A DNA stretch of 64,000 nucleotides from an uncultured Planctomycetia bacterium. GTDB taxonomy: Bacteria; Omnitrophota; Gorgyraeia; Tantalellales; Tantalellaceae. The stretch's first letter is position 1, and every line of letters begins with the position of its first letter. The translations under genes and the position numbers were made by a program. Where the stretch lies: contig CAZNEE010000003.1 of NCBI GenBank assembly GCA_964572255.1, positions 25,258 to 89,257 of the forward strand, written 5' to 3'. Below, piece after piece: positions 1 to 64,000 of the stretch. The notes below the pieces were generated by a model. That model saw nothing but the letters and a program-made list of their open reading frames with translations, was not told where the DNA came from and searched no databases.

Positions 1-516
1 AGCAAACGTCTTCTCATGCTTCTGGGGAATAAAAAGAGGATCGTATCCGAATCCGCTTCTGCCTTTAGGGTTAAACGCTATTTTCCCTTTAGCTATCCCC
101 TCAAAATTCCCAAGCAGTATCCCGTCTTTAGCCAAAGCGATGTTGCAGACGAATTTTGCGCGCCTTTTTTTCTCGGAAGTATTTCCGAGAAGATTAAGGA
201 GTTTTTGGTTATTTTCCTTATCGGTAGCGTTTTTTCTTACAAACCTGGCGGATCTTACCCCCGGCCTGCCGCCGAGTGCTTCTACTTCAATCCCGGAATC
301 ATCCGCAAGGACAAGCCCATCAAAAAATCTCGATATAGTGACGGCTTTCTTGACCGAATTCTGGCGGAAGGTTCTCCCGTCTTCAACAATAATAGGCGGT
401 AAGACATCGAGGTCATCAAGATTCATGACTCTTATCCCTTTGAATTCTTTCAAAAGCGCTTTGATCTCGCTTCTTTTCTTACTGTTATGCGTAGCCACTA
501 ATATCTTTGTCTTCAT
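1..516 (-). CDS. rdgB: dITP/XTP pyrophosphatase RdgB/Ham1 (3' end outside window)
   Basis: Reverse-strand translation starts [22 protein letters not shown] and contains FGYDPLFIPQ, the Ham1 family signatures. It overlaps the rph stop by one nucleotide (ATGA), and rph-rdgB is a classic gene pair. Confidence 0.85.
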   Translation of the reverse strand, partial: MKTKILVATHNSKKRSEIKALLKEFKGIRVMNLDDLDVLPPIIVEDGRTFRQNSVKKAVTISRFFDGLVLADDSGIEVEALGGRPGVRSARFVRKNATDKENNQKLLNLLGNTSEKKRRAKFVCNIALAKDGILLGNFEGIAKGKIAFNPKGRSGFGYDPLFIPQKHEKTFA

Positions 517-1241
517 CAAAATACTCCTTTCAACGCTTCTTTTTGCTTGCTTATCAAGCTCTTTATCCCTTTTTGCGCTAAGCTCAACATACCATCCATT
601 TTATCAGAAGTGAAAGGTTCTCTTTCAGCCGTACCCTGCACCTCTATGAACTTGCCCTCTCCTGTCATGACAACATTCATGTCCACTTCAGCCTGTGAAT
701 CTTCATCATAAGTAAGATCAAGATAACTTTTATCTTCCACCACGCCAACGCTTATAGCGGCAACATAATCATTAACCGGTAGAGCATCAAATAATCCTTC
801 TTTTTTAAGCTTGTTAAGCGCCAGGCTCAACGCCACGAAACTGCCTGTAATACTCGCGCAACGCGTACCGCCGTCAGCTTGTATCACATCGCAGTCAAGC
901 CATATGGTCCTTTCCCCGAGCGCATCCAAGTCAACAACGCTTCTCATCGACCTGCCGATAAGCCGTTGTATCTCATGAGTCCTTCCGCCTGTCTTCCCTC
1001 TTGATGATTCTCTCATAACCCGCGTCTTGCATGAACGCGGGAGCATACCATACTCCGAAGTTATCCATCCTGTCTCCTGCCCGCGCAAAAAAGGCGGCAC
1101 GCCGTCCTCGATGCTGGCAGTACATATAACCTTGGTATTACCGATCTCTATAAGGCATGAACCTTCGGCATACTTTGTATAATTAGTTTTTATTGACACC
1201 TTCCGTATGCCGTTCGCCAGTCTTCCGTCGCTACGCATCAA
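516..1241 (-). CDS. rph: Ribonuclease PH
   Basis: The 241-aa ORF carries RNase PH motifs such as [31 protein letters not shown] and [13 protein letters not shown]. Confidence 0.9.
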
Positions 1242-1250
1242 ACCTCTCCT

Positions 1251-1835
1251 TTATATATCCCGGTAAATATCCCGGCCCTTTGAATCGATCCCTACTATAA
1301 CAGGAAAATCTTTTACTTCCAATCTATATATCGCTTCCGGCCCGAGATCACTAAACGCGACTACTTCGCTTTTTTTTACTTTCGTGCTCAAATAAGCACC
1401 CGCTCCCGCAGGCGCAACAAAATAAACAGCCTTATGTTTTTTTATGGAATTCCTCACCTCATCCGATCTTTTCCCTTTGCCGATCAACCCTTTGGCGCCT
1501 AATGAAAGGATCTTCGGGGTAAAAGGATCCATCCGGCCCGAAGTTGTAGGCCCGCAAGAACCGATGGGCCTATTGCGTGAAGGCGCCGGGCCGCAATAAT
1601 AAATGATCTGTCCTTCCAGATCGAACGGAAGTTCTTTTTTATTTTCCATCAGTTCGCACAACCTGAGATGCGCCTGATCTCTTGCGGTGTATATCGCGCC
1701 TGAAAGCAAAGCTTCATCCCCTGCCCTCAACGAGGAAATAGTTTTGTAGTCTAAAGGCGTTTGTATGTGTTTTACGTCTTTCATTTTTATGATTATTACA
1801 GTTTCCTGCTTGCGCTTCTCAGGGCATGGCAGCAT
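1251..1835 (-). CDS. Class I Fe-S fumarate hydratase (hydro-lyase), beta subunit
   Basis: Tartrate/fumarate-type Fe-S hydrolyase beta-region motifs are present (GQIIYYCGPAP, GKGKRSDEV, VYFVAPAGAGAYL). The true start is probably the internal MKDVKH near 1784, because the listed start overlaps the alpha subunit by 40 nt. Confidence 0.8.
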   Translation of the reverse strand: MLPCPEKRKQETVIIIKMKDVKHIQTPLDYKTISSLRAGDEALLSGAIYTARDQAHLRLCELMENKKELPFDLEGQIIYYCGPAPSRNRPIGSCGPTTSGRMDPFTPKILSLGAKGLIGKGKRSDEVRNSIKKHKAVYFVAPAGAGAYLSTKVKKSEVVAFSDLGPEAIYRLEVKDFPVIVGIDSKGRDIYRDI

Positions 1836-2638
1836 ATATTTATAGTTATCGGCAGACCCGCTATATGTGTCGGGGCTTCCAATATACCAACACCCAAAAC
1901 TGTTGCGCCCCCGCCAAGACCCATTACGCCTATATTAAGAGCATTGCACTTATCTTTTATCTCTTTTTCCAGTTCGGCGATATGCTCTTTAGGGTTAGCT
2001 TCATCAATAGATCTTAAAAGCGCTTTTTTTGCCAGGTAAGCGCTCATCTCCATTGTCCCGCCCAAGCCTATACCCATGACATACGGAGGGCATGCATCAG
2101 GACCAGCTGTTTTTACGGTTTCTACGCAAAAATCCACTATCTCTTTTTTGCCTGCTGTGGGATTCAACATGGCCATTTTACTTTTATTCTCCGCGCCAAA
2201 CCCCTTAGGTATAACAGATATCTCTATCTTTTCTCCGTCAACGATCTCTGTATGCAGAACGGCAGGCGTGTTATTGCCGGTATTTTTTCGTTTAATAGGA
2301 TCCTCAACAACAGAATTTCTGAAACACCCTTCAGCATATGCTTCGGAAACCCCTCTATTGATGGCATCATTAAGATTACCGCCTTTAATGGCCACGTCTT
2401 TGCCTATTTCCAAAAATATGGCTACCATGCCGGTATCCTGGCAGATAGGAAGCATTTCTTTTTCCGCTATTTCAGCATTTTCAAGAAGTATGCCGAGCAT
2501 TTCCCTGGCTTTTTCCTCGGTCTCTTGATCGTAAGCATTTTTAATGGCTTTTAACATATCGTTTCTTAAAACAGTATTAGCCTTTATGCAGAGATCTTTG
2601 ACTTCTTTCTCTATAACTGATACATCGACATCACGCAT
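1796..2638 (-). CDS. Class I Fe-S fumarate hydratase, alpha subunit
   Basis: The 280-aa ORF contains LPICQDTGMVAIFLEIG and other cysteine-ligand motifs of the FumA/TtdA N-terminal catalytic domain, and it sits adjacent to the beta subunit. Confidence 0.8.
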   Translation of the reverse strand: MRDVDVSVIEKEVKDLCIKANTVLRNDMLKAIKNAYDQETEEKAREMLGILLENAEIAEKEMLPICQDTGMVAIFLEIGKDVAIKGGNLNDAINRGVSEAYAEGCFRNSVVEDPIKRKNTGNNTPAVLHTEIVDGEKIEISVIPKGFGAENKSKMAMLNPTAGKKEIVDFCVETVKTAGPDACPPYVMGIGLGGTMEMSAYLAKKALLRSIDEANPKEHIAELEKEIKDKCNALNIGVMGLGGGATVLGVGILEAPTHIAGLPITINICCHALRSASRKL

Positions 2639-3446
2639 AATTATATAGATCCACCCTTTTTATATCGATCTTCTCTCTTAAGAATATATGAGCGACCTTG
2701 CGGAAAGCCTTTGGATCATCACTCACATAATAAACCGCTTTCCCTCTTTTCTTATTCCTGTCCGACTGCATATTCTTTGAGATAAGGATCTCCTTTACTC
2801 TTTTGGCCACAGCAGTTGAAGAGTCCACAAGTTTCACTCCTTTCATCGTCCTCCCGATAAGGCCTTTAAGAAGAGGATAATGCGTACAGCCGAGAATAAG
2901 AGCATCAATATTTTTTTTCATCAACGGTTTTAAGTATTTACGCACGACCTGTTCGGTAATCTCGCCATTAAGGAATTTATTTTCAACCAGCGGCACGAAA
3001 AGCGGACAGCTGGCTGAAAAAAGTTTATAGGATCTGCCGAGCCTCTTGAGCTCTTTATTATACGAACCGCTGGAAATAGTTGAATCTGTTCCTATAACAC
3101 CGATGCGCTTACTTTTTGTTGCAGCAATAGCTTCCTTAACTCCCGGATTTATAACACCTACGACCGGTATCGGGTAATGGCTCTTTAAAACGGATAAACT
3201 CAAGCTTGATGCGGTATTACAAGCCACGACTGCCATCTTAACCCGTTTCTTCATCATGAATTCCATTATCTCACGAGAAAAACGTATAATGGTCGAACGT
3301 GACTTGTTGCCGTAAGGAACTCTCGCAGTATCTCCAAAATATATAATATCCTCATTGGGAAGATACCTGCGTACGCTTTTAGCAACTGTCAACCCGCCGA
3401 CACCCGAATCGAATATACCGATCGGCCTGTTCCTTCCAGATTTCAT
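2631..3446 (-). CDS. murI: Glutamate racemase
   Basis: IGIFDSGVGGLTV, VVACNTAS and LGCTHYPLL are hallmark MurI motifs. Confidence 0.9.
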   Translation of the reverse strand: MKSGRNRPIGIFDSGVGGLTVAKSVRRYLPNEDIIYFGDTARVPYGNKSRSTIIRFSREIMEFMMKKRVKMAVVACNTASSLSLSVLKSHYPIPVVGVINPGVKEAIAATKSKRIGVIGTDSTISSGSYNKELKRLGRSYKLFSASCPLFVPLVENKFLNGEITEQVVRKYLKPLMKKNIDALILGCTHYPLLKGLIGRTMKGVKLVDSSTAVAKRVKEILISKNMQSDRNKKRGKAVYYVSDDPKAFRKVAHIFLREKIDIKRVDLYNYA

Positions 3447-3541
3447 TGGTTTATTATAATATAGGATATGTAAGAGGTAAAGGATATATAAGAATATAAG
3501 CGACGGGAGATTTGCTTAAGGCGATTATATCTTTTTCCGTT

Positions 3542-4204
3542 CTAAAGTTTCCGGTGCTTGACTACCTTTGCCTGGACCATGTATATGACGTCTTCGGCTA
3601 TGTTTGTGGCATGATCGCATATTCTTTCAAGGTGTCTCGCGACCAAAAGAAGCGGCACTGCCCTTGTAGCAGTTGTTCCGTCTTTGACCATATAATCGTT
3701 GATAAGTTCTTCCTGTACGGCCTTTTTCAGCGCGTTGGCTCGCGGATCCATCAGAATTATCTCTTTTGCAAGTTTCTCATCCATATTCACGAACGCATCT
3801 ATAGCGCCTTTTATCATTTTTCTTGCCATTTCCGATAGTTTAGGAATATCTATCATCGGTTTAAGTAAAGGTTTGTCGGCTATTTCTACAGCACGCTGGG
3901 CTATATTGACAGCCAGGTCCGCCATTCTTTCAAGTTCGGCGTTTATCTTCATCCCGGTGGTTATGAACCTGAGGTCCACGGCCATCGGCTGTCTTAATGC
4001 CAATAGTTCTATAGCGTTTTCCTCTATGATGTTTTCCATCTCATCTATCCTGTTGTCTCCGTCAATGACTTCCCGGGCCAGGAGTTTATCTCTGTTCTTT
4101 ATGGCTTCCACGGATTTATAGATAGCCTCCTCTACAAGGGAGTCCATCTTCATGAGGTTCATCTTGAGTTTTGTCAGTTCCTCGTCGAAATGTCTTTCTG
4201 CCAT
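3542..4204 (-). CDS. phoU: Phosphate transport system regulator PhoU
   Basis: The 220-aa ORF has the duplicated PhoU repeat architecture (DLRFITTGMKINAELERMADLA ... ARHLERICDHATNIAE). It lies directly downstream of pstB. Confidence 0.9.
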   Translation of the reverse strand: MAERHFDEELTKLKMNLMKMDSLVEEAIYKSVEAIKNRDKLLAREVIDGDNRIDEMENIIEENAIELLALRQPMAVDLRFITTGMKINAELERMADLAVNIAQRAVEIADKPLLKPMIDIPKLSEMARKMIKGAIDAFVNMDEKLAKEIILMDPRANALKKAVQEELINDYMVKDGTTATRAVPLLLVARHLERICDHATNIAEDVIYMVQAKVVKHRKL

Positions 4205-4236
4205 TATCCACCTGCCTTTTTAAAATGCCCGATAGG

Positions 4237-4995
4237 TCATCCGAACCTTCCGGTAATATATTCTTCTGTTATCTTTTTGGAGGGGCTGGTAAACATCTTG
4301 CTTGTGGCATCATATTCTACCAGTTCTCCCATCATGAAAAAAGCCGTATAATCCGAGATCCTTGCCGCCTGCTGCATGTTATGCGTGACTATGACTATAG
4401 TGTATTTTTCCTTAAGCTCCTGTATAAGTTCTTCTATCTTGGCGGTCGCGGTCGGATCGAGAGCGGACGCGGGTTCATCCATAAGGATGACTTCCGGCTC
4501 AACGGCTAAAGCCCTCGCTATACATAGCCTCTGCTGCTGCCCTCCAGAAAGATCAAAGGCGCTTTTATCTAGCCTGTCCTTCACTTCGCTCCAGAGAGCC
4601 GCGTCTTTAAGACTTTTTTCTACCCTCTCCGCGATGAAATTTTTGTCTTTCTTTCCGTTGATCTTAAGGCCATAAGCCACATTCTCAAAAATACTTTTCG
4701 GGAAAGGATTGGATTTTTGGAAAACCATTCCTACTTTGCGCCTTATCTCAACTACATCCACCCCGGGGTCGAATATATTCTGCCCGTCAAGTAGAACGGT
4801 CCCTTCATATCTTGACCCAAGTATCACATCGTTCATCCTGTTAAGACTCCGTAAAAACGTCGATTTCCCGCATCCTGACGGACCGATAATGCCCAATACT
4901 TTGTTCTTATAAATATCCACCGAGACATCAGAAAGGGCCTTATGGTCTCCGTAATAAAAATTAAATTTCTCGGCTTTTATCTTGGTGTCTTCCAT
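4237..4995 (-). CDS. pstB: Phosphate ABC transporter ATP-binding protein PstB
   Basis: Walker [10 protein letters not shown], signature [14 protein letters not shown], and the PstB-specific N-terminus. Confidence 0.92.
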
Positions 4996-4997
4996 GT

Positions 4998-5852
4998 CTA
5001 TTCCTTTTTTACTTTTCTTAGACGGTATCTCAACACTATCGCGAACAGGTTCATGGAAAATATAAGCGCAATAAGGACAAGCGCTGTCGCGTACGCAATG
5101 GGCCTCACTTGAGATATCGCGTGATGCTGGGTCGCCATTATATACAGGTGATACGGAAGCGCCATGAACTGGTCAAATAGCGACCTGGGCAGAAACGGCA
5201 GAAAAAAAGCCGCACCCGTAAACAGTATTGGAGCTGTTTCTCCGGCGGCGCGCGCCAAGCCCAGAATAGTCCCGGTAAGCATACCCGGCACCGCGTACGG
5301 CAATACATTCGTCCTTATAGCTTTCCATTTCGTAGCCCCTAATGCCAGAGCGCCGTCCCTGTAAGATTGAGGAACATTCTTAAGCGCTTCTTCACTTGCC
5401 GTAATCGTCCAGGGCAATGTCATGAGACCCAAAGTCAATCCTGCCGCCAGAACACAGGTCCCAAGATGCATAAGCTGTACAAAAAGAACTACGCCAAAAA
5501 GACCGTATACGATCGACGGCACTCCTGATAAGTTCCTTATGGACATCCTTATAAGCCTTGTCATTTTGCTGTCCCTGGCATATTCGTTAAGATAAATGGC
5601 GCATCCCATCCCCATCGGAACAGCCAAAAACGCGGTTATGACGGTTACCAGAAAAGTGCCAACTATCGCAGGTAAGATCCCGCCTTCGGTCATGCCTTTT
5701 CTCGGCGGTTCGGTCAAAAATTCCCAGCTTATTTTGCCTGCGCCTTTCGTTACTATGTCGAACAAGATGATCAAAAGAGCAATAACAACTATCCCCATGC
5801 ATAGCCTCAATATATTAAAACCGATATTTTCCGATATTCTTTTCCTGTTCAT
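4998..5852 (-). CDS. pstA: Phosphate ABC transporter permease PstA
   Basis: Polytopic permease with the ABC TMD EAA-like motif ([21 protein letters not shown]). It sits between pstC and pstB. Confidence 0.85.
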
Positions 5853-6733
5853 CGCACTTTGACCTTATATTTATGCAGTACAATATCCGAGACCATATTG
5901 ACCGTGAAAGTAATAATAAAAAGTACAAGTCCGACGCCAAAAAGCGCGTAATAATGCGTTGTATAGTAAGGCACTTCTCCCAGTTCAATAGCTATTGTGG
6001 ACGTCATAGTCCTTACGGAATCAAGGAAACCCCTTGGCATCGCCGGAGCGCAGCCGGTAGCCATTAAAACGGTCATGGTTTCTCCGACGGCTCTGCCCAT
6101 GCCCAGCATACATGCGGCGAAGATCCCGGATATTGCCGCCGGGATCTTGACTTTGATAATGGTCTGCCAATGACTGGCTCCCAAAGCAAGGGAAGCTTCA
6201 GTAAAAGATTTTGGCACACTGCCCAGCGCGTCCTCGGATATGCTTATGATGGTAGGCAGTGCCATGATAGCAAGAAGTATTGCCCCGTTCAATGCGTTCA
6301 GTCCGTTGGATATACCGAACACCTTTGCGATTACCGGCCCGACAAGCACTATGCCTAAAAACCCTATAACGACCGAAGGTATTCCGGCTAATATCTCGAT
6401 TACCGGTTTCGCTATTTCTCTCACTCTTGCGCTTGCTATGTCCGAAAGATACGCGGCTGTCCCTATTCCGAGCGGGATGGCGATAATAAGAGCGCCTACC
6501 GTTACCATGAAGGTGCTTACCAGCATGGAAACAATACCGTATGAGGACTTGACATATGAAGTCGGGTTCCAATCCGTGCTCGTAAAGAACTCTTTCAAGC
6601 TGATCTCCATGAAAGCCGGGACCGAAGTAAATACCAGGAGCGCAAATATACCGACGAGCACGATCACCACCAGTAAGCCGTTGAAAAAAAAGAGGCCGTG
6701 GATCATTTTCTCTTTAAATCTCTTTACCATCAC
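5849..6733 (-). CDS. pstC: Phosphate ABC transporter permease PstC
   Basis: The 294-aa polytopic permease carries ASLALGASHWQTIIKVKIPAA and overlaps the pstA start by 4 nt. Confidence 0.85.
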   Translation of the reverse strand: MMVKRFKEKMIHGLFFFNGLLVVIVLVGIFALLVFTSVPAFMEISLKEFFTSTDWNPTSYVKSSYGIVSMLVSTFMVTVGALIIAIPLGIGTAAYLSDIASARVREIAKPVIEILAGIPSVVIGFLGIVLVGPVIAKVFGISNGLNALNGAILLAIMALPTIISISEDALGSVPKSFTEASLALGASHWQTIIKVKIPAAISGIFAACMLGMGRAVGETMTVLMATGCAPAMPRGFLDSVRTMTSTIAIELGEVPYYTTHYYALFGVGLVLFIITFTVNMVSDIVLHKYKVKVR

Positions 6734-6757
6734 GGCCTCCTTCTTCCCTTACGCTGT

Positions 6758-7642
6758 TTAATGCCCTATAGTCTCTTTATTGAAATTGACGTACTCCTGC
6801 GATACCGAAACCGGAAAAAAACCCTCTTCTTCCACTATTCTTTGCCCCTCGGAGCTGAGCTCGAATTTAATAAAATCAAGAACATCTCCTGTCGGGTTTC
6901 CGTTTACATACTGATTAAGGGGTCTGGTCACCGGGTATTTCCCGCTCTTGACATCCTCTATATTAAGCGGACTTCCGTAAGGACCGGCCGTGCTGGAAGC
7001 AACTTTCAATATGGTCACTCCTTTCGCGGTCTTCACGTACCCTACGCCTACATAACCTACGCCTGTTCCATCTGACTTAACAGCTTCTACTATCTGCGCA
7101 TTCCCGTTCATTCTTCTCATCCGCGAAGAATGATCCCCCTTAAGCACCATTTCAACCATAAAGTCAAATGTACCGGAATTAGACTGCCTCCCGTAAAGCG
7201 TGATCGGTTTATTATCCCCCCCGACTTCTTTCCAGTTAGTGATCTCCCCCCTGAAGATCTTCCCTATCTGACCTACCGTAAGCTGTGTGACGGGATTATT
7301 CTCATTAACGATAATGCTTAGGCCGTCTATGGCTACCACTACCCTTTTCGGGGTTATGCCCGCATCAAGCGCCATGGTGACCTCTTTCGACTTCATGAGC
7401 CGTGACGCATCGGCTATATCGCATTTACCGTTAAGAAGAGCCGCTATTCCCGTTCCGGATCCGCCTCCGGTAACCGAGATATATTTACCGGGGTTCTCGC
7501 CCATATAGACCTCGCTCAGCCGCTGCACAAGATTTATCAGCGTGTCAGAACCTTTTATCTGTATCATATCCCTGGCATGCCCTTCCCCGCATAGGAAAAA
7601 GGTCAATGCCGCTACCAACATTAATCGCATATACCCTTTCAT
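6758..7642 (-). CDS. pstS: Phosphate-binding periplasmic protein PstS
   Basis: Signal peptide followed by GSDTLINLVQ ... VTGGGSGTGIAALLNGKCDIADASR, typical of the PstS/PBP superfamily. Confidence 0.88.
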   Translation of the reverse strand: MKGYMRLMLVAALTFFLCGEGHARDMIQIKGSDTLINLVQRLSEVYMGENPGKYISVTGGGSGTGIAALLNGKCDIADASRLMKSKEVTMALDAGITPKRVVVAIDGLSIIVNENNPVTQLTVGQIGKIFRGEITNWKEVGGDNKPITLYGRQSNSGTFDFMVEMVLKGDHSSRMRRMNGNAQIVEAVKSDGTGVGYVGVGYVKTAKGVTILKVASSTAGPYGSPLNIEDVKSGKYPVTRPLNQYVNGNPTGDVLDFIKFELSSEGQRIVEEEGFFPVSVSQEYVNFNKETIGH

Positions 7643-7689
7643 CGGTCCTCTCCTTTGTTATATATTTTAATATAATTATGTTTCTTGCC

Positions 7690-7721
7690 GGTTACAGTTA
7701 TGTGAACTTTATGTGAACTTA
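7690..7721 (-). promoter_or_regulatory. Pho-box-like array upstream of pstS
   Basis: Seen directly: TGTGAAC at 7701-7707 and 7712-7718, with a weaker third copy GTTACAG at 7691-7697, i.e. 7-nt half-sites at 11-bp periodicity. This sits about 45-75 nt upstream of the pstS ATG in the position expected for PhoB operators. Confidence 0.6.
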
Positions 7722-9050
7722 AAATTTTGTCTTAATATCCAGCTGCATAAGCTGGTACGGTTCATCATAGTCATTCGTTAATCCCTTGTTGATGCTTATG
7801 GGCTCCATCCAGTAGTATTCCGCGGAAAGAACCGTATTCTTGAATATCGCATAGTCAATCCCGCAATTTATGCCCTGGCCGCCGGTACCGCCAGCCCGTG
7901 GTCTACCCTGGGGAGTGAATCCATAGAAATCGGAGTCAGGCATAAAATCAGGCACTGCGTCGCGTTCTATATACCTGTATTCCCCCCAGAGCTTCCAATC
8001 TCCCGGCTTTTTCGGCTTTTTAGTGCCGAGATAACATCCAAGCTGCCAGGCAAGTTGATTTTTCGCAGCTTCGGTATTCCAGATAAAATCACCGTAAAGC
8101 CCGTGCCCTAATTCAAAATCAAACAGTTTCTTGCTGTCATAATTAAAGATGAGATCCAGCATGTGGAAGTCATACCTGTAAGTGTTTCCGAGAGCTCCTC
8201 CCCAGAGAGTATTAGTACCTGCCGAATAGTCGTAACCATAACTCTGGTTCCCCTTGATGTTAGCCAACCCGTAATATGCTGTCCCCAGGTTCAATGTCGC
8301 GTCCCAATCCTTTATTATGTCCATTTTCAGGCCGCCCTGCACAACCCACATTAAAGGATCCCTCTGGGAAGTCCCTATCTCGTCCAACCAGAACATTGCG
8401 CCATTGGCATAAAGGTTTGTAGGCACTTCACCGAAATTAAAATTAGGAGACATGTATTGCACAGCTACACCGCCCGGGCAGATATCTCCGTCCCAAAGAA
8501 GTTCTGACTTGACTAACGGATTCCCAAATTTTCCCAGCCAGAGATCACCTGTACCAACTCCTTCGGTAAGTTCCGGCGTCCAATGGATGTAATACTGATC
8601 CAAACGGAAATCGTATGTTTCGAAATCATCGTCCAGTGTCTGGTTGGTAGACCTTGGATCGTTATTTCCGGTTACGGCCAGAATGCCGGCAGACACCTGC
8701 TCGTTGACCTTCCCTTCAACGCCTAACCTGGCTCTTACTCTTTCCCTTATTCTCTCATGCGCAGGGCCCAGTCCTTTACCCCAGTCCGTCTGGGTCCTGA
8801 ACCTCACATCTCCTTTCAACTTTATTTTCTGTGTCCATTCAGGTGCCGTTATTGCCTTGCCTTCCGCCAACTCCTTGGCAGCTTCCTCTTTTGCCTGCGC
8901 CTTCAATATCTGGGCCTCGTATGGAGTAAGAATGCCCTTTTCCACAAGTTTATTAACCAGAATATCCATCTCGCTGGCCCGCGCGCTGCCCGAGCAGAAT
9001 CCAATAATTGAAACCAAAATAAGCATCATGATCGCAATTTTCCTCTTCAT
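7719..9050 (-). CDS. Outer-membrane beta-barrel porin, putative phosphate-selective (OprO/OprP-like)
   Basis: Signal peptide, about 440 aa, an aromatic-rich beta-strand pattern and a C-terminal F. It is located inside the Pho regulon between pstS and phoR. The N-terminus carries one KGILTPxEAQxLKAQ motif. Confidence 0.5.
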   Translation of the reverse strand: MKRKIAIMMLILVSIIGFCSGSARASEMDILVNKLVEKGILTPYEAQILKAQAKEEAAKELAEGKAITAPEWTQKIKLKGDVRFRTQTDWGKGLGPAHERIRERVRARLGVEGKVNEQVSAGILAVTGNNDPRSTNQTLDDDFETYDFRLDQYYIHWTPELTEGVGTGDLWLGKFGNPLVKSELLWDGDICPGGVAVQYMSPNFNFGEVPTNLYANGAMFWLDEIGTSQRDPLMWVVQGGLKMDIIKDWDATLNLGTAYYGLANIKGNQSYGYDYSAGTNTLWGGALGNTYRYDFHMLDLIFNYDSKKLFDFELGHGLYGDFIWNTEAAKNQLAWQLGCYLGTKKPKKPGDWKLWGEYRYIERDAVPDFMPDSDFYGFTPQGRPRAGGTGGQGINCGIDYAIFKNTVLSAEYYWMEPISINKGLTNDYDEPYQLMQLDIKTKF

Positions 9051-9086
9051 TTCTCTCCTTCCTTTTTTTGACGTTTTTCTGTCTTT

Positions 9087-9407
9087 TTATTTTTGCGCAC
9101 AAAGTTCCTTTTTTTTCAACTCTATTTGTGTACAGCTTTTTTCAAAATCCGCATATGTGAACTCGTTGGAACTGTCAATACCGAATATTCCCGGTTGCAG
9201 ATCTGGCCAGTTATCACCCCCTTCCTTTTCTGTGTCATTGCGGAATTTAATCGCGTTTATAAGATCTTCCGATATTTTTTTGCAATACCTAAGGTAGCCT
9301 ACCCCTGTAGCCAGAAATGCCAGTATAACGATTGCCGCGAAAAATCCATACTTTGCGGCGCTATACCACAAATGAAAATCTTCCACCCTGCAGATATTAA
9401 ACATTCC
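9087..9407 (-). CDS. Small membrane protein, hypothetical (Pho-box preceded)
   Basis: The ORF has one predicted TM helix (FFAAIVILAFLATGVGYL). AAGGAGGG precedes an internal MGMFNI start at about 9407. No family was recognised. Confidence 0.4.
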   Translation of the reverse strand, partial: GMFNICRVEDFHLWYSAAKYGFFAAIVILAFLATGVGYLRYCKKISEDLINAIKFRNDTEKEGGDNWPDLQPGIFGIDSSNEFTYADFEKSCTQIELKKKELCAQK

Positions 9408-9480
9408 CATTTTTTCCCTCCTTATATTGATGGTTCTCATCGAATTTCGCTTAAATTGTACATTTTTAATGTGGAGGATT

Positions 9481-9511
9481 TTTTACAAAAAAGTGAACTA
9501 TAAGTGAATTA
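9481..9511 (-). promoter_or_regulatory. Pho-box-like array upstream of small membrane protein gene
   Basis: AGTGAAC at 9492-9498 and AGTGAAT at 9503-9509, plus a weaker TTTTACA at 9481-9487, with 11-bp periodicity. This is the same TTCAC core (minus-strand sense) found upstream of pstS and phoB. Confidence 0.5.
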
Positions 9512-9567
9512 AAATACGGGCATATTTCACCCTGAGGGAAGTGAAAAGCATTAAAAAGATGATGGAA

Positions 9568-11340
9568 TTACGCTTTGGGAAGCGTAAAAGTGAAGGTGGA
9601 ACCCTGGCCAAGTATACTCTCAACGGAAACCTGGCCGCCGTGTTCCTCGACTATATGCTTGATTATCGAGAGGCCGAGCCCTGTCCCGCCGGCCTGACGG
9701 GAACGTGTTTTATCGGCGCAATAGAAACGTTCAAAAATACGGGGCAGGTCCTTTTCAGATATACCTACGCCATTGTCGGATATGCTGACCGTCACAAAAC
9801 CCGCCTGTTCCTTCGCGGTAAGCTTTATGAACCCGCCATTATCCGTGTATTTTATCGCGTTGTCTATCAGGTTATAAAAGACCTGCGCGATCATAGGCTC
9901 ATCGACCATTATATCCGGGATATCTTTATCCATGTTGTTCTCTATGTTTATGGATTTCTCTTTGGCCGCATTTTCCAGATCTTTTATCACTTTATCCGCG
10001 ATCGTACGCAGGGAACAGGATCTGAAATCTAATTTCAATTTTCCCGTTTCTATCTTTGAAAGGTCCAGAAGATCATCTATAAGCCTTACGAGCCTCTCGG
10101 CGTTCGCCTCTATTATCTTCACAAAGTCTTTGGCATGCTCTTTGTCTTCCAAGGCGCCGGCGCCAAGGGTTTCGGCAAAACCTTTTATATTGGAAGCCGG
10201 TGTCCTGAGTTCATGGGAAACATTAGCCACAAAATCTTTGCGGATATTTTCAAGACGCCTTATCTCCGTTATATCATGGAAAACAAGCACAGCTCCCTCT
10301 ACCTTGCCGTCCCGTATTACAGGTGTCCCGTGTATCATCAGTGCTTTCTTCTCCGGCATTAAAATAGATATTTCCCTCGACTCCATGCCGCTTGTCATTT
10401 TTAAAAGCCTGTCCACGGTTTCCTGCACTTCGATATTGCGTATGACCTCAAGAGGTTTCCTGCCGACGGGATCCTTACTTACCATGAACATGTCCTGAAG
10501 GGCTTTGTTCATGAGTAATATAGCGCCTTTTGCGTCAACGACTATCAACCCGTCAAACATGCTCAGAAAGACTGCCTCCAGCCTGGCTTTGTTGCCGGTG
10601 ATCTGGTCTATTTTTGAACGTATTTCTTCGGCCATATAGTTAAAACTAGCGGCAAGATCCCCGATCTCGTCGTTTGTCCTGATGAATATTTTTTTAGCGA
10701 GATTACCCTTGGCTATATCAGCCGCGGCAGTCGATATGTCCTTTATGGGTTTAGAGATAAAGAATGACGCGAAAAAACTTACCAAAACAGATACAAGGAA
10801 CGCTATCAATAAAGCATATAACAGCATCCTCTTGAGCTTGGCTGATACCATGTCCACATCCGATAGCGGCAGGGACATCCTTACGATCCCCTGAGGCTTA
10901 TCTTTTCCGAACACTGCCGCGATATACAGCATGTCCTTCTGAACGGTAGTGCTGAAACGCCTGCTTTTTCCTATACCCGATCTGAAGGCTTCCTGCACTT
11001 CCGGACGGTTGAAATGATTCTCCACAGCCTCAAGTTCAGCTCCGTTTAGGTCCGAATCGCCCAGGACCGTGCCGTCAAGACCTATTATCGTCACCCTTGT
11101 TTCAAGCTTCTCGCCCGCCCTGTCGGCTATATCATCTATTTCTTGTAAACGCGGATATCCGTGGAAATCTTTCTCCAGAAAAAGTTTGGCCAGCAAGACC
11201 TCTTTAGTCAAAGCAGTCTTTATCCTGGAGTAAATGTAATCTTTTAACGTGGTATTGAGGTACGAAAAGACCCCGATCAAAATGACGGCAAGTATCAGAC
11301 AGAAAATAATGGTTATTTTATAATGGATATTTATTCTCAA
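9568..11340 (-). CDS. phoR: Phosphate regulon sensor histidine kinase PhoR
   Basis: N-terminal TM helices, a PAS-like region, H-box HELRTPASNIKGFAETL and a HATPase_c G-box (GGTGLGLSIIKHIVE). It overlaps phoB by 4 nt. Confidence 0.85.
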   Translation of the reverse strand: MRINIHYKITIIFCLILAVILIGVFSYLNTTLKDYIYSRIKTALTKEVLLAKLFLEKDFHGYPRLQEIDDIADRAGEKLETRVTIIGLDGTVLGDSDLNGAELEAVENHFNRPEVQEAFRSGIGKSRRFSTTVQKDMLYIAAVFGKDKPQGIVRMSLPLSDVDMVSAKLKRMLLYALLIAFLVSVLVSFFASFFISKPIKDISTAAADIAKGNLAKKIFIRTNDEIGDLAASFNYMAEEIRSKIDQITGNKARLEAVFLSMFDGLIVVDAKGAILLMNKALQDMFMVSKDPVGRKPLEVIRNIEVQETVDRLLKMTSGMESREISILMPEKKALMIHGTPVIRDGKVEGAVLVFHDITEIRRLENIRKDFVANVSHELRTPASNIKGFAETLGAGALEDKEHAKDFVKIIEANAERLVRLIDDLLDLSKIETGKLKLDFRSCSLRTIADKVIKDLENAAKEKSINIENNMDKDIPDIMVDEPMIAQVFYNLIDNAIKYTDNGGFIKLTAKEQAGFVTVSISDNGVGISEKDLPRIFERFYCADKTRSRQAGGTGLGLSIIKHIVEEHGGQVSVESILGQGSTFTFTLPKA

Positions 11341-12032
11341 GCTTTTTCCTTGTCGCTGAAACGATACCCGACCCCTCTCACCGTTTCTATAAGAGAACCG
11401 GCCTTGCCCAGTTTTTCCCGAAGCCGTTTAATATGCGTGTCTACCGTGCGGGTCGTAACATCGGAGGCTATATCCCATACGTCTTGCAGAAGTTTTTCTC
11501 TCGATTGCACGCGTCCTTTCCTCTGCATAAGGACAACGAGCAGTTTGAACTCCATTGAAGTAAGCTCTATCTCTTTCTTATCGACAGTTACTTTATGCCG
11601 CGGCATATCAATCATGAGTTTTCCGGCCGCAAGCTTGTCTTTCTCGGGCTCCTCCGGCTTTTGCCTTCTCAATATCGCTTTTATGCGTAAGATAAGCTCC
11701 CGCGGACTGAAAGGTTTAACTATATAATCATCCGCTCCGAGTTCAAAGCCGACAATTCTATCCACTTCTTCCCCTTTAGCGGTAAGCATAATAATGAGCA
11801 TATCGGAAAGCGTCTTATTCTGCTTGATCTGTCTGGCCACCTCAAGACCGTCTATCCCGGGGAGCATTATATCAAGTATGACAAGATCAAAAGAATCTTT
11901 ATCCAGGATTTTCAATGCTTCTTCCCCGTTGAAACATGCCGTACAATGAAACCTTTCTTTTTCCAGATTATATTTGATCAATTTAGATATATTCTTGTCA
12001 TCCTCAACGATCAGCACTCTTTCTTTGGCCAT
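11337..12032 (-). CDS. phoB: Phosphate regulon response regulator PhoB (OmpR family)
   Basis: REC domain (ERVLIVEDD ... D in VILDIMLPGIDG) plus an OmpR-type winged helix (TRTVDTHIKRLREKL). Confidence 0.88.
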   Translation of the reverse strand: MAKERVLIVEDDKNISKLIKYNLEKERFHCTACFNGEEALKILDKDSFDLVILDIMLPGIDGLEVARQIKQNKTLSDMLIIMLTAKGEEVDRIVGFELGADDYIVKPFSPRELILRIKAILRRQKPEEPEKDKLAAGKLMIDMPRHKVTVDKKEIELTSMEFKLLVVLMQRKGRVQSREKLLQDVWDIASDVTTRTVDTHIKRLREKLGKAGSLIETVRGVGYRFSDKEKA

Positions 12033-12082
12033 TGTCCACTTCCTCCCGTTTATTTTATTTTACAACTAAATCTTACATTTTT

Positions 12083-12127
12083 TAAGTGAATTCGTCGTGA
12101 AAATATCGTGACTTTTTTGTGAAACCT
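12083..12127 (-). promoter_or_regulatory. Pho-box array (4 half-sites) upstream of phoBR
   Basis: AGTGAAT 12085, CGTGAAA 12097, CGTGACT 12108 and TGTGAAA 12119, spaced 12/11/11 bp, lying 50-95 nt upstream of the phoB ATG. This is consistent with PhoB autoregulation. Confidence 0.6.
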
Positions 12128-12265
12128 ATGCGACGGTTAAAATGCCCCAGGGCTGGAGACACCGGTAAAAACCCGCGTCGTTAACGGGGGCTTTAGCTTT
12201 TAAATGGCGGAGGTGCCGTAAAATGGGCACCATTTGGGCGCACGGATCAACCTCACTTGTCAGGG

Positions 12266-12736
12266 TTAAAGCCACATCCCTACAAACTTTTCAGCTATCT
12301 CTGCGAACTTTCTATTATTTATAAAATATACTCTATAAAAACTTATTCCATATTTGTCAGCAATTCCCCTAAAAACTCTGTTACTGTCTTCTTCCGTATA
12401 AGGTGGTGGGAGTCTTTGTCCTATCACGGCTAATAGTTGCCTGTCCCAGTCTGTGAGCTCATACGCGTTGGCCCTGTTTATGATGTTCTCAAGTTCACCA
12501 GGTGCAAGTCCATATTTTTGAGATACTTTTATATCTATCTCTTTATACCCTTCGTCCAGCAATCTAAAATACTCTTCATCGTCCTCCATAGTGTCGTCGA
12601 TATCCAAGGCTTCTGTTTCCTTGGTCCATTCGTGATATATCATCAACTCTCTATCTGTAAATGCTTTTGCCTGCGCAAAAGAATTATTTGTGAACATAAG
12701 AACAGATATTGCCAGTAAACTTATTATTTTATTCAT
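12266..12736 (-). CDS. Secreted hypothetical protein
   Basis: Signal peptide MNKIISLLAISVLMFTNNSFAQA and an acidic 156-aa body, preceded by an RBS AAGTGAGGTTGA. No family was recognised. Confidence 0.5.
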   Translation of the reverse strand: MNKIISLLAISVLMFTNNSFAQAKAFTDRELMIYHEWTKETEALDIDDTMEDDEEYFRLLDEGYKEIDIKVSQKYGLAPGELENIINRANAYELTDWDRQLLAVIGQRLPPPYTEEDSNRVFRGIADKYGISFYRVYFINNRKFAEIAEKFVGMWL

Positions 12737-12784
12737 TCAACCTCACTTGTTGGTTTTTAATAACTTGGAATTGGACAAAAAAAA

Positions 12785-12801
12785 TGGTGGAGGTGCCGGG
12801 A
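12785..12801. repeat. 17-bp direct repeat identical to tmRNA 3' end (candidate attR of ssrA-integrated islet)
   Basis: TGGTGGAGGTGCCGGGA at 12785-12801 is identical to 20237-20253, the reverse complement of the tmRNA T-arm/acceptor/CCA end. The orientation is that expected for an element integrated at the 3' end of ssrA. Confidence 0.55.
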
Positions 12802-12832
12802 CTATCGGATTTCGTGCTCAAATCGCCCTTTT

Positions 12833-12855
12833 CACCACGATTCCACCACGATTTG
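12833..12855. repeat. Tandem 11-bp direct repeat CACCACGATT x2 (copy A)
   Basis: TTCACCACGATTCCACCACGATTT. A near-identical tandem pair recurs at 20073-20096. Both lie just inside the islet's direct repeats. Confidence 0.6.
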
Positions 12856-12868
12856 TTCACTAATTTTG

Positions 12869-13351
12869 CTATTTTATCCTTGTCTTTGGTGGAATCTTGC
12901 CTTTTTTGAAATGCTTTTCCACCCAGCCGTTCTTAACACCGGTCCGGCTATCAAAATAGCCGATATAGGGCTTGATATCCAAAAGAGGCGTTCCGTCAAG
13001 GATGTCCACTTCAGAGAAAATGATTTCGGAACCTTTTACCTTTTTGAGTTTCACTATTGAGAACCCGATATGATTAGGACGATGCGGGCTTCTTATGGCG
13101 AATATCCCATGCACCACATCCTCAAGGAACGGTTTTCCAGAGAGCTTTTCTTCTTTCGATCGGTTAAAATAATATATCAGTATGACATGGGAAAACCTTT
13201 CGATATCCTTTAACCCCGCCTTATATTCCGGAAATATCCTGGCAGTACCGGTAACTCCCTTTTTAAACTTACCCTGAATAGGCATGCCCTTCGGTTCTTT
13301 ATACGGCGTATTGATGACACCTATGGGCTTGATCGTAATAGGTTTCTTCAT
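12869..13351 (-). CDS. TsaA/YaeB-like SAM-dependent tRNA methyltransferase family protein
   Basis: RSPHRPNHIGFSIVKL and GTPLLDIKPY match the TsaA (UPF0066) signature region, and the length fits at about 160 aa. Confidence 0.6.
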   Translation of the reverse strand: MKKPITIKPIGVINTPYKEPKGMPIQGKFKKGVTGTARIFPEYKAGLKDIERFSHVILIYYFNRSKEEKLSGKPFLEDVVHGIFAIRSPHRPNHIGFSIVKLKKVKGSEIIFSEVDILDGTPLLDIKPYIGYFDSRTGVKNGWVEKHFKKGKIPPKTRIK

Positions 13352-13368
13352 TTAAAACACTCATCTTC

Positions 13369-13701
13369 CTATTTATGCCGATATTTTATTACCCTGACCT
13401 TTTCAAGGGTGATCAGTCCTTCCAGCACAGTTTCATCCAAAAAAGGCAAGAGCTTGTTTAAATTCTCTTCGGTATCCACAAGCTCAATAACTATGGGAAG
13501 GTCCTCGGAAAGTCTGAGAATCTTGGCCGAATGCATACGGCTATCCGCGCCAAAACCCATCAGGCCCCTCAAAACTGTGGCTCCGGCCAAGTGAAGTTCT
13601 CTGGCTTTCAAAACGATCTGCTCATATAACGGCTTGCCCTCGTATTTATCAGATTCCCCTATGAATATCCTCAGCAATGTTCCTTCTTCAGGCAATTTCA
13701 T
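13369..13701 (-). CDS. DUF190 (PII-like) protein, CrcB-associated
   Basis: GATVLRGLMGFGADSRMH matches the DUF190 motif. The gene sits immediately downstream of crcB, as is common in fluoride-riboswitch regulons. Confidence 0.65.
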   Translation of the reverse strand: MKLPEEGTLLRIFIGESDKYEGKPLYEQIVLKARELHLAGATVLRGLMGFGADSRMHSAKILRLSEDLPIVIELVDTEENLNKLLPFLDETVLEGLITLEKVRVIKYRHK

Positions 13702-13715
13702 GATCAGTCCCTCCT

Positions 13716-14102
13716 TTAACGCGCTATGTTAAACAAAAAACGGCTTAAAAAATAACCGGCAAATACAAGCGCTATGCCAAGTATAAAGCTCGATACTATG
13801 TTCGCGAAGAAAAGGCTGTATTCACCGTCCCGGATCAAATGAAAGCTTTCAAGCGAAAACGTTGAGAATGTTGTGAAAGAACCGAGAATTCCGATAAAAA
13901 TCAAAATTCGCGTATTCTGGGAAACAATTACGGATTCAAACATTCCCCATAGAAAACCTATGAGAAACGACCCTGTCAGGTTGACACTCAATGTCCCCCA
14001 CGGAAAACTACTACCTCCGATCCTGTGTGCTAACCCTGAAGCCCAATACCGTAACAAAGCTCCCGAGGCACCCCCTACAGCAATATAAAAAAACCTCGAC
14101 AT
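13716..14102 (-). CDS. crcB: Fluoride ion channel CrcB/Fluc
   Basis: The 128-aa four-TM protein carries GTLSVNLTGSFLIGF and GILGSFTTFSTFS (Fluc signatures). Confidence 0.88.
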   Translation of the reverse strand: MSRFFYIAVGGASGALLRYWASGLAHRIGGSSFPWGTLSVNLTGSFLIGFLWGMFESVIVSQNTRILIFIGILGSFTTFSTFSLESFHLIRDGEYSLFFANIVSSFILGIALVFAGYFLSRFLFNIAR

Positions 14103-14126
14103 AAACAGATACCTCCTTTCGTTTAA

Positions 14127-14174
14127 GTAGGAGTTATCAGCCGGTTGAGGCGGTTAACGGCGAACCCCATCGCC
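14127..14174 (-). ncRNA. Fluoride riboswitch (crcB motif)
   Basis: Minus-strand sequence GGCGATGGGGTTCGCCGTTAACCGCCTCAACCGGCTGATAACTCCTAC matches the conserved crcB-motif core (GGCGAUGG..UUCGCC..AACCGCC..CUGAUxACUCCUAC) immediately 5' of crcB. Confidence 0.85.
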
Positions 14175-14181
14175 AATTCAA

Positions 14182-14502
14182 TCAAAACGTCACTACCTTC
14201 TCGGATTCTTTAACAATATCGTACATATCTTTCATTGTAGATATGGGACACAGATCAGAACCTTCCTGCTCTCTTGATTTGATACAGCTCCCACAGGCAT
14301 AGATCTTCCCGCCTGCCTGAATAAGCTTTTCCGCCTGCTCAATTGTGTTAAATTTATCCATACTGATCTGCTGATACTCAACGCCCTTGCCCATGAAAAA
14401 TACTTTTACATCATCTTTTTGTGCCAGAGCAAAGTTGGCGTACCTTAAAGCGTTCCAACAGGTTTCCGCGTCATTGCTCGCGATAACAATTCCTATTTTC
14501 AT
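14182..14502 (-). CDS. DsrE/DsrF-like (YchN-like) family protein
   Basis: The 106-aa ORF begins MKIGIVIASNDAETCWNALRYANFAL and contains a YACGSC cysteine motif, the pattern of DsrE-fold proteins. Confidence 0.5.
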   Translation of the reverse strand: MKIGIVIASNDAETCWNALRYANFALAQKDDVKVFFMGKGVEYQQISMDKFNTIEQAEKLIQAGGKIYACGSCIKSREQEGSDLCPISTMKDMYDIVKESEKVVTF

Positions 14503-14528
14503 GATAGCGTCTCCTTTAAGAGCCTGTT

Positions 14529-15050
14529 TTACAACTTAACAAGTAGGCCTAACATTATACCACCGATTACGGTGAAGATAGGGTTAATCCTGAAGACCGC
14601 TGTTAACACAATAACGATAACAGCGATAAGAGCGGCCCTTACGTCCGTAATTGAAGTTTTAAATAATTTTAAAATAGCTACCGTAATGAATCCTATAGCC
14701 ATGGGCCGCGCAACCCTCATTATCCTCTGGATCACGGCATATTCCTTGAACTTATCGTAGTGGATCGAAATTATATAAAGACAAAGAAAGGGTATCGCTA
14801 CAAGCCCTACTGTCGCGCATATAGCTCCCTTCAGTCCGGCTACCCTCGAACCGACGAACGTAGCAAGGTTTATCATGATAGGTCCGGGGGTGACCTCAGC
14901 TACCGATACGACATCCGTAAACTCTTCCATTGTCAGCCACCGGTAGTTTTCGACTATATATCGTTGGGCAAGAACCAGCATCGAGTACCCGCTGCCAACG
15001 GTAAAAAGGCCTACTTTTACGAATGTAATGAACAACTTAAGCAGGATCAT
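14529..15050 (-). CDS. chrA: Chromate transporter ChrA (short single-domain form)
   Basis: FVKVGLFTVGSGYSMLVLAQ ... EVTPGPIMINLATFVG matches the CHR-family motif region, and the 173 aa length fits a half-size ChrA. Confidence 0.7.
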   Translation of the reverse strand: MILLKLFITFVKVGLFTVGSGYSMLVLAQRYIVENYRWLTMEEFTDVVSVAEVTPGPIMINLATFVGSRVAGLKGAICATVGLVAIPFLCLYIISIHYDKFKEYAVIQRIMRVARPMAIGFITVAILKLFKTSITDVRAALIAVIVIVLTAVFRINPIFTVIGGIMLGLLVKL

Positions 15051-18000
15051 GCCCGTACTCCATGAAAAACCGTATAAACGCTCGGGATCACAAACAAAGT
15101 CAGGAACATTGAAACGGCCAGGCCTCCGACTACGGTTATCGCCAAAGGTCTAAGCATCTCAAGACCCTCCCCCCATCCCACGGCCAGAGGAAGAAGTCCG
15201 ATTATCGTGGTCAAACTTGTCATCAGGATAGGCCGGACTCTCAGTGACGCCCCTTCGATAACCGCTTCTTTTACGGAAAGCCGCCCTTCCTTCCTGAGAT
15301 TGTTAATATACTCTACAAGCACGATGGCGTTATTGACGACGATCCCGACCAAAAGGATAAGACCCAGGAAAACCGTGGCGCCAAAAGGAGTTCCTGTAAC
15401 GGCCAGGAATAAAAGCGACCCCATGACAGCTAAAGGGAGGGTGACCATTATGATAAGCGGATCTATTAAAGATTCATATTGCACCGCCATTACAACGAAC
15501 ACGAGGAATATCGCGATCAGTATTACCATCAAGAGCTGTAAGTTTGATTCTTTTGCCGCTTCCTCTTCTCCCCCGTACTCCAGAAAATATCCGTCAGGCA
15601 ACGATATATCTTTAAGCCGGTCTCTGACCGCATCGGTTACCTTGCCCACATTCATCCCGACGGCATCTCCCGTTACCTCAATAAGACGCACCTGGTCTTC
15701 TCTGTTTATCTCGACCGGGCCTTCAGATATCTTCACGCGCGCTACCTCTTTGAGCTTTACGGGAACTCCGCTTGGAGGATAGAGCGGGGTGTCTTCTATC
15801 GCTTCTTTCGTGCTTATAACAAAAGGATCCGCCATAACTCTGATATCATAATCGACATTCCGTTCTGTATCCGTAAACTGCGTATTCACAAGGCCATCCA
15901 CGGAAGCCCGCATAACATCAGTAACGTCTTTCGCGCTAAGACTGAAATCATTCAATCTTTCCCTGTCAAGGAATATGTGTATCTCCGGCCTCGAGAAATC
16001 TATCGAAATATCCAGGTTCCCCAACCCATGCACACCTGATATCCGCGACCTTATATCTTTAGCGAGGCCAAAAAGCCTGTCTAGATTGTGTCCTCGTATA
16101 CGTATGTCCACATCTGAAGTGGATGTTTTTTTAATTCCCCTTAAGGGGGTTTTCATGACTTTTATCCGGGCTCCCTTTACAGGATCGTCTTTTATCGATC
16201 TCTGGAGTTTTCTGATAAAATTATCGGTTGAGACAGGCCGTGCGGATTTTTTAACAAGCTCTATCGTTATGTCAGCTTCATTGGCCTTTTCGTATACATT
16301 CTTTCTCTGCCAATACCCTCCTACCATGGAATACACTTTCGCGACACCGGGCATACCATTGATCCTGTTTTCGAGTTCTTTTACGACCATATCGGTCTTT
16401 TCAACGGCCGAACCGACAGGAAGCTTCACCTTTACCGTGACCCTTCCGTCGTCTATCTGCGGCAGGAATTCCCGCCCGAGCTTTCCCGCCAGTATTATGC
16501 TGATCACAAACAATGCCGCTACAAGGCCACCTATGGCTACTCTATGCCCAAGAGCCCGGGTAAGGATCTTTCTGTATATAACTATGCTCTTGTCAATGAG
16601 CTTTTTAGTAAGATCGTTCTCAACGGAAGATCGTTTGAATTTAAACCAGTGCGCGGACAGGCAGGGCACAACAGTAAGGCTCACTATAAGTGAAATAACG
16701 AACGCCACCGAGATGGTCACGACCATATCCCTGAAAAGTAGTGACGCTATCCCCGAAATAAAAAAGAACGGTATTATCGCCGCCAGGTTCGTCAGAGTGG
16801 ACGCTGTTAACGCGCTGGTGACCTCTCCGCTGCCTATATGCGCGGCTTCTTCCATACAGGAAGCGTCTTTCTGATGCCGTGTTATGTTTTCAAGCATCAC
16901 TATGGAGTTATCGAGAAGCATGCCTACCGCGAGAACGAGCCCGCCGAGCGAGAATATGTTCAGCGTGACATCCGCCAGCCCCATCAGGATAAAAGTTCCC
17001 AGGATACTTACCGGCACGGCTATAGCTATTATGACAGTCCTCTTTAAATTATGAAGAAAAAACCAGATCATCAGCATGGCCAGAAACCCGCCTATTATGG
17101 CCGTAATACCCACATTTTTTATCGAGTTCTCTATGTAAACCGCCTGGCTTGACGCGACATCGCTTCTTACGTCTTCCGGTATTATCTTCTTTACGATAAG
17201 TTCCCTCGTGCGCTTGTTGATGTTTGATACTATCTCGACCGTATTAGCGTTGGGCTGTTTCAGGAAACTCAGCATAACACAGGGCTTTCCATTGAAACGG
17301 GTTAAGATCCTTTGCTCTTCATAGGCGTCGGCGACCCGGGCCACGTCTTTTATCTTTAAGAAACGTCCCTCACGATTAGCAATTATAATGTTCTCTATTT
17401 CAGCCACATCCTTGAACTTGGCAAGTATCCGAACACTGTATTCCTTTTCAGTATCCGTTATCCTTCCGGCGGGAAACTCCGTATTCTCCTGGCTTAAAAT
17501 ATCAAGTATCCTGCCGGTTGAAAGCTCGTACGACTCGACTTTCTGCCTGTCGAAAAGGATCTGTATCTCCCTGACCCTGCCGCCCGAAGTTACAACAGCT
17601 CCGAGTCCCGGTATGCCCAGATAATAATTGCTAAGATCGTTCTCAGCCCAGTCGCGAAGCTCCCTTTCGCCCTTTGTCCCAGAGGAAAGGGCGATTTCTA
17701 TTATGGGAAGCTGGGAAGGGTCCGCCTTGTATATTTTAGGTTCATCGGCGTCAGGAGGAAGATCGTTCCTCACAAGATCAAGCTTGGCCCGGGTATCGGC
17801 GAGCGCCGCATCCATGTCTTTCCCGTACTCGAAATAGACTTCTATCGAGGCGTTCCCTTCTATCGCGGAAGATATAACCTGTATGGCGTCTTCGGTCGTG
17901 GCTACGCTGGACTCCACCCTCTTTAGAATATTTTCCTCGATCTCTTCGGGGCTTGCGCCTTTCCAATCGATAACAATACGGACCAGTGGATAGGTTATCC

Positions 18001-18115
18001 TGGGAAGGAGGTCAACTGAAAGGCTTTGCAGAAAAAAAAGCCCAAGGACTACCACCATCAAGGTAAGCACAAAAACACCAACGGGCCTTTTTATGGAAAT
18101 ATCACTTAACGTCAT
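15047..18115 (-). CDS. RND family efflux transporter (AcrB/HAE-like)
   Basis: The 1022-aa ORF has a 12-TM topology with two large periplasmic loops, and contains MLLDNSIVMLENI and AITVVGGLAVSMFLTLFVIP, which are characteristic of RND pumps. Confidence 0.85.
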   Translation of the reverse strand: MTLSDISIKRPVGVFVLTLMVVVLGLFFLQSLSVDLLPRITYPLVRIVIDWKGASPEEIEENILKRVESSVATTEDAIQVISSAIEGNASIEVYFEYGKDMDAALADTRAKLDLVRNDLPPDADEPKIYKADPSQLPIIEIALSSGTKGERELRDWAENDLSNYYLGIPGLGAVVTSGGRVREIQILFDRQKVESYELSTGRILDILSQENTEFPAGRITDTEKEYSVRILAKFKDVAEIENIIIANREGRFLKIKDVARVADAYEEQRILTRFNGKPCVMLSFLKQPNANTVEIVSNINKRTRELIVKKIIPEDVRSDVASSQAVYIENSIKNVGITAIIGGFLAMLMIWFFLHNLKRTVIIAIAVPVSILGTFILMGLADVTLNIFSLGGLVLAVGMLLDNSIVMLENITRHQKDASCMEEAAHIGSGEVTSALTASTLTNLAAIIPFFFISGIASLLFRDMVVTISVAFVISLIVSLTVVPCLSAHWFKFKRSSVENDLTKKLIDKSIVIYRKILTRALGHRVAIGGLVAALFVISIILAGKLGREFLPQIDDGRVTVKVKLPVGSAVEKTDMVVKELENRINGMPGVAKVYSMVGGYWQRKNVYEKANEADITIELVKKSARPVSTDNFIRKLQRSIKDDPVKGARIKVMKTPLRGIKKTSTSDVDIRIRGHNLDRLFGLAKDIRSRISGVHGLGNLDISIDFSRPEIHIFLDRERLNDFSLSAKDVTDVMRASVDGLVNTQFTDTERNVDYDIRVMADPFVISTKEAIEDTPLYPPSGVPVKLKEVARVKISEGPVEINREDQVRLIEVTGDAVGMNVGKVTDAVRDRLKDISLPDGYFLEYGGEEEAAKESNLQLLMVILIAIFLVFVVMAVQYESLIDPLIIMVTLPLAVMGSLLFLAVTGTPFGATVFLGLILLVGIVVNNAIVLVEYINNLRKEGRLSVKEAVIEGASLRVRPILMTSLTTIIGLLPLAVGWGEGLEMLRPLAITVVGGLAVSMFLTLFVIPSVYTVFHGVRA

Positions 18116-19400
18116 ACCCTCTTCCTGATATTTTCTCTATCTCCGCCTTTGCGAGGCGCATCTCCAGAATAGACAACGCGTACCTGACCTGTGCGAGTGA
18201 AAACGCTTTTTGAGCGTCAAGAAGGTCAAGACTGGTAACAAGCGTATCCCTGTAACGCGCTTCGAATATGTTCAGGCTCTCACGAGCCTTCTCAAGGCTT
18301 TTACGTGCTATCTCGAAGCTTTTCCGTGCCGCCTCGCCCTTAAGGCGTGCCGCCTCTAGATCCAGATCAAGCTGTTGTTCCACAAGTTTCTCATACGAAT
18401 CAAGTTCTTCTTTGTAGGCCTTAGCCTCTCTTACCTCGGCCATGGTCTTACCCCAGTCCCATACATTGAGATCTACAGCTATCCCGGCCGCCCAGTCATT
18501 ATCCCCTCCGGGTAATCTTGCCCATTCGTATCCATACCTGTAATACGAGTTGACCTGGGGGAAAAACCCGCTTCTCGCGGATATTATCATCTCTTCGGCC
18601 GCTTTTTTATCCATGGATATTCTGCGAATCTCCGGATTTTCATACAAATTTACAGTCCCGCGATCATCAAGTACCGGCTCGTCTTTGATATCTTTTATCT
18701 CTATCTCGGCGTTAAGATCGAGACCCATCGCGTTGAGAAGGGTCTTTCTTGATATACCTAAACTCTCCCTCGCCGAGATTAATTCCTGTTCTACCTCGTT
18801 TACCTGGACCTCAAGCCGCAAAAGGGTCTCCTGTCTGGGGACTTTTGTCCGCCTGTTAAGATCGACAGCCGTGTCATATGACGACCTTGTGTATTCAAGA
18901 AGCTCTTCCTTGCTCAGCACTATATCCCGGGCGAAAAGCATCTTGTAATACGCCTCTTTCACGTTAAAGATAACATCTTCCCTGGCGGCAAGGTATCCCT
19001 GTTCCGCGGCGTCAACAGCGTATCTCGCCGACTTCTGTTCAGAAAATATCTTCCCTCCGGTAAACAGGGGCTGGGTAACCTCCATGTACGCCTGGAAATC
19101 GTCTTTTGAATCACCGAGATAACGTTTTTTCCCGGGAATTACATAAGACAATCTGTCATAACTGAAAGTAGCGTCGACCCGTGGAAGATTATCGGAAGTG
19201 ACAGCGCGCAGGTTCTCTTTTTTCTGGTCGGTCTTGTGGTCGTAAATCCCCAGCTTTGGATGCTTTTTAAGCGCTTCCGATATACACTCTTCCAGGGATA
19301 ACGTGTCCTGTTCAACGTAATTTTCCTGCGAATGCGAAATACCCGCGGCAAACAGGGCAAAACCGATCATTAAAAGACATATACTTGCTTTCTTATTCAT
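18102..19400 (-). CDS. Outer membrane efflux protein (TolC-like OMF)
   Basis: It has a signal peptide (start likely MNKKASICLLMIGFALFAAG at about 19400) and the repeated coiled-coil/beta pattern of the OEP family. It is adjacent to the RND pump. Confidence 0.7.
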   Translation of the reverse strand: MNKKASICLLMIGFALFAAGISHSQENYVEQDTLSLEECISEALKKHPKLGIYDHKTDQKKENLRAVTSDNLPRVDATFSYDRLSYVIPGKKRYLGDSKDDFQAYMEVTQPLFTGGKIFSEQKSARYAVDAAEQGYLAAREDVIFNVKEAYYKMLFARDIVLSKEELLEYTRSSYDTAVDLNRRTKVPRQETLLRLEVQVNEVEQELISARESLGISRKTLLNAMGLDLNAEIEIKDIKDEPVLDDRGTVNLYENPEIRRISMDKKAAEEMIISARSGFFPQVNSYYRYGYEWARLPGGDNDWAAGIAVDLNVWDWGKTMAEVREAKAYKEELDSYEKLVEQQLDLDLEAARLKGEAARKSFEIARKSLEKARESLNIFEARYRDTLVTSLDLLDAQKAFSLAQVRYALSILEMRLAKAEIEKISGRGYDVK

Positions 19401-19788
19401 GTTTGGCATGTTTATCATAAAACCTGAGAAACCTCCCAAGGGAATCACGGTTGGCTTTTATAACCCTCACCCAGTCCCGCAAAAACCTTTTCCCCGACGG
19501 AGTTATCTCATATATCCTTTTGGCCGCACCTTTCTGTCCGGTATCCCACTTTGACCTTACAAGACCTTCTTTTTCGAAGGCCCTGAGCGCCCGGTATACC
19601 GCTCCCGCGTCCGGGTCCCTTTTCAGGAAACCTTTTTTCTTTAAATCGTCCATCAGTTCATATCCATGTGACGGGCGGCATAGTAATAACGCCAGAAGAC
19701 AAGGCTGTATAAAACGGCGGGTTCTGCCCGAAGTGGCTCCGGAGACAGCTTTCAGGGTAAAGCGTGATACCTTTTCCTTCATGAACAT
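19393..19788 (-). CDS. PadR family transcriptional regulator
   Basis: LLALLLCRPSHGYELMDDLKK ... GAVYRALRAFEKEGLV is the PadR winged-helix signature. Confidence 0.8.
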   Translation of the reverse strand: MFMKEKVSRFTLKAVSGATSGRTRRFIQPCLLALLLCRPSHGYELMDDLKKKGFLKRDPDAGAVYRALRAFEKEGLVRSKWDTGQKGAAKRIYEITPSGKRFLRDWVRVIKANRDSLGRFLRFYDKHAKHE

Positions 19789-20072
19789 CTCCTCAATAAG
19801 TTCTGCATATATATGTTTTTAACATATATATTGAGAAAAGTCAACCATGTTCACTTTAATACTTGCTTACCCGGTATAAAGTTGTTTTTTCTGACATACA
19901 ATCACCCTCTTCTTTTTTCTTTAGTAACTGCCCATCATTATCTCAGACCTTATTTATTACGGATAGAAAGAATTAAATACCTTTGACCAAATTGTGACTA
20001 TAGAGAAGTGAATTTGAGTTGATAGGACAATAGCGATAGGAATTAACATCATGTTGTTCGTTTATAATAAAT

Positions 20073-20096
20073 TCCACCACGATTTCACCACGATTT
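20073..20096. repeat. Tandem 11-bp direct repeat CACCACGATTT x2 (copy B)
   Basis: TCCACCACGATTTCACCACGATTTT, in the same orientation as the copy at 12833-12855. It lies 140 bp inside the tmRNA-proximal repeat. Confidence 0.6.
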
Positions 20097-20189
20097 TTCT
20101 TAAAAATGACCATTTTACCACTGACTATAACTGACGGTGTCTGTACATATATTCTTATCTATGTGCCTGTGATTTAAGGCATTTACAGC

Positions 20190-20225
20190 AAAAAAGGCGA
20201 CTCTATATTCAGAATCGCCTTTATG
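20190..20225 (-). terminator. Rho-independent terminator 3' of tmRNA
   Basis: Minus-strand sense GCATAAAGGCGATTCTGAATATAGAGTCGCCTTTTTTGCTG: a GGCGA...TCGCC stem followed by T6. Confidence 0.65.
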
Positions 20226-20236
20226 CTAAAACAAGG

Positions 20237-20623
20237 TGGTGGAGGTGCCGGGATTCGAACCCGGGTCCATGAACTCGAACCTGACAGTATCTACATGCTT
20301 AGTCTACCTTTGATCTTTTTCCCGAAATGTCCGATAGGCGGGAAATTCCGGGAAGCAATCCCCTGATACTACCTGAGGTTAGGAGATATTACCCCAGGAG
20401 TCCTTGCGTAGCTTAAGTCCTATTAGTATCCCAAGGCACTTACTAATGGACCGGTTCCTGCAAATTGAGGAACACTTAACGCATCCTCAGCCAAAATAGC
20501 TTCGGCTTCGGCTACTGGATTGTATCCTGCGTTTATGTTTTTGCCAGGTTTTTAAAGAGGCCGCCTGACAACCTCTGCATGCTGCTCCCAAGTTAAAAGA
20601 ACATGTCGAGACCTTTCACCCCC
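20237..20623 (-). ncRNA. ssrA: tmRNA (ssrA)
   Basis: The reverse complement ends GGACCCGGGTTCGAATCCCGGCACCTCCACCA (T-arm, acceptor, CCA) and begins GGGGGTGAAAGGTCTCGAC. A 7-bp acceptor stem pairs the 5' GGGGGUG with the 3' CACCUCC. It sits immediately 3' of smpB. The tag reading frame was not resolved. Confidence 0.85.
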
Positions 20624-20624
20624 A

Positions 20625-21083
20625 TTATCTCTTGCGCTTGCGGTGGAGTTCTCGTTCTGTCTCTTTCTTGACTTGTTTTTCTTTTAGAGCCATTCTCTTA
20701 TCAAAGAGCTTTTTGCCTCTTGCTATGCCGACTTCCACTTTAGCGTATCCGCGCTTGAAATATATCTTTAAAGGAACTAACGTGAACCCTTTTTGGGACA
20801 GATTGGTTTCGATCTGTCTTATCTGCATCTTGTGCAAAAGAAGTTTTCTCGGCCTTAAAGGATCATACTCGTCACGTGAAAACTTATAAGGGCTTATGTG
20901 TAAATTATAAAGGAATAACTCGCCCGCTTCAATTCTCGCGAAACTTCCTTTTAAATTGGCTTTCCCGGCGCGTAATGATTTTACCTCAGAACCTATAAGC
21001 TTCAGCCCCGCCTCATAAGTCTTTTCAATATGATAATCCCTGAAAGCCTGGCGGTTTGTTACAACAACCCGTTCTTCTTGCAT
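20625..21083 (-). CDS. smpB: SsrA-binding protein SmpB
   Basis: FRDYHIEKTYEAGLKLIGSEVKSLR ... LLLHKMQI match SmpB family motifs, and the basic C-terminal tail is present. Confidence 0.9.
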   Translation of the reverse strand: MQEERVVVTNRQAFRDYHIEKTYEAGLKLIGSEVKSLRAGKANLKGSFARIEAGELFLYNLHISPYKFSRDEYDPLRPRKLLLHKMQIRQIETNLSQKGFTLVPLKIYFKRGYAKVEVGIARGKKLFDKRMALKEKQVKKETERELHRKRKR

Positions 21084-21148
21084 ATATTTCTACCTTTATT
21101 ATAACATAATCTTTTACTGTATTTCAACTTAGTCAAATTTGCAAATAA

Positions 21149-21227
21149 AGAGTACAGTATACTTCCTACCAGGGCCCCTCCGCCCGGTGTGGATCCTCCC
21201 TGTACGGAAGCATACTGTACTCTTAAA
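21149..21227. repeat. Extended imperfect inverted repeat (18-bp arms) embedding a 38-bp element that recurs at 35754-35791
   Basis: AAGAGTACAGTATACTTCC (21149-21167) pairs with GGAAGCATACTGTACTCTT (21206-21224). A GC-rich segment of about 38 nt lies between the arms. The region is upstream of smpB. Confidence 0.5.
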
Positions 21228-21294
21228 AAGCAAAATTTCCTATTAATTGACTCAGATAACACTTTATAGTATAATTCAGTTTGCCAAATGTCAA

Positions 21295-21381
21295 GCGGGC
21301 GTGGCGGAATTGGCAGACGCGTATGGTTCAGGTCCATATGGAGGAAACTCCTTGGGGGTTCAAGTCCCTTCGCCCGCACCA
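21295..21381 (+). tRNA. tRNA-Leu (anticodon CAG)
   Basis: The sequence folds by eye as a cloverleaf with acceptor GCGGGCG/CGCCCGC, D-arm TGGCGGAATTGGCAGACGCG, anticodon loop TTCAGGT, a long variable arm and T-arm GGGGGTTCAAGTCCC. CCA is encoded. Confidence 0.8.
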
Positions 21382-21404
21382 AAAAATCCCCATCCCAGAA
21401 ACAC

Positions 21405-22262
21405 TTACCCTTCTACCGCTTCTTTATGTGTAATAAGCTGAATTCCCGAAGAGTCTACAGATCTTTTAAATCCCGGATCTTTTAGTATTTCCAACTCTAC
21501 AGCGCCGTTGCGGTACCATGGATATTTTTTAAAAAATTCTTCAGATCCCACGCATGGATGGACAGCGAGCTCATTGACCCCGTCATTTAATTTATTCAAA
21601 GTATATCTGAATACCTCTTCATTCAAACGTCCGGCATGAAAATGCCCGAAAAAGGCATCATTGCTTTTAAGTCCTAAATTTAAAATATTCTTTTTCCTGC
21701 CCGCGGTGAATACTTTTAATGAAACATGCCTGAAAAGATCACGTGCGGCGAATTGCTTGAAAATAACAGAGGTTTTTTCCAAAGGCAGTCTTACGTAAGG
21801 TATTCCAAGTTCACAAGCGATCCGTAAAACTACTTTAAATATCCTCGGGAACATGTGAACATGTTCGTGGCTATCGAGATGCGTGACCCTAAAGCCTTCA
21901 TCCAGCACTTTTCTCGCCTGGGAAGAAAGTTCTCTATAAAGTTCATCTTCCCTGATGCCTTTAAGAAAATATCTCGATGCCAGATCTTTAAATCCATTAA
22001 AAAAATTTTTATCTTTATCGACCAGTGACTTTATCTCTTCCGGATCTTTTGTAGCGGGGGCAAGTTTCCCTGTAAGCGTAAGATGCACGCCCGCTTCAGT
22101 CCTCCCCATTTGGCGCAGCATGGAAACAGCTTCCCGGAAACAGTCCCCGCACGCCATGATGCTTACGCCGGTAACAGCCCCTCCAAGAAGACACTCCTCT
22201 ATGCCTTTATTTATTTCGTCGGAAAATCCAAGGTCATCTGCGTTAATAATAAGTTTTTTCAC
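21405..22262 (-). CDS. YdjC/ChbG-like carbohydrate deacetylase family protein
   Basis: The N-terminal INADDLGFSDEINKGI and HLDSHEHVH match YdjC-family metal-binding motifs. Confidence 0.7.
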   Translation of the reverse strand: MKKLIINADDLGFSDEINKGIEECLLGGAVTGVSIMACGDCFREAVSMLRQMGRTEAGVHLTLTGKLAPATKDPEEIKSLVDKDKNFFNGFKDLASRYFLKGIREDELYRELSSQARKVLDEGFRVTHLDSHEHVHMFPRIFKVVLRIACELGIPYVRLPLEKTSVIFKQFAARDLFRHVSLKVFTAGRKKNILNLGLKSNDAFFGHFHAGRLNEEVFRYTLNKLNDGVNELAVHPCVGSEEFFKKYPWYRNGAVELEILKDPGFKRSVDSSGIQLITHKEAVEG

Positions 22263-22296
22263 TTTCTCCTCACCTGTAACTTGCGGCTTACTTTAT

Positions 22297-22995
22297 CTAT
22301 CTTGATAAAAACCACACCTTGATCATATCGACCAGTGTAGCCCATACGATAGACGGGTGCGCAATATGCGATCTTCCTGCAGTGCGGGAAATAAAAATGA
22401 GCGGATATTGATATATTCGCCCTTTCTTCTTTTTGGCATGAAGAAAAAGTTCAACATCAACGAACGGACTGTGAGAGATAAATTTAATGTCTTTAATAAA
22501 ATCTCGTTTTATTATCTTATACCCTGAATTTATATCTACTATATCCAGGTTGAAAAATATCTGTACGAGTAAATTATATGTTCCGGAAATAATTTTCCTC
22601 TTAAGCGTATCACCTTTTCTTATTTTACTGCACCCTGTCACTATATCATGTTCTTTAATGAGCGGCAGAGAATCTTTAATGTCCTCGATCCTGACAGGCA
22701 TATCCGAATCCATGTAAATTATGATGTCCTTTGTTGAGCGGCGGAAACCTTCAGCGAACGCCCCGCCGAACCTTGTGTTCTTTTTCATGTGGAAAGATCT
22801 TACCAGAGGATCATGCAGGGCCATTTCATCGATGATCTCGCCGCTTCCGTCCGTGGAGGCGTCATCGACTATGATGATCTCATATTCATCCGTAAGTTCA
22901 CGGGCTATGGATCTCATCGCACTGACCGTGTTATCGATATTATCCTTCTCGTTAAACATCGGAAGTACAAATGATATACTGTAAATTTCCTTCAT
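22297..22995 (-). CDS. Family 2 glycosyltransferase (polyprenyl-phosphate sugar transferase, ArnC/DPM1-like)
   Basis: SFVLPMFNEKDNI ... IIIVDDASTDGS ... YMDSDM (a DXD-type motif) indicates a GT-A fold GT2 enzyme. Confidence 0.75.
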   Translation of the reverse strand: MKEIYSISFVLPMFNEKDNIDNTVSAMRSIARELTDEYEIIIVDDASTDGSGEIIDEMALHDPLVRSFHMKKNTRFGGAFAEGFRRSTKDIIIYMDSDMPVRIEDIKDSLPLIKEHDIVTGCSKIRKGDTLKRKIISGTYNLLVQIFFNLDIVDINSGYKIIKRDFIKDIKFISHSPFVDVELFLHAKKKKGRIYQYPLIFISRTAGRSHIAHPSIVWATLVDMIKVWFLSR

Positions 22996-23000
22996 ATGTT

Positions 23001-24605
23001 TTATCTTACTTCTGCAGATTCGTTTGAAATAATAATATAGTCCCCGGCTTCAAATAGAGGCTCAGAGACAAGCTCAGGTTTATTTTCTTTTATCTGCTGG
23101 TAATGTTTTTTCTGGATCACTCCCCACACACGTTTTTCGCTTGAAAGAAAACTTATAAGATCATTATAAGAATGGATATCCGCCACATTTACTCTGTCAG
23201 AATAAAAAGCTATCCCCCGCCTGTGATCACATTCTCCTCCAATAGCCTCGTCCTTGCCAGCCAATTCCTTTAATTTATATGAAATGGCTTTGCTAGTTTC
23301 AAATTCCTCTATTACTGGAAGAACAAAAGCGACTATTGGTACTATTGAAATAGCACCAGATAAAATTAAAATATAAAAAGAGACCAGGAACTTTTTTCTT
23401 ACATATAAAACAATAGAAATACCTGCAAAGGCAATAAAAAACACACTGGCAATCAATGCTCCCTTAAGAACCTGCGGATATACTGTTTGTATAACAAAAT
23501 AACCGCCTACAAAAGCAAGAACACAAACCAAAGCAAAAAGAACATATGAATAATTCATTAAACGCCTCAGGTGTATATCCTGGTCATTTTCCAGAAACCT
23601 TTCCCAGAACCTACCTATCACGATAGATAGCACGGGAAAAAGCGGAAATACATATGTTACAAGTTTTGTGCTGCTTGCAGAAAAGAATAAAAATATAAAA
23701 AAGAACCATAAAGCAAGGAACAACCTCGGGGCTTTTATGGCTGACTCACCCACCTCACTTTTAACCATATACCATGTGCCGAAGATAAGAAAAGGTGTCC
23801 ACGGCAGGAAACCGCCAAGAATAGCCGGTATATAAAAAAACGGTGAACTGCCTATTCTATGTTCGGGTTCCAGAAAACGAATTATATTATGAAGGCCGAA
23901 AAACTCACTTGTAAAAGCACTCCCGTGTAATTTAAAAACAATAATATACCAGGGTAAACTGATCGCAAGAAAAACCAAGATACTAAGAATAAATGGGATT
24001 TTCTTAAAAGCTTCCCACTGTCTAGTAAAGATCATATATAAACCTATAATAACAGCAGGAATAAAAACTCCTATAGGCCCTTTCGTTAAAACGGCTAAAG
24101 CTGCCATTACCGCAGAAATTATATAAAAAAGCTTATTTTCTTTTTCAAGGCCGAGTAAAAAGAACAGAAAACATAATGTTATAAATGCAGTTAGGACCAC
24201 GTCTGTTACGCAGGCCCTTGTAATTATAATGTACTGTGTGCATGTTGCTGTAAAAAGGCTAGCAATCAAACCGCTCAAGGAGGAAAATAATATCCTGCCT
24301 ATAAAGTATATTGCCAAACAGCCGATTATACCGAATAAGGCTGAAGGAAACCTTGCAGCAAACTCGTTTACCCCAAAAAACTTAAAGCTTAATTCCACCA
24401 ACCAGTAATATAGGATAGGTTTTTCAAATTGAGGTTTTCCGAATATTAAAGGGGTAATCCATTCATTAGCTTTTAACATCTCTTTTGCGGTTTCGGCATA
24501 AAATGTCTCATCCGGATCGGTCAAGGCCATGTTGCCGAGGCCATAAAAAAAGATGAATATACAAACAATGGTAAGTATGATTATATTCCGGGAATCCCGC
24601 ATCAA
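23001..24605 (-). CDS. GT39/ArnT-like membrane glycosyltransferase (polyprenyl-P-sugar dependent)
   Basis: The 534-aa polytopic membrane protein has an N-terminal LTDPDETFYAETAKEML motif of the PMT_2/ArnT family. Its stop overlaps htpX. Confidence 0.7.
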   Translation of the reverse strand: MMRDSRNIIILTIVCIFIFFYGLGNMALTDPDETFYAETAKEMLKANEWITPLIFGKPQFEKPILYYWLVELSFKFFGVNEFAARFPSALFGIIGCLAIYFIGRILFSSLSGLIASLFTATCTQYIIITRACVTDVVLTAFITLCFLFFLLGLEKENKLFYIISAVMAALAVLTKGPIGVFIPAVIIGLYMIFTRQWEAFKKIPFILSILVFLAISLPWYIIVFKLHGSAFTSEFFGLHNIIRFLEPEHRIGSSPFFYIPAILGGFLPWTPFLIFGTWYMVKSEVGESAIKAPRLFLALWFFFIFLFFSASSTKLVTYVFPLFPVLSIVIGRFWERFLENDQDIHLRRLMNYSYVLFALVCVLAFVGGYFVIQTVYPQVLKGALIASVFFIAFAGISIVLYVRKKFLVSFYILILSGAISIVPIVAFVLPVIEEFETSKAISYKLKELAGKDEAIGGECDHRRGIAFYSDRVNVADIHSYNDLISFLSSEKRVWGVIQKKHYQQIKENKPELVSEPLFEAGDYIIISNESAEVR

Positions 24606-25441
24606 GCCATACTCCTAAGCCTTTTGACCCTCTCCTCTGTCGGCGGATGGGTGGAGAACAGCCCCGCTACAAAACTTCCCCTTAAAGGGGATACGATAAA
24701 TAGATGCGCTGTTTGCGGCGCCGCATCAAACTTGTAACGCTTGGATACTTTTGACATGCTTTCAAGCGCGCTTGCCAGCCCTAAAGGGTTCCCGGCTATT
24801 TTTGCGCCTGTCGCGTCAGCTCCGTATTCACGGGAACGCGAGATCGCCAACTGAACGAGTAAAGCCGCCATAGGCGCGATTATGCTTACGGCAAGAAGCC
24901 CTATTATGTTGCCGGAATCCCTGCGATTCCTGTCAAATCCCCCCAAAATAGCACCCCAGCGCGCCATGTTAGCTATCAGCATGATAGCGCTTGCGAGGGC
25001 GGCAGTAACCGTCATGATGAGGGTGTCCCTGTTGCGTATATGCGCTAATTCATGCGAAATGACCCCCCGGATCTGGTCTTTATCCAAAAGTTCAACAATA
25101 CCTCTTGTCAGGCATAAAACACCTTTTTCGGGGTTTCTGCCGGTAGCAAAAGCGTTGGGAACACCTGTTTCAACCATGTATATCCTTGGGCACGGAATAC
25201 CTGCATTCTTACTCAAGTCCCCAACCATCTCATAGATTTCATTAAATCTTTCACGCTCAAGTTCATGGGCCTTATACATCGCCAAAACTATCTTGTCGCT
25301 ATACCAATAGCTGACCCCATTAAGAACTAATGCGAACATGAACGCTATTAACGCGCCCCGGGCGCCTCCCAATAAGCTGCCCATCCATACCAGCAGTAAA
25401 GACAATATGACCAAAAGTAAAGCCGTTTTTGTGTAATTCAT
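24602..25441 (-). CDS. htpX: Zinc metalloprotease HtpX (M48)
   Basis: HELAHIRNRD zincin motif, N-terminal TM helices and C-terminal GLFSTHPPTEERV. Confidence 0.85.
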   Translation of the reverse strand: MNYTKTALLLVILSLLLVWMGSLLGGARGALIAFMFALVLNGVSYWYSDKIVLAMYKAHELERERFNEIYEMVGDLSKNAGIPCPRIYMVETGVPNAFATGRNPEKGVLCLTRGIVELLDKDQIRGVISHELAHIRNRDTLIMTVTAALASAIMLIANMARWGAILGGFDRNRRDSGNIIGLLAVSIIAPMAALLVQLAISRSREYGADATGAKIAGNPLGLASALESMSKVSKRYKFDAAPQTAHLFIVSPLRGSFVAGLFSTHPPTEERVKRLRSMA

Positions 25442-25586
25442 AAGTAACCCTCCCGTTGGAATAAGTATAATATATAATAACCCCCCGTTAAGTCAATCCT
25501 TATTTACCTTGACTAAGCAATTGTTGTAATATAAACTATAAAACGTTTATCATCCTTATTCAAACCTGTTAATAAAAAGTAAGATA

Positions 25587-25871
25587 ATGAGTTTCTTAAA
25601 GAATATTTCCGGGATTTTCAGAAGAAAAAAAGGCTCCAGGTTCGGAGAGATCGCCGTCAAAAAGGGGCTTGCCTCAGAAAAAGACATCGAGGAAGCTCTC
25701 AAGGCGCAGCGGGAATACGACCAAATGCATAAGACCCATAAAAAGATCGGAGCGATCCTCACGGAAAAAGGGATCCTTACTCCCGATGATGTCACGCTGA
25801 TCCTGGAAGAACAGAGGAAAGACCAGAGCCTAATGGCCTGGTTTTACGCTTTCTTTAATCTTAGTCATTGA
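25587..25871 (+). CDS. Small protein with two MshEN/T2SSE_N-like motifs (putative c-di-GMP-binding fold), hypothetical
   Basis: Two copies of the G(E/A)I(A/L)xxKG(L/I)x(S/T)xxD(I/V)xxxLxxQ pattern (FGEIAVKKGLASEKDIEEALKAQ and IGAILTEKGILTPDDVTLILEEQ) resemble the tandem 24-residue MshEN motif. Confidence 0.4.
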   Translation: MSFLKNISGIFRRKKGSRFGEIAVKKGLASEKDIEEALKAQREYDQMHKTHKKIGAILTEKGILTPDDVTLILEEQRKDQSLMAWFYAFFNLSH

Positions 25872-25940
25872 CATTTTTTTATTTTGCTATAAACTTAATA
25901 GTAATTACCTTAAGTAAAGAACTATAAATAGGAGGACAGG

Positions 25941-26819
25941 ATGAAAAAATTAGGTATTTTATTATTAGCAGCGTTAATCACTTTTTTCTTCACCGCTACT
26001 TCTTATGCAGGACCATGGACTCTCAATAAGGGAAAACTATGGACAGAAGTATTCACGAGATACTATTTCGCTAAGGAAAAATTCGACTCAGAAGGGAACA
26101 GAAGCCGCTGGCCTAACGACGGACATTCCAGGATATATGACCTTGAAGGTAAGGCTGAATATGGTTTAACAGACAGGCTTAACCTGCAGCTCGGCGTTCC
26201 TTATGCCTGGTCCCGTTGGAGCAATGATTACGGCAAACTCAAACATGAAGGATTTAAAAGGATAAATATCGGCGCCAAATATAAATTCATGGACAATCCT
26301 GTCTGCGCGGCGATCCAGGCCAAGGCTATGATCCATCCCGGTGATGTCGATAAGGTTAAACAACCCGACCTTTTTGAATACGGCAGCGCTCTTGAAGCCC
26401 GTCTTATGGTCGGTAAATCCTTCAGCGTTTTCAAAAGACCCAGCTATTTCTCCACAGAAGTCGGTTATGAGTTAAAATCAAACTGGATAAACGAAGCCGA
26501 ATATGGAAATAAGGTCCCGATCTTCGCCGAACTCGGTTTCTCCCCTTTTGACTGGCTTATGCTTAAGGGCGAAATTGATATTTCAATAACACATCGCGGT
26601 ACAGGTAAGATCAAAGACACTTATACATGGCGCGCCGGCCCGATCATAAATTTAATGGGCAAAGGATTCAGCAGTATTGAAAAAGGCGGCGATTCCAGTT
26701 TGAACGTGGAATTTTTATATGGCCGTACTTTTTACGGGCAGGGAGATGAATCTTACGCGAAGTATCGCGACGTAAGCGCCGCTGATGAATACATAGCAAA
26801 AGTTCAAGTACTTTGGTAA
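25941..26819 (+). CDS. Outer-membrane beta-barrel protein, hypothetical (MetA/phenol-degradation-like transporter fold suspected)
   Basis: Signal peptide MKKLGILLLAALITFFFTATSYA, alternating aromatic/hydrophobic strands and a C-terminal W. Confidence 0.45.
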   Translation: MKKLGILLLAALITFFFTATSYAGPWTLNKGKLWTEVFTRYYFAKEKFDSEGNRSRWPNDGHSRIYDLEGKAEYGLTDRLNLQLGVPYAWSRWSNDYGKLKHEGFKRINIGAKYKFMDNPVCAAIQAKAMIHPGDVDKVKQPDLFEYGSALEARLMVGKSFSVFKRPSYFSTEVGYELKSNWINEAEYGNKVPIFAELGFSPFDWLMLKGEIDISITHRGTGKIKDTYTWRAGPIINLMGKGFSSIEKGGDSSLNVEFLYGRTFYGQGDESYAKYRDVSAADEYIAKVQVLW

Positions 26820-26842
26820 TTTTGCAAATTTTATATCACATA

Positions 26843-26878
26843 AAAAAAAGAGGCTGTTTAGAACAGCCTCTTTTTTTA
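26843..26878. terminator. Bidirectional rho-independent terminator between convergent genes
   Basis: AAAAAAAAGAGGCTGTTTAGAACAGCCTCTTTTTTTAT: a perfect 8-bp stem flanked by an A-run and a T-run. Confidence 0.8.
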
Positions 26879-26904
26879 TCCAAATATCATTTTTGAAAAA
26901 GGGA

Positions 26905-28143
26905 TTACTTTCGTGCCTTATCGATCTCTTTCTGCATCTCGATCGTAGCTTTCTTGAGTTCAGTTTCAGCGTCCGCTTTCTTCAAGATCACCATCTGAAC
27001 AGCATGATTGACAAATCTTGTCGCCGCATCCCATCCCAAGACCGGAGGAGGCCCTTTTGAATCCATAGCTTGTAATTCTAAAACACGCTTGAATTCATAA
27101 TCCATCGGCAGGTCCTTCCACGTATCCATATTCGGAGGAAGATAAGCGTCCTCTTTTTCAAGAGAAGATTCGTATATCTTTATCTGATTTTCGGGTTTGA
27201 ACAGGAATTTTATAAATTCCCAGGCTTCCTGTTTCTTGGATGATCTTGAAAATATGCCCATTATCCTGCCGCCTATAAAAGCGGTATGTTTGCCTGAGGG
27301 GCCTTTGGGAAGGGTCGCGATCGCCCACTTGCCCTCTATTTCAGGCGCTCCCACGGAAAGGCTGATGATCTTCCAGTTCCCTGACATCGCCATGGGATAA
27401 TCGCCCGTTCTCATGCCCTGTTCTATCGGCACCGCAGTTTTAGGTACGCCTTCAGAATACAAGGTCGCAAGAAAATTCAGAGCTTCAGCGGCTTGAGGGG
27501 TATCTAAAGTGACTTTGGAATAATCGGCGTTAAAATAATCTCCTCCGGCCTGCCAAAGAAAAGGCGAATACCCTATCCAGTCAAGTGATCCCCAGTCTAT
27601 GATCATACCTTTATTTCGCGCTTTCAGATCACGCAGGACTTTTAAGAGTTCATTCCAGGTTCTGGGAGGGTCCGGGATTATATCGCTGCGATAATAAATA
27701 ATATGTTCAGTTAGATCAAAGGGTATACCATAGACTTTATCTTTCAATTTGGCAGATCTTAGAATGCCGGGGAAAATTTTTGCTTCAAGTGCGGCAACAT
27801 CTTCAGGGAATTCTGTACCAAGCTCTACCATGGCACCAAGTTCGCCGAATTCCATCCCCCACGTTAAACCCATCGTACCGATATCAGGCGTTACATCGCC
27901 TGCTATCGACGTAAGATATTTACTGTGAGCGTCTCCCCAGGAAATAGCCTGACACACGACTTTTACGCCGGTTGCTTGGGTGAACTCCTCTGAGATCCTC
28001 ATTATGGTCTTTGCCTGCGCTTCGGACCCGACCAGCCACATTATGAGTTCATTTTTTCCTGCCCCAACGCCGCCGCATCCTGAAACACCGAGCGCATAAA
28101 CTGCAACAAGCGCTAAAGCTAACGCCCTCTTGAAAACTTTCAT
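26905..28143 (-). CDS. ABC transporter extracellular solute-binding protein (family 1, carbohydrate)
   Basis: Lipoprotein signal peptide (LGVSGCGG) and the SBP_bac_1 pattern. Confidence 0.75.
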   Translation of the reverse strand: MKVFKRALALALVAVYALGVSGCGGVGAGKNELIMWLVGSEAQAKTIMRISEEFTQATGVKVVCQAISWGDAHSKYLTSIAGDVTPDIGTMGLTWGMEFGELGAMVELGTEFPEDVAALEAKIFPGILRSAKLKDKVYGIPFDLTEHIIYYRSDIIPDPPRTWNELLKVLRDLKARNKGMIIDWGSLDWIGYSPFLWQAGGDYFNADYSKVTLDTPQAAEALNFLATLYSEGVPKTAVPIEQGMRTGDYPMAMSGNWKIISLSVGAPEIEGKWAIATLPKGPSGKHTAFIGGRIMGIFSRSSKKQEAWEFIKFLFKPENQIKIYESSLEKEDAYLPPNMDTWKDLPMDYEFKRVLELQAMDSKGPPPVLGWDAATRFVNHAVQMVILKKADAETELKKATIEMQKEIDKARK

Positions 28144-28187
28144 AAATCTCTTTCCCGCTTATTATCGCAGCTGAACTGCCGCCAAAT

Positions 28188-29447
28188 TTACATATTGATA
28201 AACATATCCTGAGCAATAACCGCCGCTGCTCCTATAGCTACAGCATCTTCACCCAGACTGGTTGGAAGTATTTTTGAAACTTTTACCGATTCTTCATATC
28301 CCCATCTGCGGACTGTTTTTCTTACCGATGAGAGAAAAATATCGCCTGCCTTTTCAATGCCTCTTCCGATAACCACGATCTCCGGATTGAAGAGATTGAT
28401 AAGAAAAGCTATTTTTGTCCCAAGATATTCCCCCGCTGAATCAAGAGTATTCTTTGAGACTTCATCTCCTTTTTCGGCCGCATCGACTATCATTTCAAAA
28501 TTTATCTTTTGAGGATCTCCCCCCGCGGCATCCTTCGCGGCTGATGTTTCATCAGGATGTTCGGAAATGTACCTCTTTACCCTGTCAATTATACCGAGAT
28601 CCAATCCCCTGGAACGCAAGCAGCACCCATAATCATAAGTCGCCCAGCAGGTTTCGGGGTTTGCTTCTTCCCCCGGACGAGGCGGATTAATGTTAAGCTC
28701 TCCCGCGCTCTTGCTTGCGCCGTTATAAAGCTCTCCCTTTATGATAAGACCGCAGCTCGAATCAGAACACATGAAAACCATGTTCTCAGCAGCGCTTGAC
28801 GCGCCTATACCGGACCATTTTTCCCCGAACGCCGCCAACGCCGCATCATGCTCTATGGCAACAGGCATACCGAACTCGTCTTCAAGCTGGTTTAAAAGGT
28901 TTGTGTAACTTATTATCTGCTCTTCCTCGATCGCATATCTGACCATCCCGCGGTATCTATCCAACACGCCCCAAATACCTACACCGATACCTTTTATAGA
29001 CGCATGCGGGATGCCTGAACTGGCGATAAGCTTCTCCGTCATCTCAACAACTCTCTCCGATAACTTTTCAAAAGATTCCTTTTGCTTCAGGAATTTTTCT
29101 TTTGCTACAACCTTGCCGTTGATATCCAATATCACGCCTATAACAGACGCTCCTATCGTCAGATGCGGAGCTCCCAGATCTATGCCTATGGTATAAGCAT
29201 ATTCGCGATTTAGCATCAATAGCTCCGGCCTTCTTCCTCCTGAGGAAATATCCAATCCCGTCTCCAGGACTAGTTTATCTTTCACATATTTAGTGACATA
29301 GTTAGAAACCGTAACTATATTTAGATCTGTTAATTTTGATATCTCGGCGCGGGATATTTCATTGTTCCTGCGTATCGAATCAAGTATGCTGAGATTTCTC
29401 CGCTGCTTCTCAGATAATCTATTTTCTTTAAAAATAAGTTCTTTCAT
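28188..29447 (-). CDS. ROK family transcriptional regulator (NagC/XylR-like)
   Basis: N-terminal winged HTH (ISRAEISKLTDLNIVTVSNYV) plus a ROK sugar-kinase-like domain with a Zn-binding HxxxxCxCGxxGC-type cysteine cluster (HASIKGIGVG ... CSDSSCGL). Confidence 0.75.
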   Translation of the reverse strand: MKELIFKENRLSEKQRRNLSILDSIRRNNEISRAEISKLTDLNIVTVSNYVTKYVKDKLVLETGLDISSGGRRPELLMLNREYAYTIGIDLGAPHLTIGASVIGVILDINGKVVAKEKFLKQKESFEKLSERVVEMTEKLIASSGIPHASIKGIGVGIWGVLDRYRGMVRYAIEEEQIISYTNLLNQLEDEFGMPVAIEHDAALAAFGEKWSGIGASSAAENMVFMCSDSSCGLIIKGELYNGASKSAGELNINPPRPGEEANPETCWATYDYGCCLRSRGLDLGIIDRVKRYISEHPDETSAAKDAAGGDPQKINFEMIVDAAEKGDEVSKNTLDSAGEYLGTKIAFLINLFNPEIVVIGRGIEKAGDIFLSSVRKTVRRWGYEESVKVSKILPTSLGEDAVAIGAAAVIAQDMFINM

Positions 29448-29480
29448 TTCGGCACTCCTTCTATCCGGGTATGTGCTGCT

Positions 29481-30569
29481 TCAGCGCTTTGCGCTTTTGG
29501 AATACCATTCCTTAATAACCTGCTCTGCAGGTTTATTCTGCGGAGTAAAACCTCGATTATGTTTACCGCCCATATTAACATTTGTTCCCCAGTACCACCA
29601 ATAGAGGCCGTAAAACCATTCCTTTTCCCAGAAAGTCTCTACAAGCGCTTTGTAAAAATCTTTCTGAAGCCTGAGATTAACTTCTTTTCTCGGGGCATGT
29701 TCCCAGGGCCTTATTGCGGCTCCGTCCGCCGAATTACATCCGGCTTCCGGAAATATGATAGGCTTGCCTACTTCTATCTGAAAGGCCTCTATTTCATCAA
29801 GCCATTTATCCCAGGCCTCCTTCAATTCCATGTACGATGGGTCCATCTCCTGCGTCAAAGGAAAATACGCGTTGACCCCCACATAGTCTAAAAGATCCCA
29901 AAAGCGTATATCAAGATACCTGTCCCAATGAGCCGCATAAGTAAGAAGTCCCGGGTATTTTGATCTTACCTTCTTTATAAGACCCCTCCAAAGATATCCT
30001 TTAGAGGTCGCTGTTGTTGAAAGTTCTGTACCTATACAGATCATCTCAACTCTTTCTTTTTTTGCTATGTTTACGTAATACATAATATATTCTTCATACT
30101 GACGGAACCAATCTTCCCAACCGGCTTCTTTCAGGCAACCTATCTCACCCCTCCAGCTGCCGTCGGAAGTATCCAAAAGATCAAGATGGGGCTTAAGCAT
30201 GACTTTAAGGCCCAATTCGTGCGCTTTACGAATAGCGTGAATAATGGATTCATCCGAAGGAGTTCTATTGGTTCTGTGTATATCGTTCGACCAGCAGTTG
30301 GTCTGATACCACGTCACGAGAATACTCACCCAATCCGCACCCAACTCTTTCACCTGCGCCAATGATTCATCTGACTCTGGATTGATATACCCCTCCATTG
30401 ACCACGTTACATAGCCTATGCCCTTTTGAAACTCAATTTCGTATCTTGGCTGCATGAAATACTTAGCTCCGAATATCGCGGCAGCAGCAACAAGGGCAAT
30501 AACAATAATTATGCCGATGAACCTTCCGGGACCTTTTCCAGCACTTTTTGACGATTTACTCTTTGCCAT
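29481..30569 (-). CDS. Clan GH-A TIM-barrel glycoside hydrolase (GH5/GH113/GH26-like, possible beta-mannanase), membrane-anchored
   Basis: N-terminal TM anchor, candidate acid/base ICIGTELS and candidate nucleophile IIFPEAGC on beta-strands. It is paralogous to the catalytic domain at 32166-33827. Confidence 0.55.
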   Translation of the reverse strand: MAKSKSSKSAGKGPGRFIGIIIVIALVAAAAIFGAKYFMQPRYEIEFQKGIGYVTWSMEGYINPESDESLAQVKELGADWVSILVTWYQTNCWSNDIHRTNRTPSDESIIHAIRKAHELGLKVMLKPHLDLLDTSDGSWRGEIGCLKEAGWEDWFRQYEEYIMYYVNIAKKERVEMICIGTELSTTATSKGYLWRGLIKKVRSKYPGLLTYAAHWDRYLDIRFWDLLDYVGVNAYFPLTQEMDPSYMELKEAWDKWLDEIEAFQIEVGKPIIFPEAGCNSADGAAIRPWEHAPRKEVNLRLQKDFYKALVETFWEKEWFYGLYWWYWGTNVNMGGKHNRGFTPQNKPAEQVIKEWYSKSAKR

Positions 30570-30619
30570 TTTTCTCTCCCTTTCTTTTTAAATTATAAAA
30601 GGTTTAATAAACAATGATT

Positions 30620-30697
30620 TATCAGACGATTTTAAACGCAGATACCCAAATATCAGACGCATATTTACCTTGCGAAAGATTAGTGAATATCTGCGTT
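30620..30697. promoter_or_regulatory. Candidate operator region upstream of GH gene (inverted and direct repeats)
   Basis: Inverted repeat AACGCAGATA (30635-30644) / TATCTGCGTT (30688-30697), plus direct repeat TATCAGACG at 30620 and 30651. The region is 5' of the 29481-30569 gene in a locus encoding a ROK regulator. Confidence 0.3.
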
Positions 30698-30714
30698 AAC
30701 TGTTATTCTTAAAT

Positions 30715-31476
30715 TTACCTACCAACCCTCACATTGTCAATATAAATGGGGCCGGTATATTTAGGTTTTCTGTTAGACTCTACTCTTATTGCTATTTTTC
30801 TTACATCTTCGGCAAACTTTGCATCCGGTACGACTCTTTTCCAGTCGTAACTGCCCGGTTCTATAACACCTGTAACAGTAACCCATTCTCCCGGAACAAG
30901 AGGCACGCTGCGGCTCATCTCAACGAACTTCCAGTTATCGCCGACGGTAAGTATTATCTTAGCCTTAAGCCCGACAGGGGCATCTTCCGGGATGTACATG
31001 TCAAGGCTGATAACGCGATAAGAGCTGAGATCAAGATACTGCTGTATTTCCACCAAAGAAGCAGTCCAAGTGCCGCCCGGAAAATCTGACATTACCTTCA
31101 ACGAAGCGCTGCCTTTAGAAGCGACATCCTTGGATACCATGATATCCTGGGCGACATAATCGGTTTTTCCTTCTGTCCAAGTGGGTATCTCCCAGCCGGA
31201 GAGGTTTCTTTCAAAATCATAATAGGTTCTTTCTTCTGTAATAGGCTCATCGGAAGGAGTTGGAACTGCTTCTTCCATGACTTCAGCAGCTTCTTTAACG
31301 ACAGGAGTAAAGGCCCTTTTCCCTTCTTCGGGTTTTCCGCACCCATAAAGACCAAGCATAATAACACAAAACCCAACCACGAGCAGCCCAAGAGTACTTG
31401 TACGGAGATACCTCATCATTCTTCCTTTCATTTTAGGCAGAAGGTAATAGGTAAAAGGTTGCAAGACTCTGAACAA
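30715..31476 (-). CDS. Secreted lipoprotein with CBM-like beta-sandwich domain (paralog 1)
   Basis: Probable real start MMRYLRT ... LYGCGK (lipobox) near 31419. The C-terminal 170 aa are highly similar to the product of 31535-32125 (GWEIP.W ... MYIPEDAP.GLKAKIILTVGD.WK.VEMSRS ... IRVESN..P.YTGPIYIDN.RV). Confidence 0.55.
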   Translation of the reverse strand: MFRVLQPFTYYLLPKMKGRMMRYLRTSTLGLLVVGFCVIMLGLYGCGKPEEGKRAFTPVVKEAAEVMEEAVPTPSDEPITEERTYYDFERNLSGWEIPTWTEGKTDYVAQDIMVSKDVASKGSASLKVMSDFPGGTWTASLVEIQQYLDLSSYRVISLDMYIPEDAPVGLKAKIILTVGDNWKFVEMSRSVPLVPGEWVTVTGVIEPGSYDWKRVVPDAKFAEDVRKIAIRVESNRKPKYTGPIYIDNVRVGR

Positions 31477-31534
31477 CTCGAGCCCGCTTCCCTTTACCTA
31501 TTATATTGCCCCTCAACCAAATATTTTAAATCGA

Positions 31535-32125
31535 TTATTCTATGACTCTTATATTATCGATATAGATCGGTCCGGTGTATGCAGGACGATTGTTCGATTC
31601 TACTCTGATGTCGATCTTTCTTACATCCTGTCTGAAAGCGTCATCAACCTGCACCCTTCTCCAATCGATACTTCCTTCTTTTAGATCGGCTTCTACTGTT
31701 ACCCACTGGCCGGGCTTTAAAGCATAGGATCTGCTCATCTCTACCCATTTCCAGGAATCTCCAACAGTCAATATGATCTTCGCTTTAAGACCAAGCGGTG
31801 CATCTTCAGGTATGTACATATCGCATGCCAATCCGCTGAAATCTGTCCAATCAAAATACTGCATTATCTCGATAATGGCACCGGTCCATCTGCCGCCCGG
31901 AAAATCGACCATGATCTCAAGGCTGCTTTCACCCTGGCTCGCAAAATTATTGGAAACATTGATCTCTTGCTGCACGTGATCCGGTTTTTCATAAGCCCAA
32001 TCCGGGATTTCCCATCCCTGTAAACCGTCCTCAAAATCAAAAAGAACAGTTTGCTGTGCAAAACCAAGAGCCGCTCCGCTGAAAACCAAAAGCGCAGCTG
32101 AAATCGCTAATAGTACTTTCTTCAT
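31535..32125 (-). CDS. Secreted CBM-like beta-sandwich domain protein (paralog 2)
   Basis: Signal peptide, then a domain about 55% identical to the C-terminal domain of 30715-31476. The pattern resembles non-catalytic carbohydrate-binding modules of glycanases. Confidence 0.55.
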   Translation of the reverse strand: MKKVLLAISAALLVFSGAALGFAQQTVLFDFEDGLQGWEIPDWAYEKPDHVQQEINVSNNFASQGESSLEIMVDFPGGRWTGAIIEIMQYFDWTDFSGLACDMYIPEDAPLGLKAKIILTVGDSWKWVEMSRSYALKPGQWVTVEADLKEGSIDWRRVQVDDAFRQDVRKIDIRVESNNRPAYTGPIYIDNIRVIE

Positions 32126-32165
32126 CTTAACTCCTCCTCTTTTTTAGTTTAAAACCTTATTTATA

Positions 32166-33827
32166 TTATAACTTTTTTAGCCAATTTTTTACAACATTTT
32201 CTGCTTTTTTATCATTAAGCGTAAATCCTAAAGGACTCCAGCGTTTTTGAGGGAAATATTGCCATATATAGTAGCCTTTGAACCAGGGACGCTTCGAAAG
32301 CACCTGAAAAAGAGCCTCAAAACAGTCTGCCTGCTCCTGCTGATCTTCTATCCTGCTTATAGCGACCCAAGGCTGACGATTAGTGCCATCAGTTGAGGTA
32401 TATCCTATCTCGGTCAAAAGAATACCTTTTTCCGTTAAACCCTTCTCATTTAGCCAGGCCTCTATCTCGTCAGCCTGAGCGTTCCATGCCGCTATAAGAT
32501 CTTCCAGGGTAGGATCATCTTCACCGGTTAACGGGAAATATGCGTCTATACCGATGAAGTCCATTTTATCCCAAAACGGCACTTCTTTATATTCCGTCCA
32601 GTTAGCCGAATAAGTGAGTACGCCGTCATACACTTCCTTGGTCTTATCTATTACTCTATTCCATCTTTCCGCCCACGCGGAAAAGGTTGTCGCTTCGAGC
32701 TCTGTTCCTATGGAAAACATCTCTACATTATTCTCCTGGGAAAATACAGCATACCTTAAAATAAACTCCTCATAAGAATCGAACCATGCTTCTGACGGCA
32801 TTATGTTTATGCGCGCTTCATCTGTTCTTGGGTCAACATGAGGTTTTATCATGACTCTAAGGCCTATCTTATGACATGTTTCAACAGCATGCTTCAGGGA
32901 TTCCATTGTAGGGGTATCTCCGCCCGGTTCATCGTTTGTAAATATCACTTCGGAATCAAGATCATCCTGATATGCGGGAACCATGATAGCTACCGTATCA
33001 AACCCTATTTCTTTAATTCCAGCAAGAGTCAGGTCGGATGCCACTGAATCTAATTCATCTGCCATCCATGATGTATAAACTATGCCATGCTGGAATACTT
33101 TATCTTTAATCGGAATGGGCGCTTGAGCAAGACTATCAAGAATTTTTTTCACTTTTTCTTTCTCTTCCTCCTCCTCACCTTTACCTAAATATGCTGCTTT
33201 TGTAGCTATTGCATGAGGATTCTGACTGGAAGGACCGTATATTTCTACCTCCCATATAGATATTCCCCAATTATCCTCAACTCTCTCAAGGCCGAGTATT
33301 TTTATGTATCTGCATTTAACCGGCGTGAAATCAGCTTCCATTCCTCCGCCTTGCCCGTTTTTTTCATGATACACTTCTTTCCATGTCTGGGCATCATTTG
33401 AAACCAGTATCTTATAATCTGTCGCATACGCTCTTTCCCATCTGATGATAATATTGGAAACCGCGCTTTCTTCTCCAAGATCAAAGTATATCCATTGCTC
33501 ACCGGCTTCATAACTGCTCGACCAACGTGTAAGCATGTCGCCGTCAACCGGTGCCATCGGGTTAGGTTCGGGAGCCCAATCGGGAGTTTCATCAAAACTT
33601 GAAGCTTCCGCGGCTACAACCTTAATATACGCAAGTTCATCTCCTTCAGCCACTTCAACTGTTTCTACTTCCTCGTCTATTTCAACTATGTCAACAGCAG
33701 CACCGGTTTTTTCAGCCGGCTTCCCGGCCTCTTTTTCGGCTTCCGGGGTTTTTGCCACGCCGCAACCCGCTATTAAGTTGACCGATAAAAATAAAATAAC
33801 CAATAATCCGAAAATTTTTCTCATCAT
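32166..33827 (-). CDS. Lipoprotein: F5/8 type C (discoidin) domain + clan GH-A glycoside hydrolase
   Basis: Lipobox LIAGC; a discoidin-like segment (DGDMLTRWSS ... YKILVSNDAQTWKEVYHEKNG ... WEVEIYGP); then a TIM barrel with IGTELE and LTEIGYTS motifs homologous to 29481-30569. Confidence 0.6.
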   Translation of the reverse strand: MMRKIFGLLVILFLSVNLIAGCGVAKTPEAEKEAGKPAEKTGAAVDIVEIDEEVETVEVAEGDELAYIKVVAAEASSFDETPDWAPEPNPMAPVDGDMLTRWSSSYEAGEQWIYFDLGEESAVSNIIIRWERAYATDYKILVSNDAQTWKEVYHEKNGQGGGMEADFTPVKCRYIKILGLERVEDNWGISIWEVEIYGPSSQNPHAIATKAAYLGKGEEEEEKEKVKKILDSLAQAPIPIKDKVFQHGIVYTSWMADELDSVASDLTLAGIKEIGFDTVAIMVPAYQDDLDSEVIFTNDEPGGDTPTMESLKHAVETCHKIGLRVMIKPHVDPRTDEARINIMPSEAWFDSYEEFILRYAVFSQENNVEMFSIGTELEATTFSAWAERWNRVIDKTKEVYDGVLTYSANWTEYKEVPFWDKMDFIGIDAYFPLTGEDDPTLEDLIAAWNAQADEIEAWLNEKGLTEKGILLTEIGYTSTDGTNRQPWVAISRIEDQQEQADCFEALFQVLSKRPWFKGYYIWQYFPQKRWSPLGFTLNDKKAENVVKNWLKKL

Positions 33828-33840
33828 ATCCTTTCTTTTT

Positions 33841-34713
33841 TTATCCTTTTAGTCCGATCATCGCTATACCTCTAATAAAATATTTCTGGAACACCAGATA
33901 CACAACAAGCATGGGAAGCGTAGCCACGACCGCTCCGGCCATGACCATACCAAAGTTCGCTCCGAACTGCCCCGTCAAGACCGCTAAGGCAAGCGGGATG
34001 GTCCTCATGCTGCTGGTATGAATAATTACTAAAGGCCAAACAAAGTTATTCCACTGCTGCAAAAACGTGAAGACAGCCAAAGTGGCAATAACGGGTTTTA
34101 TCAAGGGTAAAATAACATGCAAGTATATCCTGAACTCATTACATCCGTCTATTCTCGCAGCATCGATAAGATCATCCGGGATGCTATATATGTACTGCCG
34201 GTTGAGGAATATTCCGAACGCGCACCATGCCATCGCGGGGATAATAAGACCCTTATAAGTATTAAGCCATCCTAAATTCTTTACAATAACAAACCCCGGA
34301 ATTATATTTACCTGCCAGGGGATCATGAGTGACCCTAAAAATATAAAGAAAAGTTTATCCCTGCCCCAGAACTTATGTTTTGCGAACGCGTAACCCGCAA
34401 GTGAGGTCGCAAAAACATTAAAAATGGTAATAGATCCCGCGACAAAAACACTGTTAAACAGGACCCTGACCATGGGTACCATGCGGAAAAGATCCGTATA
34501 AGGTTCTATGGTAGGATCCTTAACGATGAAGCTCGGCGGATAAGACTGTATTTCCGAAAGAGGTTTAATTGATGTAACGAACATCCATACATAAGGAACA
34601 GCCATTGTAAGCGCCCCTATAATAAGGAAAGCGTATATGAAAGTCTTTATAATGGCCGGATCTTTTCTTATTCCTGCCCCGCGAGATAGATCTGTTTTTT
34701 CTGTTTCAAGCAT
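33841..34713 (-). CDS. Carbohydrate ABC transporter permease (MalG-like)
   Basis: Six TM helices and an EAA-like motif DAARIDGCNEFRIYLHVILPLIKP. Confidence 0.8.
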   Translation of the reverse strand: MLETEKTDLSRGAGIRKDPAIIKTFIYAFLIIGALTMAVPYVWMFVTSIKPLSEIQSYPPSFIVKDPTIEPYTDLFRMVPMVRVLFNSVFVAGSITIFNVFATSLAGYAFAKHKFWGRDKLFFIFLGSLMIPWQVNIIPGFVIVKNLGWLNTYKGLIIPAMAWCAFGIFLNRQYIYSIPDDLIDAARIDGCNEFRIYLHVILPLIKPVIATLAVFTFLQQWNNFVWPLVIIHTSSMRTIPLALAVLTGQFGANFGMVMAGAVVATLPMLVVYLVFQKYFIRGIAMIGLKG

Positions 34714-34726
34714 ATTCTTCCTATTA

Positions 34727-35638
34727 TTAGTAATCTACGGTCGTTCTCATCAAGCGCTTATTGATCATCGTAAGCATAAAAATGCAAAGGAAAATGATAT
34801 ACGCAAGAGCCGAAGCGTACCCCATCTGAAACTTCTGGAAGCCTTTGTCATAAAGATAAGCGACTATTGTAAGAGCGCTGTTAAGCACTCCGCCTATGCC
34901 GCCCTGCCCGCCTGTCATGATATATACCTGTTCAAATACCTGAAAACTGAATATAAAACTCATCATGGTAACAAATACGATCGTGGGCTTAAGAAGAGGA
35001 AGCGTCACCTTGAAAAACTTCGTCCAAAATCCCGCTCCGTCGATCTCCGCCACCTCATACATGACATGCGGTATGGTCTGAAGGCCCGCCAGAAAGAGTA
35101 TCATGTTATACCCTACACCGGCCCATATAGACATCATCATGATGGAAGGAAGCGTCCAGGCGGTGCTTGCCAGCCAATCAATAGGCTGGAACCCGAATTT
35201 CATTATAACATAATTTAAAAGACCATACTTTTCCCCCGCATAAAGCCATTTCCATATAACGGACACCGCTACGATCGCGGTAACGGTAGGCAGGAAAAAT
35301 ACGGACTTGAAAAAATTCTTTAATTTTATCTTCTGATCTATGGCGACAGCCAGAAGAAGTGATATGCATATGCCTATGGGAACAACTCCGATAACATAGA
35401 CTACCGTGTTCCTCATGGCCTTCCAGAAAAGAGGATCGTTGAACAGGATGCCGGTGTAATTTTTGAAGCCTACAAATTTCGGGGAATGGACGACATCGTA
35501 TTCGGTAAAAGACCAGAAAAAGGAGATAACTACAGGGGCTAATTGGAAGATGAAAAATAATAGAGCCGGCAATGCGATAAACAGGTATGAGACCTTCTGT
35601 TTGCTTAGCTCCTGCCAAAAAGACTCTGGTTTTTCCAT
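34727..35638 (-). CDS. Carbohydrate ABC transporter permease (MalF-like)
   Basis: Six TM helices and the motif EVAEIDGAGFWTKFFKVTLPLLKP. Confidence 0.8.
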   Translation of the reverse strand: MEKPESFWQELSKQKVSYLFIALPALLFFIFQLAPVVISFFWSFTEYDVVHSPKFVGFKNYTGILFNDPLFWKAMRNTVVYVIGVVPIGICISLLLAVAIDQKIKLKNFFKSVFFLPTVTAIVAVSVIWKWLYAGEKYGLLNYVIMKFGFQPIDWLASTAWTLPSIMMMSIWAGVGYNMILFLAGLQTIPHVMYEVAEIDGAGFWTKFFKVTLPLLKPTIVFVTMMSFIFSFQVFEQVYIMTGGQGGIGGVLNSALTIVAYLYDKGFQKFQMGYASALAYIIFLCIFMLTMINKRLMRTTVDY

Positions 35639-35753
35639 CCCACCTCGTTCGTTATATTTATAATATTAAGGAAAAGAACCTGAAAAAGGGTAGTCACATT
35701 TTACATAAATTTGACATTCCTGTCAAATAATTTACATTTGCTGAATTTTTATG

Positions 35754-35791
35754 TGGATCCTCCCTGTACGGAAACATACTGCACTCTTAAA
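35754..35791. repeat. Second copy of 38-bp conserved intergenic element
   Basis: TGGATCCTCCCTGTACGGAAACATACTGCACTCTTAAA matches 21190-21227 with 2 mismatches. It lies between the giant gene 1 stop and the ABC permease operon start. Confidence 0.55.
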
Positions 35792-35839
35792 TTCAAAATC
35801 AGCAAGATAAGTTGTGTTATTTACAGCTATGAGCAGCGA

Positions 35840-38800
35840 TTATGCTGACAATAGAAGCTGTCTTCTAGTATGAAGCCTGTCTTCCTTAAAAGGCCTTATC
35901 GGCATATTAAGCATAACGTTCCTGATAAGGAATAAAAGGTGCCCAAAAGCCTGGGCCTTAAGTTCTTCAGGAAGAATTTTCATGGCTCCGCTCGAAATTT
36001 CCTTGCGCGGCAGCATAAAATATAATGCCTCTCTTTTCATGGATCTGCCTGTCAACTGCTCTATGAATTTCTGAAGATCATCGGCAGCATTGCCTTCGTC
36101 TTTCTTGCTGATGTCTTCAGGCGTCACCGCCGCCAATAATATTGCCGTTCCCTCCACTTCTCTGGTGAAGTACCATCCTTTACCCTCGAGATCTTTCTCC
36201 TGATCGATATCCGGTATGACCAGTATTCTTATGTTGCCCTCCTCAAGCATCTCTCTGACTTCCGGATTTGTGCTGTTAACCGCATCCTGGATGTTGGCTT
36301 TAGTGCCTACCAGAACATTTATCTCGTCATCTTTCAGATCCATTTCAGCTACCTTATCAAGCCCTAACTTTGCCTGATAAGTCCTGATGGTAATGTTAGG
36401 ATTAACATTTTCTCTTAACTGCTGCTGCTCCCATTTATGCGAGCCCACATCATTTGAATCATCTCCCGGCGCGAACATCTCAACAGGCTGGATCAAGTTT
36501 ATTGTCTTGCCGGCCGTGACCGAGACATGTTTTCTGAGATTTTCATACGATGTATATACTATATTCTCATCTCTTGTTTTTTCATACATCACTTTAACTA
36601 CGGCACGTTCCGTTCCGGTTTCAGGCTTTATTATATAATCCTGATCCTGCGGTATATTATACTTACCTATAGCCACCGGCTCTATGGGTGTGCCTTCCGG
36701 CGTCTCTACTTTTATCTTACCTTTTTGAACAATCAGACTGTGAGCTCTCGCGGCTAAAATCTCCGGCCTCCCAACAGGTTTTATGATATCGAGTCTGTCA
36801 AAAGTATCGCCGTTCTTCAAAAACACTATTTTTTCCAGCCATTCAAATTCATCTACTGCAGGCACCTCGGGCCCTTTAGCCATAGGTTTCGGGAATTCAC
36901 GCTCTTCCAGCTGCGGCGTGAAAACATCGACGATCTTTGTTCCCGCCTCGGCTATGATCTTATAACCACCGGCGCTCGCAGGCACGAACAACATGCCTTT
37001 CCCTGGAACGGCGCGCGGTATATGATAAGCTGTGCCATCTACTCCTGCCACGCTGGCTTCGCCGCCCTCAATGAGCCAAAATCTATGCAGGCTGGCAATA
37101 TCGGAAACTTCTATTACGCCTGATCCGGTAAAAGTTATTACATGCGCTTCCAAACCCTTGCTTTCAAAATTGCCCGGCATGCGTTCGATCTTGTATGTAT
37201 CAGTAGCCTCGATAACTTCCATGGACGTTATCTTGCCGACCACCGGTATAGATTCATGGATCCTGTCAAGATCAAGACCTTTTTTAGCTTCGGGATACCA
37301 TGAACGATACCTTAATCTGTCAAAATCATCAGTTGATTGAGTCGTGCCGGGGATCTGCGGCTCTACGACCGTGACTCCCGGACCAAGAGCATGCAGCATC
37401 CCGGCTTTTACGGGAATAACATCGCCCGGTTTCACTTCAACATAGTTGTAAAATTTTTCCATCTCATTCCGTAAAACTTCTATAGTTTTTATATGCACAC
37501 CGAGATGTTCGTTTTTAGGCGAAGAGGCTCTTGCCATTCTGGCGACAGGAAGGACCCTGCCGACTTTCTCAAGCTGTTTTTCATATCCCAAGTGTACGAG
37601 AACTTCGTAAAGATCTTTTAATTTACTATCGTACGCATTTGCTATGTTCTGATAAGCCTCGCTGACGCCGATCTTTTGGCCTTCGTGTTCCTCTATTGCT
37701 TCTTCGCTGAAACCGAATATGATCCTGGCTCCCTCTTCCGCTTCCGTAACAAGCCAGGATTCATTCTTTGTTTCGTGGAACTGGACTGAAAGCCATTCCT
37801 GCGGTGTAAGGAGTTTTACCAGCGGCATTTCAGCGCCATAATCCATTACGGGTTTTTCGCCAAGTGCTTCTTTTGGAACTTGAGCAATAACACCGAACAT
37901 GGGAGCTGCCTCATCCTCTATTTTCAACAAAGCGGTCTTAGGTGCCATGAAACCGTCCCAATATTCTCCTATTTTGACGCTGACTATCTGATCTTCTCTT
38001 CCCCATTCCTTGGCTTCCCTGTAAGGTTCGCTGTAAACCGGTTTACCTTCTTTAAGCGCAGTAGCTATAAGGCCTTCAGGCGTGTTTTCATCAATTGTCC
38101 TTGCGGCCCAAACGCCGGGTGATTGTGTTTGAGGCGGCGCATCTTTTTTAAGCGCCTTATCGACCATCTTTTGTACGATCGCGACTCTCTTAGCAAGCAT
38201 TTCCGTACAGCGATCCGATGTTTTTGCGCCTACATAAAATCTGAAAATGGGTTCATTGCCCGAAGGACGCAAATGAACAACATCGTCATTGGCGAATGTC
38301 ATCCTTATTCCGTCAATAAGGTTCAACATCACGATCTCATCTTCAAATCCCATTTCGCTTGTGAAATAACCTTTAATGTTCTTTCTGATCTCCAAAAGCT
38401 CATCGAGCTCATCATCTGTAAGTTTATATTCAGCCTCATCTTTATCTATCGCAGTAACGCCTTTTTCGTCATCAAACTTTACCTCACCTATTTTACTTTT
38501 CTTATCTTTCGGAGAAAACATCGCCACTATCGCTTTCCCGACATCAGGAGTATATTCCGGTATTTCCCCTTTTTCAATAATATTGCCGCTCTTATCTTTT
38601 TTGTCGCCTGAAACTTTGCTTGCGTCAGTTTGATAAGAAGCAAGCCTTGAGGCTATGAGTTCTGAAGCTTTCTGGCCCTCAGCGATCTGTCCTATAGCAA
38701 GAAGAAGCGGAAGCGCGGCATCCCGTGATGGGATCGGAAGCAGTTCTTTATTGCCTCCGGGGATCTTGAAATTGGTTGCCGTGAGAAAACCTCCGTTCGA

Positions 38801-41800
38801 TTCCCAGCTGATAACTTTTGCTTTCTTCTTGTCTTTATCGGAAAGCGGAACACGATAATCATTCATGGCTTTAATGACATACGGCGAACCGATCTTTGTT
38901 CTTTTCACTTTTATTTTTTTACCTTTAGCGGATTTCATGTTTTTAAGATCTTTAACCATCTCCGGATTAGCGCTTGTGGCTATCGCTATAAAGTCCGGTT
39001 TTAGAAACTGTGCGGCTAAAGCGCCGAGTTTATCGCCCGGCAGGAAATTCCCGTTCTCATCCGCGAAAAGAGGCCTGTCAGAATCACCGTCTGTTGAAAT
39101 AATAACATCCGGGCTATACTCCTCTGCAAACTGTTTAAGAAGATCCCTTGTTTCGTCCGAAAGCTTTTCCGTATCAACAGGAATAAATTTATCATCACTT
39201 CTTTCAACAGGTATAATCTCAGCACCTAAAGCCGCCAATATTTTCTCTAATATATCCCTGCCGACGGCTGAATGCTGGTAAAGCACTATTCTTTTGCCTT
39301 TCAAGAAATCTGCCGGGAATGAATCAATATAACGCTGTATATAAGCTTCTCTTGCCTTCTCATTCACGGATTTAAACTCGGCAGGAGCCATCTTAAATAT
39401 GCCGTCTCCGCTGAACTGGAGTTCATCCCAGTCTTTAGCGTATATTTTCTTTCTTATATTTTTAACATTCGCAAGAATGCCCGCCTCGTCGTCTTTTAAA
39501 ACCTCGCCGTTTGGTTTGACGAACTTGATCCCGTTCCTATCATCGGGAATATGGCTTCCTGTTACCATGATACTCGCGCGTCCGTTCTGCATCCCCCAGT
39601 AAGTAATTGCAGGCGTCGGCAGTTCGCCGCAATAATCGACCGCGCAACCCGCCTCTTCTATAGCTTTAGCGACCGCTTTAAGGATCCTGCCGGTACTTGA
39701 ACGGCGGTCTCCGGCGATGGAAATGGTATCGCCGCGTTTTATATCCTCAGAATTTATAAGATACTCGATGTAACCGCGTGTGTTGATATAACACTCCATG
39801 TCGGTCATATTAACGACTTCATCCCTCAACCCGCTTGTCCCGAAGGTGAGTGTTTTAAATTTTTCCATTTTTTCATCAATTCTTGCGATCTCCCCCAGCG
39901 CTTCCTGACGTCTCCTTTCGAGTTCTTCCATGCTTACGCCCGCCATGACCTCATGCGTTTCTTTGAATGACAATTCATTGTTATATATAGGTACATTGTA
40001 AGTGTTATTTTTATCTCTCAGATTGGTGTCTTCGGAAACCATCATACCGACAGGCCCATTATCTGTCAAGACAGTTCCATGCCTCATTTTTTCATCAAGC
40101 GCGAGATCATCCAGCTTGCTGCCCAACGATTTATAGATACCACTATGCTGGTTTAGAACAGTTTTTCCTGTTCTGGAACTGGATACAGCAAAAGAATCCG
40201 TTATCTCCACATCCCCAAGCGTGGAGTCCTTAATTACACTTCCGTTTACTTTGCCCGCACCCGTGATCTTGCTGTTTATGATAACGGAATTTCTGACCTT
40301 AACATCTTCGCTTATCTCTGAATTAATTATGATATTGCCGTTTGCATCCCTTACTCCGGAAATACCTTCGATCTTACGCGCAACAATGCCGTCCGGACCG
40401 TCGTCATTTATAGCCAGATATTTTTCTCTCATGGCTTCATGCTGACCTATATCGGGCCAGTAAACATTATCCCCGAGATCGAATATTTTTAGACTTAACT
40501 CTCTGCCGTATTTTTCTTTGAATATTTCTTTTACTCTTTGCACTTTTTCAAAGAACCAGGGAACCATCTTAACAAGTTCCTCTAGTTTTCCGTCAGCTTC
40601 AACAGCCTTGCCCCACTTATCAGTATCATTATCCATCGCAAGCGCCATCAAAAAATAAGGATCAAAATCAAAATATACTCCATCCTTTTTTATCTCTTTA
40701 TCAAAAACCTCTGAAGCGATGTCAAGCACATCATATGACACGGCTACAGGCCCAAGACTTATGCCGACTCTATCCGAATCAATGCCAAGCTCCTGCATTT
40801 TAGCTTTCAGGTCTTCGCGCAAAGCCTCAGCTCCATTCGGATTACGAGCCACCTGCGCCAGCATGTTGCCTTGCTCGTCAAAAATAACCCAATCCTTTTG
40901 CTTCGCTTTTTCATCGGAGATCTCATCAAGTTCCATTACCGAAACAACTTTCATCACGTCTCTTTCGGCCAGCGATTCGCCTTCTTCCGGGGCCGCAAAA
41001 AGATCGACCGAAGCGACCTGGGTTTCATCTCCCCATTTATCAAGTATGCCCCTGAATCCTCTTGCCTCAAGATATTTAGCCACAGGACCAAAATACAAAA
41101 GCGCTTCCTCAATGGCTGATATGGACTCTTTGGATCCATCAATATCCATGCTTGCCGCGGTGGAAGCGATAGCCGGTTTACGCACAGCCTCTACATCCGT
41201 AAAAGGCGACATCCTCTCGCCCTGGCCGAAAAGCATGCCTATTAAAGTCACATAATCCCTATAATTGATCTTAGCTTTTTTAGCCGCTTTTTTAATGTAG
41301 TCATAAGCGAGCAGTGTGCCTAAAAAGTTCCCCTCTCTTGTCTTTTTTTCTATTTTTCCTTTTTTTGTCTTTGTTTCTATTTGTTCCTTCAACGCGAGCA
41401 TCAAAGTGCTGTTATCGCTGTTAAACAGGCTTTTGGCCGTCTGGTCAAACCTTTCCTGCCAATCTTTTTGGTCACGTTCCATGGAAACAACAGCGACGAT
41501 CTTCACATTATCGTTCGCTTTAATGGCTTTATGAGTGTTGTCTATATTTTGAAGATTTGTCCTAAGCCCGGAATTTTCAGCTATTAATCTCTCTTCGTCC
41601 AACTTCGTCCTTTCTTCAGCTTCTTTTTTCCTTTTTTCGCCTATCTTTCGGCGTATGTCCATGATATTGACTTTCTCACGGACTTCCTTCTCTGTCATCC
41701 CATATACTATATGATAAATTTCGTGTAATGCCAAGCGCTGAATTTCATCCTCTGTCAGAATTTCGAAATCTTCGGCATCCATGTACATGTTAGGGGTCAA

Positions 41801-44128
41801 AGATGTGTGGCCCGGAAAACGTCCGGGATGAGCTATCAGGTCGAGCGGGATCTTATCTTCGTCATTTTCGACCGCTTCATTGAATTTTTCATATATTTTC
41901 AACAGCCCGGGGATAGAATATAACTTGATGCTGATATCCTTGACCGTATGGTTCTTGACATTTACATCGATTTCCTGAACATCATCATCGTACCCCAGGT
42001 CCCGGCCAAGGCCCTGACTTAACATGCCGCCGAGCACAACATTAATATTTTTATGCTGTTTATCGGTAAGAGCTTCTACCCTGACAAGAACACTCGCGGC
42101 TTCATTGCCCGGTGAAAATCTGTTCTTGAATACCACCCTTATAACATTTTTGGTCGCTTCGCTGAGCTCATGTCCTGTCCATTCAGCACTGATCTCGCAC
42201 TTACGGATGTATGCTTTTAAAATATCTTTCCATTCATCCGACGCTTTCTGCCAAACTCCCGGATCGGCGTTCTTCTCTACTTCTTTAAGCCATTCCTCCA
42301 CCAGTTTTATTACCACACCGTCATGGAAGTCTTTGGCTATTTTTTCATAAGGTATAACTTCTTCGCCGGCCTGCTGCATCTTTTCATAAACATCCTTGAG
42401 CTCCTCGTCTATTTCTTTAAGCTGATCAGGATGTTCAAGAAAAAGCGGTGTAAGATAGACCGCTCTCATCAAGGGGTTCATCATTCCGCTTTCCGGCTTG
42501 GCAACCTCTTCACTTGATTTTTTGACGTCGCTCATGCCGGCTATCGCGGCGCTTTCAGTGATAATATCTTCAATGGAAGTTCTCTGGTTAGTAAGTACTT
42601 TTATGTAAGGAGTTTCAACATCTTTTGTGATCTTGGGAGTAATAACAACGTAAGATATGCCTTTTTTCTCGAGTATATCTTTCATGCCTCTTGTGTGGAA
42701 CCCTCCAGCTATCATGACACATGCATTTTCTCCGGATTTTTCCATTTCCTTAAGGGTGTTCTCGATCAGTACATTGTCTCTTTTCATCGCTATCTCGTAA
42801 AAACTTACCATGTCAGGAAGATTTTCACTGACCTGAAGAGGTATCCCGTTCAGGGAATAATTCAGCGCATATTTATTGCACAGATCCCCAATAAAAGCGG
42901 CAACGTCATCTAGAGTAAATTCATCCTGATATTTTTTGAAAGTGTCATAATCGCCGTTGGTAAGTTCGATATTCACAAGATCCAGATACAGATCGATCAT
43001 GTGCGCGTATTTATCAAGCGTTCGCTGCGCCTCATCGGTAAATAATTTGTCTTTGATCCTTGTTTTCGCGATCTCTATCTCATGAAAAAGCCCTTCATTA
43101 TCGATCATGTCATAAAGTTTGGTGTAAAGGTAATAGTAAAAAAGATTGGGATATTCCTGGACTATCGGCAGATTATGTGTTTTGGCAAGTTCTCTTAAAT
43201 AAGTGTAAAATTCAACCGCCTTTATGTGCCCCTTTTTGAATCTTATGCTCTCTCCGACAAGCGCTGTCATCTCTTCTTTGGTGAGTTTATCGCTTAAAGC
43301 GTCGATATAACGGCTTCTTTCCTGATCGACTATATCAAAATCTATTTTTTGTTCATATTCCAGAGTCTCTATGAGCTTTTTTAAATTGGCAAGATCTTCC
43401 AGTTTAACGCCTTTTTTCGACGCATTCTTATAGAGATAATCCGCGAACGCGCTAAGTTCCAGTTCCTTTTCTCCAAACGCCGTGATTCTCTGGTCAAGCT
43501 CTTTTAATTTTGGAGGATAAATAATTGATTTGAGCCTGCTTACTACTGTCTTTAGATCGGTAAAATAATTCTCTATATTATTTTTATGAGGGTAAACTTT
43601 GGTGAAGGCTTTAAGGTTCTTAATGTAATAATCTCTCGTTTCAGCACCGAATATCGTGCCGTTATAATTTGATGTGATCGAATAAAACTCCGTACCGGTT
43701 ATCTCGCCTTTTTTCATGAAATAATCGGCGACTTCCTTGCGGATCTCAGCATCCGGAAAGGCCCTGAACCAGCTTGTATCTACCAGGCCTTCGGCACCTT
43801 CCACTGAAATAACATCAACACCGCATTCGGTATGAAGCTGATCGAGCATTTTGTTGATATTGTGCTGGGCTTCATAATTACAGTGGGCATCCTGGATGTG
43901 AATTATGATCTTGTCTGTCTTACCTTCGAATTTTTCCTTAACAATCCCGTAATCAAGAGCAACTCCGATATCCTCAACAGTAAGCTTATCTGTTATCTCT
44001 TGAACTTCGGGCGCGGTTACTTTGTTTTCCGGCACCGTGTAACCGATACTGTAGAAAGAAAATGTAAATAAGACAAAAAATGTCGCAAGTTTAAATAATA
44101 ATGTTTTTTTCATCCCTTCACCAAACAT
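35840..44128 (-). CDS. Giant multidomain protein 1 (2762 aa)
   Basis: Single uninterrupted ORF; the likely start is MKKTLLF at about 44113 after GGTGAAGGG. Domains in order: N-terminal signal/TM; a TraB/GumN/Tiki-like module (nt 42540-43920); a GMP-like nucleotidyltransferase tail (YWPDIGQ) with left-handed beta-helix repeats (about 40200-41000); a four-domain phosphohexomutase (FGTSGLR, TGSHIP, DGDSDR, RPSGNEP; 38200-39845); a type-I mannose-6-phosphate isomerase cupin (GDVIPVKAGMLHALGPG; 36900-37900); and a C-terminal region of unknown function. Confidence 0.75.
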   Translation of the reverse strand: MFGEGMKKTLLFKLATFFVLFTFSFYSIGYTVPENKVTAPEVQEITDKLTVEDIGVALDYGIVKEKFEGKTDKIIIHIQDAHCNYEAQHNINKMLDQLHTECGVDVISVEGAEGLVDTSWFRAFPDAEIRKEVADYFMKKGEITGTEFYSITSNYNGTIFGAETRDYYIKNLKAFTKVYPHKNNIENYFTDLKTVVSRLKSIIYPPKLKELDQRITAFGEKELELSAFADYLYKNASKKGVKLEDLANLKKLIETLEYEQKIDFDIVDQERSRYIDALSDKLTKEEMTALVGESIRFKKGHIKAVEFYTYLRELAKTHNLPIVQEYPNLFYYYLYTKLYDMIDNEGLFHEIEIAKTRIKDKLFTDEAQRTLDKYAHMIDLYLDLVNIELTNGDYDTFKKYQDEFTLDDVAAFIGDLCNKYALNYSLNGIPLQVSENLPDMVSFYEIAMKRDNVLIENTLKEMEKSGENACVMIAGGFHTRGMKDILEKKGISYVVITPKITKDVETPYIKVLTNQRTSIEDIITESAAIAGMSDVKKSSEEVAKPESGMMNPLMRAVYLTPLFLEHPDQLKEIDEELKDVYEKMQQAGEEVIPYEKIAKDFHDGVVIKLVEEWLKEVEKNADPGVWQKASDEWKDILKAYIRKCEISAEWTGHELSEATKNVIRVVFKNRFSPGNEAASVLVRVEALTDKQHKNINVVLGGMLSQGLGRDLGYDDDVQEIDVNVKNHTVKDISIKLYSIPGLLKIYEKFNEAVENDEDKIPLDLIAHPGRFPGHTSLTPNMYMDAEDFEILTEDEIQRLALHEIYHIVYGMTEKEVREKVNIMDIRRKIGEKRKKEAEERTKLDEERLIAENSGLRTNLQNIDNTHKAIKANDNVKIVAVVSMERDQKDWQERFDQTAKSLFNSDNSTLMLALKEQIETKTKKGKIEKKTREGNFLGTLLAYDYIKKAAKKAKINYRDYVTLIGMLFGQGERMSPFTDVEAVRKPAIASTAASMDIDGSKESISAIEEALLYFGPVAKYLEARGFRGILDKWGDETQVASVDLFAAPEEGESLAERDVMKVVSVMELDEISDEKAKQKDWVIFDEQGNMLAQVARNPNGAEALREDLKAKMQELGIDSDRVGISLGPVAVSYDVLDIASEVFDKEIKKDGVYFDFDPYFLMALAMDNDTDKWGKAVEADGKLEELVKMVPWFFEKVQRVKEIFKEKYGRELSLKIFDLGDNVYWPDIGQHEAMREKYLAINDDGPDGIVARKIEGISGVRDANGNIIINSEISEDVKVRNSVIINSKITGAGKVNGSVIKDSTLGDVEITDSFAVSSSRTGKTVLNQHSGIYKSLGSKLDDLALDEKMRHGTVLTDNGPVGMMVSEDTNLRDKNNTYNVPIYNNELSFKETHEVMAGVSMEELERRRQEALGEIARIDEKMEKFKTLTFGTSGLRDEVVNMTDMECYINTRGYIEYLINSEDIKRGDTISIAGDRRSSTGRILKAVAKAIEEAGCAVDYCGELPTPAITYWGMQNGRASIMVTGSHIPDDRNGIKFVKPNGEVLKDDEAGILANVKNIRKKIYAKDWDELQFSGDGIFKMAPAEFKSVNEKAREAYIQRYIDSFPADFLKGKRIVLYQHSAVGRDILEKILAALGAEIIPVERSDDKFIPVDTEKLSDETRDLLKQFAEEYSPDVIISTDGDSDRPLFADENGNFLPGDKLGALAAQFLKPDFIAIATSANPEMVKDLKNMKSAKGKKIKVKRTKIGSPYVIKAMNDYRVPLSDKDKKKAKVISWESNGGFLTATNFKIPGGNKELLPIPSRDAALPLLLAIGQIAEGQKASELIASRLASYQTDASKVSGDKKDKSGNIIEKGEIPEYTPDVGKAIVAMFSPKDKKSKIGEVKFDDEKGVTAIDKDEAEYKLTDDELDELLEIRKNIKGYFTSEMGFEDEIVMLNLIDGIRMTFANDDVVHLRPSGNEPIFRFYVGAKTSDRCTEMLAKRVAIVQKMVDKALKKDAPPQTQSPGVWAARTIDENTPEGLIATALKEGKPVYSEPYREAKEWGREDQIVSVKIGEYWDGFMAPKTALLKIEDEAAPMFGVIAQVPKEALGEKPVMDYGAEMPLVKLLTPQEWLSVQFHETKNESWLVTEAEEGARIIFGFSEEAIEEHEGQKIGVSEAYQNIANAYDSKLKDLYEVLVHLGYEKQLEKVGRVLPVARMARASSPKNEHLGVHIKTIEVLRNEMEKFYNYVEVKPGDVIPVKAGMLHALGPGVTVVEPQIPGTTQSTDDFDRLRYRSWYPEAKKGLDLDRIHESIPVVGKITSMEVIEATDTYKIERMPGNFESKGLEAHVITFTGSGVIEVSDIASLHRFWLIEGGEASVAGVDGTAYHIPRAVPGKGMLFVPASAGGYKIIAEAGTKIVDVFTPQLEEREFPKPMAKGPEVPAVDEFEWLEKIVFLKNGDTFDRLDIIKPVGRPEILAARAHSLIVQKGKIKVETPEGTPIEPVAIGKYNIPQDQDYIIKPETGTERAVVKVMYEKTRDENIVYTSYENLRKHVSVTAGKTINLIQPVEMFAPGDDSNDVGSHKWEQQQLRENVNPNITIRTYQAKLGLDKVAEMDLKDDEINVLVGTKANIQDAVNSTNPEVREMLEEGNIRILVIPDIDQEKDLEGKGWYFTREVEGTAILLAAVTPEDISKKDEGNAADDLQKFIEQLTGRSMKREALYFMLPRKEISSGAMKILPEELKAQAFGHLLFLIRNVMLNMPIRPFKEDRLHTRRQLLLSA

Positions 44129-44341
44129 GATTATCTCCTCTCATTATATACGTTTATGTAGTTTACTATTAATATATACAAGATAAAATCACCCCAAAAA
44201 GTAGTATTCTGACTTTTTTTTATGTTTACATTTGTTAGATGTATTATATAAGAAAACCATGTTAAAGTCAATATTATATACTCTAACTATTTTATATCTT
44301 AATACCAGTTTTGTTTGTTTAACTTTATATAAATAAAGAAC

Positions 44342-47300
44342 TTACATACTTATTAATGCAGCTTCATAGCTCATTCTTTCCGCTTCAAGTTCTTCATCAA
44401 TAGCTATCGGCTTTATTCGGAAAATATAATAGCCTAATATATCCTTTTCCAGGACGGCATTCTTGTTCATGAATTCCGGAATTTTGTTATCATTTACCAT
44501 TAGTGAAATGATCACGTTGTAAAGCTGGGATTCCAGGCCTTTTTCCATCTTGACAAAAAGCATCTTGTCCTCGTTCAAAAGGTGCATACCTTTTTCGTCA
44601 TTCTGTAGCATAAGATCCCTTGTGTCGCCTATCGCTATATCTTTTGCTTCGGCCCCGTATTTTTCATTTATAAGGGTATAGATCTTGCTCACGCTGTCTG
44701 AGTCCCTGAACGAAATATCATCTTTTGATATAACATCATCCACTCCGGCCAGCTTGAGAATCCCGTCAATATTATCTTTCGTAATATCTTCACCTTCCAG
44801 TCTTTCGCGCAGTTCCCCTGCTATTCTTATATGGAGTTTTACGGGATATTCGCCTTTGCCGAGTTTCCTGTAATCATCGATCGCTTTTCTATGCTCGTTG
44901 GCAAGCCAGCGAAGCCCGTTAATATCTTTAACTCTGAATGTAGCTATCTTTGTGCCCTCAAGCTTTGATAGTTTTGCTTGAAGGTTCTCTGCGTCTTTTG
45001 CCTGAAGCCTGTTCATCTCGGCGATCCTGTCAAATTTATACTCATATACCTTTAAGTCCGAGGACCTTAAAGACCTTAATACCGCAAAGCGGTTTGATAT
45101 GATATCCAAGACTTGCTGAATTTCGCCCATGCTTTTTCCGCTAAGTGAGGTCATTTCCGGACTTCTATTAAATTCGCTTATAAATTTTGCCTTATCTTTC
45201 TCTTCAATATCCGTTATAAATTCATGTAATACTTCCTGGAAATCTCCTTCCGCGCCCTGGATCAAACCGGCGGTATACGCACCGTACTCCCTCCTGAATG
45301 CTTCTAATTTTTCCAGATTTTCTTCCTCGCTGCCTGCGCTTAAAGCCACGCCTTTTATGCCTCCTATATTGCTTTTGAGCATTTCTTCATCTATTCTCTC
45401 CTGCGAAACTCCGATAACTCCGATAACTATGCCGATCGATTCTTTCTGATGAATATAGTCATTTATTTCTTTAGGCAATTCATCGTATTTTGGACAATGG
45501 ATGCCATTAGCTATAAGGCCTATTTTTTCATGAGCTACAAGAGCTTTTCCGAGATTATAAAGTCCTTCCATCTCTGCACCGCGCTGAAGGGCTAACTTTA
45601 TGAAATCTCCTCTTAACGTGCCCGGAGCCGCTTCGAAAGCCTTGGTCGCGCCTACGACAACCCTTTTGAAGATGTCCTGGAAGGGGATGGATTCAAGCTT
45701 TTCATCATCAGGATATTCCGAATCGGCGCCAAAATCTCTAACAAGCTGTCTGCGGGATACACGCGACCTAAGAATCACCATCTCAACGCCGCGGTTAAGG
45801 CATTCTATCGAGTATTTCAGCAGCCTTACTGATTCAAGATCAGGATGTTCTTTATCCACCTTCATGAACCACGTGTAGAACTTTTCTCCGTTTCCTGTTT
45901 CAAGGGCTTCTCTTGCGTCTTTTACATCAATACCCTCTTTTTCGATATCATTAACGGAATATTCAAGTCCGCTGCCCGCGCCCCAACGTTTCAACACTTC
46001 ATCCATTCCTATAGGGCCGATCTTCTTTCCTACGCGCCCTACGTCAAAACCTTTTTCTTCCAAGTATCGTACGATACGCAGGCGAAGTTCTTCCGGTATC
46101 CCCATCTTGAACAGCATGACCGCATGATTTTCTTCTCCTGGATCTTCCTCAAGGCCTTCCCGCAAGGTTTTGTTCAAGATCTCCGCTTTGTCCTGGTCTG
46201 TGGAATATATCTCTTTTTTTAATCTCTCGAGAACATCTTTTTCAGTTACGGTTTCACCGTCGATAACACTGCCGTATGAAGATATGATCTCCCTCAGAGC
46301 TTCTTTTTTCTTCTTAAAAAGATCCACGGTTTCAGATCTCGAAAATGAATCCACAAAAAGAAGATAAATATCCGCGAACAGATCATCCGAAAGTTCTATC
46401 CCTTCCGGGAATTCAATTTCCCTTCTCACCTCAAAAAACAAAAAATCCTCAAAATCGCTTACGCTCAAAAGGACTTTTTCCGCATTTAAGAACGACGGCT
46501 GTATCTCGTTGGTTTCCTCTAGGATCATATCGTTATAGAACTTCTCGCGGTCATTCTCAGACATGCTGCGTGTTATTCTGTTCGTGCGAAGACGGCGCAT
46601 CAATTTTACTTTTCTCATTTGAGACCTGGTCCACACGGCAACTAGACTATCGAACAGTTTCTCTCGTTCCCCTTCAAGAAACGCTTCATTACTGCCGAAA
46701 AGGCGTCCGGTGATAATATAGACATCTTTCTTGTTCGGTATGATCTTCTCGACGAAATCACCTGTAATGAAAGTCCCGTTCTTTCTCTCCGTAATATCAA
46801 CATACAGGTTTTTCCTGTCAAATTTTCTGTCACTGTACTTTTCAATATCTTTTATTCTTTGGACCACTTGTTCCTTGAGGGCTTTATCTTTTACAAGCCA
46901 ATTGCCTTCCTCATCAAATAGCTGCTGCAGGAGCAGGGTCTCTTTGACCCTTATGACCCGCGCTCCGTTTTTCTTAAGATCGTCAACCAATTTCCTTATA
47001 GCCTCGGTAAGCTCTTTCTCTTTCACCTTGCCTGACCCGTCTAAATACGCGTTCGATCCTATAGTGTCTATAATGCGGATCCTCTTGCTCTCTTCCGGAA
47101 CGTAAAAAGGCATGAAAAGCTCGTCATGACCGCCGCGGCCATTTCTTAGGTTGTGTATGAAGCTCCTGAATCCAAGAGTTCCTTTGAAGCCGAATTTCCC
47201 GGAAATCCCCAAAGGCGTCTCTCTTCGCGAGTGATCCAACAGCCATCCCGATTCCATGGAAATGCGGTTGACTTTAACACTGTCCCCCATTTTTTCCTTC

Positions 47301-50300
47301 AGTTTATGGGCTATACAATTAGATACGTATTCCTTTCCTACGTCACGGCCGCCGAACAAGCCGATTATAGTAACCCTCCCCTCGTTAAGATTGGTCTGGT
47401 AAGAATTTTCGACCTCTTTCACTATATCCTCTATTCCCTCATCAAAATCGTTTTCGCTTATCTTTCTAAGAACGCTGGACTCATGTAAAAGACCCGCTAT
47501 TTGCTCTTCCAGCGTAAGGGATTTATCCGCATCGTAGAAAAAATCCTCGTGGAGTTCTGCCAGTCTTTTCAGCACAAGACGTCTAACTTCAGAATACGGG
47601 CTTTTTGCGGCCTGCATAAAGATAGGTATGCTTTTATAAAGCCCCTTGACCTCCGCCTTGACCTCCTCTTTGTTTTGCTCCTTACTTTCCTCGATATTAC
47701 GGGCCACCTGGCGTTCTATTATATCGGATACGGATCTGCTTGCCGCTTCCAGGACCGACTTGTCTTCCTCGGTACCGGCTATTTCATTGAGAACTTCCTT
47801 GGCTTTTTCCTCGAATATCTCCACATCTACTTTCGATAAAGCCAAGGCAGCGGCTTTACGGATCTCCGGACTCGGGTCCTCCTTCAGGAGTTTTTCCAGA
47901 GGATAAAAAACTATCAGATCATGATATTCAAGTAATCCGTTTATGCCCAACAAAGCATTTAAGAAGCTGCTTACAAGAACGTCGCTCTCTTCCAATCTTA
48001 TCCGGAACCTGTTCTTGGTTGCCGGTATCTTGGCATTATGGTGTACCATAACGGGATGAGGCTGAAAATCGGCAAGTTTTGAAACCGCGGTTTTGATCCT
48101 TCGCGCTCTCTCGCTTACCATGCCGTAATCTCTTTCGATTATATCCTGCTGCAAGACCGGATATTCGCGCAGGTTTTCGCGCGCATCCCCTATAAATATA
48201 TCTACATAGATCGGCGCGACAACGGCCTTCACTTTGGCTTCGGCCTCTTCTCTGGACTCTTTATATTTATCCATGCGGAACTGGATCGAATCCTCCCGCT
48301 TTTTAATGGATTCTTCCAGGCTCTTCTTTTCAACGATATATTTGAACATATAGTCATATGTCCCCACCGCTATTTCATCCACCACGCTGATATGTTCTCC
48401 GTATTTTACTCCATTCAGTATCCCTGACGTTTTAAGCTGCCACCAGATCCCGTCGAGGACTTCCCGCCACCGTTCTTCTCCTGACGTGTATTTTTGGTCC
48501 AGGTCCTCTAATACCTTTTTTTCAAGTTCGGGATAAATACCCTCATATTTATCCTCTTCTTCCCTGATCTCTTTTAAAGAACTTATGACAAAATGTCTGT
48601 ATTCATAATAATCGCCTAAAGTGTCGCGCGAAATGAAGAACATCTCATGGTTTGATTTTTCCTCACCGCGGATCTGATCCATTATAAAAGCGGTCTGGAA
48701 AACGCTTCCCGCGGCCCTTGCAAGATACACCCATTTTTTTATGCCTTTAACTTCTTTTACGGTTTTAGATGCATATTCTCCCTCAGGATTAAAGTAATAG
48801 GTCCTGTAAAAGCTCCCATCGGCCCTTTTAGCGACATAAGACCTTAAATACCAGTCTTTTTCTATATTTTCCATGAAATGTGTAAAATACGGGTTGGAAC
48901 GAGTGACCCTGACTATATCATTAAAAGAACAAAGCGGGGTCATTTTCCATTTCTCGCCCGAATCCTCGACTACCGTTCTTTCGATCGATTCGGTCCTTAT
49001 AATAGGGGAATTGCCGTAACTTATATATTTTTCCCCGTCTATCATTGTGATCATCGAATCGACGCCGTAATGCGTTCTTTTGTACCATTTATATTCCTTG
49101 TCGCTCAAAGGACGCAATTGGTCGGGATGCTTTATGATATTTATAAGTCCGGGATTGGTTTCCGTACCGTCCCCGTAAACAAAAAATTTAAGATCACGAT
49201 ACTCGTTATACTTCTCTTCATAAAGATCAGGATCTTTATCCATAACCCCGTTTGATTCCATTTCCAGCAGCTCTATTTCCAGACCATCAAGGAACATATC
49301 GGCCCTTTTTTCCACCTTCTCCACTATCTCGTACATTGTGAAAGGCCTGTAGTATTTACCGTCTTTAGTGAACCTAAAATCCAGGCTTCCCAGTGCTCGC
49401 CAGAATTTCGTTAGATTTTCAGAATAAGGATCTATCTTTACCCCTATCATGTTCGAGGAATGGCTCATTTCGACCACAACGCCCGCTTTCTTGAAATCCT
49501 TGCCTATCTCATTTTTAAGATCTTCAATGCCTATCGGCAGGTCTTCGGGATCTAATTCTATTTTTATTTCGTGATAAGGCCCGATGATCCTGGATTTTTT
49601 TCTTAAACCGTACTTTTCCAGGCGTTTATTGATTATCCCCATTATACTTGAAGGGCTTTTTTCCGCATCTTTCTTGGGCAGGGGAACTCTTTTAAGCTCC
49701 GCCAGGGCTTCGATGATCTCTATTTTTATCTTATTATTTATATTTACATCGCTAAGCGCTTTTATCAGTTCAGATATGGCCTCCGGCATGCCCAATGCCT
49801 TAAGCGCTCTTGCCCCTTTGATCTTTTTCTTTTCGTCGCTGCTTTTCAGGTTTTTAACAGCATTGTTAAACTTCCTTTTATTCGACTGTATCTTTTTCTT
49901 CTCTTCCTCGGCCGATAATGCCCCAAGAGCTACGAGTCCTCCCAGCGAAAAAATTCCCGCAAAAAGATCCGGATGATCAGCTTTTAATTTTTCGATGCGG
50001 CTCTTATATTTTTCTCTTATTACCTTGTCTTTCAGGCAATCTTCGAGCATTTCTTCTACCAAAGGATATAACCAGCCCTTGCCTGTCTTGAATTCAAGAT
50101 ATCTTAAAAGAAAATGTGCAGCCTCCTCCTTTTTACCTTCAGAATAATAGCGTTCAGCACAAATATAGCATGAAAATGATGCTCTGCGGGGATTACCCTT
50201 AATCATCTCTATAGCCTTTTTTCTATCTTCAATTACGCCTTTATCAGAATAAATCTTCCAAAATATGAAAGTATCGCTTTTTTCTAGGGCTTCCCTTATT

Positions 50301-53300
50301 TTTTTCATTCTTTCTTGTATATCCTCAACCCTGTTAAATTTTCTATAACAATTAAGAAGAAATGAGTTGGACACTATATAAGTTTCTATAAGCCACTTGC
50401 TCTCTCCGCTTTTGCGTTTTTCCAACAGTTCGACAGCTTTCTCATAATCTCCCATAATAAAATAACTAATGCTTACCGCCATAACAATTGCGTGGTGATC
50501 TTTTACATTTACATCCGTTATTTTATTATACTCATCAATACATTCCTGATAACGCCCACGCAAAGCAAGTATTTCAATATTCCCCCATTTACATATTTGA
50601 TCATTATTTTCACTACGCGGATATTTTTCTTTATCATCAAGAACTTCTTTGAATACTTTTTTCGCTTCATCTAATTCAAAATTATTCGACATCCACCACC
50701 CCATATATGCTTTCATTCTATTGACCTCATATAAATCTTCTGGGGGATACTCGAGGTACTTTTTAGCTATCCGAATAGCATCTGATAAATTATTATTGTA
50801 TGAAAATTCAAAAGCAATTTTTTCATAAAACATACTTAATTCTTTTCTTACTTCATTATTATCTTTATATTTTTCTTCAATTAAATCCGCACATTTCAAC
50901 GCTTCCTCAACATTCTTCTGTTTGTAATAAATCTTTGCCAGATGTAAAAGTGCGTGAGGGGCAAATTCCTCACCCGGATGGTCCTGAGATAATTTTTTAA
51001 ATGTATCGATGGCATCCTGTTCCGATCCTATTTCCAGATACGCAAGTCCCATATTGTAAGCCGCGTATACGGCAAAATCTGTACCCGGATATGCCATGAT
51101 TATCTTCTTGCATTCGGTAATCGCCTCATCATATTTTTTATCTTTAATAAAATCCTCTATTTTGCCTTCAAGCTGAAGACGTTTAATGCGTGCTTCTTCT
51201 TCAAGTTTTTTGCGTTCTTCTGCAATACGCTGCCTTTCTTTTTCGGCTTCCTCAGCGGTTTTTCTTTTTTCTTCTTCAAGACGTTTTTGCTCTTCCTGCA
51301 AAGCAAGTTCCTTTTGTTTTGCTTCTTCAGTTTCTTTCTTTATGTAAATAAACGTACTTATGCCTGCTATAATCACCGCAATAAACAGAATTAATCCGGG
51401 AATAAAGAGTTTTTTATTTCTTTTTAGATACCGCTTGAATTTTTCTCCTCTTGATAAAGGCCTTGCTTTGATCTCACGGCCTGCCAGATACCGTTGGATG
51501 TCTTCCGCTGCTTCCTGCGCGGTCTGATAACGGTCCTCCGGGAACTTCTCTATCATTTTCATGATAATAGTGTTCAGGTCCTCATCCTTCCTTATCCCCC
51601 TGTAAATCCTGCTTCTTCTTTTTTTTACAGGAACCGGTTCTTCGTGTAAGATCTTGTTTAAAACCTCCATGACTTCTTTCCCTACAAAAGGCGGATGACT
51701 TGCGAACATTTCATATAGCATCGCACCGGTTGAATAGATGTCATTCCTCCGGGTCGGATCATTGCCTCTTGCCTGCTCCGGAGGCATATAGGAAGGCGTG
51801 CCCATTGCTGAACCTGTTTGGGTAAGCTTTACGGATGATTCGATATTTTTAGCCAGACCGAAATCCATTATCTTGATCTGACCTTTTTTATCTATGAGTA
51901 TATTGGACGGCTTTATATCGCGATGGATTATCCCCTTGCTGTGCGCGTATTCCAGCGCCTCCAAAACATCAACTATTATATTCAAAACCTGTTCTTTGCT
52001 TTCAAGCTCCTTATTTTCCATCAACTTATCCAAAGTGGTTCCTTCCACATATTCCATGGTAAAATACGGATACTCGTTGCCGTTATCTCTCAAGGTACCG
52101 AAATCATAGATCTGAACGATCCCGGGATGGGTCAATTTCGCTACCGATTGAGCTTCTTCTATGAATCTTGCGATATCTTTTTCGCTCGCATTTTCAAGGT
52201 TTTTCATCAGTTTCAACGCCACGTAACGGTCCAGTTTCGGATCATACGCCTTATAAACCACGCCCATTCCGCCTTCACCCAGTTTTTGAACAAGCTCATA
52301 CTGGCCTAACTGGCCTATTGATTGAACGTGCTTGCTTGTTGTGCGCCGGTATTTATCCAATATAGTTCCGCCGGGCGTTTCTTTAAGGTGCCTTTCTGAA
52401 GCAGGTGTTTCATCCGCCATTGTAGCGTCCGGATCACGGACTATGGTCTCTGTGAAACCGACACTTGCTTCAAATTGTTTTTTGCAGCCGGGGCAAGTGA
52501 AATTCTTGCCGATATCAGATGATTTTATACGGAGTAATTTGTCGCAATGCGGGCAATTGATGTTTATTTTCTCCGGAGCAGCCGGTTTTTGGACAGCAGC
52601 TTCTACGAACTGCTGATCTTGGGCTTCATCTTCTCTTATCCTGGTAAGCGCTGCGTCTTCACCTTTAGTTTCGGGAACCTTTTGCTCGCCCAGAACAAAT
52701 GGTTCATGGCATACAGGGCACTCCGCCTGCTGTCCTAATAGTTCCTTTTTTACGGAAAGTTTTTTCTCGCAATGCGGACATTCTATCTGGACTTTTTCCT
52801 CTCCGACCGGTTTCTGTTGAACCGGCTTCTGTTTTTGTTGTACCGGTTGTCCCGGCTTGAACCTGGTTTCAACGAACCTGCGCATTGTATCATTCGCTTT
52901 ATGGCTATCACGTATTGCGACTCTCTTGCCCAGTTCCTGTTCTTTATCATATTTTGTTGTTGCGTGCCTCTTCTCATCATGAATGAGCTTTCTTAAAAAC
53001 TTTTTATCATTTTCAGAGGAAGACATAGCTAAACTTCTGAAAGCCTTCTCGCTAAGGTAAATATATTTACCCCGAGGTTTTTTTGTCTTCGGGTCAAATC
53101 GTGCGCCAGCATGTGAAAATACCCATTTGTCCTGAGCGGGATCCACAAGTATAAAATTCGGGTCCGTAAGCGACTTGCTCTCTATTAAAATCACGCTTAT
53201 ATCGCTCGGAAGTTCTGTATACAAGTCTTTTCCGTACAGTTCTATAAGCATATTTGTAAGGCCCAGATCGCTGGAAGTATATTTATTTTGAGCGATCCCT

Positions 53301-55555
53301 TCTCCCCAGATCTCTCTTTTTGCGGCCTGCTGAATGATCCTGTTGATCTCCTGGTGAGTTTCCGGATCATACGAATTTGTTGAGCCGAGATTGGTTGAAG
53401 AGATCTCCTCTTCTCCGCCTTCGGCCGCAGTTCCGCGCTCAAGGCCTGATCCCTTGTCCTGTTCAGGAACATTCTTCTCCGATCCCCTCTCTTTTCCTCT
53501 TATACGTTCGATCCTCTCGAGGATTTCACGTCCCTGGCTGGACGATATTTCTTCATAACCCCGGCGAAGCGGCGATCCCTGGGGGGATTCCATTTTTCCG
53601 CTATCGCCGGGTTTTGAAACAAAATAGGTAACATTGCCGTCTTTTGTTCTGACCATCAGAAAAGACCCGTCTTCCACGACATAACCATCTTCCAACCTCA
53701 TTTTCTTTAACCTTATACGTTCCAGTTGCCCTCGACCCCTATATTCTTTTACGCCGAGTATCCTGGCGGCCTTAGCAGGATGGATCGTGTTAGCAATTTT
53801 CTCCGGCGAGATTTTTTCGTCCGCGAAATACTGTTTCGCATATCCGTCAAGCCATGTTTCGGCTTCACGAGACCAGCTGCCCATATCCCGCGCTTCTTTA
53901 CCCGGAAGCCAGCGAAATGCCAGGTCCAAAAGATCTTCCTCGCCGATATCCCCGGAATAAGGCTGGGCCGCAAGCTGGTATTTCCCGGTTTCTAAAAGTT
54001 TCTGGTAGGGTTTCTTCTTGTTGGTAAGAATAGCTATGTAAGGTCTTTCAGTATTATCTTCGAACTTAGGCGATACGATTAAGTAAGACAGTTTATTCTC
54101 ACGCATGAGCTTAGCAAGCCCCTTGGAGTGATAACCTCCCGTTACAAGCACAGCTACATGTTTTCCCTCTTCATGCATGCGTCTGAGTGTGTTAGAGAGC
54201 ATTGCTGAATCACGTGACTCCGCAATACGGTAAAATTCCAAAGCCTTGCTTATCCCTTTAAAAATATTGCCGAGATCATACCCCTCTTCTATTGAAACAA
54301 CGTACTTACGGCATGTTCCTTTTATGAATTCAGCGCATTTTTCAGAATTAAACTCATCCCTTTGCACCGTTAAACTTAAATATCCATCATTGTCAAGCTC
54401 TGCGCTGTAAAGGCCTTTTAATAACCCCGCGAATCTGATCCATTCGCTTAAGCGCCTTTCGTCGTTATTTCGATATAGCTTGCTTCTAATGTTCTCTTCC
54501 AGACCGGAGATCTCTTTATAAAGCGAAAAGATATCGATCTGTTCATATGATGAAACATACTTAACAAACTTTGCGAGATCTTCATAACCATCGGCATTTA
54601 ATCCGTAGGAGGAAGCGAGATTTATCAAGTGCCAGTGAAAATCGGCCTGGGAGATCTTGTTCTGCTTGAATTGAATGGATTCCAGGACAAGGATCTCAAG
54701 GTCTTTTTTATTAAGGGTGCCGCTTAACTCATCGATAAGCCTTTTTCTTTCATTATTCGCCTTGATGAAATTTATCTCTTTCTCGGCCTTTATGGTCTGG
54801 ATAAGTCTGGTGATGTTGGTATATTTTTCCGTAGAGATGCCTTTTTTTGCCGCTATTTTCTCGATGGTGCCCCAATAGTCCGAAAACCCTATTCCGCCTT
54901 CTTTATGCAGTTTTGATGCATCTTCGAGTGCTTTTAATCCGCTGCTGTAAACCTTCTTGGAAAGCTCTTCCAGCTGGAAAAGCAAATTATCGACCTGGCT
55001 TACATAAAATGCGCGCTCCTCGACGATCTTTCTGAAACTTTCAACATTTTTGTTATAAAGTTCCTCATTTTCCACACCATAAAGCGCGATATCATCTTCA
55101 TCCGAGATTATCGTGAAAAATTCACCCGCGCTCATTCTGCCTTCAGCGAGAAGCTCCCCGGCGATCCTTTCTCTCGCATCCTTATCGGGTATGGCTTTGA
55201 TCAAAGACGTGTTTAAATACCCTTCCGCGCCCTCCAAAGCAATGAGCTTTACGTCGTAATTTGCCACCAGTTCATCAATTATCTGTGTTATTGAATACTG
55301 CGCTGAAAGTGACGCGTGTGCATCCTGTATGTTTATGATAGTATCCTTACCGCCGTTAAGTAAGATCTCATTTACCTTGCCGGCATTATAAGAAATATCT
55401 ATGTGATTTGAGTTTGATTGTGTTTGGAGGTTGTAAAAACTCTTAAGATCTGACCAAACCGGCTGCCCTTCTTGCACCCAGCCGATCTGCTCATGAGTGA
55501 AGACCAGTATTATTATTATAGATATTATTCTAAAGAGTTTGCTTCTTCGAAGCAT
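44342..55555 (-). CDS. Giant multidomain protein 2 (3737 aa)
   Basis: Single ORF. Domains in order: N-terminal TM; a TraB/GumN/Tiki-like module homologous to giant 1 (nt 53995-55345); a low-complexity linker; a double zinc ribbon (CPHCEKK..CPVC and CPHCDK..CPGC; 52480-52800); a Hanks-type kinase (GEGGMGVVYKA, HRDIKPSNIL, DFGLA, GTPSYMPPE; 51480-52310); a TM helix; a K/E coiled coil; TPR-like repeats; and about 1800 aa of unknown function. Confidence 0.75.
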   Translation of the reverse strand: MLRRSKLFRIISIIIILVFTHEQIGWVQEGQPVWSDLKSFYNLQTQSNSNHIDISYNAGKVNEILLNGGKDTIINIQDAHASLSAQYSITQIIDELVANYDVKLIALEGAEGYLNTSLIKAIPDKDARERIAGELLAEGRMSAGEFFTIISDEDDIALYGVENEELYNKNVESFRKIVEERAFYVSQVDNLLFQLEELSKKVYSSGLKALEDASKLHKEGGIGFSDYWGTIEKIAAKKGISTEKYTNITRLIQTIKAEKEINFIKANNERKRLIDELSGTLNKKDLEILVLESIQFKQNKISQADFHWHLINLASSYGLNADGYEDLAKFVKYVSSYEQIDIFSLYKEISGLEENIRSKLYRNNDERRLSEWIRFAGLLKGLYSAELDNDGYLSLTVQRDEFNSEKCAEFIKGTCRKYVVSIEEGYDLGNIFKGISKALEFYRIAESRDSAMLSNTLRRMHEEGKHVAVLVTGGYHSKGLAKLMRENKLSYLIVSPKFEDNTERPYIAILTNKKKPYQKLLETGKYQLAAQPYSGDIGEEDLLDLAFRWLPGKEARDMGSWSREAETWLDGYAKQYFADEKISPEKIANTIHPAKAARILGVKEYRGRGQLERIRLKKMRLEDGYVVEDGSFLMVRTKDGNVTYFVSKPGDSGKMESPQGSPLRRGYEEISSSQGREILERIERIRGKERGSEKNVPEQDKGSGLERGTAAEGGEEEISSTNLGSTNSYDPETHQEINRIIQQAAKREIWGEGIAQNKYTSSDLGLTNMLIELYGKDLYTELPSDISVILIESKSLTDPNFILVDPAQDKWVFSHAGARFDPKTKKPRGKYIYLSEKAFRSLAMSSSENDKKFLRKLIHDEKRHATTKYDKEQELGKRVAIRDSHKANDTMRRFVETRFKPGQPVQQKQKPVQQKPVGEEKVQIECPHCEKKLSVKKELLGQQAECPVCHEPFVLGEQKVPETKGEDAALTRIREDEAQDQQFVEAAVQKPAAPEKININCPHCDKLLRIKSSDIGKNFTCPGCKKQFEASVGFTETIVRDPDATMADETPASERHLKETPGGTILDKYRRTTSKHVQSIGQLGQYELVQKLGEGGMGVVYKAYDPKLDRYVALKLMKNLENASEKDIARFIEEAQSVAKLTHPGIVQIYDFGTLRDNGNEYPYFTMEYVEGTTLDKLMENKELESKEQVLNIIVDVLEALEYAHSKGIIHRDIKPSNILIDKKGQIKIMDFGLAKNIESSVKLTQTGSAMGTPSYMPPEQARGNDPTRRNDIYSTGAMLYEMFASHPPFVGKEVMEVLNKILHEEPVPVKKRRSRIYRGIRKDEDLNTIIMKMIEKFPEDRYQTAQEAAEDIQRYLAGREIKARPLSRGEKFKRYLKRNKKLFIPGLILFIAVIIAGISTFIYIKKETEEAKQKELALQEEQKRLEEEKRKTAEEAEKERQRIAEERKKLEEEARIKRLQLEGKIEDFIKDKKYDEAITECKKIIMAYPGTDFAVYAAYNMGLAYLEIGSEQDAIDTFKKLSQDHPGEEFAPHALLHLAKIYYKQKNVEEALKCADLIEEKYKDNNEVRKELSMFYEKIAFEFSYNNNLSDAIRIAKKYLEYPPEDLYEVNRMKAYMGWWMSNNFELDEAKKVFKEVLDDKEKYPRSENNDQICKWGNIEILALRGRYQECIDEYNKITDVNVKDHHAIVMAVSISYFIMGDYEKAVELLEKRKSGESKWLIETYIVSNSFLLNCYRKFNRVEDIQERMKKIREALEKSDTFIFWKIYSDKGVIEDRKKAIEMIKGNPRRASFSCYICAERYYSEGKKEEAAHFLLRYLEFKTGKGWLYPLVEEMLEDCLKDKVIREKYKSRIEKLKADHPDLFAGIFSLGGLVALGALSAEEEKKKIQSNKRKFNNAVKNLKSSDEKKKIKGARALKALGMPEAISELIKALSDVNINNKIKIEIIEALAELKRVPLPKKDAEKSPSSIMGIINKRLEKYGLRKKSRIIGPYHEIKIELDPEDLPIGIEDLKNEIGKDFKKAGVVVEMSHSSNMIGVKIDPYSENLTKFWRALGSLDFRFTKDGKYYRPFTMYEIVEKVEKRADMFLDGLEIELLEMESNGVMDKDPDLYEEKYNEYRDLKFFVYGDGTETNPGLINIIKHPDQLRPLSDKEYKWYKRTHYGVDSMITMIDGEKYISYGNSPIIRTESIERTVVEDSGEKWKMTPLCSFNDIVRVTRSNPYFTHFMENIEKDWYLRSYVAKRADGSFYRTYYFNPEGEYASKTVKEVKGIKKWVYLARAAGSVFQTAFIMDQIRGEEKSNHEMFFISRDTLGDYYEYRHFVISSLKEIREEEDKYEGIYPELEKKVLEDLDQKYTSGEERWREVLDGIWWQLKTSGILNGVKYGEHISVVDEIAVGTYDYMFKYIVEKKSLEESIKKREDSIQFRMDKYKESREEAEAKVKAVVAPIYVDIFIGDARENLREYPVLQQDIIERDYGMVSERARRIKTAVSKLADFQPHPVMVHHNAKIPATKNRFRIRLEESDVLVSSFLNALLGINGLLEYHDLIVFYPLEKLLKEDPSPEIRKAAALALSKVDVEIFEEKAKEVLNEIAGTEEDKSVLEAASRSVSDIIERQVARNIEESKEQNKEEVKAEVKGLYKSIPIFMQAAKSPYSEVRRLVLKRLAELHEDFFYDADKSLTLEEQIAGLLHESSVLRKISENDFDEGIEDIVKEVENSYQTNLNEGRVTIIGLFGGRDVGKEYVSNCIAHKLKEKMGDSVKVNRISMESGWLLDHSRRETPLGISGKFGFKGTLGFRSFIHNLRNGRGGHDELFMPFYVPEESKRIRIIDTIGSNAYLDGSGKVKEKELTEAIRKLVDDLKKNGARVIRVKETLLLQQLFDEEGNWLVKDKALKEQVVQRIKDIEKYSDRKFDRKNLYVDITERKNGTFITGDFVEKIIPNKKDVYIITGRLFGSNEAFLEGEREKLFDSLVAVWTRSQMRKVKLMRRLRTNRITRSMSENDREKFYNDMILEETNEIQPSFLNAEKVLLSVSDFEDFLFFEVRREIEFPEGIELSDDLFADIYLLFVDSFSRSETVDLFKKKKEALREIISSYGSVIDGETVTEKDVLERLKKEIYSTDQDKAEILNKTLREGLEEDPGEENHAVMLFKMGIPEELRLRIVRYLEEKGFDVGRVGKKIGPIGMDEVLKRWGAGSGLEYSVNDIEKEGIDVKDAREALETGNGEKFYTWFMKVDKEHPDLESVRLLKYSIECLNRGVEMVILRSRVSRRQLVRDFGADSEYPDDEKLESIPFQDIFKRVVVGATKAFEAAPGTLRGDFIKLALQRGAEMEGLYNLGKALVAHEKIGLIANGIHCPKYDELPKEINDYIHQKESIGIVIGVIGVSQERIDEEMLKSNIGGIKGVALSAGSEEENLEKLEAFRREYGAYTAGLIQGAEGDFQEVLHEFITDIEEKDKAKFISEFNRSPEMTSLSGKSMGEIQQVLDIISNRFAVLRSLRSSDLKVYEYKFDRIAEMNRLQAKDAENLQAKLSKLEGTKIATFRVKDINGLRWLANEHRKAIDDYRKLGKGEYPVKLHIRIAGELRERLEGEDITKDNIDGILKLAGVDDVISKDDISFRDSDSVSKIYTLINEKYGAEAKDIAIGDTRDLMLQNDEKGMHLLNEDKMLFVKMEKGLESQLYNVIISLMVNDNKIPEFMNKNAVLEKDILGYYIFRIKPIAIDEELEAERMSYEAALISM

Positions 55556-55726
55556 CTAATCCCCCCAGTTAAGGAAAAATGGTTATATCTTGCTCTTTAT
55601 TATTTTAACTTCTTAGGTATATATAATATAATAAATACTAAGTTTTGTCAATTCTAATCTATCTAACTTTTTTAATACTTAATATAGCTTATCTCCTTCT
55701 AAATAAAGTACTTACATAAAACGTCC

Positions 55727-55772
55727 CTATCTCCGGCCGCTTGGCATTACCGAAGAATAGGGACGCTTTTGG
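55727..55772 (-). terminator. Rho-independent terminator 3' of giant gene 3
   Basis: Minus-strand sense CCAAAAGCGTCCCTATTCTTCGGTAATGCCAAGCGGCCGGAGATAGGGACGTTTTATG: an 8-bp stem GTCCCTAT/ATAGGGAC followed by a T-run. Confidence 0.5.
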
Positions 55773-55877
55773 GGGTTGGGTCTTCTATATTTCTTTATTT
55801 CCCCTCGGGTTTTTGGCCCTCAACCAAATTATCTATCTAACCGATCCCAGACCCCGTTCGGGATCGAATTTCTAACA

Positions 55878-58800
55878 TTACGCCATGATGGCTAACTGTT
55901 CGTATATCTCCTTCTCTTCATCAAGTCTCTTCATGTCGATCTTTTCGATATTCGGCAGATATACGTACCAGCTGTCGTATCCTTGCTTCTGGATGACCCG
56001 ACCCAAACTTGCAGGTATCTTGCCGTCATTGGCTATGATCTCTATGGCTGTAAAGAGAAGCTGTGATACTATTCCGGCACCCTGCATCTGGACATATACA
56101 GGTTTCTCCTGTTTCAGTATATTGAAGTCGGTCTGCGACACCAGGAGATTCTCGGTATCGGCTATAATAACATCGCTTGCATCCTTAACGTTAAATCTTC
56201 CCTTCGCAAGTTCCAAAGTCCTCTCAAGCGTCATGTCCTCTTTAGTCACTATCGTCACATTTGATATATCCAGGTACATATCCAGCTCTGTTGATTTCAT
56301 GGCACCGGCAAGGTTCTTATCGGTTATATTTTCATCCAGGATCCTTACCTGTATGAACTCTGATGCAGCTTCTTTAGTGATGCCCATGTCTTTTATGGCC
56401 TGTCCGATGAACCTCATATCTGCTCCGCTCTTGGCCAGGATGCTTATATAGTTGGCTTCTCCGTCATTTGGCCCTTGAACGGCGTATCTTTCAGCTTCGC
56501 TTGAGATCTCATATCTTGAAAGCACTTTGCCGTGTATATTGTTGAACCTGAGGTCATAGATGTTCTTCTTGGCCACGCCGTAAGAGACCGCCTCAGGCAT
56601 TACTATTGTATAAGCTTCCAATATATTCTTTATCTCTTCTTCCAGCTCGTCGATCTTCTTGAGCTTTTCGTTTATCAGCTGTGTCGTTAAGTTGAAAACA
56701 GCCGGGTTGACAAGCGTGAATACGGCCCTGAGTAAAGGAGCTGCCGCTTCAAGAGATTTTTCAAGCTCCTGGAGTTCTTCCATCTTGCCTGCGATCTCTT
56801 CCGGTGAAAGCTCGAATACATCGGGGTGTCCAAGGACATAAGCGTTCCTTTTAACATCCCGGGCTTTCGTGATAAGTTCAGCCGCGATATCGATCACTTC
56901 CTTGTCTTCAAGATTATCGAAATCGGTATCAAGAAGAACACCGACACCGTTCTTCGCGCTTATGTCTTTTTTCTGCATGAGGACCCTGAGATTTTCCATC
57001 ATCTCTTCTGCATCAGCACCGGCAACTCTCACAACCTCAATAACCCCGTTCATGTCCCTTATTCCCTTTACTATATCTTCTTTGACATCCGCGTTTTCGG
57101 AAATAGCGACTATTACAGGGAATTCCGGCATGGATCCTTTAGTCCTGATGCCTGCCGCGGCAAACGGAGCAAATACACCTATGCCTATGCTTGCGATAAT
57201 TATGTCGATTATATCTCCGTTTGTATCGTACTCTATAGTTTGAATAAGAGTGCCTGTATCGTCATATTCGTATTGAAAATGCACCTGCTGGGCATCCGGA
57301 TCGGGATAATACTCAAACGTCCTGTAAGTGTTATCGGGCCTTGTTTCCTGCTGGAGCCTTCCGTACCACTCGCCTGTATCCGGATTCTGGAAGAAATCCT
57401 CATCTATGTGAAGATATACCGTACCGTCCGCAAGGGTTGTTGTCTCGACACGGCCTGACGGATAATAGGTATATAACCTGTCCGCTAAAAAGTCCTGCAC
57501 GTTATTTATCGAACCGTCATTGTTATATTCTATGATCTTGACAAGCGTGCCGTCGGCGGCATACTCCCTTTCATACTGTTTCTGGGCATCATCCGGAAAC
57601 GGGAAGTATTCGAACGTCCTGTAAGTGCCGTCGGTCCTTGTCTCCCGCTGGAGCCTTCCGTACCATATGCTCGTATCGGGATTCTCATAAAAATCCTCAT
57701 CCAAATATCTATGGATCGTTCCGTCGTCAAAAGTCGTGCTCTGAATGCGTCCTGAAGCGTAATATGTATATATCTGATTTAACGTAAGGTCCTGCACGCT
57801 GTTTATTGTTCCGTCCGGATTATACACGATCACTTTCAGGAGATTATCGACCGCATCGTATTCTCTTTCGATATAGATCTGGTCAGTTCCTACATAGTAT
57901 TCAAATGTCCTGTAAGTGTTGTCGGGCCTTGTCTCCCGCTCAAGCCTTCCGTACCAGATCCCTGTATCCGGGTTCTGATAGAAAGCTTCATCCATGTGAA
58001 GATATACCGTACCGTCCGCAAGGGTTGTTGTAGCAATGAGGCCTGATACCGGATAATAGGTATATACTCTGCCCGCCAACAGATCCTGCACGCTGATTAT
58101 CGAACCGTCTGTATCATACTCGGTGATCTTGACAAGCGTGCCGTCGGCGGCATAATCATACTCGAAATGCGCCTGATGGGCATCCGGATCGGGATAATAT
58201 TCAAATGTCCTGTAAGTGCCGTCGGGCCTGTTCTCTCTTTCGAGTCTTCCGTACCAAACTTCCGTATTCGGATCCTGGTAGAAAGCTTCGTCTATGAGTA
58301 TATGTACGGTGCCGGCCGCTATATCATCAGTCGTACCGAAAACCAGGTCAATACCCGGGTCATCAACATGGTAAGTGATACTCTGTATGCGCCTTGAACC
58401 AAAATAATACTGGATCGTCCTTTCATGCGTACCACCAGCAGTATATAAGTTTTCTTGGTATATATGGTCGGTCCTTTTGCCCGTAGTAGGATGACTGTAA
58501 TATGTAAATGTATTATAAGTACCGTCCGGATTGATTATCTTTGTAATCCGGCCGTATCCGTCATTGTAGAAGTCATAGTCTTCACGGTAGATAACGGTGC
58601 CGTCCGGATGTTCTTCCTTTCTTACCAGGCCGGAATCGTAAAGATGGTACGTGATGCCGTTTTCCGTGAAAGTCTTGGCTTTCCACTCACCGTAATCTCC
58701 ATCACAACCGAACGGGAACGGTGCTCTACCGTCTCTCATGATCATTGCCGGAGCTACGATGAAGAAGTAAACTATTAAGAACAATCTGCTGAGAGTCCTT

Positions 58801-61800
58801 GTCGGGTTGCCGCTGGTTTTAGCGACTTTGTATATCGAATATCCTAAAAGACTTACGCCGGCAATACCTAAGCCTACGTACCATGAACCGGCAAGCACGG
58901 CCGCTGTAACACCTGAGATCGCAGCTACCGCCGCAAGAAATCCAACACGCACAGATCCTTTCTCGCCAGCTTTTGCATCCGGGCTCGTTTCTGTCTTTTC
59001 CTCAACCCTTCCGTACCGGTCGCCTGTATCCGGATCCTGGTGAAAATCTTCATCTTTAAATTTATAAGTTGTCCCGTCCTCGATCTCTTCCTTTTCCTCT
59101 TTTTCTTTTTCATCCATCTTTTCAAGCTGATCCAGGGTCTTTATGAGGAGAGATCTTCCTTCGCCTGAATAGATATCATAACCGAGATCCCAGATCTTCT
59201 TTATTCTTTTCTTAAGCTCATCTGCGGATATCTCCTCCGAAGCGAGGATGTTCTTTATATATTTCGGAGCCTCTTCGCTTGTGTTGACCCCTATGATCTT
59301 TAAGATCTCCTCTTTTGTCTCGGCTCTTGCAACCTGTTCCTCTTTCTCTAAAGGTATAACAGCTTCGGCGCCGGCTTCCTTCAAAAGCGCGATGACCTTG
59401 TTTTCTATATCCTTCTTTAAAGCGTTATAGCTGGCTTCCGACATCGTAAGGTTCTTCAGGTTGCCCAATATGACAAATTCCACCGGATATGTCTTATCAG
59501 AAAAAACCTCCAGGAATCGCTTCTGCGTCCTTGTATTGAACGCGACCATGTCATCTTTTCTTTCGGCGATCCTATCAAGCTGTTCCGGTGTCTTTGAAAG
59601 AAGCGTTCTTCCTTCGGCTTTTTCGTATATCTTGTAGCCAAGATCGGCTATCTTTGTTATTCTCGTCCTCAGGTCATCGACCGTGACCGCATCTGAGGCC
59701 AGCAATTCCTTGATGTAATTCGCGGCGTTCTCGCCTGTCTCTATCCCCAAATCCTGGAGGACCTCTTCTTTGGTCAGTGCTCCTTCAATAAGCTGTACGG
59801 CTTCTTCTTTAGAGACATATGCATCTTCTTCGATCATCTTGAATGCCGGGACCCGCTTATCAAGTGAAGGTCCCTGCTGAATGCGCGGAGCTTTGACCTC
59901 CACATATCCTTCATACTTTCCTCTGGTGTATGTGCCCACGCCTATCTTTATCTTGACCCATTTAACTTTGGACGGATCGAACCGGCTGTCTTCCTTGACC
60001 TGGGGCTTGATCCTCAGAATAACCCATTTGTTGACGTTGTCCCTGTCGATCTCGATAACGTCGCCGTAATCTTCCTCGTAATCTTCGTCAACGGTAACAA
60101 CATGCATCCAATTCCTCTGGCCGTCCAGATCATTAAGGAATGATTCAGGGACTCTGACGAAACAGATATATTCTTTACCGGTCATGTCGATAGAAGGTTT
60201 GCCAAAATCATAAGTAGCATAACCGGCTCTTTTCTCTTCGTCTGCGGCATCAAGTTTCACTTCCAGCTTGAACTTATCGCTCGCCGTCGTGGTCACGATG
60301 CTTGAGACAGCTTTATCGCCTTCGGTGGAATTTGTCCAACCGCTTGCGTCTAAAGTATTTGTGATATTGATGTCCAGCTGTTCATTAAACTTCTCGCCCG
60401 CTTTTATGGATTCCATGAGTTCTGACACAGCGCCCACAGCCGTAGAGTACTGGCGTTCCGCTTCGGTCCTTGTAATATTGCCTTCGAGAAAAGTATGGTC
60501 GACCCTTTCTAAAAGAAGCTTCCTGAAATCCTCAAGCGCCATGTTGAGTATTTCCCACTGGGATTTTGCATACTCGGGATTCCTGTTTACGTTCTTCTTA
60601 CACTCTTGTGCCTGGGAAATTATCCATCCCATATAATAGCTTGTGGATTTTCCCGTAACTTTGAGAACCAACATGTCTTCCCATGTCCTCAATCCTTCTT
60701 GAGTCCTTCCTATCGCGTAGTCTTTATTTTTCTGGGCCTTTTCAATATATTCGATCTCCTCCGGAGAAAGAGCTCTCTGATTTCCGATGCCGAACCTCAC
60801 TCTGGCGGCATCCGTGGAACCCTTGCCTTCAATGTAGGCATCGACGTAGGGCTGGACCTCCTGGCCGTATTTGAGATCCATGTATTCGTTCACAGACCAC
60901 TTATATCCCGGCCAAAGCGCAATAATATAGAAAGGTATGAATATGAACATTATCCACAACCAGCCTCTTTGGCCCTGCCATTCTTTTTCCTCCATGAAAT
61001 AATGATTTACAGAATTGGTCCATTTGCTGATTTTACCCGGCACATCTTTCAGCCATCTGAATGTAATGATGCACCATAAAAAGCTGAATGAGCCTTTAAG
61101 CCTGTCGGTTATTTTTTCAGCAAAAGACCTTTGTTTGATCAACTTTTCGACCCTTTTCAGTTCTTCTTTAAGATCATCTATCAGATCTTGGGTTATGCCC
61201 TCATAAACGCCTTCCGGCACAGCGGTTCTCTGCTCGAGCTTACGTAAGCGTTTTTCCAGAACTTTTATGGCTTTCTTGTTATAACTTATGTCGCCGAAGA
61301 ACCCTCTTACTTTATAGACTTCGTTAGCGGCTACCGCGGCTTTTATGTTCGCGAATTTATTCCTTACCCTCTTCATCATTCTTTCTGAGAATGTCTTGCT
61401 TATACGCACCTTCTGGGCGCCTAACTCTTTCTCAACCGGTGTATGGCTGGTCTTGGGCCAATAGCCGTCATCGACATCCTTGCTTAAGATCTGGTGCAGT
61501 GTGATGATGGACGACGGTAAAGCGTTCAGATAATACTTGGGAGTAAAGAATGCGTTCAAAGTGTAATACAGCCTGTAATACGCGACGGAGCCGACCTTGA
61601 GCCCCAGGTATCTGTCAAGTATCCTGCCTAACCACGGGATCCTCCCCATCAAGTATAAAACGGTCGTTATCGCATAAAGCGCGCATAAGGTGCCGCCTAT
61701 ACCCAAAAGGGCTATTGAGGCGAAAAGGCCTACAGGCCCGAACATCGCTATCAGGAAAGTCGTGTACTTTACGCCTAAAAAGAGCATGATGCCGCCGTAA

Positions 61801-64000
61801 AATGCCGGCCTCCATATAAGGTACACCTTTCCTTTTAATATCCTGTCATTTCTTTTAAGCGTTCTGTTTATCTCTTTTCTGACCTCTTTGAGGAGTACGA
61901 TCATCTCCGGATCCTGTTCCCTGTTAGAATTGCTTTTGCTAAGTTTTTTATCGATAAGCGCGATGATATACCTTGCCACGCTTTCTATTTCTTCGTAAGG
62001 AACAGTGGTTTCCTCTTTTGACTTGTTCTTCGCTATGATGCGCTTTAGAGATTCGACCTTGTAATTATCATCTTTTAAGATATACGGCAATATCTTGTTC
62101 TTTTTGGGCCTGGTCGGATCGCTTTCCCAGTCTTTATCCGCAAGATGCGATAAAGTATCCTTCAGCCCCTGGCTCAGTCCTTCTCTTATCAGTGCATCGT
62201 CATCCGGTGCTTCCTTTAATGTCGCGATCACGGCCATGACGATCTGAATTACCGGAAAAAGAACGAACAGGACAACACCGACCAAAGTTGTCGGGATCCA
62301 TCCCAGGACCTGCGGAATCACCGTCTTGAGCCATACCGCGAGAGAAGCCAGCATCGGGCCTATACCGCCCATGTTGGGTAAAATGGGGAATATCGTTATG
62401 GCCAGAAAGTAAGCTATTGTTATACCGAATGTTACGGCCGTAAAGAGGCCCATCGCCTTACCGCTTATAAGGTACACTGAATGGAAAAAGTTTATCGGGC
62501 CCATCTGCCTCACGGCGTCTCTCTGCCACTCTTCATTCTGTACCAGCGGTTTCATGCCTTGCGTCATGCCGAAAAGCTGGCCCAATGCCGTCCCGATAAG
62601 GCCCACTAATATAGAGCCGCCGAGAACGGCCAAAAGAGCGCCTAATACCGGAGCGAGGCCGATCGAAGCTATGGAAGCAACGCCTGACAATGCGGCAGTT
62701 ATAGCCGGAGCGGCCAATGTGTGCCCCAGAAAACCTCCGATGACGCCGAACACTGTACCGGAAACCACACCGGCAGCATTTAAACTCCAGCTTATCAATA
62801 ATCTATTGACGGCTCTTCCTAATTTATAGAACATGTAGCCGCCCAGGACAAAACCTATTAATGCGGCTATGATGCCTACTCCTATCAGGCCGGGTCCGCC
62901 GAAAACAGCCCAGGCCCATCCGGCAGCCAGATGTGCTCCCCACAACAACCATGCTGACGCTATGGACGCAATGATGACTGAAAGTGTCTGGAGCGTCTTC
63001 CAGCGTGAATCCTGCTTCCACCAGCCTGTTCCCTCCGGAGGCCTTGCATCTTCAAATGTCGAGGACCTGAATCCCAGAAGCCTGTAAACCCTCATACCGA
63101 CAACATCAGAGCCCGGTTTTGCCACAAATATAACGCCTGCCACAAATGCCATGCCGGCTCCAAGGATAACGAACGCAGGCAGTGAGATGACGCTTGAAAC
63201 AGCTGCCGCAACAACGGTAACCTGTGTAAGCAGGTACAATATCGATCCTATGAATCCGGAAAATATTAAACCGCCTAAAAATACGCCGATCTCATGCCAG
63301 AAGCCCTTGCCCAATCCGGGTAAGCCCTTTTCGCTTGCGTTCTGTCCGTGATCAGAGTCTTCGATAATGTTATATTGAGGATGATATCCCAAATGGCTGA
63401 GCCAGTTAAGATAATCCCGCAGCATTCTCTTTGCCGCGGCCATCTCCTTCTTCTCTGATCCTGCGATAAGCTGCTGGCCGCTCTGCTGCCTTTGCAGCCT
63501 TCTTTTTATCTCGACGATCTTATGGTCAAATTCGGCACGTTTTACATGGCCGTCCCGAAGCCTTCCATCCTGATCGGCAGCGGTCTTATGGCCGGTATAC
63601 ATATCCCATCTGAAAGTATTGGTCGTGCCGCCGAGGAAGAACACCGGCGAATATTGTATCCAGCCGATCTTCTTGCCTATGACCGCGCCTATAAATCCGC
63701 CGACAAACCCCGAAATTATAAGCCCTAAAATGACTGCTCCAGGCGGTGTAATGGCCGCGCCGAACAAAGCACAGCTTATAAATGCGCCTGTAACAGCGGA
63801 GACCAGGCCCATTATTACGGCAAGAGGCGTACGATGCGCCACTAACCCGTCCTGGACATCTTTCCATGTACGATAGTCCAGATTAGAAAGGGTGTTTTCC
63901 TGGAAAGGCAGAAGGTGCTGAACTCCCTGTGTGATCGCGGGAACGCATCTTACATCAAGTTCGCTCTTCACATACACATCCTCATCATGATATATGGATA
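55878..64000 (-). CDS. Giant membrane protein 3 (at least 2699 aa, N-terminus probably outside window)
   Basis: The reading frame stays open to the window edge upstream of the listed GTG start. It has more than 12 glycine-rich TM segments in two clusters, coiled-coil regions, and four tandem 100-aa repeats with YD/RHS-like spacing (TYRTFEYY ... EYDxxGTL). Confidence 0.7.
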   Translation of the reverse strand, partial: SIYHDEDVYVKSELDVRCVPAITQGVQHLLPFQENTLSNLDYRTWKDVQDGLVAHRTPLAVIMGLVSAVTGAFISCALFGAAITPPGAVILGLIISGFVGGFIGAVIGKKIGWIQYSPVFFLGGTTNTFRWDMYTGHKTAADQDGRLRDGHVKRAEFDHKIVEIKRRLQRQQSGQQLIAGSEKKEMAAAKRMLRDYLNWLSHLGYHPQYNIIEDSDHGQNASEKGLPGLGKGFWHEIGVFLGGLIFSGFIGSILYLLTQVTVVAAAVSSVISLPAFVILGAGMAFVAGVIFVAKPGSDVVGMRVYRLLGFRSSTFEDARPPEGTGWWKQDSRWKTLQTLSVIIASIASAWLLWGAHLAAGWAWAVFGGPGLIGVGIIAALIGFVLGGYMFYKLGRAVNRLLISWSLNAAGVVSGTVFGVIGGFLGHTLAAPAITAALSGVASIASIGLAPVLGALLAVLGGSILVGLIGTALGQLFGMTQGMKPLVQNEEWQRDAVRQMGPINFFHSVYLISGKAMGLFTAVTFGITIAYFLAITIFPILPNMGGIGPMLASLAVWLKTVIPQVLGWIPTTLVGVVLFVLFPVIQIVMAVIATLKEAPDDDALIREGLSQGLKDTLSHLADKDWESDPTRPKKNKILPYILKDDNYKVESLKRIIAKNKSKEETTVPYEEIESVARYIIALIDKKLSKSNSNREQDPEMIVLLKEVRKEINRTLKRNDRILKGKVYLIWRPAFYGGIMLFLGVKYTTFLIAMFGPVGLFASIALLGIGGTLCALYAITTVLYLMGRIPWLGRILDRYLGLKVGSVAYYRLYYTLNAFFTPKYYLNALPSSIITLHQILSKDVDDGYWPKTSHTPVEKELGAQKVRISKTFSERMMKRVRNKFANIKAAVAANEVYKVRGFFGDISYNKKAIKVLEKRLRKLEQRTAVPEGVYEGITQDLIDDLKEELKRVEKLIKQRSFAEKITDRLKGSFSFLWCIITFRWLKDVPGKISKWTNSVNHYFMEEKEWQGQRGWLWIMFIFIPFYIIALWPGYKWSVNEYMDLKYGQEVQPYVDAYIEGKGSTDAARVRFGIGNQRALSPEEIEYIEKAQKNKDYAIGRTQEGLRTWEDMLVLKVTGKSTSYYMGWIISQAQECKKNVNRNPEYAKSQWEILNMALEDFRKLLLERVDHTFLEGNITRTEAERQYSTAVGAVSELMESIKAGEKFNEQLDINITNTLDASGWTNSTEGDKAVSSIVTTTASDKFKLEVKLDAADEEKRAGYATYDFGKPSIDMTGKEYICFVRVPESFLNDLDGQRNWMHVVTVDEDYEEDYGDVIEIDRDNVNKWVILRIKPQVKEDSRFDPSKVKWVKIKIGVGTYTRGKYEGYVEVKAPRIQQGPSLDKRVPAFKMIEEDAYVSKEEAVQLIEGALTKEEVLQDLGIETGENAANYIKELLASDAVTVDDLRTRITKIADLGYKIYEKAEGRTLLSKTPEQLDRIAERKDDMVAFNTRTQKRFLEVFSDKTYPVEFVILGNLKNLTMSEASYNALKKDIENKVIALLKEAGAEAVIPLEKEEQVARAETKEEILKIIGVNTSEEAPKYIKNILASEEISADELKKRIKKIWDLGYDIYSGEGRSLLIKTLDQLEKMDEKEKEEKEEIEDGTTYKFKDEDFHQDPDTGDRYGRVEEKTETSPDAKAGEKGSVRVGFLAAVAAISGVTAAVLAGSWYVGLGIAGVSLLGYSIYKVAKTSGNPTRTLSRLFLIVYFFIVAPAMIMRDGRAPFPFGCDGDYGEWKAKTFTENGITYHLYDSGLVRKEEHPDGTVIYREDYDFYNDGYGRITKIINPDGTYNTFTYYSHPTTGKRTDHIYQENLYTAGGTHERTIQYYFGSRRIQSITYHVDDPGIDLVFGTTDDIAAGTVHILIDEAFYQDPNTEVWYGRLERENRPDGTYRTFEYYPDPDAHQAHFEYDYAADGTLVKITEYDTDGSIISVQDLLAGRVYTYYPVSGLIATTTLADGTVYLHMDEAFYQNPDTGIWYGRLERETRPDNTYRTFEYYVGTDQIYIEREYDAVDNLLKVIVYNPDGTINSVQDLTLNQIYTYYASGRIQSTTFDDGTIHRYLDEDFYENPDTSIWYGRLQRETRTDGTYRTFEYFPFPDDAQKQYEREYAADGTLVKIIEYNNDGSINNVQDFLADRLYTYYPSGRVETTTLADGTVYLHIDEDFFQNPDTGEWYGRLQQETRPDNTYRTFEYYPDPDAQQVHFQYEYDDTGTLIQTIEYDTNGDIIDIIIASIGIGVFAPFAAAGIRTKGSMPEFPVIVAISENADVKEDIVKGIRDMNGVIEVVRVAGADAEEMMENLRVLMQKKDISAKNGVGVLLDTDFDNLEDKEVIDIAAELITKARDVKRNAYVLGHPDVFELSPEEIAGKMEELQELEKSLEAAAPLLRAVFTLVNPAVFNLTTQLINEKLKKIDELEEEIKNILEAYTIVMPEAVSYGVAKKNIYDLRFNNIHGKVLSRYEISSEAERYAVQGPNDGEANYISILAKSGADMRFIGQAIKDMGITKEAASEFIQVRILDENITDKNLAGAMKSTELDMYLDISNVTIVTKEDMTLERTLELAKGRFNVKDASDVIIADTENLLVSQTDFNILKQEKPVYVQMQGAGIVSQLLFTAIEIIANDGKIPASLGRVIQKQGYDSWYVYLPNIEKIDMKRLDEEKEIYEQLAIMA
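57150..58500 (-). repeat. Four tandem about 300-bp coding repeats inside giant gene 3
   Basis: Near-identical DNA blocks (for example CGAACGTCCTGTAAGTG..GTCGG.CCTTGT.TCC.GCTGGAGCCTTCCGTACCA) recur at 57311, 57611, 57911 and 58211. They encode the repeat DE(A/D)FYQ(D/N)P(D/N)T..WYGRL.RE.R.D.TYRTFEY. Confidence 0.8.

Follow-up and report, generated by a model that had tools for sequence, protein, structure and literature searches.

The stretch 55878-64000 (-) of the window, by which the whole 64,000-nt stretch of DNA analysed is meant, corresponds to the final 30% of the gene for a membrane protein of 9,042 residues, which belongs to an uncultured Candidatus Omnitrophota bacterium. A single minus-strand frame with its stop codon at 55878-55880 runs uninterrupted up to the window edge, and residue numbers given below refer to its translated part in the window. 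Gene calling on the parent contig of 217 kb gave a product of 9,042 aa, so that the final 2,706 aa fall within the window and the gene start about 19 kb past its edge; in the ENA record (ERZ27256770, k141_541867) the gene would extend roughly over 153,264-180,392. Another 1,555 bases (519 residues) were read beyond this edge, in which the frame was still open and hydropathy indicated further candidate membrane helices, in agreement with the earlier note on this DNA, which had supposed that the gene goes on past the window. The JGI metagenome collection gave nothing that reaches farther upstream. The GTG at 63977, the start chosen by the ORF tool, was rejected as gene start, as the frame continues past the window edge. 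The gene and the cluster downstream of the giants are:

55878..64000 (-), 3' part of the gene: C-terminal 2,706 codons and stop, open frame reaching the window edge
26905-35638, downstream cluster: SBP_bac_1, ROK, two GH113, mannan-binding modules, two BPD_transp_1

Three giants are encoded in tandem at this locus, two of which carry the C-terminal module treated below. Downstream of them lie genes for two ABC permeases and a solute-binding protein, a ROK protein, mannan-binding modules and two GH113 mannanases; CBM27 is represented here besides GH113. The adjacent giant of 3,737 aa ends in this C-terminal module too and contains, in addition, a Ser/Thr kinase domain and a TPR segment between two predicted helices. 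The 322-bp spacer before this next giant holds one 11/12 promoter-like site, the number of such sites not being above chance, and no terminator. In a single-gene placement, the AcrB of the window was 74-78% identical to AcrBs of Candidatus Omnitrophota MAGs.

Membrane helices and predicted topology

Topology was approached by a home-made hydropathy scan combined with a positive-inside count of Lys and Arg in the loops. The scan gave about 20 candidate membrane helices, an ambiguous number, in the part of the protein lying in the window:

61635..63818 (-), main membrane block (aa 61-788): five clusters of predicted helices rich in Gly, about 15 in all; hydropathy and zipper enrichment
60909..60965 (-), single predicted membrane helix (aa 1012-1030); hydropathy
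58737..58946 (-), hydrophobic trio (aa 1685-1754), counted as two or three helices; K/R-rich loop KVAKTSGNPTRT ahead of the last
57147..57203 (-), last membrane helix (aa 2266-2284), followed by RTK; hydropathy

A giant polytopic membrane protein with at least 12 transmembrane helices had been described before, and this description was borne out by the length called and the helices counted here; the hydrophobic clusters, including VGFLAAVAAISGVTAAV at aa 1685, were likewise confirmed by hydropathy. From hydropathy and the positive-inside rule we infer that the window part of the chain spans the membrane about 20 times, that the acidic repeat domain, with Lys and Arg scarce at its flanks, would lie in the periplasm between the helix trio and the final single helix, and that the last 420 aa would be cytoplasmic. 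In the model with 20 helices the even loops hold 39 Lys and Arg residues vs 12 in the odd loops. The same model assigns the repeat fragment aa 1649-1680 to the cytoplasm, on the opposite side from the repeats which it resembles. The 38-aa stretch aa 1685-1722 may form one helix or two, and the 17 hydrophobic residues aa 258-274, scored as loop, might instead form a helix; with the helices miscounted, all parts upstream would be assigned to the opposite side. A cytoplasmic position of the repeats had been named in the earlier note as an argument against a surface role, and the positive-inside analysis predicts the outer side. A TolC-like protein and AcrB are encoded, indicating a diderm envelope, so that outside the cytoplasm here means the periplasm and not necessarily the cell surface.

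The helix clusters contain 14.5% Gly vs 6.2% in the rest of the protein. Glycine-zipper helices, as claimed previously, were recovered in so far as the zipper [GAS]xxxGxxx[GAS] was observed 18 times vs 8.7 +/- 2.8 in shuffles, of which 5/2,000 reached 18, but plain GxxxG (13 vs 10.8 +/- 2.8 in shuffles) was not enriched. Compared with known glycine-zipper membrane helices (GxxxGxxxG), the protein shares the richness in Gly and shows this two-fold excess, whereas it has no match to a Pfam Gly-zipper family, its plain GxxxG motifs do not exceed composition, and channel or oligomer formation is not supported by any evidence here.

The hairpin-repeat domain and other shared modules

Between the trio and the last helix lies a repeat domain in which Tyr, Asp and Gly abound and DG[TS] turns recur, each unit of about 99 aa consisting of four hairpins:

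57213..58730 (-), beta-hairpin repeat domain (aa 1757-2262): about 19 hairpins of about 25 aa in super-repeats of about 99 aa, predicted extracytoplasmic
58293..58592 (-), degenerate copy R0 (aa 1803-1902), 39-42% identity to R1-R4
57993..58292 (-), repeat R1 (aa 1903-2002), full copy
57702..57992 (-), repeat R2 (aa 2003-2099), full copy
57405..57701 (-), repeat R3 (aa 2100-2198), full copy, nearest to R1 (70% protein, 76% DNA)
57201..57404 (-), truncated repeat R4 (aa 2199-2266, 68 aa), running into the last membrane helix
58959..59054 (-), orphan repeat-motif fragment DEDFHQDPDTGDRYGRVEEK... (aa 1649-1680, 32 aa), upstream of the helix trio

Instead of the four perfect 100-aa repeats reported earlier, three full copies, one truncated and one degenerate copy and the 32-aa fragment were found, the latter being the fifth member of the DNA family D2 with 47-57% identity to the starts of R1-R4. 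Mutual identity of R1-R4 amounts to 57-70% in protein and 65-76% in DNA, with 44-63% at third codon positions. Of the near-identical tandem repeats of about 300 bp described in the earlier note, the period stood (about 297 bp), but the near-identity did not, and Tandem Repeats Finder made no call at score 50 nor at score 30. A unit of four hairpins (about 99 aa) is shown to have been duplicated, giving rise to the domain of about 19 hairpins, and its copies later diverged. As they have diverged to 57-70% identity, the array is old; a recent expansion, as formerly proposed, does not agree with nucleotides that differ at a quarter to a third of positions between copies.

The AlphaFold2 model of the repeat domain is all-beta, with 38 strands in 506 aa, at low confidence (pLDDT 54), and the top five Foldseek matches of this model were Rhs or teneurin structures (E 7.5e-6 to 2.2e-4, TM-scores 0.09-0.19). 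Because of this pLDDT and these TM-scores, the Foldseek result supports a local hairpin pattern only, and the modelled domain would be Rhs/teneurin-like just in local fold. PDB sequence searches with the repeat domain were empty or at chance level, and NCBIfam searches gave chance-level matches only. Pfam DUF2963 (PF11178, the 'Scorpion' repeats) matched the domain in 4 stretches with 33.2 bits vs a gathering cut-off of 22.6, and with 28.7 bits when the whole fragment was used. According to its Pfam description, DUF2963 is not known outside Mollicutes, and the literature found on it discusses the family for phytoplasma effectors only. Its units are beta-hairpins of about 26 aa in secreted phytoplasma effectors, which are small proteins (bioRxiv 10.1101/2025.07.14.664665). 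The likeness consists in arrays of hairpins of about 25-26 residues, with one matched stretch per super-repeat here, and in the secretion of the phytoplasma carriers, set beside the predicted extracytoplasmic position of the present domain. Differences are found in the four-hairpin super-repeats of about 99 aa, which sit here within a membrane protein of 9,042 aa from a different phylum, and in the coverage of the model, which takes in only about 30 of each 99 residues.

Three other readings of the gene and its repeats have to be weighed at this point. An assembly chimera or a spurious long frame, i.e., no real gene at all, might be suspected in metagenomic sequence and with database matches absent for most of the protein; the 2,706-aa fragment returned one distant match and not the protein itself in a word-indexed protein search, and no relative was found with it in the GTDB representative genomes. 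This is nevertheless extremely improbable: the ENA and JGI assemblies are identical, the 9,042-aa product being called on both contigs k141_541867 and Ga0310068_1000029 and their identity to the window being complete over 19.6 kb (0 mismatches), and the neighbouring gene occurs on 7 contigs. Homologues of several modules occur in other giants with E down to 1e-71, and hydropathy gives a coherent pattern. Exact DNA repeats reach at most 38 bp, in a match shared by R1 and R3, which is well under the k-mer implied by the k141 name, so that repeats cannot be collapsed or inflated in assembly. That same 38-bp match, the tandem period and the predicted extracytoplasmic position are what could speak for the reading that the 300-bp repeats of a surface protein, nearly identical, stem from recent expansion and change in number through recombination or slippage, so that phase or size would vary. 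Such a recombination-prone, possibly phase-variable region had been suggested in the earlier note, yet a phase-variable surface antigen finds no support in the sequence and is already contradicted by it, which makes this reading very unlikely: no exact match exceeds 38 bp, identity in DNA and at third positions is as low as given above, Tandem Repeats Finder stayed empty even at the lower score, the repeat copy number is the same in the two assemblies, and repeats in long Omnitrophota genes are mostly diverged in nucleotides according to published surveys, a catalogue of 916 proteins having found them mostly dissolved at this level (bioRxiv 10.64898/2026.06.07.730766).

A polymorphic toxin of the Rhs/YD type, in which a shell of repeats would enclose the C-terminal domain and deliver it as the toxin, was considered with regard to the best Foldseek matches, which are Rhs effectors of the T6SS and teneurins. 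Tyr/Asp/Gly-rich antiparallel hairpins with recurring DG[TS] turns are shared with these proteins, and the YD-like beta-hairpins of the earlier note are in part upheld by this, by DUF2963 and by the all-beta model. However, neither RHS_repeat (PF05593) in Pfam (E <= 10) nor the YD-repeat (TIGR01643) in NCBIfam (E <= 1) was matched, the Rhs core motif DPxGL (autoproteolysis) is absent, and about 500 aa are too short for a shell when the matched structures have 1,021-1,772 residues. Besides the low TM-scores, a predicted membrane helix stands between the repeats and the C-terminal domain, which is conserved instead of polymorphic and occurs on repeat-free proteins and stand-alone as well. A toxin of this kind is thus hardly to be expected.

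Further upstream in the protein three modules were recognized by comparison with other giants:

62157..63104 (-), conserved multi-helix module (aa 299-614), shared with other giants at different positions; BLASTP
59874..60386 (-), domain without family match (aa ~1205-1375), weak conservation in P0054 and P0001; BLASTP
59079..59816 (-), duplicated module of about 150 aa in two copies (aa 1395-1640), DNA repeat D3, spacing 453 bp

In BLASTP the multi-helix module matched P0054 aa 2595-2919 (29% over 325 aa, E 9e-32), P0014 aa 5338-5581 and P0001 aa 1956-2062 (39% over 114 aa). Residues 999-1391 were matched by P0054 aa 3379-3743 (E 2e-4) and, weakly but colinearly, by P0001; the domain at aa ~1205-1375, which reads as beta-rich, had no match in Pfam, NCBIfam or PDB, and a PDB sequence search with aa 1034-1681 was empty or at chance level. 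The module of about 150 aa, which reads as helical, is 56% identical to P0014 aa 711-939, each copy matching P0014 separately. Altogether, BLASTP found blocks in common with P0014, P0054, P0006, P0008, P0022 and P0001 at non-colinear positions. The protein is shown to be built of modules recurring in different orders in other Omnitrophota giants, namely the Gly-rich multi-helix block, the domain at aa ~1205-1375, the duplicated module of about 150 aa, the beta-hairpin domain and the terminal module.

The protein belongs to the giant, membrane-threaded and modular class already described for Omnitrophota (West-Roberts et al. 2023; Nielsen & Lui 2026). It shares with these giants the phylum, many helices along a very long chain, long stretches devoid of Pfam matches, internal repeats diverged in nucleotides, Rhs-like antiparallel beta structures and encoding in tandem; the kinase, HEAT/TPR and phosphoglucomutase content of the neighbours fits published domain modules. 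Genes for a solute-binding protein, ABC permease and glycoside hydrolase downstream, as present here, have been reported as the context of Omnitrophota giants (bioRxiv 10.1101/2023.11.21.568195), and 94% of the 916 catalogued proteins possess membrane helices or a signal peptide (bioRxiv 10.64898/2026.06.07.730766). It differs in size, 9,042 aa against cut-offs of >30,000 aa (West-Roberts et al.) and >=10,000 aa (Nielsen & Lui), the lower of which, only just missed, is conventional and not a biological limit. Two subtypes have been named 'Archaeovorin' and 'Dockerin-type' giants (West-Roberts et al. 2023; bioRxiv 10.1101/2023.11.21.568195). Neither the features of the former (SecA_DEAD, glycosyltransferase, methyltransferase, hydrolase, peptidase, NUDIX) nor those of the latter (dockerin, TSP3) were found in the last 3,225 aa, and no C39 or S8 peptidase domain in the part read, so that from this part the protein cannot be filed under either subtype. 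It can be regarded as a well-resolved example of the architecture of Omnitrophota giants, with shuffled membrane-threaded modules and an old hairpin-repeat domain predicted to face outwards.

The C-terminal module and the possible role of the protein

After the last helix 420 aa follow, less than the 500-aa C-terminal domain stated earlier:

55881..57140 (-), C-terminal module (aa 2287-2706), predicted cytoplasmic; AlphaFold2 model
55881..56747 (-), conserved core with the family signature (aa 2418-2706); alignment A2, local hmmsearch
44351..45136 (-), C-terminal domain of the neighbouring giant (aa 3474-3735 of 3,737, ORF 44342-55555); hmmsearch with A2

The AlphaFold2 model of the module, built on a 5-sequence alignment, is of moderate confidence, with a pLDDT of 67.5 overall and mostly 77-91 at model residues 231-330 (aa 2517-2616). 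It consists of a conserved alpha/beta core, a small subdomain that is likewise alpha/beta, and a long hairpin of helices. Long coiled-coil regions had been described in the earlier note; the only long helical hairpin seen is the one in this model. Neither by sequence nor by fold did the module match anything in Pfam, NCBIfam or PDB, and the family profile against PDB was empty or at chance level; from the model, a remote kinship to a known Rossmann-like enzyme fold is conceivable. Within its own family the module is well traceable. The core was recovered in 57 cluster representatives at E <= 1e-3 and in 21 at E <= 1e-30, while the A2 profile gave only 3 proteins in the word-indexed database, and the match ended <=12 residues from the protein end in all of the about 20 matches checked. 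The A2 profile hit this protein with E 1.7e-102, its own sequence being part of A2, and the neighbouring giant with E 7e-33 (hmmsearch), the pairwise identity between the two domains being only about 27%. All nine taxon-labelled members (9/9) are Omnitrophota, and carriers of the module have kinase, PTS EI, PKD, peptidoglycan-binding, HEAT or ARMT1 content. Dozens of large proteins that are not related in other respects, the product of the next gene among them, share the terminal domain; a stand-alone form of 358 aa (P0016) is encoded inside a 31-kb contig. The earlier note was made without the context of the phylum and without the sharing of this domain with the next gene. Apart from the clustering of giants, nothing was conserved in the gene neighbourhood of family members.

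The (nearly) invariant positions of the alignment A2 are confined to Gly, Ala, Ser, Gln, Pro and Tyr, and no acidic, basic, His or Cys residue is invariant; the model contains a conserved strand-Gly-loop-helix element VYVQMQGAGIVSQLL, which could be a putative ligand-binding loop. Published giants carry SecA domains after C-terminal anchors. A SecA-like identity of the present domain was rejected, as there is neither a SecA_DEAD match nor a Walker A motif in it. In about 16 of the long family members scanned, the last helix is situated 370-450 aa from the end and mostly followed by Lys or Arg; here it ends 421 aa before the protein end, with RTK behind it. Such a near-terminal helix is lacking in the stand-alone P0016 and in the neighbouring giant, whose terminal domain comes about 1,590 aa past the last helix. 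A Ser/Thr kinase domain requires cytoplasmic ATP. In the neighbouring giant two predicted helices lie between kinase and terminal domain, and hence both would be on one side of the membrane.

Taken together, the gene probably encodes a polytopic inner-membrane giant of Omnitrophota with old modular repeats and the topology predicted above, acting as a membrane scaffold. For the function itself, judged by analogy with published Omnitrophota giants and by the locus, a membrane scaffold or adhesion protein is our best guess. On its outer face it would present a domain for binding or spacing, non-enzymatic and possibly directed at a host, prey or glycan surface, and the conserved C-terminal module would tie it to cytoplasmic partners. 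For this module a role in binding or assembly is favoured over catalysis, because charged or catalytic-type residues are nowhere invariant in it, because it always comes last in the protein, and because it is found on two of three tandem giants and as a stand-alone copy. A transmembrane receptor, in which the periplasmic hairpins would bind a ligand and pass the signal through the last helix to the cytoplasmic module as enzymatic or signalling output, has in its favour the sensor-like order of a helix, a 500-aa outer domain, a second helix and a conserved cytoplasmic domain. Also the kinase, the helix-flanked TPR segment and the same terminal domain in the neighbouring giant would fit, and the strand-Gly-loop-helix element could bind nucleotide or phosphate. 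But the soluble, stand-alone P0016 and the long distance from the last helix in the neighbouring giant indicate that the terminal domain does not need an adjacent membrane helix, and the lack of any invariant acidic, basic, His or Cys residue as well as of a match to a known output domain also argues against a receptor, which is therefore rather unlikely compared with the scaffold.

A more tentative proposal, to which we give a limited though not negligible chance, concerns the strictly C-terminal module of about 290-400 aa as an undescribed, Omnitrophota-specific domain family, maybe a docking or completion tag for very large proteins. Being translated last, it would be carried only by full-length chains, and it might join the separately encoded giants of 9,042 aa and 3,737 aa in one membrane complex or, alternatively, couple the giants to a common cytoplasmic partner, e.g., the stand-alone homologue. 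Term searches in West-Roberts et al. 2023 and Nielsen & Lui 2026 returned no mention of a conserved strictly C-terminal module. If true, a tag of this kind would be a general principle of assembly or quality control for giant proteins. With about 300 aa and a stand-alone copy, the terminal domain is a small and tractable target in proteins otherwise too large to study, and it provides a practical marker for recognizing, in metagenomes, where a fragmented giant gene has its true 3' end.

Extent and modular build of the giant gene

In the ORF listing of the window, the giant gene on the minus strand is a single open frame closed by a TAA stop (55878-55880); the ORF lister placed its start at a GTG at 63977, and the same frame is free of stops up to base 64000. 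On the parent contig of 217 kb, which was found in ENA and JGI assemblies via look-up of a neighbouring gene, the frame stays open across 1,555 additional bases past the window edge and the gene call is 9,042 aa long. The window thus covers no more than the C-terminal 2,706 residues, some 30% of the protein, as had been foreseen in an earlier note on this DNA, which took the gene to be larger still. It is a modular, membrane-threaded Omnitrophota giant that combines an old hairpin-repeat domain with a terminal domain defining a family, and confidence in this identity and architecture is good. Three giants of 9,042, 3,737 and 2,762 aa stand in tandem in the window.

Features of the gene under study (55878-64000, minus strand; residues numbered from the window edge) and of its neighbourhood (window positions)
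aa 61-788: about 15 Gly-rich predicted helices in five clusters (hydropathy)
aa 299-614: conserved multi-helix module, also in the database proteins P0054, P0014 and P0001
aa 1012-1030: single predicted helix (hydropathy)
aa 1031-1684: soluble stretch with an unannotated domain (~1205-1375) and a duplicated ~150-aa module
aa 1395-1640: the two copies of the ~150-aa module, 56% identity to residues 711-939 of P0014 (7,013 aa)
aa 1685-1754: hydrophobic trio (hydropathy)
aa 1757-2262: repeat domain (Pfam DUF2963, AlphaFold2 model)
aa 2266-2284: last helix (hydropathy)
aa 2287-2706: terminal module (HMMER family search, AlphaFold2 model)
44342-55555, minus strand: neighbouring giant, 3,737 aa, with Ser/Thr kinase, TPR, HEAT repeats and the same C-terminal domain
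35840-44128, minus strand: last of the three giants in the tandem, 2,762 aa, bearing phosphoglucomutase domains
26905-35638, minus strand: mannan-utilisation-like cluster, directly downstream of the giants

Blocks common to other giants stand at differing relative positions there; the giants are mosaics of shuffled modules, not colinear orthologues. The sole match of the first protein search, P0001 (3,581 aa, partial), carries the multi-helix module as well as a weak colinear match to the unannotated domain; its label, Patescibacteria group bacterium, is unlike that of all other relatives and may be a binning effect.

Glycine accounts for 14.5% of the hydrophobic clusters versus 6.2% of the remaining protein. 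Compared with composition-matched shuffles, plain GxxxG showed no excess (13 versus 10.8 +/- 2.8), whereas the extended pattern [GAS]xxxGxxx[GAS] was enriched (18 observed versus 8.7 +/- 2.8, reached in 5 of 2,000 shuffles); the former remark on glycine-zipper helices therefore holds in part.

The hairpin repeats

A periodicity of about 297 bp was confirmed in the DNA: three copies of the repeat are full-length, a further one is shortened to 68 aa by the last helix, an earlier one is degenerate, and a fragment of 32 aa precedes the helix trio. The earlier note had described four perfect repeats of about 300 bp, and while the period stood, the perfection did not: the four main copies share pairwise identities of 57-70% in protein, 65-76% in DNA and 44-63% at third codon positions, identity between them and the degenerate copy is 39-42%, and the longest exact repeat measures 38 bp. 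Tandem Repeats Finder reported nothing here at score 50 or at score 30. In view of this divergence, the blank search and the 38-bp maximum, recent expansion and phase variation are unsupported, and a phase-variable repeat protein, which the regular period might call to mind, is very improbable. An exact repeat of 38 bp is a poor substrate for frequent recombination and too short to mislead an assembler; the window matched the ENA and JGI assemblies with 0 mismatches across 19.6 kb each, and an artefact is highly unlikely. Overall, the observation of the earlier note was partly confirmed and its interpretation partly supported, its headline leading from perfect repeats to recent expansion being wrong. 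In long Omnitrophota genes the nucleotide similarity of repeats has mostly dissolved (bioRxiv 10.64898/2026.06.07.730766).

Four hairpins, each some 25 residues long and rich in Tyr, Asp, Thr and Gly, make up every unit of about 99 aa. Formally, the units match Pfam DUF2963 (above cut-off, one match per unit), with MORN_2 remaining sub-threshold; DUF2963 units are known from secreted phytoplasma effectors, where they form beta-hairpin repeats of about 26 residues (bioRxiv 10.1101/2025.07.14.664665). The single-sequence AlphaFold2 model of the repeat domain is all-beta with 38 strands, at low confidence (pLDDT 54), and its top Foldseek matches were Rhs effectors and teneurins (E 7.5e-6 to 2.2e-4; TM-scores 0.09-0.19). 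An Rhs-type toxin could be read from these matches, but no RHS or YD model of Pfam or NCBIfam matched the repeats and the Rhs DPxGL motif is absent; such a toxin is considered most unlikely. The term YD-like, applied to the hairpins beforehand, thus describes local structure, not family membership.

A strictly C-terminal domain family

The terminal module (last 420 aa) is the single element deserving follow-up and a useful new handle, the protein being otherwise ordinary for its phylum. It found no match in Pfam, NCBIfam or PDB sequences, nor did a 30-member family profile or each member scanned singly, and it was unmentioned in both survey papers according to a term search (bioRxiv 10.1101/2023.11.21.568195; 10.64898/2026.06.07.730766). 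It appears to represent an undescribed domain family. When 1.84 billion cluster representatives were searched exhaustively with HMMER, 57 proteins were found at E <= 1e-3, 21 of them at E <= 1e-30, and in every match checked (~20) the match ended at most 12 residues from the protein end. Many carriers are large (7,255, 7,013, 5,101, 4,996, 4,607, 3,585 and 3,468 aa) and otherwise diverse, with kinase, PTS enzyme I, PKD, peptidoglycan-binding, HEAT or ARMT1 content; all taxon-labelled members (9/9) are Omnitrophota, at least three occurring in one MAG. About 16 long members have their final helix 370-450 aa before the C-terminus. This domain also closes the 3,737-aa neighbour, where it was detected by a profile search of the window (E 7e-33; ~27% identity to the studied module) and lies far from any predicted helix. 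P0016 is a genuine stand-alone copy of 358 aa within a 31-kb contig, and the region around it is syntenic with the surroundings of the 4,607-aa carrier P0022.

Loci L056 (6001-7077) and L053 (10001-23824) have the order AdoMet decarboxylase, arginase, LeuRS, Vgb-lyase-like, ComEA, ComEC in common; one bears the 358-aa stand-alone domain between comEA and comEC, the other the 4,607-aa giant, ending in the domain, after comEC. At L055 (1-29009) three giants of 9,408, 3,002 and 4,199 aa lie in tandem, the first and last of them cut by the locus edges; the first and second share a 4-base overlap, and the middle one carries the domain. P0002 (666 aa) combines hairpin repeats, a beta-helix-like segment (by reading), a short hydrophobic segment that the hydropathy scan did not call, and the C-terminal domain. 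Upstream of it (L051, 1-240) a different frame encodes the hairpin-repeat-like peptide VIEYERDSNGTLRYKTIF, which makes P0002 the probable tail of a longer gene that a frameshift or assembly error has broken.

Locus, topology and proposed role

With a TolC-like protein and an AcrB pump encoded in the window, the organism is a diderm; this AcrB shows 74-78% identity to Candidatus Omnitrophota MAG sequences, all others being more distant. Among GTDB representative genomes no relatives of the giant were found. In published surveys, Omnitrophota is the phylum in which giant genes are commonest, with large Pfam-free regions and Rhs-like antiparallel beta structures; 94% of 916 long proteins have helices or a signal peptide, membrane helices being numerous (bioRxiv 10.64898/2026.06.07.730766), and genes for solute-binding proteins, ABC permeases and glycoside hydrolases lie downstream (bioRxiv 10.1101/2023.11.21.568195). 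The window fits this picture. Its mannan-utilisation-like cluster comprises two ABC permeases, a solute-binding protein, a ROK protein, two GH113 mannanases, one with an F5/8 type C domain, and two small proteins bearing mannanase galactose-binding or CBM27 (mannan-binding) modules. The protein agrees with its closest known kind, the Omnitrophota giant membrane proteins, to which it belongs, in its phylum, in having helices spread along the chain and in the genes downstream, although 9,042 aa falls short of conventional length cut-offs; domains defining the Archaeovorin and Dockerin subtypes were not found in the part of the protein seen.

A TopPred-like selection gave 20 helices, with 39 versus 12 K+R in the two alternating loop sets; in this model helix counts are ambiguous in places and the upstream repeat fragment falls across the membrane from the repeats. 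Under the positive-inside rule, the loop KVAKTSGNPTRT before the last helix of the trio and the RTK start of the terminal module would be cytoplasmic and the acidic repeat domain outside the cytoplasm; we infer a periplasmic position for the repeat domain and a cytoplasmic one for the terminal domain. Most relatives carry K/R after the last helix. The 3,737-aa giant reads N-terminal hydrophobic helix, Ser/Thr kinase (aa 1086-1348), helix, TPR, second helix, HEAT and C-terminal domain (aa 3474-3735), so that two predicted helices separate kinase and terminal domain and both domains would lie on the same, cytoplasmic side. Both observations agree with the proposed topology.

The (nearly) invariant residues of the terminal module comprise only Gly, Ala, Ser, Gln, Pro and Tyr and a Walker A motif is absent, which favours a putative binding role over catalysis; its conserved strand-Gly-loop-helix element could be compatible with ligand binding. 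A transmembrane receptor with this module as output, for which the opposite placement of repeat and terminal domains might speak, is regarded as improbable. Judged by analogy and locus context, the giant may rather be a membrane scaffold, whose outward, non-enzymatic hairpin domain would bind or space something at the envelope, possibly glycans or a partner cell, as pointed to by the mannan-uptake genes and a published attachment/cell-wall-degradation hypothesis, while the terminal domain would link to cytoplasmic partners or other giants. This specific reading of scaffold, binding hairpin domain and linking terminal domain is tentative and rather doubtful.

In the 2,762-aa giant, a complete phosphoglucomutase/phosphomannomutase domain set occupies the middle (aa 1428-1979) and a single hydrophobic helix lies at the N-terminus; the shared C-terminal domain was not detected in it by a profile search of the window. 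In the 322-bp spacer between the 9,042-aa gene and the 3,737-aa gene that follows it, a scan detected no terminator-like site; a sigma-70-like site lies there (55623-55651, minus strand; TTGACA, 17 nt, TATTAT; 11/12), the count of promoter-like sites in the spacer not exceeding shuffle expectation. A tmRNA gene (20237-21083, minus strand, 150 bits) directly adjoins smpB, its tag peptide according to ARAGORN being VPQFAGTGPLVSALGY, without the usual ALAA-type tail at the end. Downstream of a gene of the chromate-transporter family (14529-15050) there is a fluoride riboswitch (14121-14183, minus strand, 59 bits).
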